A DNA stretch of 62,523 nucleotides, filler included, from Dugesia japonica (lineage: Eukaryota), in the NCBI GenBank assembly GCA_001938525.1. It is 6 parts of 6 records of this genome, joined end to end, with 100 filler letters (N's around TTAATTAATTAA, not from the genome) between each part and the next. Parts side by side here need not be neighbours in the genome. Positions count along the whole stretch, not along the records: positions 1 to 11,718 come from MQRL01627151.1; 5 more parts are not named here. One strand, written 5' to 3'. A program made the position numbers and the translations under genes. Each line of letters starts with the position of its first letter. The stretch's first letter is position 1. Shown piece by piece: positions 1 through 62,523 of the stretch. A model generated the notes under the pieces. That model had not been told where the DNA came from and did no database searches. It worked only from the letters and a program-made list of their open reading frames with translations.

Positions 1-1323
1 ATTATAAATACTTAATTTATTAAATATTTAAGATTTATTTAAAATTTTGTATATGTTGATTCTAAATTTTAATTCATTGAATAATATTTACTTTTGAAAA
101 TTTAATTAATTAATTAATTTCAAAGGTAAATATTAAGTTCATGAATAATAATATTAAATAAAAAAAATCTGGTTATAGAAAGTTATATTACTAATTCCAT
201 CCATTACACACGAACTTAAAATTACATCGACAAAAATAGAAACTAACGTGGACTGCAATCTCGATCTGGAGCAAGCACATAGGGAATCATTTCATTAATC
301 ACTTCTTCAATTATTTTCTGATAGATTCTTCTGAGTCGGAAACCGTTGTAGAAATCAGGTAACAAGAGGTTACCTTTAAGTAATAATTCTAGTTGAAGTT
401 GTTTCACGTCTGGTTTCAAAAGTTTTTGATCGATTTTGGATTCAGTTTTCGCTTTGGAAATTTTTATGAATGAATTCTGTCTGAAATTAAAACGGTATTT
501 ATACTATTTCTCTTTACACTCTTGTTCCTCTAATTGCTTACTTAACATCGTACGACTTTTCTATCGTTTCTATTGGCTTGAACGTCACATGAGTTCATTT
601 TATTGGTGGTTATTTTCGGATTCCAAAATTATTGGTCAATCTTCAAACCCTTGTATCTTCTTTCCGAGTCTTGCTAAAACTTTTTAACTTTAATTTCCGA
701 AATCTCCGATTCTTTCTTGACCATAATGGTCTTATTTGCTAATTTTTCCACCTTGGGAAGTCGTCGTTTTTGTCACATTTCACGAAATATTTAATTTTCT
801 TAAAAAATAAATCATTTTAATTCGTATGATTTATTTTATTTAAATAAATAAATNNNNNNNNNNNNNNNNNNNNNNNNNNNNNNNNNNNNNNNNNNNNNNN
901 NNNACATGTTCATTTCTTTGTTTTTCTGATCTAAATTTAATTTTGTCGTCTTTTCTTTCATTAATTTAATTAATTCCTTTAATTTATTTTCTTTTCCTCC
1001 CATCATTATTTCAATATGATTTTCTTAATTTTGGCTAACGAACTAATTGTTATTCATTATTTTCTTTATCTGGCTGATAGCNTCTATTACTTCTTTTCTT
1101 CCTTTTGGCTTTCTTATTTCGTAGTTGTTTCTTTAGATTTTTCTGGTTATTACGTTTGTTCTGACTACCAACCTTGGTTTTTCTTTTAATTATTTCTTTC
1201 CTTCAAGGAATTGTGACCTAACTTTGTTTAGATTCTTTGTTTCTTTATTTGGTGACTATCTTTTCACTTTCAGCTTTACATATCGCCATTTTTATTCTTC
1301 GTACTAGATGTTTCACCCAAACA
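1..1323 (-). mobile_element. Long LTR-like repeat (probable Gypsy-type LTR), truncated by the window start
   Basis: About 140-850 is the diverged reverse complement of ~31906-32690. On the minus strand it begins TGTTTGGG at 1323, next to an (AAT)n tract, and contains several CCAAT boxes followed by a TATAAATA box. Confidence 0.6.
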
Positions 1324-1328
1324 ATAAT

Positions 1329-1368
<40 letters not shown>

Positions 1369-1492
1369 NNNNNNNNNNNNNNNNNNNNNNNNNNNNNNNN
1401 NNNNNNNNNNNNNNNNNNNNNNNNNNNNNNNNNNNNNNNNNNNNNNNNNNNNNNNNNNNNNNNNNNNNNNNNNNNNNNNNNNNNNNNNNNNN

Positions 1493-1548
<56 letters not shown>
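1324..1548. repeat. (AAT)n microsatellite spanning a gap
   Basis: AAT tracts on both sides of an N run; similar tracts at ~31766-31805, ~55006-55023, ~56626-56684 and ~58009-58190. Confidence 0.95.
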
Positions 1549-1734
1549 TATAATTATAGTATTAATTCCAATCTTTTTCAACTACATATATTTCTTGTTT
1601 TTATTACTGTTATATATTGTTTACTTATCATTCAAATAGTCTTATTGTACAATTTATTCCTATGGTTTTTTATGAAATTTTAATACTTTATTAGATAAAA
1701 GTTTTAATGTTTATCTCATTATCTCACTCTTTGA

Positions 1735-2270
1735 ACCCATTTTACCCTACGTATCATATTTTAATATATTTTACCTTATTAACAATATATTACACAAATT
1801 TTACCCTATTTACCCATATTTTATCCTTTTTATCATATATTCATCATTAACCCCTACTTACCTCTATTTTACCCCTATTTAATCCTAATTTTACCTATAT
1901 TTACCCCTGTTTTATCCTATTTACCCTATTTTATCCTGTTTACCATATATTCATAATTTTAACCCCCATTAACCCCTATTTTACACAATTTTGACCAGTT
2001 TTAATCTATCTTTTACCCGTATTTTTCAAACTTTTGCCCAATTTACTCTATTTTACCCTATTTTCCATAACATTCTATATTTTACCCTATTTTTTCCGAT
2101 TTAGCCTGATTTTACCCGATATTTCCAGTCTGCTCAATTTCCCCATATTTTGTCGGATTTTCCTATATTTTCTTTATATTTATTTCTCGCCATTTCCCGC
2201 GATGTATCACTATTTAGCTATTTTTATCTATATCTACCCTATTTAGCTATATTTTCTCTATTTTCTATTG
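1735..2270. repeat. Degenerate ~9-10 nt minisatellite (TTTTACCCTA-like)
   Basis: Many imperfect copies of tttaccctat, tttacccata and ttttatccta, with a strongly C-rich plus strand. Confidence 0.8.
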
Positions 2271-2499
2271 TGTCTTAATGTACATTTTTACTTCATATTT
2301 TCATAGATTTCACTTCAATAATCTCTAAAATGTGTCATATATTAATAAAGGAAGACAATAAGACTGAGTGAGAGCTAGTATGATATGCATTTTACATAAA
2401 ATTATAAAACTATTTCAGTTTGTTTTAATAGTAATAGATAAAAATAATTTGAAATCGCACAGTAGTCGATAAAAATTATCTGTAAAATGTAAAAAAGAA

Positions 2500-3254
2500 T
2501 AATAAAATACATATTTTTCATTAAAAACGATGTTTTAAAGAAAACTATATGGTGTAAATATAAATATTTTAAATATTCTTTCAGTACAATACGTTTTAGT
2601 AGGTAGATAGTGAAGCACTAGAACAGCTGACCGGTATGCTATCACCACGATGGTCAGCTACATTTAACTAGCTAACCAACCTGTACCTACTAACCCCATT
2701 TTACCTGGTTTACTCATTTTATTTTGCTAAGGTTTGTCTAATTGATATGAGCAATGTTCGAATTGCAATGCGACGACGCATATTTCGAACATGATTAAAA
2801 ATCAGTCTTACATAACTGTGACGTATAATAATTCAATACTAATCAAAACCCTTTAACCTTAATTTTACCATGTCAGATTAGAAGTGATTCTGTGAGGCTC
2901 AAAGTTCCACCGTGATTACATTAAATTAATATTCCTCACACAATATTTAGATCCGAATTCAAAAGCTGTTAATAATATTAGCTTTATAGAGTTTATGAGG
3001 GGGATTTAATTTGATAAATAATATGATAAATAATATAACAAATAAACAGATTATACGTGTTTTTTTTATCTAAATGTGAATTAATTAGAATTCTAGGAAT
3101 GAGCTAAAACCTCTGATCGGCTAACTCTCAAAAGTCTGATTTAGCATATAATAAATTCAAAAAAAGGATTGTGTATATTTCATTGCGATCGGTAAACTAT
3201 CTAGCTTCCTGATTTTAATTCTGATTTTTATAAAGTCTGAATTGATTTTATAAA
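2500..3254 (+). repeat. Dispersed repeat copy A (MITE-like core)
   Basis: Colinear with 5760-6473. Shared blocks include cattaaaaacg.tgttttaaag, ccaacctgtacc, ctgtgagg.tcaaa, gctaactctcaaaagt and gcgatcggtaaactatctagcttcct. Confidence 0.8.
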
Positions 3255-3629
3255 TATTAATCAGACACGTTTGTACTCTGATTCAATATATTTTATGAGT
3301 ACCAAACAAAAAATGTTTTTTGTGAGTTTTATTATTTTGAACGCTGTTATACTATTTTTGACTGTTGGTCTAATATTTTTTACTACTGTCTTGATATTCA
3401 TCTAACGTTATTTTAGTCTGTCCGGGAACAAGAAGATCACCTCCCTTTTCTTAGTAATTCTTGAGTATAATCTCAATTTTAATCTCATAATTCTTCACAG
3501 AAAATCCTTACTTTGAATCTCATTTTAAATAACCAGTTTACTATCAGCTATTCCTAGTTTAATTCTCATTTTTAATCACATCATCTTTCAAAGTATTTCT
3601 TCAATCAATAATCTATTTAAATCTTTTTG

Positions 3630-4140
3630 TGAAAGCGCTTTTGAGTCTAAATCAATGAAAAATTTTGCAGATGAACATGGCATTACTCTCAGGTTTTTGA
3701 GTCCATGTCATCATAACACAAATGGACAAATCGAGAGACAGTTTCGAACTATGCGGGATATGATTAATGCAACGCTTAAAGAAAGGAAAACGTCAGATTG
3801 AGCAGATGTGTTGCCAGAGATAGAATCTACCTTAAATACAACAAAACAGAAAACTATTGGGAAAAGCCCTGCTGAAATCGTATTTGGGAAGAGAATATGC
3901 AGAGAAAAATGGTATGACACCAGTGCCCAAACAGTGCACAGAGAAGAAGAAGAAGAAATATTAACCAAAAGACAATTCGAGATCGATGATGAGGTCTTAG
4001 TGAAAGCTGAAACAAGAACCAAGATCGTTATGAAGGACCCTATAAGATCAAGAAAAAGATTCATGACAGATGTTATATCCTTGAAGATACAAACGGAAAA
4101 AGTCTCGAAAGAAACGTAGAGAAGATAAAAAAAATTCTTA
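3630..4140 (+). mobile_element. Gypsy/Ty3 integrase C-terminal remnant (pseudogene)
   Basis: Translates to AFESKSMKNFADEHGITL..HHNTNGQIERQFRTMRDMINA and GKSPAEIVFG, with a stop and a frameshift; paralogous to ~12770-13280. Confidence 0.9.
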
Positions 4141-4523
4141 AAAAGGGGGATGTGAGCAGTTTTGAAAATCAAGTTGAAATTTTTGTGTGATTGGTGATCT
4201 TATTTTTCAAAATTTTCTGTCAAAAAGAGAGATTAAATTATTGATGACAAATTTAAATAAACAAATATTAGTTTAAGGACAAATTAAAATTATTGAATAA
4301 TAAAGATTAATTTTTTAATAAACAATATTTTTAAAAATAAGCTGAGATTTAATAAATAAAGTTTTAATTTTTAAATTTTAGAAAAGAAGATCACCAATTA
4401 AAACANNNNNNNNNNNNNNNNNNNNNNNNNNNNNNNNNNNNNNNNNAGTTTTGATTTTAAAAAAGTATTGTTATGAATTGGGATTTCGATATTGATAATA
4501 CGAGTTTTCCAAACCCAACTACA
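4141..4523 (+). mobile_element. Polypurine tract plus 3' LTR (~370 bp, TG...CA)
   Basis: AAAAGGGGGA (4141-4150) is followed directly by TGTGAGCAG. The LTR ends ...AACTACA at 4523, and both ends match the related LTR at 13292-13634. Confidence 0.85.
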
Positions 4524-5759
4524 CGTATGTAATACCATTTAAACCATTGTAAATGATCATAAAATTTGGTTTAAGTGCCGAAACACAATAACCCTGTTAT
4601 GTGAGAAAAAAATTATTATTTCAAGAATCAGTTTTTATTAATTGAGTGATTATATTTGAGATATTATAGAAGATTAGAAACCTCAGACGGACCTTTACCT
4701 GAGCTTGGAGCAGATTTAAATGAAAGTTAGAATAAATTTTGTGATTAAACGAGCTTAAGTGTTGGAATCCCCAATAATTTTGTAAAAATTCATACACACA
4801 CCCATACATATGAAAAATTCAAAGATACATTTTTTTGATCAAATCAACCTTCCTCTTTCTTATAAAAATAATTCCAACTCGAAAAAAAATATTTTCGTAA
4901 AAATTTACTACTTACTAACCTTTACACTTAAACCACAAAAAAATAAACCAATAATCCACCAACTCAACCCAAAACCTTTAGGATTATCTTCGTGAACATT
5001 CGATCTTTCCAACAACATCAAATTCAACTAAATCTATCAAAAACTTAACACCAGACCGATTTAGAGAAATAGTGCACGATAAATCATTGCTTGTGATAGT
5101 GGGCTCACATCTTTTACGGTAACTTACACTATCTTTACACTATTAGTTTTTAGGCAATGTATAGGTAGAATTTGGGTCTCACTACCACCATGCAATTTCT
5201 TTTTACACTATATCTTTCCACAACATACACGCGCAATACCATCCATAACCAATACCTCAATACATTTTAAAAAATAAAACAAAAATTCCGAATTAATTAA
5301 AACAAAAAAGAATAAAACTTTTTAATCCAATCAAAAATTCAAAATCCACGATAGCACATATCAAACATCAAACACAGTGTTATGTTTTATTGCTATGGAG
5401 AGCCTGTGCTAGTGCGCTCATATCTACCTATTTCTGTATACTCCTTGAAAATGTGGCNNNNNNNNNNNNNNNNNNNNNNNNNNNNNNNNNNNNNNNATAA
5501 AACATTCAAAAAGAATTTAATGAATAAAAATATGAAGATGATAGGGAACCATCGAAGCATTAAAATTTTATAAAAATAAAAATTTAAATTGATCAAAATA
5601 TATTTAATCAAGTATCACATTGATAGTCTAAATATAATTCCTTTCTGAGATTTCCTTGAAATTCGGGAATCTGCACTGAAATTCCATTATTATATATATT
5701 AGAACCATTGACAATCAGAGTGATTTGATGCCACGAAGCACTAGAATAAATGTAAAAAA

Positions 5760-6473
5760 CAATAGTAAAATATATTTATTCATTAAAAACGGTGTTTTAA
5801 AGAAACCTATATGATGTAAATATAAATATTTTAAATATTCTTTCAATGAAATACGTAAGTAGATANTGCAGCACTGGAACAGCAATCGGTAAGCCCTCCC
5901 CACGGTGGTAAGCCACATTTGACTAGCCGACCAACCTGTACCCACTAACCTTATTTTTATCTGACCATCTCACTTGTTCCAACTTAGTTTATTTTACCTG
6001 GCGACCACAGCTTTGTGGTTCTGTGAGGTTCAAATTTCCCGGTGATTACATTAAATTAAAAATCCTCAGACAATTATTTAAATCCGACTCCAAAAGCTCT
6101 TAATTTACGAGCGTGTTAGTAGTATTAGCTTTATAGAGTTTGTGATAGGCATTTAATTTGATAAATAATAATAAATAATAATGTGGTATATATAAATATT
6201 AAAATAAAATACAAACTCTGAACAAAAATGAAAGTTTATACAACTTAAATATTACAAATTGAATTTTAACAAATAGAGGTTATACGTGTTGCTTAATCTC
6301 ATTATGAAGTAATCAGAATTCAAGCAATGAGCAAGAAACCTCCGATAGGCTAACTCTCAAAAGTTTGATATAGTCTCTAATAAAATAAAAAAAGATTTGT
6401 ATTGCGATCGGTAAACTATCTAGCTTCCTAATTTTAATTATGATTTTTATAAAGTTTAAATTAATTTTATAAA
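5760..6473 (+). repeat. Dispersed repeat copy B
   Basis: Direct, diverged copy of 2500-3254. Confidence 0.8.
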
Positions 6474-6894
6474 GAGGAACTACATAGAAAACTGCGCAAA
6501 GATAAACAAAGGCTGTCTTTCAAGCTGGAAAATCCTCCCCAAGACTTTAAATCTTGGTTTGGCCAGCGGATCGCTGTAAAAAATAACAAAAAAGGAAGAC
6601 ACTAAGAAGAAATGGTGCGAAGAACAAACCCTAAACGGGGACCCCTATGAATTTAATTATCCACAATGGACTTACTGTCGTTGACATCATTTATAACAGA
6701 TAAATCAAATTCAGAGCAATTAGCTTGTCCATTGTGAAATCGCCAGTTCTTTGTAGACCATGCAATGCAGATTCTTATGCTGGCAAGTGCAAACTTCCTT
6801 ATAACATTGACCAACGTATTTCAGGATAGACTCATTTTCAACACAGTGGGTTAAAACTATTATATCGACTTTGTTCTTCAAGGAGACAGCTGAA

Positions 6895-7450
6895 AAGAAA
6901 TTGTGCTCAGAGCACCCCTCAGATTCTCCCACACTCTTTTGAAGATTGTGAACCAGGTGAGAATTTTGAGCCCAATTCGAAAGTTGAGAGGCAAGAAAAG
7001 CCATGAAAAACTTGTAAAGACAAACCAGCAGAGCAATCGGTCACCAAGAAGAGACAAGGTGATAAGACTCAGAAATGCCAGGCTTTGGAATCATAAAGGT
7101 TTTTTAAACTCGCCAACTCTCAGGAGTGATTCCACTTCAAAGTATGTTGGAAAAGATTTTTTCGTATCAATAGACAATTCGGATCCGCCTATTTGAGATC
7201 CTGGTAAGTAATTTTGTTGATACCAGGAGCAGAAACAGACAAATTAAGGATAATGTGTCTTATGGTAGCTGCATCAGGACAAACAAACTCAAAGGTTTCA
7301 TCACTGAACTCGATAAGGGGGCATAGTTTCTAATCAGTGAATCGACCATCTACAGATTTGGAATGAAAGTAAGATTCAGGATTAGCCTGAGAAGGAAAAC
7401 AATCAACAGTAACCTCGTTGGTTATCAGCTTGAAAACTGCCTTTTGTGAG
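6895..7450 (-). pseudogene. Non-LTR reverse transcriptase, domains 0-2 only
   Basis: SAPG at 7222-7233, then IPKPG, W*PI and LYK, and EGCSEH at 6903-6920. It has several stops and a frameshift, and I see no YADD motif downstream. Confidence 0.85.
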
Positions 7451-7763
7451 AATTTGAATCAATCTCTTAGATTCAGATCTATCTCAACGCGTTTGTTGTT
7501 TTTTCCCTCGCCATCGATTTTAAAATTAATATTTTTAGATTTAATATTGCAGACAGAGTGAACAAAGCTGTAGAAAGAATCCACAGAAGTGTCACTACTG
7601 TCTATTGATTTTAATAAAATATTAAATTTAAGTTCTTTTTCTGTTTCCGAGATTTTATTAGACTGAGTGCATTCTTATTTTTTTAAAATTTAGTTTAATT
7701 TTAGAAAAATTATTAAATTTAGATTTAATTAGACCAGCATCTACTCTTCGCAAAAGATTGAAG

Positions 7764-8200
7764 TTAGAGAGAGTGAATGTAACCACAAACTAGGAAGCTA
7801 CTTACCCCATTGTTTTTCTGTAAGGTGGGAATGTTAAAAAGTAATTGTATTAGGCAGATGTCTTTATTAGGGCAGAATTCAGACATGCAATTATGTAGCC
7901 TAATAATGTCAGCTTCTAAAACAACATCACATTTAAGAACACCAAAGTCAAGAAGAAAAGAAATCTTTTTAACGACGTTAAAAACAAAAAGGACCCATCT
8001 CTTACCNNNNNNNNNNNNNNNNNNNNNNATAATCTCACGATTCTTTAAAAAATTATAGGACACTATTTCTGAAATATAGTTGTTATCCTCATCAATACAA
8101 GCCAAAGAAAATATCGGATCCACAATAAGATGATTATTATTAGAAATCAGACCACTAGCAAAGTCAACAAGTTTGTTGATACCAGTGATTTGCGTAACAG
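7764..8200 (-). pseudogene. Ulp1-like domain 2, catalytic residues absent
   Basis: RWVLFVFNVVKKISFLLD aligns to HWILFVFDRNAGRAFNID of domain 1, and QKNNGVSS aligns to QQNIYDCG. His is replaced by Arg and Cys by Ser. Confidence 0.65.
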
Positions 8201-8339
8201 TGATAAGAGAGTTAAGACATGAAGAAACCGGTTGGCCTTCACCAAATTCATAAGGTTTCTTAGATATAATTCCAAGCTCCTAAACAAATTCCTTAACTTT
8301 CCGAATCTCCAAATTAAATAGAGGATCCAAATTGGAAAC

Positions 8340-8770
8340 TTTAAGAGCATGGCTCTTAAAAGGGCCACAATCATAAATATTCTGCTGGGTTTCTCTTTTG
8401 ATTATCACCTCATCAGAGAGCACAACAGTTTCATCAATGAATGCATTAAGCTACCTAGTCATATGCATTCCATACTCAGCAGCCATATCTGGCATAAATG
8501 CTACTTTAAGTGGATCAATATTGAAGGCCCTACCAGCATTTCTATCAAAAACAAAGAGAATCCAGTGCTGGTTCAATAGATTCATTGCGGAGTCAATTGT
8601 GCTGGATTTTGAAAAATCGCATTCCAGCGAGAGAAAAGTGCCACTCTTAGCCAACACAATCTGGGTGATACAACGATCAATAAAAAATAACTCTGGATCA
8701 CAAAAGTGGACATTTATGAAGATGTTGATTTGCACATCACTAAACCAACTCTTGCTAAGATTGAGAACAT
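8340..8770 (-). pseudogene. Ulp1/SENP-like (C48) cysteine protease domain 1 of the non-LTR element
   Basis: His at 8565-8567 (HW), Asp (FD / IDPL) and QQNIYDCG with Cys at 8367-8369; an in-frame TAG at 8451-8453 interrupts the domain. Confidence 0.85.
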
Positions 8771-10571
8771 AAATTGGGTTTTCCACAATTGCTAATGGTG
8801 AACCAATAGTGGCTGCAACTGTGGACAATAGCCGCCAGGTAGGCGCTTCCTTACTCTGAGAATAAAATATTTTATTAGGACTTTTAACAGCATCAGAGAA
8901 GTTAACATTCTCTCTACAAACAGCAGAGGGCAAAGTATTTTGGAGCTTACAAACAGAAATAGGCTTTAGAGAATCAGTCTCTACAACAGAGTTTCTCCTA
9001 CGTTTGTGTCTAAAAAGGTAAGAGTTGCGTTTAATCGGACTTTTAATCGGAAGTTTTCTAGCTGCGTTGGGTATAACAGGCGCAGATATATCAACAAAAT
9101 GTTTATCAGACAAGGTAGGAGAGAGAGGATAAGAATTCTCAACAACAAAGTCCCGAGGCAAGTCAAAATCTATCATTTGAGCTATTCTGTGATTCAGAAA
9201 TCGATAGGTCAACAAATGCCTCATCATGAGCTAAATTAGAAGCTTTTGAAGCAATAGATGTTTCTGATTTGTCAATTATTTTATGTTCAAAATTAAAATT
9301 AATTTGTGGAATATGACAATCAGAGTTATTCCCCGTGCTTCCAACAGAATACCCCTCGTTAGATTTGGTTTTTATCAATAACAAGTTTTTGTAAAAGCTA
9401 CAAAAAGGATTACTGGAATTACAATCAAGTAAAACTGATTTTTGTGTATTTGTAACACTATCATTATTTGGAGATTTTTGTTGAGAATTATCAGAGTCTT
9501 GCTTCTTATCAATTAAGTTATTAGCCAAATTTTTAATAATAGAATTATTGTCGAAAGTTTTAAAATTATCAAGAATAATTTTAGATTTCGGGTTATTTCC
9601 ATTATTAGTTTTAGCTTCAATATTATTGTTATTGATATTAACTTTGTTATTATCAAAGCCATTATTCTTATTCTTATTATTAAAATTAGAACCAATAGAG
9701 TTAAAATCCCATTTAGCAATTTCATTAATAGAATTTAAATTTTTAATATTATCAGTGGAATTTTTAACTATATTTAATTTGTCAAAATCATTTGAAATAA
9801 TTTTAAGTTTCAGTAATTTCCTATTATTATTATTCCTAATATTATTATTAATAAAATTTGAATTATTAGGATTAGGGTTAATATTAGTAATTTAATTAAC
9901 AGTAGAATTAAATGATTTTTTCACATTTTTTGAATTATTAATGTTGGCCTTTTTTTAGACACATTATTCTTTGTTTGAATAATATCAAAAGCGCTATTAT
10001 TTTGAATATTAATTAATTCTGAATTAATTTTTGAATGACCTTTTAACTGCTTACTCTTATTAAACTAAGCAGTACCATGGCCATAAAATAACTCATTACC
10101 ATATTTCAATTTTGANNNNNNNNNNNNNNNNNNNNNNNNNNNNNNNNNNNNNNNNNNNNNNNNNNNNNNNNNNNNNNNNNNNNNNNNNNNNNNNNNNNNN
10201 NNNNNNNNNNNNNNNNNNNNNNNNNNNNNNNNNNNNNNNNNNNNNNNAATCCACTAGTTAAATTCCAATAATAATCAATTCTAAATATTTCAAGAGGCTA
10301 GATACATATTAAATAATAAATAAGATCAATAGTGGTATGAAATTGTTTAAATTGATTTTATGCTCAATCTGAAAAATTTCAATTCTAATTATAAATTTTA
10401 GAGAATTATAAAGCTGGTACAGTTAAATATAAATAATTATTAAACATTAATTAAAATTACTAAAAATAAACTAATTAAAAATAGCAATTTCATATACAAA
10501 TATCAATTAAAAATTTTAANNNNNNNNNNNNNNNNNNNNNNNNNNNNNNNNNNNNNNNNNNNNNNNNNNNN

Positions 10572-11625
10572 CCCTGCTACAATCAATAAACAAAGTAATT
10601 TAATTTGAAAATTAATCAAAATCATGGACCTGAAAAACATGAATTGCAGCTGATGAACCTAAGAAATGAGCTCAAAACGAAGGCAGAGAAAAGTTCAAAA
10701 ATCGACATAAAAATATTTGATGAGGTTGGTCGGTCTGCTACTCGTGATTTTTTAATTGTCATGATAACCATTGCCATAGATACGGATACCTCAGATACAA
10801 ATAACGTAATAAGTTTCCGCGCACCATTTCCCTTAGTTACTGCGCGAAATGAAAAATCCACTTTCGCGCCCTTTCCATGACAACGATCACGGTTCATATA
10901 CAGCTGCCATGACAACGCTTTCAATTTTTAAGTTGTGTATAGTTCAAATGATTACATTATCTTAATTAATTTTGGTTCTTTTTTCATGATTATTTGTTTT
11001 GTTTTGTTAATTTTTTAATGATACAATAACTAAGTGGCTTTATTAATGAAATAAATTGGCGGAAACATTTCCACCAACTTTGTGTTTGTGAAATTTTCTC
11101 AAATTTCTTATCCCCAAGTAGCCAGAAGAATGGCTTATTCGAAAGCATCAACATACCCTCTCATACCTAATTCACTTAATGAATTCATTGATTTGTTAGC
11201 AAGAAATGAAATTCTCAATATTCATTTTCAAAAATTAGTAGTGATTGGTGATGATATAATTAGTGATATAATCTTGTTTTTTCCCCAAGATATGCTCAAT
11301 GAAATAACAAATGTTGAATCTGTTGGTTACGATGGAACTTTTTTATAGTTCCAAAGATTTTTATGCAGCTATTTGTTATTTGCGTTTTAATTGGTGCTCG
11401 CTTTGTCCCAACATTTTTTACATTAATGACTAATAGACAGAAACGTTGCTATAAAGCTGTTTTTGAAAAGATGTTGGAAATCGTCCCTCAATTTTCGCCT
11501 GCTCTTGCAGTTGGTGATTTTGAAAGAGCATCAGAAGCTGCATGGAGAGAGACTTTTCTAAATATCACAATAAGAGGGTGCTTGTATCATTTTAAACAAT
11601 CCGTAAACTATATATACTCATTAAA
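10572..11625 (+). mobile_element. MULE (Mutator-like) transposase remnant with a ~350-bp internal insertion
   Basis: NHGPE..., YDGTF, MQLF, FVPTFFTLMTNRQKRCY, GDFERA and IRGCLYHFKQ (CxxH) motifs. Coding is interrupted at ~10740-11095. Confidence 0.85.
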
Positions 11626-11762
11626 CACAATACATAAATTAAAATTGTTGGGTTGATAGGCTTTTGATGTTGTTTTAATCTTTCGTTATTTCTGAATATG
11701 TCTTTCTGTCTGGGGGATNNNNNNNNNNNNNNNNNNNNNNNNNNNNNNNNNNNNNNNNNNNN

Positions 11763-11774
11763 TTAATTAATTAA
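11763..11774. other. Artificial scaffold linker TTAATTAATTAA in a 100-nt spacer (also 20023-20034, 31850-31861, 44082-44093, 53020-53031)
   Basis: Identical palindromic 12-mer with stops in all six frames, each time flanked by 44 N on both sides. Confidence 0.95.
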
Positions 11775-11818
11775 NNNNNNNNNNNNNNNNNNNNNNNNNN
11801 NNNNNNNNNNNNNNNNNN

Positions 11819-13291
11819 ACATGAAAATTGAATGGGCGAATGAATTAGAAGAAGTTTTTAATGAAATAAAAGAAGCACTAATGATGTCTCCAATAGTAGG
11901 TTTTCCAGATATAAATAGAGGATTTATTTTGGACACGGATGCAAGTTTCGATACGATTGGGATAGTACCCTCTCAAAAAGAAAACAATGGGCAAGAGTAA
12001 TTGCATGAGAAAGAATATTTTATTACGCGGAAAGAATTGCTCGCAATTTACTACTTTTTTATTCATTTCAAACATTACTTATATGGAAAAAGTGATCACT
12101 TTTATGCTAAATACCAAGAAGCCAATCACAGTATAGTTTCAAACCTGAATTAATTATTTGAGCAGTTTAGATATAACATTGGAATATAGAAAAGGATCGC
12201 TTCATACAAATGCGGATATGTTGTCAAGTAGTGAATGCGGTACAAGTGCACAATATTTAATATCACATAAAGATCCAAAAAGTGGAAAATTAAAAACAAG
12301 GATGTTAAATACAGTAGATATTCAAGAAAAACAAGGCAACTTTGGGGAGAATGGTGAAGGAACATGGATCCTGATGATAAAGTAGAAAAAGTTATAATTA
12401 GGATAAGCCATCTTTTGTGTGATGCTGGAGCAGAAAAAGTAGCAGCGTATGTGAAGCATAAATATAACGCGAAACATTTGTGGAGCAAAGTACAAGAGGC
12501 TGTGCGAAGCAGTATAACATACCAGAAAGCTAAAGTGTTGACAACAAAAACGAATGAAGAAACAAAAAAGACTCAGCAAGCCGAAATGTTTGAACTGTTA
12601 TTTGTATATGTGTGTGGACCACTTCCGGAGACAAGACGTCGAAAAAAATATGTTTTCGGTATAATAGAGCAATGTAGTAAGTATGTAGCAAGATGAAGAG
12701 ACTATATGGAAACAATATTTGAGAAGTGAATATTAAAGTTCGGGTGTCCGAGATAAATTAAAGTTGATTGTGGAAGAGCATTTGAGTCTAAATTAATGAA
12801 AGATATTGCAGCTGAACATGGAATTACCCTCAAGTTCTCGAATCTTTATCATCATAACTCAAATGGACAAATTGAGAGGCAATTTAGGACAATGCGAGAT
12901 ATGATAAATGCGACACTTAAAGAAAAGAAAACCTCAGATTGGGCTGATGTGTTACCAGAGATAGAATTAACCTTGAATGTTAAACAAAACAGAAGACCGC
13001 CGGGATAAGCCTTGCTGAAATCGTATTTGGAAAGAGAATAAGCAGAGAAAAAAGGTACGAAACAGATCCTCAAAGATAGCACAAAGATGAAGATTTAAAG
13101 ATATTGACCAGAGGACAATTCAAGGTTTGTGATGAGGTCTTAGTGAAAGTTCAAACAAGAACCAAGATTTTTTTGAATGACGTTATAAGAGCAAAGTAAA
13201 GGCACACGACAGACGTTACATCCTTGAAGATATAAACTGGAAAAGCCTCGAAAGAAACAGAGAAGATCAAAACAATTCTTAAAAATGCGGA
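11819..13291 (+). mobile_element. Gypsy/Ty3 pol remnant (RNase H plus integrase)
   Basis: RNase H motifs LDTDASFDTIG, ITRKELLAIYYF, HFKHYLYGK and HTNADMLS; integrase motifs SHLLCDAG.EK, GPLPET..KYVFGIIE, VDCGRAFES and HNSNGQIERQFRT; multiple stops. Confidence 0.92.
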
Positions 13292-13634
13292 TGAGTATGT
13301 TTTAAAAAGTGAGTTGAAATTATTGTGGGGTTGGTGACCGTTTTCTTGAAATCTATTTTGAAAAATATTTAAATTGAAATAAAAAATCAAATGACTGATA
13401 AGTAATTGTTTTAAATTTTGAAATTAAATTTTAATAAATAAATTGAAAATTTATTTTAAAATCAGAATAAAAAATCAAATGACTTTAAATAGATTTTAAG
13501 AAACGATCACCAATTTAAAACAGGAATTTAATTTGTTTAAAAACACAATTAGTGTTGTTATAGTTTTTTTGAAATAAATTTTATGAAGTTGAATTTTGAT
13601 GTTGATAATCCGAGTTCTCAAAACTCATCTAACA
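13292..13634 (+). mobile_element. 3' LTR of the Gypsy remnant (TG...CA)
   Basis: Follows a degenerate PPT (aaaaatgcgga) and is homologous at both ends to 4151-4523. Confidence 0.75.
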
Positions 13635-15199
13635 AAGGGAAAGGCATGAAAAAATGAATTTGCTTGGGCATCTGAAATCTTTCCTGGTGCAGGTAAAGAT
13701 GTTAAACACTTTATCTAGTGTGTTGTTTTTTTACCATTCAAGGATTGGAAATAGAATCAAGATCTTCCAATAAAAACCATAAAGTCACGTCCCTAGAGTT
13801 TCATAGATAGTGTATTATTCATTATGAAAAATTATCTGTTAGTTATTAATATATTTGCAAAAGTCCAAAACGAGTTTGTTAGCTCAAGACAGAAAGTTAA
13901 TAGGGACATTAAGCATTACTTTCCTAATACAGCAAATTATACCGATGTATGAAAGAAAGGTAAATGAATAGTGACAAACAATTTGGTAGAGTCACCAGCA
14001 TACTTGTTTTCTAAAGTATTTCTCTGATCAGCCAATGGCTGTTATCCAAGAGTATATGATGTCCATGTTATGCGTGTTTTATGTAGAAATATTTTTGTTT
14101 ATACATTGTTTGATTTTAATTATTTTTTATCAGACCACCATTTCAACATAATTAAATAATATCATCACCATTATTATTAATAAAAATACAGGATACTTGA
14201 CTTACTATTGTCAATATTTGCCTGCCGTAATTCATATAAAACATAAGCGTCGTGTTTTCAATAGAATTAGTACTTTCTATACAATGTGTGCAGAAGTAAA
14301 AAGGATCATTAGCAACATTAATGGATTCTATTGGCAAGTAGAATCTAATTAATATATGTATTCCCTCCACAACGTAATCGACGTTTGTAATTAATTATGG
14401 AAATAATTAGTATTATTTTATGAAATTTTTAAGGATTTATTACGAATTTGATTTATCTATTGACTATCTAAGACATTATCACCTTTAATTTGAAAATAAA
14501 TTGGAAATAAAATGAATCTTATTATAGTTATAATAATGAAATTATATATATATATATATTGTTAGAATTGTTATTTCTCCAATTTAAAAGAACTTGTTGC
14601 ATTAAAATAATCTAAAATTAAGTACCAAAATAATATTCAAAAAGCTATCACAACTATTAAAATATTTAAACAAAAATATTCTTCTGAGGATTTATTTTGT
14701 CATCTTCTGGTATTTCAATAAAAATTTAGGAAATAGAAAATTATCCTAAAATAATTTTTGATTTCAAATCATTAATTTTAAAATTATTTATTTGTTATTT
14801 ATAACTCTTAGATTTTATATTTTTTATTTCATTTAAATATCACATTGAAACTCATTTTAATTTCATTTATTATTTAGAAATTTTAAATTTGCAATCACAT
14901 CCACTGGCAAATATTCGTTTAGCTCACTTAATACATTGTCTATATTTTATTTTATAGGCCTCTAATAAATAAAATTTTACTTAGATGTATTGCTGCCATC
15001 AGAATAAGCACGTGAAACTCGTTTTTATGAAATTACTTAATATTTGGTTAAATAAATAGACGAAATACTGGAGAAATGCTAAAATTAAGAAATATTCGCT
15101 TAAGTGCACTCATGTTTTATTTTTTGAAAATAATCACAAATACAAATTTGAAAATTTTAATAATGTGTGTTTTCTCTGACACTTAAATTAAAAATTCTT

Positions 15200-15465
15200 C
15201 TAGGCATTGAATTAGATAAAGTTTTTATTGTTGATTCGTCAACATCCTTCTAATTCGTTCTGATTCAAAGCTGTCTTAAATTGTCTCCCATTGCCATTCT
15301 TTAGAGTTCAAATCTGAACTGCATGAAGGTCAATCAATTAGAGAAATTTCTATCGAGGAAAACCAAGACTTTGTCAAAAAATAAACGTGTATGGAAGCGT
15401 TATCTTGCTAGTAATGGAAAGTAGTTCTGGCGTTGCTAGTCAAATATGAAAATAGAGTATCTTCT
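15200..15465 (-). mobile_element. Tc1-like transposase DDE fragment
   Basis: Minus-strand HY*QDNASIH..TKSWF..LID*PSCSSDLNSKEWQW corresponds to the Tc1 motifs QDNA..H and WPS.SPDLNPIE..W. Confidence 0.75.
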
Positions 15466-17404
15466 AAAAATTTGGTGTATAAAACGGAAGTTGTCCGCGT
15501 ATGTATTGTGGATAACTTTCCATAGAAACTAATATCGCTCTAAACCGTGACACTGTCCCACGGAAATTTCGATTAGACCTAAATTCTTGATTTGCCTTTA
15601 AATCGTGCAATAACAATTTCAGCGTCAATAAAGAAGAACTATACAATAATATGGCGTATTATTGTTTTCGATGATTTCAATAAATGTATTTATTATTTAT
15701 TATTTAATTTTTTTTACATTTTATTTGAATTTAAATTTGAAATATTTATAAAAAACAACATTTATTACATAAAGTTCATTAACATTTAATGGATCTTCTT
15801 GTCTAACTTTTTGATCCTCTAAATTATTCCAGTAGACTTAATTGACTTTTTGAAACCTTTGATCTCTATCTGGATCATTCATTTAGATTCATCATCGTAG
15901 ATTTTCTCATCTCGTTCCTTAAAATTGATGAAAATTGCTTCGGTAATTTCAATATCTCTGCTAAATCTTTCCAATATTATTTTAATATGCTTCTGTCCTT
16001 CTCATTAATTACAGATAGAAGCAAACTATATTTTGAACGTTTAATCATAATCGCTTTCTAAAAACAAAATTAATTTATAAAAAAAGAAATTAACAATTAA
16101 TTTAAAGTCACATATAATTGGTTTCTTTAGTAAATACATCTTGTGGTTATGAAAATCCGAAATTTTTCCAAGTTTCAGTGTAATTGTTGAGACATTTACT
16201 TTATTGAGAATATTTTCTTATATGTTTGATTTGTAAAAATGATTAATTTGTGAAAACCTTTGCTTTTATACTTGTGCGATACATAAATACTCGTTATTTG
16301 CTAGTTTTATTGGTTATTGTCGGTTTAATTTACATAATTTGTTGTTATTTTTATGATTGATTATTATTCGTTTTAACTGATATGATTGGTGAATGGATTT
16401 ATATAAATAAGACTTGTTTTTTCGAATAAATTTATTATAAAAAATGCATATATTTTCAAATTTATAAATGAACGAGCAAAGAGGAAATGATGATCAAAGG
16501 GAAGAAAATATATTGGTGATATTGAAAGAGGAAAAATAAATGTTGCTGAAGAAATTCAAATAATAGAAGATATTGCAAAGGAAAAAATTAAACCAAACGA
16601 ACAAAGACCTGATGGTGATCAAAAGATGGAAGTGAGTTGCAATGATGATCATCAAGAACCCTATGAGGATTATCAAGAATCATGTAAGGATCATCAAAAA
16701 AACGTTATATTGATGAAGTAATGTATCGTTATAGGGGTAAGGAATTTATTTAATGTTTGTTTCTTTAATTTTTTTATTTTAGAATTAGCAAGGCAAATAG
16801 TAATCAAAAAAATTTCTAAATTCTTCAAACATTGTGAAGATATGAATTCTAAGGAATATTGGGATTAAGTTTTAAAATAAACATTCATTGACATAGTTCT
16901 AATTATGGATGATTTTATTCTTCAACTACAATTCAATTCCTATGCAAGGCAAACAAAGATAACTTCGGCATCATGAAGGAAAATATTCTCAAGATATCGA
17001 ACGACTTTGAAAAATAATGTTATATTAATAAAATTTTTAAATTGGAAAATTGTTTTCTTTAATTTATTTTTATAATTTTTTTATTTGTAAATAGTTTTCA
17101 ATGGAGAATATTCTTATTAGTATTAAATATACAACAGATTCTCCCCTCACTAGAGGAAGACTCAATAATCAGTGGCCGATATATAGAATGCGATATTAGT
17201 TTTAATACCAATATAACTTTTTTTAACGAGCTTTGTGTTAATTTACTTGTAGAATCTAAAAAAATATTTGTTTCTACATTTATTAGGAGTTTTAAATTGA
17301 CATTAGCATACTTAATCATAAATAACTTATATCAGTTTTAAGAAATAACTATTGATAATCCTATGTTTCTGTTTAGTAGTTCATTTAAAAGACAATTTTT
17401 TAGT

Positions 17405-17980
17405 GGTGTCTATGGTCGAGCTAGGGAAAAATGGGGCTCTATCCACAAGAAACTGCAGAGACAAATTACAGAGCTCCAGGATAAGAATACCAAGCTACGT
17501 AACTAGAAAACAAATCTAAAGGAGAAAGATTCAGCCCTCTTTCAATCGAGTAGGATGATAATCAAACTGACTTGATAAAATCGTACGCGGATCGGGAACG
17601 AGTCCTCATCTCGAGAGTTTGCAGGTTGAGTTCGGCGTCGTGGAACGATAGAAAATCAACGGAAGTCGATCCGAAGGAAGTCACTACGATTAATGATGCA
17701 CGTAAGGTGTTGTTAAAAAAACTGCAAATAAAACTTTAATTTTATAATATCTTTTCCAAGATGTTTGATTGAGAATGATGGTGAAACAGATAACTAAGAA
17801 CTAAAGAAAATATAACTGTAGCCAAGAAGAAGAAAATACAAAGAGAGTTTACCGCAAAGTTTCACATGGACTTGTGGAGGATGTCACAATGCACGAGGCA
17901 TTGTGAAGTTTTTGTCGGTTTTGGGTATCTACCCCTAGAACATATTAAGATGAAAACAGCATAAAGAAGAATAGCAAACT
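17405..17980 (+). pseudogene. Decayed coiled-coil accessory ORF plus downstream block, repeat-borne
   Basis: REKWGSIHKKLQRQITELQDKNTKLRN*KTNLKEKDSALFQ aligns with 33875-34171 (RKKWCSMHKKVKREIIELQRKDALLREKNNCLKERDLALSQ). The block at ~17860-17970 recurs at ~19770-19880. Confidence 0.65.
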
Positions 17981-18129
17981 AGAAAATCATCAGAAACTGT
18001 ACACAAAGAAATGATAAAATTAAAAAAACCTCGAATCTAACAAATATAAAACAATAAAAATATAAAACCGGTTAAAAAAAAGATAAAAACCTAAAAAAAA
18101 AAATTCTAATACGCTCATTCTAATAGTAC

Positions 18130-19600
18130 GCCTATGTATTATAACAAGAGTTTTAAATTTAATTAATTCGATATGTAATGCATGAAAATACTATATCTAA
18201 AAAATTATAAACAACCAAAATAAATCAAATTATAATTTGTATCCATAGTATTCTACATACTTCACTAATTGAATAGTTCTTAATGAGTTTTATTCACCAA
18301 ATACTATCTCATATCGAACTAAAAATCATTGTTCAGCTCCGCTAGAATGATTCTCCAAGATTCGATTTCTGCTACAGCTAGCAGTTCAGCCTCATTTACT
18401 CATGCTATCCCGTTTTAATACCTGAAATTTCCAATTCATCAAATATATCAGAAAATCGTCCCTCCAAAATATAAACGAACTTTCCCACGTAACCATTTAA
18501 AATTTGAAAATTCATTGTAATCTTATTTTGCCTTTTGAATGCATTCAAAAAGGGATGTCAGTATTTATTGTGGCCAAAACCATTAAGCCTCTTCGATGCA
18601 CAAAATATAATTTTCTGGTTCGAGTTTGCTGCTAAACTGCTCTAAGAAATGTGGTTAATTGAAATTTTTATAGATTTCATACAACAAAGTGTGTAAATTC
18701 TCTATTGAAAACTCAGATTTAGGACCAATACCTCATATTGTGAATGCTTTAATTATCAAACTGCTATTAATTTAATCAACCATTCAATTACCAAATTTGA
18801 AATTATTTCGTAAAAGGGTATTTTTGGAATTTCTTTTTTTATCTGCATATCACTCGTTTCTTACGCTTTTGCAATATGTGCCATAACTCGTTTCAAATGA
18901 GCTCTCGAAACACCTGTTTATTGTCACATCGATAAGTTGTAATAGTTATGTAATATTTGGTGGAATAAGTTTAATAAAAATATTCATCTTTTCATTTTTT
19001 TCCCACAAGCTTTATATGTGGATCATATGAATCAATTAATAAAAATAACAGTTCTCTGAGAAAACATGCCTCCGATCTGGTAAGAATAACATTTTCGATA
19101 TATTTGTTAAGAATTTCAGTGCTCCACATGCTGCTATTGTTAACATCTATGAAAACTTTTTTATCTTAGAAGTCTTTTTATGATTACTGAATAAGACATG
19201 AGGCTTGTACATTCTTCCGTCCATGAAAATATAAAAGGTCGCTGTAAATCTTTTGTGTGCACTACTCGCCTTCTTCATGGACAGATTTATATTTTTAGTC
19301 ACTCAATATATTTTTAGTTTCTTTTGTTGTAATAGTGGTATTTGGTTCTGCCTCAAAATACCATGGAACTTGATGCATATTTAAAATATTTTTTGCTTTG
19401 ATTGTTTTCTTTGTCAATTATCTTCTGAACACGAAAATGGAACTCCAGCTGATTTCATCAGCAATTGGTAGAAGAGTTCTAGATGTTGTCTGCCATCTTG
19501 CAAAAATATTATTTAGTAACTTGAATTTTTCCAACCATCCTGAAGATGCTTTGAAAATAGCCCATTCGTGTATTATTTAAACAATACGACTAGGCGTTAT
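18130..19600 (-). mobile_element. pogo/Tigger-like (CENP-B HTH plus DDE_1) transposase remnant
   Basis: Minus-strand FKASSGWLEKFKLLNNI and ILNMHQVPWYFEAEPNTT (the NMDxTP motif); heavily degraded. Confidence 0.8.
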
Positions 19601-20095
19601 ATTCGAGGGAAGACTGTAGGTCGTGTTTGTGTAAATAAAACTTTAGTTCTACGACTCAATTTTTTAAAAGCATTCATTCTAGAGTAGTAGTGAGTAAAAT
19701 AATCTTTAGTCTAAGAAATTTGAAGTGTAGCAATGAAGAATTGAATGATAAAGACTGGATGCTACACAGTCCCATATGGACTCGGGTGAATGTAACAATG
19801 CACAAGATATCATCAAATTTCTTCCGGCTTCGGGATATTTATCCCTAGAAAATCTTGCAATGGAAACAGAGGAAAGAAGATGGATGAAAACTTAATAAAG
19901 TAATAACAACTTAATTAACATCAACAAACCTCGAAGCCCAGAAATATTTTGTTTTTGATTAGTCTCCTTATGAACATGNNNNNNNNNNNNNNNNNNNNNN
20001 NNNNNNNNNNNNNNNNNNNNNNTTAATTAATTAANNNNNNNNNNNNNNNNNNNNNNNNNNNNNNNNNNNNNNNNNNNNATATATATATATATATA

Positions 20096-20572
20096 TTAGG
20101 AGTGCAAGTAATGAGAAAATTTTAAATCAAAATCAAAACTTTTTGACTTATTAACAAAAGACAATAAGTCATTCATATAATTGTTATCTATTCACAAACG
20201 AATCAGTGCCATCCGAATAAAATTTGATTTCTTTTTCAACAAAATACTTAAAGAGGTCCAATTTCATGTTTTTTTTACGTTTTTTCTCTTAATAAAGTTT
20301 TCGAGAGAATGAAAAAGGGTAATAATTTGGTAGGGAAATTACAAAATTGATTTTAAACGATTGGTTGCATCTGAAGCATTTGTATCCAAATTGAATTCAT
20401 AAAACAAAATCTTCTTATGCCATTTTTAAATACAATATTTTCTCTAAAATTTATTAACTGATTTATTTAAACATAAAATCAATTTTTGTTACATTTGTAA
20501 AATAATTTTTAATTCTTCAATAATAAAGTAAAATGAATAAATTTTTTTCTCATTACTTTTCGGCACCCTTAA
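20096..20572. mobile_element. Mariner-type MITE with TIRs and TA flanks
   Basis: The left end TTAGGAGTGCAAGTAATGAGAAAA and the right end TTTTCTCATTACTTTTCGGCACCCTTAA are imperfect inverted repeats, each flanked by TA. Confidence 0.7.
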
Positions 20573-20579
20573 TATATCA

Positions 20580-21656
20580 TTTTCTAATAAAGAAATATTT
20601 GCAAGTTGTGTTGTTGTTTATCTGAAGTGTAGTTTAAGCGTTATCTATTTATAACTTACAATTTTGAAAATTGTTTATACAAAATATTTTATTTTATATT
20701 TTGGATATCGAAATTTCTGCCTGAAAAACGTGATCTGCAGAAGAGCATTATTTTCAATTTTAAGAAAAGGGTTATCCATGCCCATAAATTGTTTTTAGAA
20801 GCTAATAGCATACATGCCTTTTCTGAAAGAACTTGCCGAGAACGATTTCAACGATTTAAAACCGGAGATTTAGTGTAATCGACTAAGAGAATGAAAAACC
20901 ATCGAATAAAGTTGAATACTATAAACTACTATAAAAGTATCATTGAACGAATACGATGTTTAAACAAAAAAGCAGTTAGCTACCTTATTGAATGTACCTC
21001 AACAAGCTATTTTAAACTGCTTGCGTGATATGGGAAATATACAGAAAAAAGGAAAGTAGTTGACTTATAAATTAATAGAAACAAACAAACATCAGAAAAT
21101 AACCACTTGCAAGACTTTAATAAAAAAGAATAAAAGAAAGTCTTTCCTGCATCTTATAGTCATTTTGAGATTAAAAATATATTAATTTTTATAATTATAA
21201 GCGTAAATAATCGTGGATTAATCCAGGCCAGCAAAGCGACGAGTTTGGGCAGCCAGGTATAGGAAAGTGATCTTACTACATGATAAGGCCTGAGGTTATG
21301 TTGTAAAACCTGTCAAAGACAGATTAAAATAGCTAAAATTGGATGTTTTACCCTACCCACAATACTCACCAGACATTGATCTGTCCGATAACCACTTGTT
21401 CTGATTGATGGCACATGATCTGATATTCTAGAGCTGTACAAATTATAAAGATGTCAAAACATTGCTAGATGATTGGAATGCCTCGAAATCAATCAATTCT
21501 TTTATTATGTAATTCATTCATTGCCCAAAATTTCGTTAAATGTTGTTATTAATCATGTAAATTATTCGTAATAAAAGAAATTAATTTGACGTTTTTCGTT
21601 ATCATTGATTTTCTTAAATCGTAAAAATCAGCGGATTCATACTTTTACACTTAATA
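20580..21656 (+). mobile_element. Mariner (DD34D) transposase remnant
   Basis: SERTCRERFQRFKTGD (HTH), KVILLHDKA and LPYPQYSPDIDLSDNHLF (the YSPDL motif); TIR-like end ...ATACTTTTACACTTAA followed by TA. Confidence 0.85.
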
Positions 21657-22958
21657 AGTATAATTAAAACAATATAAAATAATTAGTGTATATAAAATAT
21701 ACTTTCTCAAATAAATTTAAATTTTATTGATTTTAGTTTAAATTTGTTTTAACTTTTCAATTTTTTTCTAACAACAAATTCAACATATTTCCATTATTTA
21801 ACATTATTAATCTTTTTACACTTTTACTGAAATATCCCACAATTTTTACTTTCCCTTTAAATATTTATGATGTGGAGATTTTTAAATTTATTTTTCTATT
21901 ACTAAAATAATGAAACAAAAATACTTTAAATAGAGATTTATGTATATTTCTCAAATTTTGACTGATAATTTGTCTGCTCATAATACCTAGAAAAAATCAA
22001 ATTTTCTTTCACAAATCATTAATACAAATTATTAAATAAAACCAAATTGTGAATAATCTTTTACAAAAAAATTGCACAATATTACATTTGTGATTGTTAT
22101 AAAACAAAAGAAAATAGAAAAATAGAATTAAAGTATATACACAGCAATATAAAATAAATATTTAATTTTATAAAATATAAAAAAAATAATTTCCGTAGAA
22201 AATGATTTTTAATGGAAATGGGAGAAATTTTGGTATTGTTAAAATGGAAATTTTACTTTTTTGAAATATTTTCACAAACAAAAGTATCTCGATTTCGATA
22301 GGATCAAGTTATTTATAACATATTAAATATTAAAATTTCTGCGAAATGTTGTTTGAAATGTAAATTGAAGAATACATTAATTAATAAACAATTAGTTCAT
22401 TTAATTTAATTTAATTTAATTTAGCTATAATTCAAAAAATAGCTAGAAAAGCACAAAGAAAACTGCTATCAAAGTGAAGGCACAACAACGATAATGAAAG
22501 AAACAAAAACAATTTATAATAAGAAAAAAAAGAGATAATTGTAAGAAAGAAAAATGGGAAAAATGATAGATCAGCAAAACCAGACGAAAAAGAGTTAAAA
22601 GAACCACCACATTCAAATACCCATACAACTTCTACAGAAAGCCGTCAAACATGAAGAGAAAATGCTGAACCATGAAACTAGAGATAACAGATAATTATTT
22701 TTTATCTATACTGTCGTAAAGTAAAGAAAAGCCTTGAAATCTCCCTTTTAAGGAGCAGTGAGTGATTTATATGCTGATCTTCATTTAGTGTTATTTATCT
22801 GTGGAACTCCTGTATTAGTTAGTATTAGTACCTTTCTTCGGAATAGAAAGCCCCGCTATGAATATATTTTAATATTTATTGATTTCATATAAAAGTAATT
22901 TAAAATTATTTAAAAAACACAATTCTGTCTTTGATACACTTTCAAATACTGGTATAAT

Positions 22959-24030
22959 CAGTGGTGTAATGAGGCCGGAACGTGTCGGAACGTACCGAAA
23001 CGGGGTTACGGTACTTTTATTTAGTAATGAGTTTTTTTAAATTTTTGATAATTTGTTGATTGATTTTTATTATTAATAATAAATGTTTTCTTTTAAAAAA
23101 ACTTCTTTAAAAAGGGTAATAGAGTTAAAATGATTGACTAGTAAAAGACGTTTGGGAACCCCTGGTTTAAACTATAATTAAAATTAAAAAAATTACAGAA
23201 AAGTAATTTTAGGCAGAACGCAGAAAGAAGTTTGGAAGAGTTTCGTAAAGAATAAAATTGTTATTATTAGTTAAAGTATTGTTATTTAGTCAATTTTCAC
23301 TCAAAACTTAATTTAATAAAATGTTTGAATTATTAATCTTATTTTTAATATTATAAAGTGTTTTATGGAAATAAATATTACATTTAATTTGGGCGTTTCA
23401 TTTACTTGGTAACAATGCAATTACTGGATGTCAAACTATTAATAAACGATTTATGGTAATATATAAAAATGAAATTGCTTTTTTTAATTAAAAGATACTG
23501 ATTTTCATGATTTTATTTAATATTTATTTATGTTCGAATATTTCAAATCGAGTTACTTATCATTTGTTTTTTCTTTTTTGTTNNNNNNNNNNNNNNNTGT
23601 TTTTAAACATCTTTTATTAAGTTAAGTATTTCTTATTTTTTAAAAGATTAAATTAGATGAGCGATCTCCAACCAATTGAGGTTGTCGAGCCTAATTAGAA
23701 TTATAAAAAATGTCGAGGGCCGCACAATTTTTTATATGACCTAAGATTATTTTTATTATGTAATATTTGCATTGAAATACATAATCAATAAATAAAAATA
23801 AATAATTACAATGTAATTATTACATTTATAAATAAATAAAAATAAACAAAAATAGTTTAATAGATAAAGAGGGGCGCACTGGGTTACCCTTCCTCCAGGA
23901 TTATATAGTGTATAATTGATTTTAATTAATATGAATTTATTTAATTTCTTAAGTTAAATTAATTGTATTTTTGTCATTTAATTAATCACTAAAAAAGTTT
24001 TTTGAAATGGGCCGCGATTTGGACATCGCT
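22959..24030. mobile_element. Cluster of hAT-like terminal fragments
   Basis: CAGTGGTGTAA start at 22959, a GTTTGGGAACCCCTG end at ~23164, and GGGCCGC subterminal motifs with a TTTGGACATCGCTG end at ~24031. Confidence 0.45.
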
Positions 24031-26046
24031 GAATTAGTAAGGTACCCCTTAGTAGATACTAGATGCTCCAGAGGCAAATAAAGCGGGGTCTTTGAGAAAT
24101 TGAAGAGGTACAACTGTGGCGTATAATATGACAAAGTTCAAATATAAAAAATCAAAAATTAATAAATCAATAATAAAAAAATAAATAATAAATAATAAAT
24201 TTTTTAAAATTTTTTTTTAGTTATAAGCGATTGAAGTCATTATAGCAATTTTTTATTAATTATCTATAAATCTGTTGAAAAGTTAGTTTTATTTAAAATT
24301 TAATAAAGAACCAACCGCGCTTACAGAACATGGTGATTGGCTACTGATTTTAACGAAATTTAAATCTGACATTAATAAATTGGTGAAATTCCACCACCTC
24401 AATTATATCATTAAGTTTTTTTTTATTCATTTTGTTTTAATTTTTAAATTTGTAATAAACAATTTTTTACTACATTTCCTGATCATTTTAATTAATTTAT
24501 ACTTCGGGATCTTTAATAGATAGATATTTAGTANNNNNNNNNNNNNNNNNNNNNNNNNNNNNNNNNNNNNNNNNNNNNNNNNNNNNNNNNNNNNNNNNNN
24601 NNNNNNNNNNNNNNNNNNNNNNNNNNNNNNNNNNNNNNNNNNNNNNNNNNNNNNNNNNNNNNNNNNNNNNNNNNNNNNNNNNNNNNNNNNNNNNNNNNNN
24701 NNNNNNNNNNNNNNNNNNNNGTAAAACCGAATATTGTTTTCATTGATATTTTCTAAACCCAATTTAATATCTGCTTTTTATTTTAAAATTACTTAATTTA
24801 AAAAAGTTTAAAACATTTTGACTATATTTTTAATTTCAGTTTTTTATTATTTTTTTAAAAAAAACAAAAAAATTATAAAAAAATAACTTTCAACTATTCT
24901 TTTAAACACAATCTTAGATAAAATTTAGATAGAATGCCATATTTAAACCATTGGCCTCTTTTTTAAATAATTAATAAAATAATAATTAATGAGATTTGAT
25001 TAATAATAATTTTTTTCAGATTTATTAATTAATAAATTAGACTATTTAAAATTGAGGATTTTTATTATTATTAACAACAAAATAAAAAAATGATTCATGA
25101 TTTTATTAACATTAAAACAAACAATTTACTAAACTATTAAATTACTGTGAAAATAATTATATTAAAAGGCCAAATTTTAATAAATTTCGATGATATTAAT
25201 TAACAGATATGTTATATAATTAACAGAAATGAAATGATAAGATCCAATAATTCACCAAAAGAATAACATTGATTGGCTTAAATCAACCTGTTATTTAATT
25301 CGGTAAATTTAATGGAGAAAAAAATAAACAAGAGATCTAAAGTATTTAAATTTGTGAAGGTTTGTTTTAAAGAATACGTTTTGAAATTTATTAGATGTAG
25401 AATTGTAAAATATTTAGTGGTAACAATGAAATAAATAAAAATGATTGATGCAACCAGATTTCAAATTAAATCTTGCGATACAAAAAAAAAGTTGAAATAA
25501 CTTTTCTCATGTAACTTTTGACAATTCCCGCTTGTAAATATCTTTTTTAATGGAGGCGGTGTAGTATAAGACACTACGTAAACACTTCCATCTAAAATGG
25601 TACGAAAGAATTCTAGGAAATGTTTAATACTTTTTGCGACCTTTATTGTGCATTTCATCTGATCCTGCCAAAACTTTATCCATTGTTTAACATTAATTTG
25701 TTATTTTACATTTAAAATTTGTTTTTCTTTCCAATAAAATCAAAAGAATTTTGAAGATTTTACTAATTTTTGTTGAATCAGTCAAAAAGTTAAGTTCTGA
25801 AAGTAAACAATAGTCAAAAATTTGAATAACTACGAAAAAAGAAATGAATAAACAACAAACAACATTTTGATAGAAGCTTTTAATTAAATGAAATTCAAAA
25901 TTAATTAAATTAAGTCGTTTAATGTAAACAATAATTTATCAAAATTTTCAATATAAATTATGGCAATATTTGATTCGGTTTATTTTAGTGTAACCCCTAA
26001 AAGATTTTATGAGTATATTAATAATATATAATATTTCCCCATTGAT

Positions 26047-26611
26047 ACAGGGTTTTCTAAATGGTTCATTAAATTTTTCAAAATACTTAATCATTTTACC
26101 AAAATATTTAATCATTTGATAGGGAACTATTTTATTAAATGTATAAATGTGTAAAGTATTGTTATTATAATAAATGTATTATTAATTAGCATATTTGTAG
26201 GCATATACCCATAATTTTTTCATAGTTCAGGATTGTTCAAAATGTTTCCACATCAAGTCAAAATATTTTATCATTTTACCAAAATATTTAATCATTTTTC
26301 TAATTTCTTTATAGTTTTATGTCTACAAATATGCTAATTAATAATACATTTAATATAATAACAATAACATATTTTTAACAAATGAGATGTCTTAAAGAAT
26401 TATTCAAATTCCTGGTTCTCCGAGGTATTCTGGCATTGTTTTTGGCGCTTATACTTTCTGGAGAGATTTAAATATTTTCAATGCTGTTTTAATTGTTGTC
26501 AGTTATATCCATGTAGATTTTTGAGATATACTATAATTAATTTAAATAATTATAAATTATCAATGATTAAAAATTTTGACTTGATGCTGAAACATTTTGA
26601 GCAACCATGTA
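26047..26611. mobile_element. Tc1/mariner-type MITE(s) with an internal inverted repeat
   Basis: TA-CAGGGT start and ACCATG-TA end. ~26158-26206 and ~26319-26366 are inverted copies, and aatcattttaccaaaatatttaatcattt is duplicated. Confidence 0.6.
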
Positions 26612-26712
26612 ATGCACTTATTATGTATATTAAAAGTCTAGTGTTTTATAATAAACATGTTTAGATAACATACATCTAGTAGATATTACACGTATTATAT
26701 AATAGATAAATA

Positions 26713-27504
26713 GGTAGATAGTGGCGCACTGTCACAGACTCCCTGCTCCTACGTAAGAGAATTAACTAATCCCAGTGTTTTAGTTGATACTTTTTATGAC
26801 ATCATATTAGGTTTTTAGATAAAAAAAAATATTTTTTATAATATGTGATAATTACCTATGTAACTTTATTGATTTTTTCATACAATCTTTACATAATTGG
26901 TCAAATGTTTGCGGTAATTCTGAGAAAAAGTTCATTTTGCTTAAATTTTCAAACTTAAAAAATATTTTAAATTTCTATAGGATTCCGGGAGAACAACCTA
27001 AGTTTTGGTGATTTTAGATGATAATATTTGTAATTAGCGAAAAATTCCATGTTCAAATTTGAGAATAAAACATTTTTTCGAAAACATTCAAATGTAAAAT
27101 ATTGAAAAAAAACGAAAAATGATTTCCAACAAATTCTCAACAGTTTGGTATAAAAATTTTTGAAATCTGATTATAAAAATATTTTTTGTAATTTTTTTAA
27201 AATTTAAGTTGTTCACCAGGATAGGTGAAAAATAGGATGCCTACAGAAATTTAAAAACAATTTTTAAAAAATTTGAAAATTTTAACAAAATGACCTTTTC
27301 TTCCAAATTTAATTGTAAATTTAACCAATTGTATGAAAAAGTTATNNNNNNNNNNNNNNNNNNNNNNNNNNNNNNNNNNNNNNNNNNNNNNNNATTAAAA
27401 ACACAGGAAAAAATCATTACAGTTACATAATATTACCTAATATTATGTCATAAATTATCCTCTTACAAAAGGAGGAAATCTGTGACAGTGTGCCACTATC
27501 TACC
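26713..27504. mobile_element. Foldback MITE (~790 bp) with TA target duplication
   Basis: TIRs GGTAGATAGTGGCGCACTGTCACAGA and TCTGTGACAGTGTGCCACTATCTACC, with TA on both sides. Inverted similarity continues ~290 bp inward. Confidence 0.88.
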
Positions 27505-27645
27505 TACTTAGATACATGTTTTTGTACTGTTCTTTTTTCTTATAATGCGCATTTTTGTATAGATAACTCACATGTAATCAATGATAAAATACAATAATTA
27601 ATTTTCTAAATGCAAATATTGGGTTAATTAGAATTTATTACTTAC

Positions 27646-27883
27646 GTGACATTAAAGTGACACAACTTGTGGTTTTCGATATCATTTCTAATTTTGAAGA
27701 AGTTGAATAGGAAATTTGAATTGATAAATCGTAATTTGTATTTGGTTCAAGTTCTTGAAGTACGTAGCTATAAAGTGATTGGCCTTCTTTACTAAATAAA
27801 ACTGTTGCTGTTCGTGGAGGAATGTCTTCGATTTTTTTATATCCATTTGTATTTCGATATTTTCGATAACCTGACACTTTTAC
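27646..27883 (-). CDS. Exon of a Lar-type (type IIa) receptor protein tyrosine phosphatase, FN3 region
   Basis: Acceptor ttttatccAG and donor GTAAGT. It encodes VKVSGYRKYRNTNGYKKIEDIPPR...LQELEPNTNYDLSI...CVTLMS, resembling the membrane-proximal FN3 of invertebrate Lar as I recall it. Confidence 0.78.
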
Positions 27884-27937
27884 CTGGATAAAAAAGAAAA
27901 TTTATTTGTAAATATCAATAAATTATAATTTAATTAC

Positions 27938-28321
27938 AATAAAAGACTCTATGTCATTGTAATTTTCTGGTCTCATCCATGTTACCCTAATAGAATCTTT
28001 TTCACCCAAACAATTAAGATTTCTGACATTTCTTTCGTTGGTTTCCGATTTCAGCACTAGTGCAGTTTGAACATTACTCCATTCGGCTGATCGATCATCG
28101 CGAATAATAGATTTCATTCGGATAAAATATTGATTGGGATAAATTTCATTTATAACTGCAGTTGTAAACGGGCCCACAGATTTTTTGAAATTGATAGCGT
28201 CGTCTGAAAAATCTTTATTTGTCGAAACTTGAATATGGAACCCAATCACTTGACTTTGTAAATCAACTATCAAATTGGATTTAGCTGGGAAATCCCAAGA
28301 CACTTTGATTTGATATTCATT
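27938..28321 (-). CDS. Upstream FN3 exon of the same RPTP-like gene (5' end in a gap)
   Basis: IKVSWDFP..YPNQYFIRMKS..EWS and VRNLNC..DSIRVTWMRP. A GTAATT donor and a 54-nt phase-0 intron (27884-27937) join it in frame to the next exon. Confidence 0.82.
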
Positions 28322-29046
28322 NNNNNNNNNNNNNNNNNNNNNNNNNNNNNNNNNNNNNNNNNGAAAATAATATCAAAATAAAAATAATCTGAATACTTTT
28401 ATTAACAAACAACAATTGAAATTTAATTTATATTATTTTATTTAGATTATTGTATCGAATATATGAAAAAGAGAAACTTAAAGATTAAAGATAAAATTTT
28501 TGGTACTTAATAATACTTAATTAATTAATTAGTTTGATTTTTTTGTATAAATAGCTTTTTTATGTAAATGTATTATTTTATTCATTTACTTAATTGTTAT
28601 TCCAAAACCTGATCAAAAATAGATTTAAGATTCAAATTAAATTGGATTTGTATACGACGCAAAAAAATTTGGATATTATTGTTATAAAAGAAAATAATCC
28701 GTTTGTATAATATTTGGTATAGTATATGTTAGTTGGGTTTGGAAAACTCGTCGTATTATCAATAATAAAATCTGAATTCATAACAATACTTTNNNNNNNN
28801 NNNNNNNNNNNNNNNNNNNNNNNNNNNNNNNNNNNNNNNNNNNNNNNNNNNNNNNNNNNNNNNNNNNNNNNNNNNNNNNNNNNNNNNNNNNNNNNNNNNN
28901 NNNNNNNNNNNNNNNNNNNNNNNNNNNNNNNNNNNNNNNNNNNNNNNNNNNNNNNNNNNNNNNNNNNNNNNNNNNNNNNNNNNNNNNNNNNNNNNNNNNN
29001 NNNNNNNNNNNNNNNNNNNNNNNNNNNNNNNNNNNNNNNNNNNNNN

Positions 29047-29228
29047 TTTTAAAATGAAAATTTAAATAAATAATAAATTAAATTATTGAGGAAAAATTTA
29101 AATAAACAAATATTAGTTTATTTAAATTTTTCATCAACAATTTAATCTCTATTTTAGACAGAAAATTTTAAAAAAATAAGATCACCAATCACACAAAAAT
29201 TTCAACTTGCTTTACAAAACTGCTCACA
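29047..29228 (-). mobile_element. 5' end of a solo or 5' LTR of the same Gypsy family as 4151-4523
   Basis: Close reverse complement of ~4151-4310, starting TGTGAGCAG at 29228 with no PPT before it. Confidence 0.85.
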
Positions 29229-31765
29229 GTATACATATGCTCAAATTGATTTATAATGTACCGTTGATTTAAGCTTGCATAAAATTAATTATATATGTTT
29301 GGATTATGTGTGCTTGTATAAAAATTGCATATCAGGTGTGGCCAGACAAGAGCTGAAAATCATAAACACAGAATTCTTCGAGATGCAATTAGAGAAATGT
29401 TTCAATTGTATATTATTTAGAATTCACTTTTATATTTTATTTTAAAAAAATACATACATATTTGCATATTATAAAATTTAATACACACATTAAAACCACT
29501 CATTGAAAATTTTTATTATTTACTGGTAGATCCAGTTATTGTATTTAATTTTTTAAACTAAATTTTTGCAAGACTGATAATATTTTTCTGGCTTTAGATA
29601 GTGCTGCATTGAAAACACAGAATAGTTTCAGTTTGGCAACTATGGTTATATATAAATAATGCGCTTGTCCAATATGTGTGTAAAAAATACGTGCATAACA
29701 TGCTTGTGTAAGAATTGCAAATTATGGTTGTAATAAATGTAGATACATATTCATTCTAATGACAGATTTAATTGATTGTTTTAATTCATTTAAATGAAAG
29801 TATTAACAGTTACACAAATGTCAAATAAATAAAATGTGATTAGGATTAATAAGAAAATACTTATTATTAAAAATGAAGTACTTGATTATTTATCAAAGCA
29901 TTAGTTGCGTAGAATTGAAAAAATATAAAATAAATTTTCTTTATGGTTTCTTTTGTTTGAAATTTACTTAAAAAAATAAAAATATTTTATTATAATTTAG
30001 TAGGAATTACCAATTTTCAAAATAGGCGTTTTAATTTTATTTTCTATTATAATTTTAATTATAAATAAAACAATAAAATATTAGTTAAAATTGAAAATTC
30101 TAGATATTAACTAATTAAAATAGTCCTTGTGGGTATGAAAAATTTGCAGTTCTTTCTATTTGTGATTTTCATTAGAGTGGAAATGTAAAATTATACAAAG
30201 AAATTTTAATTATCATTATAAATGAAATAATTGGCGAATTATTATTGAGATGTGACTCGTTTAATATTGAAGAAAATACCATTATTGTGTGTGCATTAGT
30301 ATATGAGTGTGTTTGGTTTGAAACCAATCAGGATTTAATATGATTAATGAATACATGAATTTCACGTGATCTGTAATTGATTTTATGTTATATCTAATTC
30401 TACAATAGGACTCTTTTGATATAAGTCAAAAAATTGTCTTGAATCTTTCTAAAGTGACTTTTTAATAAAGTATGGAAATGCGACATAACAATATTCAGAT
30501 ATTTAAATTAAATTGATCAATGATGCTAAATTTATTTTTACGTCAAAAGGCATTTCATTAATTTTACACATTAAGATTACATATCAAAGAATTATTAAAG
30601 TTAGAATACATACTCAGTTATTTTAAATAACTTATTAACATGAATTACTTATTTTGAATCACGATATGTCATTGTTTAAAACAATCAAACTGTATTTCGA
30701 CAGTAATAAGTTTTCTAAAGTAATCTAATGGTAACTAGTTGAATTAAACAATTATTTACAGAATTTCATCACAAACTCAATGGGTAAAGAAATTTATACT
30801 TTGGTCCTCCTGACAATACAGGGTTTTCCAGAATATTTAATCATTATAGCAACACTTCATAAGATAGAACGATTATTAAACTAAACAAATGAAAATATAA
30901 TAAAAGTTTCTTTTCCACAATGTTTGAAAGAAAACAAATAACAAACGTAATTCGAGTAAAAATTTGTGCTAAATTTGATATTAGAAAGAGTGGTGCTAAT
31001 ACTGGGGGCTAGGAATGCAATATTGAAAGAAGAAAATCCTATTTATCTGAATTTGTATTGTAGTGCAGTGATCGAAACGTTTTTCATGATGAAAACTGGA
31101 TGAAATTGCCACACGACACACATTTATAATGCAGAGGTTTGGGAGAAACCTCTCCAAAAGACTTATGCTATCGATCCGATCAAAGAATTATTCAATCTCT
31201 GTAGTGATTTTTAGATAAAAACTTTTAATCTTTGAAAATTTTCCGAGTGCTTGTAATGGAACAATGTATAAAATGTTTATTCGTAATGTGTTGTAATAAC
31301 AATAACGAAATTCAAGGAATCTACATGCGCAGAAATTTGCATAAAATAATCAACTACACATTATATAATACAAATGTTTTAGGATTTGAACAATTTCAGA
31401 TTTTTAAAGTTGTTTACAATCTTCAAGACGAGAATTAAAATTAGTGTTATACAGTCTGGCGTGTAATTATAATTTTATTAATTCGTTTAATCTGAACTTC
31501 CAAATATTTTTCTCAAATTGAAAGTGTTAATTTAAAAATGAATATCAAAATTTCAAAATTCTGCAAGATCAGATCAAAGAATAGAAATGTAAGATGCATG
31601 ACATCAACTTCTGCTCCAACCTCGCATTCCTTAGAAATCTTTTTATATACTCTAACCGTCATAACATACAGCTTCAAGGAAAAAAACAAAATCTATGTAG
31701 TCTAAGGCGTATTATCAAAGTGTTAACGCGAAAAATAAATGCATCATCTATAAATTATTTCCTAC

Positions 31766-31805
<40 letters not shown>

Positions 31806-31905
31806 NNNNNNNNNNNNNNNNNNNNNNNNNNNNNNNNNNNNNNNNNNNNTTAATTAATTAANNNNNNNNNNNNNNNNNNNNNNNNNNNNNNNNNNNNNNN
31901 NNNNN

Positions 31906-32826
31906 TAAATAAATAAATCGAAAAAATTAAAACAATTTAATTTTAAAAGAAAATTAAATATTTTGTGAAATATGGAAAATAGGTAACTTCCCATAGTGAA
32001 AAAATCAGCAAATAAGAAAATTATGGTCCAGACAAAATCGGAGATTTCAAAAATGGAGTTAGAAAATCATAACGAGACTCAGAAAAAAGATACAAAGGTT
32101 CGAAGATGGACCAATAAATTTGGAATCCTAAAATAACTACCAATAAAATGAACTCATGTGATGTTCAAGCCAATAGAAACATTAGAAAAATCGTACGATG
32201 TTAAGTAACCAATAAAAAGAACGAGGGTGTAAAAAAAACAGTATAAATACCCTTTCAATTTCAGACAAACACTACTCTTTAAAAATTCTGAAGTGAAAAT
32301 TTATACCCGAATCGAGTCCCGAACAGAAATTTTTAATCAAAATTTTTACTCAACCAAACTTTGGAACGGAATTAATTCAACAGGTATTACCCGTTTTAAA
32401 ATTGATGTTTTGCAACGATTTCCAACTTGATGGATTACGGAAGTTATGGAACCCGAAATGATCAGTATCGTTGTGCAGCTGGGGATTCCAAGTTAATGGT
32501 TAAGTGTTATATAATTGATGGTCATGATAGGTCAAATAATTCACGTGTGCTTGCTCCTGATCGGTATTCAGGTTATATTAGTTATATTACTTGTAATAAT
32601 GATTAAATTTATGTGTAACAAGTGAAAATTTGATATATTTAATATAATTTTCACTGGTTCAATTCTTTTATGTTTTGTTTTTCTTCATTAAATAAAGTCT
32701 TAGATCCTACTAAGGTAATGATTATTAAACTGAAAGTATTAAATAAACTAATTCATAATGTTAAAAATCACGAAAGTACAATTAATTAAGATTAGATTAA
32801 CTAAATAAATAATAATCCAACAATGA
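31906..32826 (+). mobile_element. Long LTR-like repeat, plus-strand copy, bounded by gaps
   Basis: Reverse complement of ~140-850. It has four CCAATA boxes (~32111, 32140, 32170, 32209) followed by GTATAAATAC at ~32241. Confidence 0.65.
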
Positions 32827-33185
32827 TNNNNNNNNNNNNNNNNNNNNNNNNNNNNNNNNNNNNNNNNNNNNNNNNNNNNNNNNNNNNNNNNNNNNNNNNN
32901 NNNNNNACGGACCATAACTAAAGGAGTGCGAGTCTGTACTCGAATTCCAAGTCAAGGCTCCATTCCGAAGATCTGGAATTCTGGGGACACCAGATAAAAT
33001 TCTTAGCGGGGTTTTATTAGGCAAACTACCCTAGACTTATTTCCCACATGAATCAAACCCTAAAAATATTATTAATTTTATTATTATTCAATAAATATTA
33101 TTATTTATGAAGAAAGAAACGGAATTAAGAAGCCAGAGTTATATGTAATGAAAGATAATTAAAAGTTAAATTGGAGTTAAATTAA

Positions 33186-33587
33186 ATGCCGATCCATGAT
33201 ATACAGGACCGATTGCGACAGAAGGATCTCCAACTAAAACATATGAAAGAGCGAATAATTCAACAGGAAGAAACCCTCTGTCAAAAGCAGGCAGGGCTCG
33301 ACAATCTACAGAAGAAGGTTGAACAACGGCTGCCAAAAATCACCAAGTGACAGGAGGAGCGGAAAAAAGAGCTAGTCATATTATTCATACGAAAGACAGA
33401 ATTAGCCAAACAGCAGCAGCGCGTTATCATCAAAATAATGCGATCAACTCAGGTAGAAGCCAAAGAGTATACGAAGCTATCCGAGAGATTGTTAAGCAAG
33501 GTAGAGAAATTTCTACAGCAAGTACTTGCGTCACTGGTACTTGCGCCGATGAGACAAATTTTGTTGAAGAGACAGCTGTGTGATTAA
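33186..33587 (+). pseudogene. Coiled-coil ORF with one premature stop (probable retroelement accessory ORF)
   Basis: MPIHDIQDRLRQKDLQLKHMKERIIQQEETLCQKQAGLDNLQKKVEQRLPKITK*QEERKKEL...; heptad-like and Q/E/K-rich. This frame differs from the ORF-track call. Confidence 0.5.
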
Positions 33588-33874
33588 ATCTTTCTTTGAA
33601 TCGCAATATAGGTTTATGCTTATTATTTTCTTTATTCTCATGAGTTAATAGCAATAATAATATTAACGAGACTGTTGTTGTGAATATTCATGGATAATAT
33701 TACTAATAAGTTCAGAATTATTAAGAAAGATTACTCGTTAATAATATAACATAAATTCGATATCTGATATTTTACACTGACAAACTTAAAGATCTATTAT
33801 TAAAAACCTATATTGAATTGTGCTAACATTATTAACATGGTCGTAAAATAATATAATATCTCTAATTAATTACA

Positions 33875-34171
33875 GTGTCAAACGCAAGGAAATTGTCCGA
33901 TACTTCAATGGCCGACATTCGCAAGAAATGGTGTTCTATGCACAAAAAGGTAAAAAGAGAAATTATAGAATTACAACGGAAAGACGCACTTCTTCGAGAG
34001 AAGAATAATTGCCTTAAAGAAAGAGACCTTGCTCTCTCACAAACTTACCGAACAATGGCTGATATTAACAAAGCGTATGTCGCATTTGTCCGATCATTAA
34101 CGGAGGTATCAAAATCCGAGAAAGAAATAAGTAAAGAAAAAATCAAAGAAGTCATCGATTTGGATGAATAA
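33875..34171 (+). CDS. Small coiled-coil ORF or exon of a repeated family
   Basis: Open 98-codon frame preceded by ttacAG, with a degraded homologue at ~17405-17570. Confidence 0.5.
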   Translation: MSNARKLSDTSMADIRKKWCSMHKKVKREIIELQRKDALLREKNNCLKERDLALSQTYRTMADINKAYVAFVRSLTEVSKSEKEISKEKIKEVIDLDE

Positions 34172-37085
34172 TGAACATTGCATAAAATAAAATTTTGTAA
34201 AGAATATGCTTCGAATTGTTGATTATAACCATGAGCTAATAACGATTAATAACAATTATGAGTCAGGAGCCAATTAAAACCGAAGTTAGAATTACAAGAC
34301 GGGATACAGTATAGTCCCGCTGAATCCAGGAATGGAGGATCGCAATGCAGGAGAAGGTACTGCACAAGTTTCTGTGGTTACTAGACATAAAAGCAAGTTA
34401 GAAAGATGCAACCTCAACCAGGAGAAGAGCAATTCAAATAACATAAAAGCCTAGTAATCCAACATTTGGTTTATTATATAAGATCACTACAGCTTATTTA
34501 TAAATGTTATGGTTTACACGGCACGTGAGGTCTTATCAGATTAAATGCAATTAAATATCTGACTGAGTTCAGATAAGGTGCGTCTCTGTGGATTGATAGT
34601 TAGTTAACAGCGCTGCAAAGTATTGGAGTTTAATATAATAGACTAGATACTACACAGAGCCAGCCTTAGAACGGAGCCAGTAAAGCCATGGGTTGGAACG
34701 CAAAATATATACCAAAAAACTAAATCACAAGATATTAATGTACCATGAGACTTAAATTTTTTTCATAGTAAATTAAAAGTATGGTATGTACATAAAAAAA
34801 TTGACTTAATATGTCATGATGTTTAATCAATATGGTAAATATACGTATGTATATGTACATACAAGAAAAGTAATTACGCGTATTAATCGTAGATAACCTT
34901 AGTAGTCATAACAACCATAAATATTTTTGTAATAATTCCTCAAATAAAATTCAAAAATGATTTTCCAATCAAATGGTTTGGTCACACCGAAATTCTATTG
35001 TTCGCACATCAACTTTTAACATTCGCTATCAAAAGAGTTCGGGATCGAACCCCTTAAAATTTTAAAAGAACTCAATTTTCTCTCAAAATTGTCAGCAACT
35101 TCTAAAAATCTCACGGGCAAAATATTTTATGTTCAAATTAATTATTTCATCTAAATTTAATTATTCAAATTTTTAATAATTTTTTTTAACAACCTTTTAA
35201 TCTACAAAATTATTTTCGCATTATTTCGAAGATTTGTGGTGTTTAGACTATATTTTTACATTTTGTATTTATTATCAAACTATCTTTCTCTTTTAGATAC
35301 ACCCGTATGATAACGCATCAATTTTAAATTGTTTGTTTTGTTATTTATATTGATTTTAATTTTTACAATTTTATTTACAGTATTATATACATTTAAATTT
35401 TACAATTTGATCTGTTTTAATTTATTTTGAGCAATTGGGATTTCAAATTCCTATTTTTATTTTGTTTTATTTTTCTCAACTAAACAACAACATTTATCAT
35501 TATATTTTTGGACTATTGTTAATTTAAGCTCAACTCACGCAATGTTGATTTAGTTTCGCTATAAACCAGAAATCTTCTCAACAAAATTAGTGCATTTATC
35601 AAATGAAATAAATCTAAAATTAATAAAATATATTTAAGAGTTCAGCACTAAAATTAAGAGTTAAAACGAAACCTGGCATTTTTTTGAGCAATTATGAGTT
35701 TTCGGAGTTGAAAAGAAACTCAGGGTAATAAAAGTTTTTAAAGTTAAATAAACGTTTTTGAAGTTGAAACGAAACTTCATTTTAGTAAGAGGTCTGATTT
35801 TGATATATTAGTTAAAGTTAAGGCAAAGAGAATATTCTGAGACAAAATAAAAATCAAACAAAAATTTAAAATTTTTAAATAGAAATAAACCTAATGTATG
35901 ATAAATTTTGAATTAATTCCGACCCTGCTAAAAAATTTAATTTTTGGGAATTCCAGACCTTCAAAAAAAATCTTTGAAATCATAATCATAAGAATGAGAG
36001 ACAGAAATAAAATAAATGTGTTACACATAAATGCATACACCGGCAAACCAGAGTAATTTGCTGAGAATTTGAAATTATTGCGCAATAGCTTGCGAATGGA
36101 CTAATGAGGAATCAATTAAATAATTACTTCTGTATCTAAAAGACTTCGCTTTACAAAGTTATAAAAATTTAAAGGAGCCAAGGAGGAATGAAAACCACCA
36201 AATAGCAGAAGAAAACCAGTAAATTAGAGTGAAAACCTGCAAATAGTGGAAGAAAACCAGTAGAGAGTGAAGACCATTAAAAAAGAGTGAAGATAAATGA
36301 AGCTCGGGAAAACCATTGATNACTGAACACTAGTGCACAGTAAACAGAACATTGATGACTGAAGACCAATGTATAGTGGGAAAACTAATAATTGAGAGAA
36401 AAGATCAATAAATAGTAAATTATCATCTAAATAAGCCAAAACCAGTTAAAAAGTAGACTTGATTCGAATTTACTTAAAACAGACTTCACTGAGTAAAATC
36501 AATAACTTATTTTTATTATTTTTTATGTTCCTTGGGTCAGACTATCAAATAAAGTATATGTTTTCCTATATAACATTTTATCTATAAGATTTGTCGATTT
36601 TAGGTTTACATATTCTTACTCAATGTAGAATTTCCTATACAATTCAAATTTGAATTACTTTTCTTTTTATAATTATAATTTTTGAATTTTAATCAATTAT
36701 TAAGAAATAAAAAATTTAAAGTTTTTTAAAAGTAATTTGCTTTGACAATTTTTACCGTATATATTTTTAATCAGTGAAATTGCTCTATCGAATAGTACAT
36801 GGATTATTAAATTTAGATGAAAATCATTAAAAATAATTTTTTATGTGTCAGTTAAGCCTCTTCGGGATTTTTTGATCAGATTTTTTCAAACTTTCAATGT
36901 CAAAAGTAGGTTGGCTGATTTTAGTTAATTTTTCTTCTTGATCAGCGAAAAATTCTCATTTGAATAGACACTTAAATGTTTAAATTTGAGTTACTTTTGA
37001 TTTTTTTGTAAAGAGTAACCAAAGCCAAGAGAACAGCTGTATATCTTCATTAGAAAGCATTTTTCCCGAGATGATATGTAAACTT

Positions 37086-39432
37086 TGGTAACCGAAAAGA
37101 ACAGAACAAGGAAAGAGCAACATGAAAAAACAGAAAAGAAAAAAAACAGAACATGGAAGAAACAGAACACTGTAGAAACAGAACATGGAAAAACAGAACA
37201 TGTAATAAACAGAACTATTTAAAAAAGAAGAACTCATATTTAGATTTAAATAAGGTATGACGTAAATTATGGAATTTAAAGTATTTTATTTTATTATTTT
37301 GCATGTGTTCTATTGCTTTTATTCCATATGTACAGAATAGAATATTGCGCACATGGAAAATTGCTCAAAGTTTAATTTATTAATTTAGAAAATTATTAAA
37401 TATGGAAAATACCAATGAAAAATTATTTGAATTAAAGACTTTGTTGTTAATATAGTTTAAAGAATTTTTGTTTATTTTATAATTTAAATTTAACAAATGA
37501 CCAATTTCCTATATCTTAAATTCTTTTTTTACAATTATAATTATAATTCTAAAATTTTTAAACAGAAAAATTCAGAAATTATAAAAATTCAATTTATTTT
37601 CAATTCAATAATAGCCATTATGACATTAAAGAAATGCGCTTCACTTTTATTTATTTCCATGTTAAAACTATGAAACAATTGAAATAATATTTTTCTCTAT
37701 ATATTTTAATATTTTATATGTACAGAAAAAGATTAAAATTCTAATCACATCAAATTAATCGAAAAACAAAATAAACAGAATGAAAATCGAAAAAACAAAA
37801 AATAAAATATAACATTAACTTGTTGTGCCAATTTAGTAATTAAATTAGTAATTATATTAGTAATTAAAACTAAATCCAATATTTAAAACTATTGTCATTA
37901 AAAATGAATAATGAATAAGAACAATAATTGATGTAGAAACTTTGATACTTGTAGCTTCTTTTGCATAAGAATAAGCAGTTAAAAATATTAGAAAAATTCA
38001 AAAGATACTAATAATATTTAATACATGAACTTTTTAAATTTAGAACTAAAATCAAAGTTTGGTATTTATTTGAAAAGTTATATTTGATAATTGATATTAT
38101 TTTACATGACACAGGCAGTGATGATCCCGATAGAATTCTAGTAATTAGAAGTGTAGATTTGCTTAAAGAATTAAACAAAGAGGTTATTTTAGGAGATGGA
38201 ACTTTTGATAAAGCACCAAACATTTTTTACCAACTTTATACATGGAACCATTAAGTTTTAAATTCATTTCCATACTGTGTTTATTTTCTTTTAAAAAAGA
38301 AGAATTTTGAAACATACAATCGAATGTTTGCTATTCTGCAACAATTAATACCGAATATGGCACCAGATAAAGTTCTTTTGGATTTTAAAAAAGCCTGTAT
38401 GTCTGCTGCTCAGTTCGCTTTCACACTGGCAGAAGTAAACGGATGTTATTTCTCCCTTACTCAAAATTTAATTAGAAAAATTAACAAAGTTGGCTTGAAA
38501 AGTGTGTTTGAATCGGACATTAACATGAGACTAAAACTAGAATCTCTTTCCGCTCTATCATTTGTTCCATTAGAAGATGTAAGAAATATATTTGCTGAAC
38601 TTGTTGCGACATTCCCAAATGATGAGAATTATAATGAAATTATCACTTATTTTTTTCAACTTATATCGAAGGAGCTGCAGGAAGATTACCTCAATTTCTC
38701 ATTATGATTTGAAACCACCATGAAGTTGTTTTCAAAAAATGTCCAAAAACTACAAACTGTTGTGAAGGTTTTTATAATGCATTGAATTCTATGTTTCACT
38801 GTAGTCATCTCAGTATATAGAATTTATAAAATGGTTTAAGACGAGATATAGCTTGCCAGCAATTATTATTAGCAAATGCTGATGCAGGTTCCTCAGAAAT
38901 AAGAATTTAAAATATGAAACACTCAGTAACCAAGTGGCAATAGTTGTGTAAAGGTATCAATATGAAAAAAACAAGATAGAGTTTTTACGCTGAATGGTCA
39001 ATCTTCAATAAATTATTGATCTTATTCATTATTAATTTTGAATGACCATAGTCTTATACATTGGATTTAGTTTTAATTACTAAATTGGCATAAAAAGTTA
39101 ATGCTACATTCTATTTTTTGTTTTTTTTGATTTTTATTCTGTTTACTTTGTTTTTCGATTAGTTTGATGTGATTTTAATTTTAATCCCTTTCTCTATTTT
39201 GTACCTATGGCATAACAGCAATAGAAAACATGCAAAATAATAAAAAATAAAATAATTTAAATGCCATAATTTACGTCATACCTTATTTAAATATAAATAT
39301 GAGTTCTTGTTTTTTAATAGTTATGTTTATTCCATGTTCTGTTATTTCTGTGTTCGGTTTTTTTCCTGTTCTGTTTTTTCATGTTGTACTTTCCTTGTTC
39401 TGTTTTTTCTTGTTCTATTTTTACATAGAACC
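37086..39432 (+). mobile_element. MULE with long TIRs, internally deleted transposase and a nested insertion
   Basis: TIRs of ~370 bp rich in AACAGAAC repeats (37086-37340 plus 37720-37880 versus 39060-39432). Transposase motifs GDGTFDKAPNIFYQLYT, DKVLLDF, GCYF and PKTTNCCEGF at ~38100-39000. Confidence 0.92.
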
Positions 39433-41923
39433 GTTAACTTTGTACAGTCACTTCTTACTATTGAGTTAAATGACACCAAATTTGAGACCATAGAGGTTAG
39501 GTATGCAGAGAAAATTGAGCGCCGAAAATTCGAAATTTTTCGTGACAAAACCTCTTTTATTTTATCGAGGACCAACTTTGGCGATTTTAGGTTTATATAT
39601 TCTGACTAAGCAGAATATTCTCTATCCAATAGACTATTTGTTGACTAATTTTTAGAAAAAAAGAAATGTTTTTTTAGAAAATTCTGTGAAAAATACTGGG
39701 AAACCGAAAATGATCGCCGTAAAATTCTGAATCGATTGATGTAAAAATATCCATATGTTAAAAAATAAAGAAATTATTTTCGAAAATTTGGGTTGTTTAT
39801 CCGGATTCCATAAAAAATTTCATATATAAATTTAAAATTTTCATATTATTTAAACAAATTGGGTTTATTAGAAAAGAGTCCGTTCTTCTCATTCAGAAAA
39901 GAGTCCGTCATGATAAAAAATATTTATTTCACAAAACGTTAATAAATTCCGGCTTTTAATAATTATCTGCTTCTCTTTGATTTTTGATCTTCTGCCAAGC
40001 ACTCTGAATATTCAAAAAACTAATTTATTAAAATTAATTTCTAATTAATGTCTAAAATTAAAACTTAAAATATTCATTTACTTATCCTGACAGGGTTGTT
40101 CACCCGGATTCTAATAAAGAATCCCATACAAAATTTTCTCCAACTAAAAAGCTTGAAAAATATTGCCGCTTAAAAAGCCTAAATTTTCGAAAATAATTCG
40201 GTCAACTTTTCAAAATACGATTAAAAGTTATGTAATTGCACATAAACTTTGCTCGCTAACTAAAAAGCTTGAAAAATTTAAAAACAATTAATCCTATTAA
40301 AAGAATTCAAGAATCAGGATTGAGCATTAAGTCTTGAGACGACGTCAATTCTCGGTGAATTGTTATAGATAAACTTCTAAAAAATATATTAAATATTAAT
40401 CTTATTAAACTATTTACAAAGTATCAATGTATAAAAAGTTGGATATTCGAGAGAAAACATAAAATAATGATAAAAATTCAAAAATAAATTAAATAAGATT
40501 ATCAGTAGATTATGTAGATTAATGTAGATTATCAGGTTCCGTGTAAGAGTAATTGGGGTATTTAATAGAACTATTTAATTTGAATGTAACTTCATTACAA
40601 GAAATGACCTCTTTGACAGAATCTACAATACTCTACTCCACGGTTTGGATATTCTTCATTAACAGCATGACTGATATTAAAATGAAAATAAATTTCAGCA
40701 TATTGTCATGTCTTATTTATTAAAAACAGACAAACATATTAATTAAACAAAGTAATTGTATAATATATATTATATGACAACATCCAAAATACAATCTTAT
40801 GTCATTTTGCACAAAATTTGTATTTAATTTGGCTTTAACATGTTTGTTTGAATAAATATATATCACAACTTCTACTTTTATGGATAATTTAAAAACTTAT
40901 TCTTCACTATATTTTAATTCTTTTATCTTTGGTAATTTTACAAATATTTGATAATTATTTGATAATATTTGATAATTATTTGAGATATTCTGAATAAATC
41001 AGAAATTAATTCGAATGTTATACGACAANACTGTAAATTTCTTTTTAATGGCTAATTTAAACAGAAGTTCATTGTTTTATTATTATCAAATTATTTATTA
41101 TTATTTTTTATTAACAAAACAATATTTAATAANNNNNNNNNNNNNNNNNNNNNNNNNNNNNNNNNNNNNNNNNNNNNNNNNNATTTGATAATTATTTGAG
41201 ATATTCTGAATAAATCAGAAATTAATTCGAATGTTATACGACAAAACTGTAAATTTCTTTTTAATGGCTAATTNAAACAGAAGTTCATTGTTTTATTATT
41301 ATCAAATTATTTATTATTATTTTTTATTAACAAAACAATATTTAATAATTAATATAAAATTTTAAAATGTACATTTTAAACAAAACAAAACAGTAAAATT
41401 ATTAATTCAAAAAATTATATGATGGTAACCATGACAATTAAATTATGTGAATGGAGGTAAATTTTTAAATGAATAAATTAGTTTCAATAACAGTTAATTA
41501 AATAGATCTTAAATGTTAAAATAATTTTGTTAAAGAAAAACATGTTTCTTTTCTCGATGATTATTATTTGACGCTTTTATCATTTGATTGTATTTATATG
41601 AGCTGGGATGTTTTTTCAACTATAAATTACAATGAGGCACGAAACGTATTCAAGTGTCTGTTAGTACCTGATGTAATTTACTATTTATTGTAATAAAAAT
41701 CGTTTCTTTCGTGATTGAAACGTTGGATAGATTCATAACTAATTTTTTGTAATTATTGATAAATTAATTTTTAATTAATTTATTTATTCTAATCATATTC
41801 ATATTAAAGGAAATTGTTTCTTTTAAATCTGAATGATGTAAGATGCGGAAATTATTTCGTAATAGAATTAAAATTTGTTTGAATAAATAATTTGATATGA
41901 TAACATATAAGTGATTAGTAAAA

Positions 41924-43726
41924 ATGTGTGAAAGACAAACAAGAATCGCAATTATTAATAAAGATAAATGTAAGCCAAAGAAATGCAATTTAGAATGCAT
42001 GAAAAATTGTCCAGTTAACGGAACTGGAAAACGCTGTATTGTTGTTACACCCGAAGATAAATTGGCAAAACTATCAGAAAATATGTGTATTGGTTGTGGT
42101 ATTTGTATAAAAAAATGTCCATTTGAAGCTATTCAGATGGTTAATATTCCATCAAATCTAGAAAAAGAAACAATTTATAGATATCAATGTAATTCTTTCA
42201 AATTGCATCGATTACCAATGCCACGACCAGGAGAAGTGTTGGGATTAGTTGGTAGGAATGGTATCGGTAAAACTACTACAATAAAAATTTTGGCTGGAAA
42301 ATTGAAACCTAATTTTGGACATTATAACGTCGAACCAGATTGGAAACAAGTATTGAATTATTTTCGTGGTTCAGACTTACAAAATTATTTTAAAGCAATT
42401 AGTCAAAATAAATTGACAGTTGTAGTTAAACCACAAAACGTTGAAGATGTCATTAAACAGATTTCCGATAAAATGGTTTCTGAAATTTTAACGCGTAAAA
42501 GTAGAAAAGATAATTTGAACACAATAATTAAAAATCTCAGTTTGACTCATCTTTTATCAAGGAAATGTGAGGAATTATCTGGTGGTGAATTACAAAGATT
42601 TTGCATTGCTGCATGTTGTTTAAGTGATGCTGGAGCTTATTTCTTTGATGAGCCGAGCTCATATTTAGATGTGAAACAACGTTTAGATGCCGCATCAACA
42701 ATACGAGACTTATTAACAGAAAAGAATTATATTATGGCAATTGAACATGATTTATCGGTATTGGATTATTTATCAGATTTCATCTGTTGTTTATATGGAG
42801 CACCAGGTCTTTATGGGGTTGTTACTATGCCTTTTTCTGTTCGAGAAGGAATCAATATCTTTCTTGACGGTTATATTCCAACTGAAAATATAAGATTTAG
42901 AGAAAATGCTTTAGTTTTCCGTGTAGCAGAATCAGCAAAAGATGAAGTGATTGAACGTCATTCAAAAGTCAGATATCCAAAGATGACAAAAACTTATAAA
43001 GATTTTCAATTAAATATTGAAAAGGGTCAATTTACAGATTCAGAAATCGTTGTTTTCTTAGGAGAAAATGGAACGGGTAAAACGACATTCATTAAAGTTT
43101 TAGCTGGACTAACTCAAGCTGATGACGATAGCAAATTACCTCGATTAAATGTTTCACACAAACCTCAAAGTATGCTTGGAAAATCAACTAAAACCGTTCA
43201 AAATCTCTTGTTGGAAAAGATTTGTGAATCATGTATTAGTCCTCAATTTCAAACAGAAGTATTAAAACCAATGAGGATTGAAGAGCTCCAAGATAAAGAA
43301 CTTCGGAAATTGACCGGAGGTGAACTACAACGAGTTGCTATTACTATATGCTTAGGTAAAAAAGCTGATGTATATCTAATTGATGAACCGTCAGCTCATC
43401 TTGATTCCGAAATGCGTATTGTGACCGCTAGAGTTATTAAAAGATTCATTTTACATGAAAAGAAAACTGCATTTGTTGTTGAACACGATTTAATTGTAGC
43501 AACGTATTTAGCAGACAAGGTAATCGTATTCGAAGGTTGTGCTGGTGAAAATGCAATTGCTAGAACTCCACAATCTCTATTGTCTGGAATGAACAATTTC
43601 TTAAAATCTTTGGAAATTACTTTTCGGCGTGATCAAATTAGTTTCCGACCTCGAATTAATAAAAAGAATTCAGTAAAAGACCATGAACAGAAATTGTCGA
43701 ACAATTATTTTTATTTGGAAAATTAA
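41924..43726 (+). CDS. ABCE1: ATP-binding cassette subfamily E member 1 (RLI1, ribosome recycling factor), single coding exon, 600 aa
   Basis: Fe-S cysteines CKPKKC..EC..NCP and [12 protein letters not shown]; NBD1 [21 protein letters not shown]; NBD2 [21 protein letters not shown]; C-terminal hinge RRD..RPRINK. Confidence 0.98.
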
Positions 43727-45099
43727 ATTTCATAATTCATTATAAATAATCGATAATGTTTTTCATCAGATATTTAATGAATTTTTCAATTATTTCAAGT
43801 TATTTACTTAGCTATAATTCCTAGAACAATTTTCAAAATTTTACTAATACATTTATGATAATTATTTTAATTCTTTTTATTGAATTATTTTATTGGTTTA
43901 ATTAATAATTTTATTTTAATAATTTTATTTTAGTTTTTCAATTTTACAATTGCAATTATTGCGAGAATAATTGTTGGACTTAACCATTGATCGTTTTTGA
44001 GATTTCATTCAAATAATAGCTTCGGTCAAATTAAATTNNNNNNNNNNNNNNNNNNNNNNNNNNNNNNNNNNNNNNNNNNNNTTAATTAATTAANNNNNNN
44101 NNNNNNNNNNNNNNNNNNNNNNNNNNNNNNNNNNNNNTTTAACATTCGATAATTGACTTTAATATTAAGAAATCTCTTTTACAATAATAAGTTTGAAAGT
44201 TAGAATAGAGTTAAAATCCTCTAGTTTGGAAGTTTTAAAACTCTATTATTAACTTTATTTGTAAAATGATGAAACGAATGATTTAGAAAAAAGAACGAAA
44301 AACATTTTAAAAATCGAAAATCGGTCTTAAAAAGATGAGATTTCAGTTTTTTAATTTTTGCAAAATAACTGCAGTTNNNNNNNNNNNNNNNNNNNNNNNN
44401 NNNNNNNNNNNNNNNNNNNNNNNNNNTTTAACATTCGATAATTGACTTTAATATTAAGAAATCTCTTTTACAATAATAAGTTTGAAAGTTAGAATAGAGT
44501 CAAAATCCTCTAGTTTGGAAGTTTTAAAACTCTATTATTAACTTTATTTGTAAAATGATGCAACGAATGATTTAGAAAAATGAACGAAAATCATTTTAAA
44601 AATCGAAAATCGGTCTTAAAAAGATGAGATTTCAGTTTTTTAATTTTTGCAAAATAACTGCAGTTTTTGGTTTTCGGTAAACCACGGTGACAAACCCTAT
44701 TTCTATTATTTCTTTTAGACCTTTTAAATACTGTTTAATTAGAACAATATTAAATGGTAGCAACATTATGAAGAAATAATAGAAATAAATAACAGCGAAA
44801 TTCGTTGAAATGAAAAAGAGTTTGTATTTGTATGTATTCATTTGGAAATAAATACGAAATAAAAATATAATACATTTAGAAAATAAAAATGCAGTGCTCT
44901 ATTTAAAAAAACCTTGAAAAATTTGGACTTACATCTAATCCCACAAGTATGTAAAAAAATTTCCTTTTATCCAAGAATCCTTAAAATATCTAGGTTAAAC
45001 TTTTGTAAAAAATTTGTTTAAACTTTTCGTTGCTTCAACCGTATATACTCTTTACTATCGTGATAATTCGTACTGTTTCCTGCTCAACACGATCGTTTT

Positions 45100-45884
45100 A
45101 CGTTTGGTACCTAATACCTATGAGCACGTTTAATTCGATAGAAGCGATGTTGCGCTTTTGAAAAAAGTAAAATCGGTAATCCCGAATTACCAAAGCATAT
45201 TTCTAGTTCATTAAATATGTTACGCCCTGTTATTTTGCCTTTATATGTCAGGACATCCAATAATTCTTCTGTTACATTCAGACCTTTGTCAACTCCTCTA
45301 ATAAATACCACACAGTGATAGGTATCGGTTATGCATATACTTTCCTCAAGAGCAATTGACCATGATTCAAATTGTTTTGCAATATGAACCAGTTGCTGAT
45401 AAACACTTTTGGTTAATTCGCTAATTCTACTGGAAATAATATTTGCAGACAAACGTATCCCATGAAACAACTTTTTTTTCAGGGCAAAATGTTTCACTAG
45501 CTTTAAGAAAACAATCTTTTACAAATTGTCCTTCGGTTAATGGTTGCGACGATTTTAACATCATCTCACTGATGACAAAACTTGCTCTTACGAATTCTTC
45601 ACAGAATTAGTTCATCATATTGAAAACGTTTCGTTGCTTTTCAATTTATTCTTTTAGATGTAGAACTTTTTAATCGTGGATTTTTACAGGTATTGTTTCA
45701 TATTGTTCTTTCTACATTGTAACATAATTTCTCTGTACGTTATATTCTTTTGGAACATAAATGATTTGTATACAAATTAGATATTGTATTTTTTCCTTCA
45801 TTTTTGTCACAAAATATAGATTTTCCCATTTTTCATTAAACCTCCGTTTTCATCTATAATTCTCCTCTTCCTTGGAAATGACAT
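45100..45884 (-). mobile_element. hAT (Charlie/SPIN-like) transposase remnant
   Basis: Minus-strand MSFPRKRRIIDEN..., zinc-finger remnant with VPKEYNVQRNY, then IRLSANIISSRISEL, WSIALEES..TD..VFIRGVD..VTEELL and KITGRNIF. Confidence 0.85.
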
Positions 45885-47132
45885 GAATTATTATAATAAT
45901 AAATAACTTTAACACTTAATAATTCTTTTTATCAATAATTAACTTTAATAACTAATAACTTTTAAAACTAAAAGTACAATGATTTAAAACTGCTCATATA
46001 TATTCAGATATATTCCTATTGTTCTAATTATAGTTAATTTTTTTAATCAAATGTCAAAAAAATGTATTTCTTACTTATTTTAACTATTATATATCTTTCT
46101 ACAATATTTTAAACAAGAAAATGATTTACNNNNNNNNNNNNNNNNNNNNNNNNNNNNNNNNNNNNNNNNNNNNNNNNNNTTTCTTACTTATTTTAACTAT
46201 TATATATCTTTCTACAATATTTTAAACAAGAAAATGATTTACATAAAAATTTGGCAAGACAAGTTTATCATTAAATTATTAAAGAATTACAAAATTTAAA
46301 TCAGTCAAACCTTCTGAAAATATTAGAAATAATTGAAATTTTTAATGTAAAATGTAAACNNNNNNNNNNNNNNNNNNNNNNNNNNGAGGTGGCAAATATT
46401 ATATTCTAATAATTATAACAAAAGAATTTATTAAAATTTACTGTATTTTATAAAATATTTCATCATTTGGAATTTATTGAAAAATAAAAATAATAATAAA
46501 ATAAAAATGAAAATTTAATTCAATTAGAGCGACATTTAAAATGAGAAGCTATAGTTATCTATAAAATTTACAAAGCAAAGCTGATTAAACAAGTAATTTC
46601 TGCTAGTATCAGTGAAGCATTGTGGACCGTGTGTTTGACTTATAAGTTATAAATGTGTGAATTTAATGTTTAAATTCCAGTTAATTTCTTGGAAATTTTA
46701 ATTTATTTAAAATATTATTGTAATTAATTAACTTTTTGAAGGTATCACAGAATAAAAATGTCTTAATGACACAAAAATAAATTAAATTTAAATTAACTCT
46801 TATTTTTATAAAAAAAATATGTATAAATAAAGTTTTGTATCGAATTATAAAAATATTATGAAAGTATAACAGTAAAGATTTGTTAAAATTAAGCGCACTC
46901 TTGAGTGAAAAAGAAACTACACGATGGAAAATTTATAAACCAACATAAACCAGCTTAATATTTAGCATGCATTAATTTTCTTTTGTTAAGTAATATTACA
47001 TTTCTTGATTATTGTATCAGTATTAATATTATTGATATTATTATTATTATATTATTATATTATTATTATAATTATTAAAATATTATTTCTACTATTATTA
47101 ATAATAAAATTATTATTATTACTATTTTTATT

Positions 47133-47308
47133 AATATAATTATTATAATTAATATTATCAAATATAATTATTATAATTAATATTATCAAATATAATTATT
47201 ATAATTAATATTATCAAATATAATTATTATGATTAATATTATCAAATATAATTATTATAATTAATATTATCAAATATAATTATTATAATTAATATTATCA
47301 AATATAAT
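47133..47308. repeat. 28-bp tandem repeat, about 6 copies
   Basis: Unit aatataattattataattaatattatca, near-perfect with one a>g variant. Confidence 0.92.
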
Positions 47309-48329
47309 CAATCATATATAATCAATTAAAATGACGTGAATATTGTTAAAACAAGAACGATATATATTTTATCAAATATTAAATATTCAAATTTTTTCTA
47401 TTAAATAATTTAAATTGTCTTTTATTTCAATTTCTTTTTAAAGTTATTTCTATGTTTTTATTAATTCATGGAAATTAAAGATAAAATTTTTGTCAATGAA
47501 AATATTTTTTTAAAAAGAGACTCAAATTAGATAAAGCAATGCTGTGTAGCTATATCCGTCTGATGTAAATTATAAATTAGATCCATGTTTTTAATCTTTC
47601 TCGTATTGTTCATAAATTTTAGCCAATCGACACTAATCAAAGTGGACTATTAAGATTTATTTATTGTTCCGTAACAATAAATACTTTAATGATATAAATT
47701 TATTGCTGCTTCAGTTTTCCTTTAGTTTTATAATATAGGCGGATTTTAATTTTAGTTTTCATAAAAACTATTTCTTAATTTTGTTTGTTTTAGTTTAATT
47801 ATTAATTTTTTAAAATTTTATTCGGGATTTAAAAATTATTAATAAGCACCTATCACCCGTCAAAGTTTTACTAATCTAAAAATCGCATAATCTGAAAGAT
47901 TNTATTCTAAATTTTATTTTTAATTCAATAATTCTTTAATAACAACATGTTGTGAAATTTCTAAAATACAAAGTTATTTATTTTATTTGTACAAAGTTAT
48001 TTATTGTTTTTTCTAAATAATTAATTATTAAGTTTTCCTAAATAAAATTTTCAATGATTCTTAACTTACCTGATTGTTGACTAAATTGGTATTCTTGGAA
48101 GNNNNNNNNNNNNNNNNNNNNNNNNNNNNNNNNNNNNNNNNNNNNNNNNNNATTCAATTGAATTATTATTTGGTCTTGAAACAAGTTGTATCTATTTTTT
48201 TAAACTTTAGAAATATATGCAAATTGTATCATTATTTCATATTTTATAATCATTAAAATTAATAATAATATAAAGAACAGTTTGGTTAAGGTAATACGTC
48301 ATTTGAAAAGTGATTATTTTAATAACTGG

Positions 48330-48850
48330 TCTTCGAAATGGAATACCAAGTAGGAAAAATTAAGCATCTTCGACACATCAATTGATCCAGCGCAACCAGA
48401 CAGTCAACACGGAACTATATATTCTGAAAACGCAGCTCAAGATGGCAATTCAACAAAAATAGGCAGAATCGCAATATAGGGTTCTCCTGTAACACGATAA
48501 TGCTCACCCTTATATCGCCAACATCACACAAAATGCCATTCATACGCTTGGTGGGGAAGTTCTGTTGCATCTTCCATATTTTCCAGAATTTCTCAAATTT
48601 CCACTTTTTCAAATCGATTTCGAAAGAATTAATCGGCGTTTTTTTCAATAAAGAAGTCGAATTCGTTGGACATATTCTTCAATTTAAAACCGATTGATTC
48701 TTATCGTAGAAGTAAAAATTGTAGAGCGTTGGCAACAAGTTTAAAATAGTGAATGAGAATATATTATTGACTAACTTATTATTTCTTTTTTTAAATATTG
48801 TTTAAATTATTTGGATAAAACGGAATAAAACTTATGTCAACGCCTAATAA
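48330..48850 (+). mobile_element. Mariner transposase C-terminal remnant in an intron
   Basis: NQTVNTELY, VLL*HDNAHPY, EVLLHLPYFPE, FHFFKS and ERWQQV; TIR-like end ...AACTTATGTCAACGCCTAA followed by TA. Confidence 0.8.
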
Positions 48851-49172
48851 AAATCTNGTGTATACCGATCGTGTAAAAATAAAGTTGGGTGTATTGATTT
48901 ATATATTAATTAAATTCATTATTTTTTAATAATAAATTTTTTTTAACACAAGAAATATTTTTTTTATAAATAGAATTTTTTCCAAGCCATTCTTATTTTA
49001 TATTTTTAATTTATATTTATATATATATATATATATATATAATCTACGCATATTTAAATCATTCATCCTATTTTTCGTTTATTGATTTCTTAAATACCAA
49101 ATATGTTTTCTAAATTATTATAAATCATATTTGTAATGAAAAATAGTAAATTTCTTTTAATTTTTCTTTTAG

Positions 49173-49351
49173 AAATCAGCTTTATTCGCGGTTTAGTCCA
49201 AATGACTGGGAGACTTCTAATCATGCACATTTCAAATTATCTGAAGCCGAAAGAGCACAGGCTACTCGTTTGAAATCAGATACTTGGAAAGCAGTAAAAG
49301 AAACTGAACACAAAACAAGATCTCGACAAGCTGAAGCAACTAAAAGATTAA
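49173..49351 (+). CDS. TEKT3: Internal exon of a Tektin-3-like axonemal protein
   Basis: Polypyrimidine-AG acceptor and GTAAAT donor. It encodes (R)NQLYSRFSPNDWETSNHAHFKLSEAERAQATRLKSDTWKAVKETEHKTRSRQAEATKRL, matching the tektin-3/5 N-terminal pattern L.TRY.P.DW..SN from memory. The exact paralog is uncertain. Confidence 0.8.
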
Positions 49352-49409
49352 GTAAATTCAATTTTACAAACAATATTAAAATCAGAAACACACTATTTTA
49401 ATCAATATT

Positions 49410-50035
49410 TATTAACAGCAACAAGTTTCAACAGTATATCTGTCATCATCAGGAAAACTGTTTTAAACTATGAATAGAGTATATATTTTAAAGTTCCGCA
49501 TTATGCAATTGATTATGTAACAGCCTGAATAAATATATCCAATAAACATTTGGAAAAATTGATCTTATCATCAATGGTTAACACTCAACTCTCTCCCAAT
49601 AATCTCTAAGCTTTCTGCACAAACTTTTGTAATTACTAAATTTGTAACTGCTTTACACTGAATATTATGTTCTGCAATATTACTGTGACTATCTAACCGA
49701 CTATATTCCTGAATTCTTTTACAGAGATGACGGATAGGTAGTCACAGTAATATTGCAGAACATCACATTCAGTGTAAGTCAGTTATAAAAATAAAGATTA
49801 TTTGGAATTATGTGCGAAGCATCGATGATTACATCAAACGATCCAAATATTAATGTTCAAATAGGTTTTATTAAATCTTTATAGAATATTTTTATTTAAT
49901 TTGAATTTTATGGGGTTGTAATATAATCAATTGCATAATGCGGAATGTTAAATTGTATATAAATAATTTATAAATAATTTTAAAACAGTTTGCCTGAAGA
50001 CGACAGATATACTCTTGAAACGTGTTTCTATTAAT
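49410..50035. repeat. ~620-bp foldback (inverted Penelope-like terminal repeats)
   Basis: Nested inverted blocks: 49410-49468 with 49978-50035, ~49495-49524 with ~49915-49945, and ~49652-49699 with ~49731-49778. Confidence 0.88.
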
Positions 50036-53000
50036 AAATCTTGGTTTAAATGGCTTATTTCTATGTTTATCAATAAATTTCCATTATTTTATTTTAACTT
50101 ATTGAACATTAAAATCAATAATAAAATTTTTTAAAAAAAAATACTGAAATGAATGAAATATTGAAATTGAAGTCTTGAAATAATTTTAAATAGAGTTATT
50201 GATTTGTAAATTAACTGTATTCATTATTATTGAATGGTGAGAATTTTATAATTTTTTTAATAATGATAAATAAGAANTTGCCATATTCAATAAATATTAA
50301 TCAATTTTCTTTGATTAAAAGTTTTAGCATTTCGTAGAGATATTTAATTAATTTAGAAATTTTTGTTTATAATTGATTCTATCATATTTTATGTATTTAT
50401 TAGAAAGTGTTTTTTCAACTGTTTAAAATAAAACCAATAATATTTTAACATTTATAATTTTCAAAAACAATAAATAATAATTTTTTACTGTGTTTAAAAC
50501 ATGCATAACACTGATTATAATTTTTATAAATAAATATGAAAACGTTTAGAATTAGTACAAAAAGCCATACTAATTTGTATCATTGGAGCACTAAATATGT
50601 CAACCGCAAACCTTTAAAACCCACTAATTAAACAGACATGAATATTGACCACTAGTCTAAAGACAGCACTTTTACACCTATTTAATTGTTATTTTTCCTT
50701 GATAAATTTTTAAAAATTCTTTAAAATTATCACCAATATTTGATAGAATTTATAGTGACTTGCAAACATATTTTTTGGCATCAATTAAATCCTGTTTTAA
50801 TGTTAAGTTTCTATTTATGATAACCTAGCCATTGAATGATTCATGTTTTATAATCAAAATTTACACTGATAACATTGTGAGACTAGGTTTAATTATAATA
50901 TTAGGTTTTTCATTGAAAATTAAATATGAAAAGTTAGGAATTGAGGAAAACGAACAGATAAATCAATTTGAAACAGTTTTAATTTTATATATATANNNNN
51001 NNNNNNNNNNNNNNNNNNNNNNNNNNNNNNNNNNNNNNNNNNNNNCATGAATATTGACCACTAGTCTAAAGACAGCACTTTTACACCTATTTAATTGTTA
51101 TTTTTCCTTGATAAATTTTAAAAATTCTTTAAAATTATCACCAATGTTTGATAGAATTTATAGTGGCTTGCAAACATATTTTTTGGCATCAATTAAATCC
51201 TGTTTTAATGTTAAGTTTTTATTTATGATAACCTAGCCATTGACTGATTCATGTTTTATAATCAAAATTTACACTGGTAACATTGTGAGACTAGGTTTAA
51301 TTATAATATTAGGTTTTTCATTGAAAATAAAATATGAAAAGTTAGGAATTGAGGAAAACGAACAGATAAATAAATTTGAAACAGCTTTAATTCTAAAAAA
51401 ATTAAGTCTAAAAAAATTCTTTAAAATGAGTGATAGAGGCATATTTGTGGTCGATGTTATTTACAAGATTTCATGACAAATATCATCAAGAATATCTTGT
51501 CTGTAAGACATTTACAGTTCATCCAGCTGAAACGAAACAAATACACTCTGCAATAAAACAATAAAAAATGAATCAGATATACATAATCAAGATAAAGAAA
51601 GTGAAAATTTGGTTCTTTGACAAATAAATTATTGTCAAAAGATTATTCGAATTCTATTTAAAATTTAAAAATTAAATGCTTTTCTTTTAAATCAAAACAA
51701 TTTTATTTTCTACTAAATGGACGGTGTATTTTAACAAATTAATTTTACAATAAATAATNATTTATTTTCTAATAACTTTATTTAATTTATTTTTTGGCTT
51801 TATTAATTTATTAAACTATTTTTAAAAAATTGATTAATTTAAAATTTTAATCTAATTAATAATTAAATATTAATTAATTTTTATTTGAATCGCAGCTATT
51901 CCGTTCGATGTTAACAATTTGCAATTATTCATATTTATATTAGACAAATAATCAGTCATTGTATGAATTGAAAAATAATCTTGAAATAATTCTTATTTTT
52001 TAATTATTGATAGCTGAAATTTAATTTGTTTCAATCAAGTAATATACTTTGTTTGATTATTTAACGTGACAAGTTAAATGATATTTACCAATGATTATTT
52101 CAATTAACACAATCAGATTATTGAAACTACTTAAACGTTGGTTAGATATTTTCTATAATACCAAAAAAAATTATTTTAGTTTTTCTCTATTCATTATGTT
52201 TCAAATTGTTGAAATTGTACTTACTCCATCCTATAAAAAATTGGATTTAATAATTTTAATTTTAAATGATTACTAGTAAAATTTTGTTTCGTATATATTA
52301 GGTTAATTCAAGCAAAATGGGGATAATAAATTGTAAATAATTTATTAATTAATCATTAATATCAATATGATTTTTTAAATTATTATTAACACGTATTACA
52401 AGCATTATTTAACCAGAATATTTTAAATTTTAGACATAGGTATAAAATGGCCATGTAAAAATCAATAACTTTTGCAGAACCGAGCGTTTATTTAAAATTT
52501 CTATTTTTAAAAGACTATTCTGCAAGTTCAGCTTAAAAGTAATTAAAGAAAATGCTCCCCAACTAGTACATGCAAAAGGAAACAATCGANNNNNNNNNNN
52601 NNNNNNNNNNNNNNNNNNNNNNNNNNNNNNNNNNNNNNNAAAATCAATAACCTTTGCAGAACCGAGCGTTTATTTAAAATTTCTATTTTTAAAAGACTAT
52701 TCTGCAAGTTCAGCTGAAAAGTAATTAAAGAAAATGCTCCCCAACTAGTACATGCAAAAGGAAACAATCGAAAAACGGTTTATTAAGTTTAGAAAAGATG
52801 ATTTGTTGATAACAGACAAACGAGGTGGTGATATGACAAATGGAACAGAAAAAAATATTTGAATGAAATAAGTGGGACAGATTTTGACAGAAACGCGACA
52901 GACAAGCCCCTATGTAATTTCACAAAAGCTGTCAATTCCACAATCAACAGTTTTCAGAATTTTAAAGAAAGATTTNNNNNNNNNNNNNNNNNNNNNNNNN

Positions 53001-56000
53001 NNNNNNNNNNNNNNNNNNNTTAATTAATTAANNNNNNNNNNNNNNNNNNNNNNNNNNNNNNNNNNNNNNNNNNNNTGAAACATTGTATTAACCATATTTT
53101 AAGTGTATTCAATTCATTTAGGACTACTTTGAAGGATAAAATATAATATATTGTTATCTTACGAGTCTTACATTTTTTATTACGAGAGACCTGAAAAATA
53201 AGTTTAAAATATAAAGTAAGACAATCTAAAATTGCATTCTAAGAGAAAATCTAAATTACATACTTAATTTTTTACTTAATCCGTACATTTTTCAAAAAGT
53301 TATAACTTGGAATTATAGACAAAGAAATTAAAAGATGAAGTAAAAAATAATTATAGGTTTGCACAAACCGGAATTTATCTTTAAAATATTTGATATTTAT
53401 GGGTTTTGAAAATCTTAAGTCGAAAGAATTTTAAAGATTTACAACTCGACTACCATCGATACGATGAAAAGCAGGAAGAAGAGAAAGAAAGGCACATTTT
53501 TAATAACTTCAATAATAAAACATTTGATTTCAATTCTTTGACACAAAAATTGGTAAATTGGAATTTTAAAAATAAAATATCCTATCGTTCGATCAGGAAA
53601 ACAATAAAATTCTACTGGCTGGAATATCGCAATAATAAGACAAAGTCAGCAATGACAATTACGAATATAANAAACAAGTTAAAATATGTAGATGTAAACA
53701 TTACCCGTTTTCTGATCAGATCTTAGAACCACAACATGGTGTTTGTGTGAGGATTCTTTTAAATAATCAAACAGTCAAGACATAAACATATGAATAGAGA
53801 AGTTTTATAGTTTAGAAAATATCAGTGTAATTTCTACTACAATTAATTCTCAAACATATTGTAAAGTTTCATGTTAATTATTAATGGAAACTATCAAGAT
53901 GTACGACATTTCACTTTCACAATGAGTTTTCTATACGCTTCTTATGATACATTTAATTGATCGTTTTACTAATTTAAAATAAGATTTATAAACATTGGGA
54001 CAATTTTGTTGTACAAAACTAAAAATAGAATATTATTTTTAATTATTACATACAAATATTTCATACAAATTACATACATACAATATTACATACAAAANAG
54101 TCAATTCCTGGCGAAGACAAGATCGAAATATCGAATTGTTATCCAATATCAATAAAAAAACCAAAATTTTGATCAAAGCTTTTATATTATACAAATATTT
54201 CAATAAATAAAAAATACGATCTGTATATGTCAAACACTTATTCTGATAATAATTGTAATTTTTAAATAAAGAAATTTATTTTCTAAATTATTTTATTTGG
54301 ATTCTATTTTGGATTTTATTTTAAACTTATAAATTTTTAATAATTAAAGTAAAATTTCTAAGTTGAAATTATGTATTTTTATTTGTTTAGAAGTTCTACG
54401 TTATGGTTCGAATAGAAATTTAACAATTTTTTCTAAAATTTTTAATGTGAATAAAACAAGAATATTTTATTATTATTCCAAATTTATATCGACAAATATG
54501 TTAATGCTTTGAAGACAATAAATAAATTTATTACAATCATTTAATATTTTTATTTTATTTCTATCTTTATATGATCAAATCTGTTGTGTAAAAGATAGAA
54601 ATTTTTATAATTTTGAAGAATATCAACNNNNNNNNNNNNNNNNNNNNNNNNNNNNNNNNNNNNNTTTTTTTAAATGTACTAAATAGAAACTAATTGAGAG
54701 TGACTAGTTTATCAATGACTAAATATGTCTTGTAGCATATTAAACTACCACACCCATCAGTATTTAAATAGATTTAATTATATTATTTATTTAATAAAAA
54801 TATCCCATGGTAATTTGTTTGAAATGACCATCGTCACCAAATTTTAATTTTTTTTCTGTTCTGCTTTCGGATATTTTACAACATAAAGCTAAATTTAAAT
54901 ATTATTCATTTTAAATATTTAATTTTCTTAAAGAAGTAGTAACATAAATTAAGATTATTCTTCAAAAACAATTATTTTCAACCTAAACTATTTTAACTGT
55001 TTTTATAATAATAATAATAATAANNNNNNNNNNNNNNNNNNNNNNNNNNNNNNNNNNNNNNNNNNNNNNNNNNNNNNNNNNNNNNNNNNNNNNNNNNNNN
55101 NNNNNNNNNNNNNNNNNNNNNNNNNNNNNNNNNNNNNNNNNNNNNNNNNNNNNNNNNNNNNNNNAATTATATTATGTTTATAAATATACTATTTTTCTAC
55201 ATTTTTAAAATCACGAGGTATATATTTAATTTGTAGTTAAGTGAGATCTAAGAAAACTAGATGTGGAATGAATATTTTTTATATTTAAAGTACTAATGAC
55301 CAAATAATTATATGTAGAAATAAATACTAAAAATAAAAAAATTGTTTTTTAGTATACTGCAATATTAATTTTTAAATTTGTTAACTCTATTTTACAATGG
55401 TGATTTTTAATTAATAATTCAAATGAATTTAGATATGTACCTATGACAATTGTTACGTTGTTTGAAATTAGACTTAAATGTTACAGAATAAGTTATTTAT
55501 ACCTATGTATTCTTGAATTAAACTTCAATTAAAGACTAATCTGCCAATTCTTGAAATTTAATTATATACCCACTGTTTTTATGTATTTTTTGTCATAGAT
55601 ATTTCTCTTTATATGAGCCATATTTACGTTTTGTAATTTTAATTTCAATAAAATTCTCAGCATATATGCTAACTAATTAAATGATGTCTTCGTATGTTTA
55701 TTTTCCCTTTCTTGACATTTTTAAAAATAAAACCTTTGAGAAAATCGCATCTTTAATAATTTTTCAGTTATAACAATGAATTCTACAACCAGTTGTATAT
55801 GAATTATATCGTTAATATTAGAAATTTAAATAATTATCTATAAAATTAGCACTATGAACTTTATAATTGTTGTAGCAACGACTAATTGGTCAGAATATCA
55901 TATAAAAGTACAAAGAATTTAGAGATCGTTGTTATTCGAATGATTGATGAAGTCTATTTAGATTTGTCAGTTGAATTATCTCTAGAAATGTGTTTATTCT

Positions 56001-56625
56001 ATTCTATACATTCTTATTTCGTTTCATTTTTGTTTCTTCTCGGAATTATTTTCAGACATATAATTTCAATATTTACGGTGATATGCCTAATTCTAGAATG
56101 AATTGAAATTCGTCTTTTTTTCAAATCAATTTTTTTCAATTCAGTTACATATTAATAATAAAATATTTTATTTTTCATTTTCTGTAATTGGAAATTATTA
56201 TAAATTATTACTATGTATTGCCCGACAAAAATTTTAACAAAATAAATTGAATTAATTATCAAAAGGAAGAACGTTAAATGCCGTGTAAGAAATATGCTTA
56301 AGGTTATGCCAGGTTAAAGTTTTAATTTGACAAGGTTTTAAAAGATTGCATAAAAATATTTTGAAATCTCCGAATTTAAACAGCCAAAGGCCTATATTAT
56401 TTATTTATTTATAATTACTAAAGAAGTTGTATTTCATTGACTTGTTTCTTAGTTTTCCGAGATTTTGTTGGTGTTTAAATGTTTAGCTAATTTAAATTGT
56501 GTCAAATATANNNNNNNNNNNNNNNNNNNNNNNNNNNNNNNNNNNNNNNNNNNNNNNNNNNNNNNNNNNNNNNNNNNNNNNNNNNNNNNNNNNNNNNNNN
56601 NNNNNNNNNNNNNNNNNNNNNNNNN

Positions 56626-56685
<60 letters not shown>

Positions 56686-57599
56686 TTACAATTAAAATTT
56701 TTACGAGAATAATTGTTGGGCGTAACTATTGATCGTTTTATAGAATTCATGCTTTTATATTAAATGAATCATTATTACTATTTTTATTATTAATTATATT
56801 AAAATTAAAATAATTTTAAAATTATAAAATTTTTAAAATTATCTTTATTAATCTTTTTAACTCGAGCGNTATATAGATAGATAATAATTATTATATTTTC
56901 AAGTTTTGTTGATTTTGATAACATTTTAAATATTTTTCATTTTTATCAAGTACTGATTTCTAGATTTCAAAATTTATGAGTTTGGAGACGTTTTAATAAT
57001 TTAATGAATAAAAAAATAATATCGGCTGAAATTATTAAATTCTCGAGCATAATTTTCTAAATAATTTTTGAATTCATACATCATTTTATTCAGTTTACAA
57101 GCATTGTATAANGATTTTTGAATCCGACTTAGTTAAAGGCAGTTTTATTATTACATATTAAAGAGTAGTTATCTAAGCCATTTATATTAAACAATTTTCA
57201 TTGCTTGTGGTATTACAATTAATTAGGATAATTTAAATTATTTTGAATTTTGCAGATTCCAACATTGAAATCCATTTCTAAATCCCAATATAAGCAGTGA
57301 ATGAAATTGAATAATAAATGTTCAATTATTTGGTAATAAAATTGAAATATTAGTTATTTGTATTCAATCAGTATTACGTTAATCCCCATTTAACACGTAT
57401 ATGTATTACATGTGCTACAAAATTGAATTTAGAGATTTCATTCACTTTTGAACTGTAAATTAAGTTATTTTTTGAACTATAGATTATTTTAATTAGCTTT
57501 TATTATTAAATTATAAAATAATATGGCATCCCAGTAAAATATGGTCAGTAAAATATAAATATATACAAAACAAACATATTTTTAACACTAGTTGTTACA

Positions 57600-57728
57600 T
57601 AACAATATTCAGCTAAATCGTCATTGACAATCGTCCAGCTAAATATTGAATTCCATGCATATAACTACTCTTTAGATTTGGTTGAGAAAAATTCGGTTAT
57701 GACCACGAACATTTGGGACACCCTAATA
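57600..57728. mobile_element. Short mariner-like fragment with a TIR-like end
   Basis: ...CACGAACATTTGGGACACCCTAA followed by TA resembles mariner TIRs; weak minus-strand GIQYLAGR remnant. Confidence 0.4.
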
Positions 57729-58005
57729 TAGAAATTTAATCAATAATTCTTTTTTGCAAAATCGTTCGAAGACAATATAATTGCGATAAAAGCTCTATTT
57801 ATTTTAAACCATTTATTCACGAAGTACAAAGAAAATTTTATTAAATAAAATAAGACCAAATAAAATTTCTTGGCTCAAGTTTTTTGCAATTATTTCATTT
57901 TCTCCAAAACTTTTTAAAACTCTTAAAAAGATTTTTTTAAAAAAATAGAAATAAACTTGTGTAATATTTACAATTAATATTTTATATATCAGTTTAATAA
58001 ATAAT

Positions 58006-58068
<63 letters not shown>

Positions 58069-58118
58069 NNNNNNNNNNNNNNNNNNNNNNNNNNNNNNNN
58101 NNNNNNNNNNNNNNNNNN

Positions 58119-58166
<48 letters not shown>

Positions 58167-58257
58167 TAATAATAATAATAATAAATAATACTAATAATTT
58201 ATAATGATTATAATTTATAATGATTATAATTTATAATTAGAATCCATTTATTTTTAG

Positions 58258-58534
58258 GCTGACAATAACTCCAGTGATTTGACACATTCAAATTTGAAAC
58301 AACATTCCTTTACCAACTCATTGTCTGATAACGATTTGCCATCTATGATTCGTAGAGGAAGAACTAATTATTCGCTGACAGACATACGAGATAATGAAAA
58401 TCTTCAAAATTCTTCTACACATTTCAAATCACGAAAAGATCTTAAACGTAAACGAGCATCTAATCTAGACATTGATTTCGCTCATATTGTAAATAATTCT
58501 AGAAATACCTCCAATACTGGTAATTTCAATTCAG
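58258..58534 (+). CDS. Probable internal exon of an unidentified gene (Ser/Asn-rich, basic cluster RKDLKRKR)
   Basis: tttttAG acceptor, an open frame of ~92 codons with raised GC, and candidate donors after 58519 (GTAATT) or 58534 (GTGATA). Confidence 0.6.
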
Positions 58535-59299
58535 GTGATATTTTATTTATAAAATTAATCATGTGCTTTTATAAATGTTTTTTATAATAAAAATGATGGT
58601 GCTAAATTGTGTCAAAATATAAATAGCAGTAATTATTTTATAATCGGTGGTAATATCACAAATAAATCAAAATAATTATACAATATTGATTAAATTACAA
58701 GATTGCATACAACTATCGTATGTCGTCATTTAATGCCAGATAATCTAAGATACTTGGCGGAATTTACGTAGTCTGTTCTGGTTTCTATAGTCGGATTATA
58801 CATACGTTACTGACATTTTCCATCGATATTAAATTTACTTATTTTCTATGAATAATACAATTTATTTGATTATTTCTAGTGGATATTGATAATTTCTTAA
58901 TTCATTTTATATGGAAAATATTTTCACTTATTGCATTAATAAAATATGAACGTAGTTATGTATTTATGTGTGAGACTGTAGGCGATTTTTATGAATAATA
59001 AGTTATTTATTACACTTAGTGTTTAACATATAATTGTAGAAATATAAATATTTTCAATTGAAATAGTTTATTTTAAAGGTTATTATTATCAGCGATTAAT
59101 ATTTACAATAAAATTATAAATATTTAAATTATATTTCCATTTCTAAAATTACTGAAAAATTTTCACAATCTATAAGTAAATAATATGAAATAACATCTAT
59201 AAAATCACTTAATATTTAATTAACAATCATTTCGGTAATATGAATAGAAAATATCGCGTTCAACTCTCAGTTGTTCATTACAATTATTTCTAATCCAGA

Positions 59300-60470
59300 A
59301 ATTTCATTTATTTTTATAAAAAAAATATTAATATAGGAAAATTAATTATTTTTTCTGTTAATTAAATTGATTACAAATAATCGCAGTTGATTTTTCCGGA
59401 TATTCNTTGGTATTTTTTTGTAAAATAGTTTGTTGTAGTTGAATTTCTACGCGGACTCCGATTTTTATGTTTGGTTTTTCTTATTTAACAAATTTGATTT
59501 GTTTGTAATGATTTGTTTTTGGCTTAATAAGTGTACCAAACATTTTATCAATCCATTCTTATATCCTGTGTCTGTTAGTTTTTTATAAAGTGAAGTATTA
59601 TAGTTACGATCTATATCTACGTATCTTTTGTATTATATGGGTTGATTACCAGAAAAGATATTAATTCGTGACTCAATTTTAGATAAAAATAATGAGGCTA
59701 ATGTTTTTGTGATGATGGATAAAATGTTTGGTTCATCAAGCTTTGAGATTGCTGATGATGGTTTAAAACAGATTAGATAGTAGTTTTTGAGTTAAGGGAT
59801 ATAACCAAAAAACTATTTATAATAATATACGGAGTACTCTAAACAAACTGTGCTCAACATCAAATAATAACCAAGAAGAAAACATTAAAAATAATCAAGA
59901 AAAAATAACTAAAACTGCCATTCTCGGAAGTATCTAAGTCATAGAAAATGCTCTCTCATGAAATATTTTAATGAAAATAAATTTAGATTAATTTTCACTT
60001 AAAAAAACCTCCAATTATTTAAGCAACAAATCTACTACACTAAAAGCTTTGCTCGCTAACCTAGTTTATCAATTTAATTGTAACGGGTGGGATGCAACGT
60101 ACATTGGAGAGACAAAACGTCATCTTCGCTCACGAGTTAGTGAGCATATGCAATTGAATAGGAAAAGTTCGGTTTTAGATCATGCCTGTTGCTGCAAAAG
60201 GCAAAATAAGCATTGATGAGTTTTTAACAGTGGTTTTGGTAACTTTTTTGAAAGAGATGCGTGCGAGGCTTCGAGAATTGGGTTGCATAATCCGATTCTT
60301 AATATTCAGATGGACAGACATTTACTTTTAAATAAATTTTAATCGTATTTTATTGGGTTGATTACGCAACAGGTTTTATTGGCCAGTATATGAACAATTT
60401 CCTTTTTATTTTACCGCAGTAACTGATGATGGACATAGATTTATCCGAAACATGTATTACAAATAAAAAT
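59300..60470 (+). mobile_element. Penelope-like element remnant with GIY-YIG endonuclease
   Basis: About 60050-60330 translates NLVYQFNCNGWDATYIGETKRHLRSRVSEH..SVLDH..EASRIGLHNPILNIQ. The upstream boundary is approximate and most of RT is missing. Confidence 0.85.
60419..60460 (+). ncRNA. Minimal type I hammerhead ribozyme (Penelope terminal repeat)
   Basis: GTAA-CTGATGA-T-GGAcatagatttaTCC-GAAAC-ATGTA-TTAC: conserved core, stem I GTAA/TTAC, stem II GGA/TCC, palindromic ACATGT stem III and GUA cleavage triplet. Confidence 0.85.
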
Positions 60471-61621
60471 TTTAAAAAATTGCGTTTTTTCGTTTTATAT
60501 ATATTAAGAATTACTTTGCTATTTTTAGTTGTACGAAATTCCATTAATAAAATTTTAACAAGTAATTGTTTTTGTTTCGTACTAAAACAAAGTGTAAAGA
60601 ACTACTTTTTATGTTAAAAAATATACGAGTATATCTAGTGGTAGCGATTCTATTCAAGTCTTACACAAATGTATGCGTTTACTGTCAGAAAGTGACAGCG
60701 AATAAATTTTTGTTGTGTAATTTATATTTATCTGTATTATTTCTAATGTTCATAGAAATTATTGAGACGCTATTTTCCTTTTTAAATAAATAGTAATATG
60801 ATTTAAAACATGATGCATGAAAATGGAACCGATTATCTATTTTTTTCATATATGCGGTATCTTTTTTACACGATTTTTTACACGAATTGTTCTGGAACCT
60901 ACCTCCATGTAAAAACAAAATTGGATGTATTTTTTAATGTTTCATCTAAACCAAATTGGAGGTGTCTTAAATATGTCAATATTTATTGTAATCAGTTTTA
61001 AAATTTAATATTTTCAATCAATTCCAATTTTAATAATGAATTAGTTTGAAATTAAATGTTAATTTAGTATAAAATTCATTAATAAAATGATTTGATTGAT
61101 TTTCTCAAACATAATGGATTCCAAAAATTCATTTTGATATATTATAGAATTTGATGATTGTTTTGCTTTTCCGTTAAGAATTTTATTGAATACTTAGAAT
61201 TAGAATTTATTATTATAGCTATCACACTGATCGATGATCTAATTTAAATTAATAGTTGATTGGCTTATTAATAAATCTGAAATAATTAATAAAGTAAAAC
61301 ATAAAACTTGCGTGTTAGTCAACATGTTTATGAAATTATTTATTGACAAATTGATCCAAAACCAGAGATGTGAGACAAACTATTGATTAACATTCTAATT
61401 TTACTTTTATATTTTGTTTATAATTTTTATTTTATTGACAATTTATTTTTTCTTGCTATTTCATAATTAATATTTTATTCTGTCATCTATAAAAAAAAAC
61501 TTTAATATTGTTAATCTGAACTTTAAAAATGTGTTAATTTTTTAAAATTTGAATGATGTGGTAAAATAATTTAAGGTAACTTTTATTTGAATTTTTAATT
61601 ATGTATATATATATATATATA

Positions 61622-61975
61622 TAGACCCCATTAAGACCTGGTTCAATAACACGCGAGTCCGCTTAACACACGGTCGTATCATGGCTCCAAATATTACTAA
61701 GCAATCGTTAATTGCGACGTTATTTACAAATTGATCCGACTGTAGACGTAACTAGTCAAAATATTTTCTTTTTTATTTTAAAATTTAAATCAATTACAAA
61801 CTGTCAATACAATTTTATGTCGTTATAAACCTTTTTAAATTTTTTTTTAACCATATCAAGAGACTAAATGTAAGCAAAATGCTTATACGAACGAAGACAA
61901 ACTGAATGTTATAGACAAAATTCGAAAAAAGACAAAACAAGCTAATATAACTAGAGAACTCAATGTGCCTGTTAT
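61622..61975 (+). mobile_element. Tigger/pogo-like 5' end with HTH_psq fragment, next to (TA)n
   Basis: TIR-like TAGACCCC...TAACACGCG followed by KCKQNAYTNEDKLNVIDKIRKKTKQANITRELNVP. Confidence 0.7.
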
Positions 61976-62523
61976 AAATAATATCGCCCAATGACACATA
62001 TTTTTAAAGTGCATAAAAACACTTGCAAATTTAAACGAAATATATAGGAGCATCCAGAAAAAATTGCCGTTTTAAAAAGAAGATTTATTTAAATATTATT
62101 AAAAATCGAATTAATGTGTTTTAAAATTTTTATGATAAGCAACAAATTGTAATTTTTAAATTTGAAATAATGGAATTGATAGAATATTAATTTTATGAAA
62201 ATAAAAATGGAATAAATCAATTTCTTCATTGAGACTATGGTACGCAATGAATTCGAAACGACATATATTCTCACTTTTGTTTATTAAATGTATGAGGCAT
62301 TGAGAATGTCGTGAAGGAAAGTAGAGACCGGCAATTGGTACATGAATGTAATAGAAGTAAAATAACATATTTCGGCGGAAAAATGGTTCTGTACATGAGA
62401 GAAATATGTTTGAGCAATGAGTTATAAAATTTGAGAAAAGATCTTCAGAAAATTATTGATAAAGGTGGAAATTATTTATAAATAACGAAATTTGTGAATA
62501 ATTTTTAAATACATAAATCTTAT

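Follow-up and report, generated by a model that had tools for sequence, protein, structure and literature searches.

The window, by which we mean the whole stretch of 62,523 nt (filler included) that was analysed, is AT-rich eukaryotic DNA with a GC content of 16-34% per 2 kb and numerous runs of N. On its minus strand lies one dead, decayed copy of a non-LTR element, and no second copy of this element was found in the window. Two successive domains resembling C48 proteases share a single minus-strand frame of this copy that runs from 9230 to 7764, as the initial annotation had proposed, and two TAG stops (8451-8453 and 8280-8282) fall within it. The TAA at 7764-7766 is a stop codon within domain 2. 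The parts of the copy are given here in the order of the element, with the basis for each in parentheses.

9163..9891, minus strand: Asn-rich open frame of 242 codons upstream of the protease frame (open frame)
8754..9230, minus strand: N-terminal extension, in frame with domain 1 (open frame)
8283..8753, minus strand: domain 1, Ulp1/SENP-like (clan CE, C48) protease (motif codons, model and profile)
8235..8246, minus strand: linker Gly motif FGEG, candidate autoprocessing site (position of the conserved GG/GxG)
about 7767..8210, minus strand: domain 2, putative C48-fold pseudo-protease (codons, fold and profile)
about 7693..7728, minus strand: probable last helix of domain 2, in a shifted frame (by-eye comparison with relatives)
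7135..7674, minus strand: pre-RT helical region and RT domain 0 (SAPG..ITY), with stops (hmmsearch iE 3e-12, alignment)
6894..7160, minus strand: RT domains 1-2 (SW.PIALL, G..EHN), frameshifted, with 3 stops (tblastn, iE 1e-30)
6728..6835, minus strand: possible C-terminal ORF tail, weak (tail profile E 0.14, best match window-wide)

Inspection of the codons bore out what had been claimed for the catalytic residues of both domains. Domain 1 carries the motif WFSD, a His at 8565-8567 (HW), an Asp at 8514-8516 (DP), a Gln at 8382-8384, and a Cys at 8367-8369 (QQNIYDCGP); the first of the two TAG codons interrupts this domain and the second follows it. In domain 2, Arg (7998-8000, RW) replaces the His and Ser (AGT, 7800-7802) replaces the Cys, and both Asp 7947-7949 and Gln 7818-7820 are retained. 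The nucleophile region of this domain reads QKNNGVSSFLVCGY when breaks are read as X. A 22-nt run of N at 8007-8028 masks eight codons of domain 2 and directly precedes its RW.

Beyond the proteases, RT domains 1-2 of the window copy are 37-48% identical to the five intact ORFs described below (tblastn). Only RT domains 0-2 (7674-6894) were recovered from this copy; neither RT domains 3-7 nor the CCHC finger or endonuclease could be located in it. The possible tail at 6835-6728 hints at an internally deleted copy, but the match is weak, with pairwise shuffle support (4/500) for two of five relatives and none for the other three. At the opposite end, 8754-9891 (minus strand) is probably the 5' part of the element, and neither an informative Pfam match nor a zinc-finger pattern was found in this region. 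A scan of 2000-14000 revealed no rRNA or snRNA gene, including SL, U2, and 28S, near this old copy with its unmapped ends (both Rfam matches fell below their gathering scores), and no tRNA gene was found across the window. The 3' flank of the copy at 5748-6473 resembles 2485-3254, located 3.2 kb away, at 79-83% in three pieces, and this likeness reflects either an old duplication or another repeat.

Taken alone, the window sequence is weak evidence for tandem C48 domains. Pfam assigned no C48 domain to the window protein, the sole match being RickCE_cat (E 0.02), and a phmmer search of PDB with this protein returned OtDUB only (E 0.15). The two domains of the window copy are not significantly similar by BLASTP (E 0.037), and word-index searches with the window protein yielded 0 of 2322 and 0 of 2192 candidates. 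In the HMMER comparison with Peptidase_C48 that the initial annotation had put forward, the window copy had no Pfam C48 match, although profiles built from its relatives match both domains.

Domain order among the relatives

Of the 17 relatives, 15 came from a phmmer search of 1.84 billion representatives (E<=1e-3) and the other two, both full ORFs, from a profile search. Because the search query contained both domains, tandem relatives were favoured and single-domain relatives are under-sampled. A Candida L1-like protein (P0024) matched in its RT only and was dropped as unrelated. Five relatives are full length (P0011, P0012, P0013, P0022, and P0023), with stop-free ORFs of 1266-1537 aa, and all five carry C48 (PF02902) and RVT_1 along with YADD, CCHC, and D-x(n)-D-x-K motifs. 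We take the full ORFs to include a CCHC finger and a restriction-like endonuclease on the basis of motif patterns. Of the solved structures, R2 gives the best match to the RT of P0012 (E 1.4e-50; LINE-1, 3e-26), and the family appears to consist of RLE-type non-LTR retrotransposons whose RT is closest to R2-like RTs.

PF02902 scored above its cut-off in 14 of the 17 relatives scanned. A second unit is reached in 11 of the 17 and is dead in every one of these 11. All five full ORFs have dead units, and three of them have two. The order shown for ORFs of this family is a predicted active Ulp1-like protease, a GG/GxG linker, one or two putative pseudo-proteases, RT, a CCHC finger, and a restriction-like endonuclease. 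What the initial annotation had described as a two-domain layout holds in that the dead copy is family-wide, but some families carry three units. Because Pfam gives a single C48 stretch in each of the five full ORFs, dead units are easily overlooked, and the layout may go unrecognised in existing repeat libraries.

The three-unit form (active, middle dead, last dead) is seen in P0013, P0022, and P0023. P0017 has an active unit and a middle-type unit, after which its sequence ends.

Active and dead protease units

The active units keep their catalytic residues without exception (His 13/13, Asp 14/14, Gln 14/14, Cys 14/14). Domain 1 of the window copy scored 100.6 bits on an active-unit profile built without the window sequence. 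Its model matches SENP8/NEDP1 (Z 13.5, rmsd 3.6 over 165 residues), Ulp1 (Z 13.2), and adenain (Z 8.3), and Foldseek matches reach E values as low as 1.8e-5. The AlphaFold pLDDT is 62-70 across the domains, with a value of 70 for the domain 2 model. By its His-Asp-Cys order, its oxyanion Gln, and its modelled Ulp1/SENP fold, domain 1 is assigned to Peptidase C48 of clan CE and is predicted to be proteolytic.

On profiles that lack window rows, domain 2 of the window copy scored 14.4 bits with the active units and 53.3 bits with the dead units. The scores of the window domains were matched by none of 500 shuffles, 452-464 of which were reported, the best at 9.1 bits. The active-unit and last-unit profiles, again without window rows, align to each other at 99.1% in HHalign (E 7.8e-19). 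Among known folds, the domain 2 model matches SENP3 (Z 12.4, rmsd 2.9 over 136 residues) and Ulp1 (Z 11.6), with SENP3, SENP5, Ulp1, and SENP8 spanning Z 12.4-11.5, and we take all of its top 28 matches to be members of clan CE. Foldseek returned nothing at E<=1e-3 for domain 2 (best 0.025); it puts these same proteins at the top, and the matches listed are all of clan CE. Searches of ESM Atlas with the dead unit of either P0008 or P0022 returned C48 clusters at 0.95, with a Pfam share of just 17% in the top cluster for one of the two. These clusters and the SENP3 match agree with the earlier view that domain 2 folds as C48.

Domain 2 appears to be a pseudo-enzyme that has the C48 fold but not the catalytic His and Cys. 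Among the last units, the Cys position is occupied by Ser in nine, Thr in one, and Cys in none (n=10), and the oxyanion Gln is kept in two of 10. His is kept in five of 11 and is otherwise Arg (2), Lys (3), or Gly (1). Of the two catalytic losses originally noted, replacement of the Cys by Ser or Thr is therefore invariant, but the His is lost in just six of the 11. The stop-free relative P0008 also shows RW and Thr in its dead unit.

A different sequence, G-S-G-[LF]-F-S-N, replaces the catalytic loop in the last units of P0011, P0013, P0015, P0022, and P0023. At the other triad positions, these units have His in four of five and Asn in five of five.

The invariance of Ser or Thr (10/10 last units) and the retention of His in nearly half of these units (5/11) might be expected if domain 2 were a Ser-nucleophile hydrolase or a self-cleaving module in some lineages, and P0012 has His-Asp-Ser in register. 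We consider this very improbable, given that His has become Arg, Lys, or Gly in six of 11 last units, including that of the window, and that the oxyanion Gln persists in only two of 10. Moreover, Ulp1 is inactivated by a Cys-to-Ser change, according to the available portion of the source (PMC3216068).

Units were aligned without P0007, P0014, and the short unit-1 pieces of P0016 and P0021, and three units shorter than 120 aa (P0012_u1, P0015_u1, and P0016_last) were left out of the tree. The resulting tree of 26 rows places active units apart from dead ones (99/97). Together with the loss of Cys in 10 of 10 last units, this split supports the original proposal that the family duplicated the domain and kept a dead copy. 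On this tree, the active/dead duplication is shown to predate the sampled families. A duplication specific to the window copy was rejected, in that grouping its two domains gave a p-AU of 0.006.

Middle units form their own clade (99/95), which adjoins the last units of one subfamily (94/90). They have weak direct similarity to active units (35%, E 4e-4) versus clear similarity to last units (96%, E 1.8e-9), and their catalytic columns are poorly aligned. The middle units appear to have arisen by a second duplication of the dead domain.

Could domain 2 have lost its catalytic residues through decay of the window copy, or not be a C48 domain at all? The copy does carry stops and frameshifts, and a direct Pfam C48 match is missing. 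We hold this to be extremely improbable, and it is refuted by the same losses in stop-free relatives, the tree (99/97), the rejected grouping (p-AU 0.006), and the fold match (Z 12.4). As the initial annotation had supposed, the losses in domain 2 are not a product of post-insertion decay, since intact relatives also lack the Cys in this domain.

Among P0011, P0013, P0022, and P0023, identities are 24-37% for last units, 25-39% for active units, and 50-53% for RT, and the last dead unit is shown to be conserved as strongly as the active unit in one subfamily of these aligned sequences. When P0012 is compared with the others, dead units are 7-12% identical and active units are 28-34% identical. 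From the values for P0012 versus those within the subfamily, we infer constraint within subfamilies and a shift of surface between them. These comparisons are indirect evidence of selection. We consider an architecture with a pseudo-protease maintained by selection almost certain, even though dead units diverge faster between subfamilies than active units do, and the Ser or Thr at the helix start may be retained for structure alone.

The linker motif and possible roles of the units

In all 13 proteins that extend far enough, GG or GxG occurs 38-49 residues past the catalytic Cys, compared to none of 11 equivalent windows after dead units, for a pattern that was chosen after the sequences had been viewed. 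Outside this count are three proteins whose sequence stops short (P0018, P0019, and P0020) and two without the Cys motif (P0007 and P0014). The cleavage consensus for adenovirus protease is (M/I/L)XGG-X or (M/I/L)XGX-G, as given in the available part of its source (PMC7464072). Seven of the 13 linkers fit this adenain consensus, versus 0.3% of 8810 background windows and 0 of 2000 within-linker shuffles, and because the 13 proteins are related, these linker counts are not independent trials. The strict consensus is missed by the other six, including the window copy, whose FGEG keeps GxG and lacks M/I/L at P4. GG alone is present in eight of 13 linkers, and 44 of 2000 shuffles were as high, which is a mild enrichment.

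We regard the Gly motif as a newly recognised candidate autoprocessing site, and we see the case for cleavage at the linker as evenly balanced. Glycine-rich hinges are common in linkers, which weighs against cleavage. Polyprotein processing had been one of the functions offered in the initial annotation, and to this extent the linker motif lends it support at the level of sequence.

Domain 1 would then act as a leader protease and cleave the polyprotein directly downstream of itself, at the Gly motif, by analogy with clan CE viral proteases. Cleavage would free a deconjugase domain, perhaps one that targets silencing dependent on SUMO, NEDD8, or ubiquitin. The Cys-to-Ser domain would remain as the N-terminus of the RT-endonuclease and serve as a non-catalytic interaction module. 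We give equal chances of being right or wrong to this scheme, in which a leader autoprotease/deconjugase would be released from an RT that retains the pseudo-protease. The viral enzyme adenain (adenovirus protease, clan CE) shares its fold with domain 1 (Z 8.3), its consensus matches seven of 13 linkers, and it has a dual deconjugase/processing role in the portion of the literature at hand (PMC7464072). Adenain differs from the proteins of this family in that it stands alone as a viral enzyme, uses a peptide cofactor, and has no tandem dead copy.

The Gly motif might instead be a hinge, so that the protein does not cleave itself and its active and dead domains remain tethered, forming a deconjugase with additional sites for Ubl binding. 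An enzyme of this type would use chain avidity or proximal-site reading, and would strip SUMO or ubiquitin off proteins on the RNP or at the site of insertion. Consistent with such tethering, the models lie nearest in fold to SENP8, SENP3/5, and Ulp1, and not to viral processing proteases, six of 13 linkers miss the strict consensus, and the second duplication of a dead unit (middle clade 99/95) suits avidity. However, the Gly motif is found after none of the 11 dead units, though those joints need hinges too, and hydrophobic P4 residues are enriched above linker shuffles. We judge a tethered deconjugase to be somewhat unlikely.

Under the leader protease scheme, the likeliest ligand of the pseudo-protease would be a ubiquitin-like modifier or a modified protein. 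One position in the dead units, which we take to match D451 in Ulp1 numbering, is acidic in eight of 11 last units, and the window copy is without that acid. As for the SUMO-tunnel Trp residues, last units lack the first in 11 of 11 cases and the second in five of 11. The engineered Ulp1 C580S is a SUMO trap, and its binding requires D451, as far as the available text of the source goes (PMC3216068). Given the D451-like acid in eight of 11 versus the loss of the first tunnel Trp, Ubl binding by the dead unit, such as the SUMO/NEDD8 decoy role offered in the initial annotation, is plausible by analogy and yet doubtful. The natural dead units share with this trap the Cys-to-Ser change at the nucleophile of the same fold, but unlike Ulp1 C580S they are without tunnel Trp residues and often without His. 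A complex prediction for P0008 that paired its domain 1 and linker with its domain 2 scored 0.02 without an alignment, and carries no weight either way.

Extended to its full scope, the leader protease scheme would have a clan CE enzyme self-process a retrotransposon protein as in DNA viruses, with the freed deSUMOylase or deubiquitylase countering silencing. One or two natural Cys-to-Ser traps for SUMO or another Ubl, carried on the RT-endonuclease, would steer or shield it at modified chromatin, where R2-like elements have zinc fingers. This extended scenario is unlikely as a whole.

It is also conceivable that the dead unit no longer binds Ubls and sits at the N-terminus of the RT, in the zinc-finger position of R2/Utopia, as a domain for structure or for protein/RNA interaction. 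Such a role would be compatible with linker cleavage. A simple pattern search over the initial 700 residues of each of the five full ORFs, whose N-termini may be incomplete, gave no C2H2/CCHC match; in addition, the conserved columns of last units are mostly hydrophobic or core, and the tunnel Trp residues are gone. However, the D451-like acid is retained in eight of 11, and most dead units are near neutral or acidic (pI 4.5-9.4). Because of this net charge, nucleic-acid binding by the dead units is not indicated. A purely structural or interaction domain seems quite unlikely to us.

Known systems and other features of the window

NeSL/Utopia, Ginger, and Mutator elements repeatedly carry Ulp1-like domains, for which the available portions of the literature offer no more than suggestions of a role (PMC4640811, PMC2836005). 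For NeSL elements of nematodes and for Utopia-1_TSP, which belongs to the NeSL clade, one Ulp1-like protease domain at the N-terminus is described (PMC4640811), which bears on the earlier question of whether the two-domain layout is standard for known elements. A pseudo-protease, a linker cleavage site, and a three-unit form are absent from the descriptions of these elements in the part of that source at hand. The present family likewise has an N-terminal Ulp1-like protease, and from its sequence it appears to work like a Ulp1-bearing RLE element. Utopia generally bears one to three N-terminal zinc fingers according to the same partial source (PMC4640811), unlike this family, in which an N-terminal zinc-finger pattern is absent from five of five full ORFs. 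Ginger1, Mutator, and Helitron DNA transposons carry Ulp1/OTU domains of unproven role; Ginger1 has OTU or Ulp1 at its C-terminus and differs further in being a DNA transposon without a tandem active/dead pair, to judge from the available part of the report (PMC2836005).

The active/dead protease layout is real and family-wide, and its self-cleavage site is a candidate. We know of no non-LTR retrotransposon for which self-processing has been demonstrated. The R5/LIN lineage of planarians is presumably a plausible home for this RLE element, which would be related to NeSL and lies in an AT-rich, animal-like genome, and the window copy is without a flanking rRNA or tRNA target gene. Planarian R5/LIN elements are placed in the NeSL clade, and a protease for them, which the initial annotation had taken as established for R5, goes unmentioned in the available text (PMC4640811). 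A partial literature search turned up no description of a retrotransposon whose protease is tandem or dead, nor of a protease in R5, and the tandem layout may exist unannotated in R5, NeSL, or Repbase; a protease passage was absent from PMC13580325 and PMC11203168.

The family offers a testable handle on the function of such domains: some of its ORFs are intact, the candidate site of self-cleavage keeps a fixed distance from the catalytic Cys, and active and dead units form a pair with a natural Cys-to-Ser change. A tethered Ubl reader, if true, would be a new route to insertion targeting or to escape from SUMO-dependent silencing.

Elsewhere in the window, broken integrase-core fragments with about 80% mutual identity lie at 3529-4119 and 12358-13263 on the plus strand (repeats D8/D10; rve_3 E about 0.004). 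MULE transposase fragments occupy 11055-11656 and 38255-38707, also on the plus strand (PF10551, E 9.6e-10 and 2.2e-5). Minus-strand frames at 27923-28372 and 45111-45518 resemble what we take to be fibronectin type III repeats and a hAT-type transposase, respectively, and neither has a Pfam match at E 0.01. An intronless open frame of 603 codons for ABCE1/RLI1 at 41915-43726 (plus strand) may represent a retrogene or a gene that is natively without introns, and scores 855 bits against mammalian structures and 804 against yeast. Near-identical short duplications flank 50-nt N gaps at 40967-41348, 44094-44665, 50637-51402, and 52458-52771, and are likely assembly artefacts.
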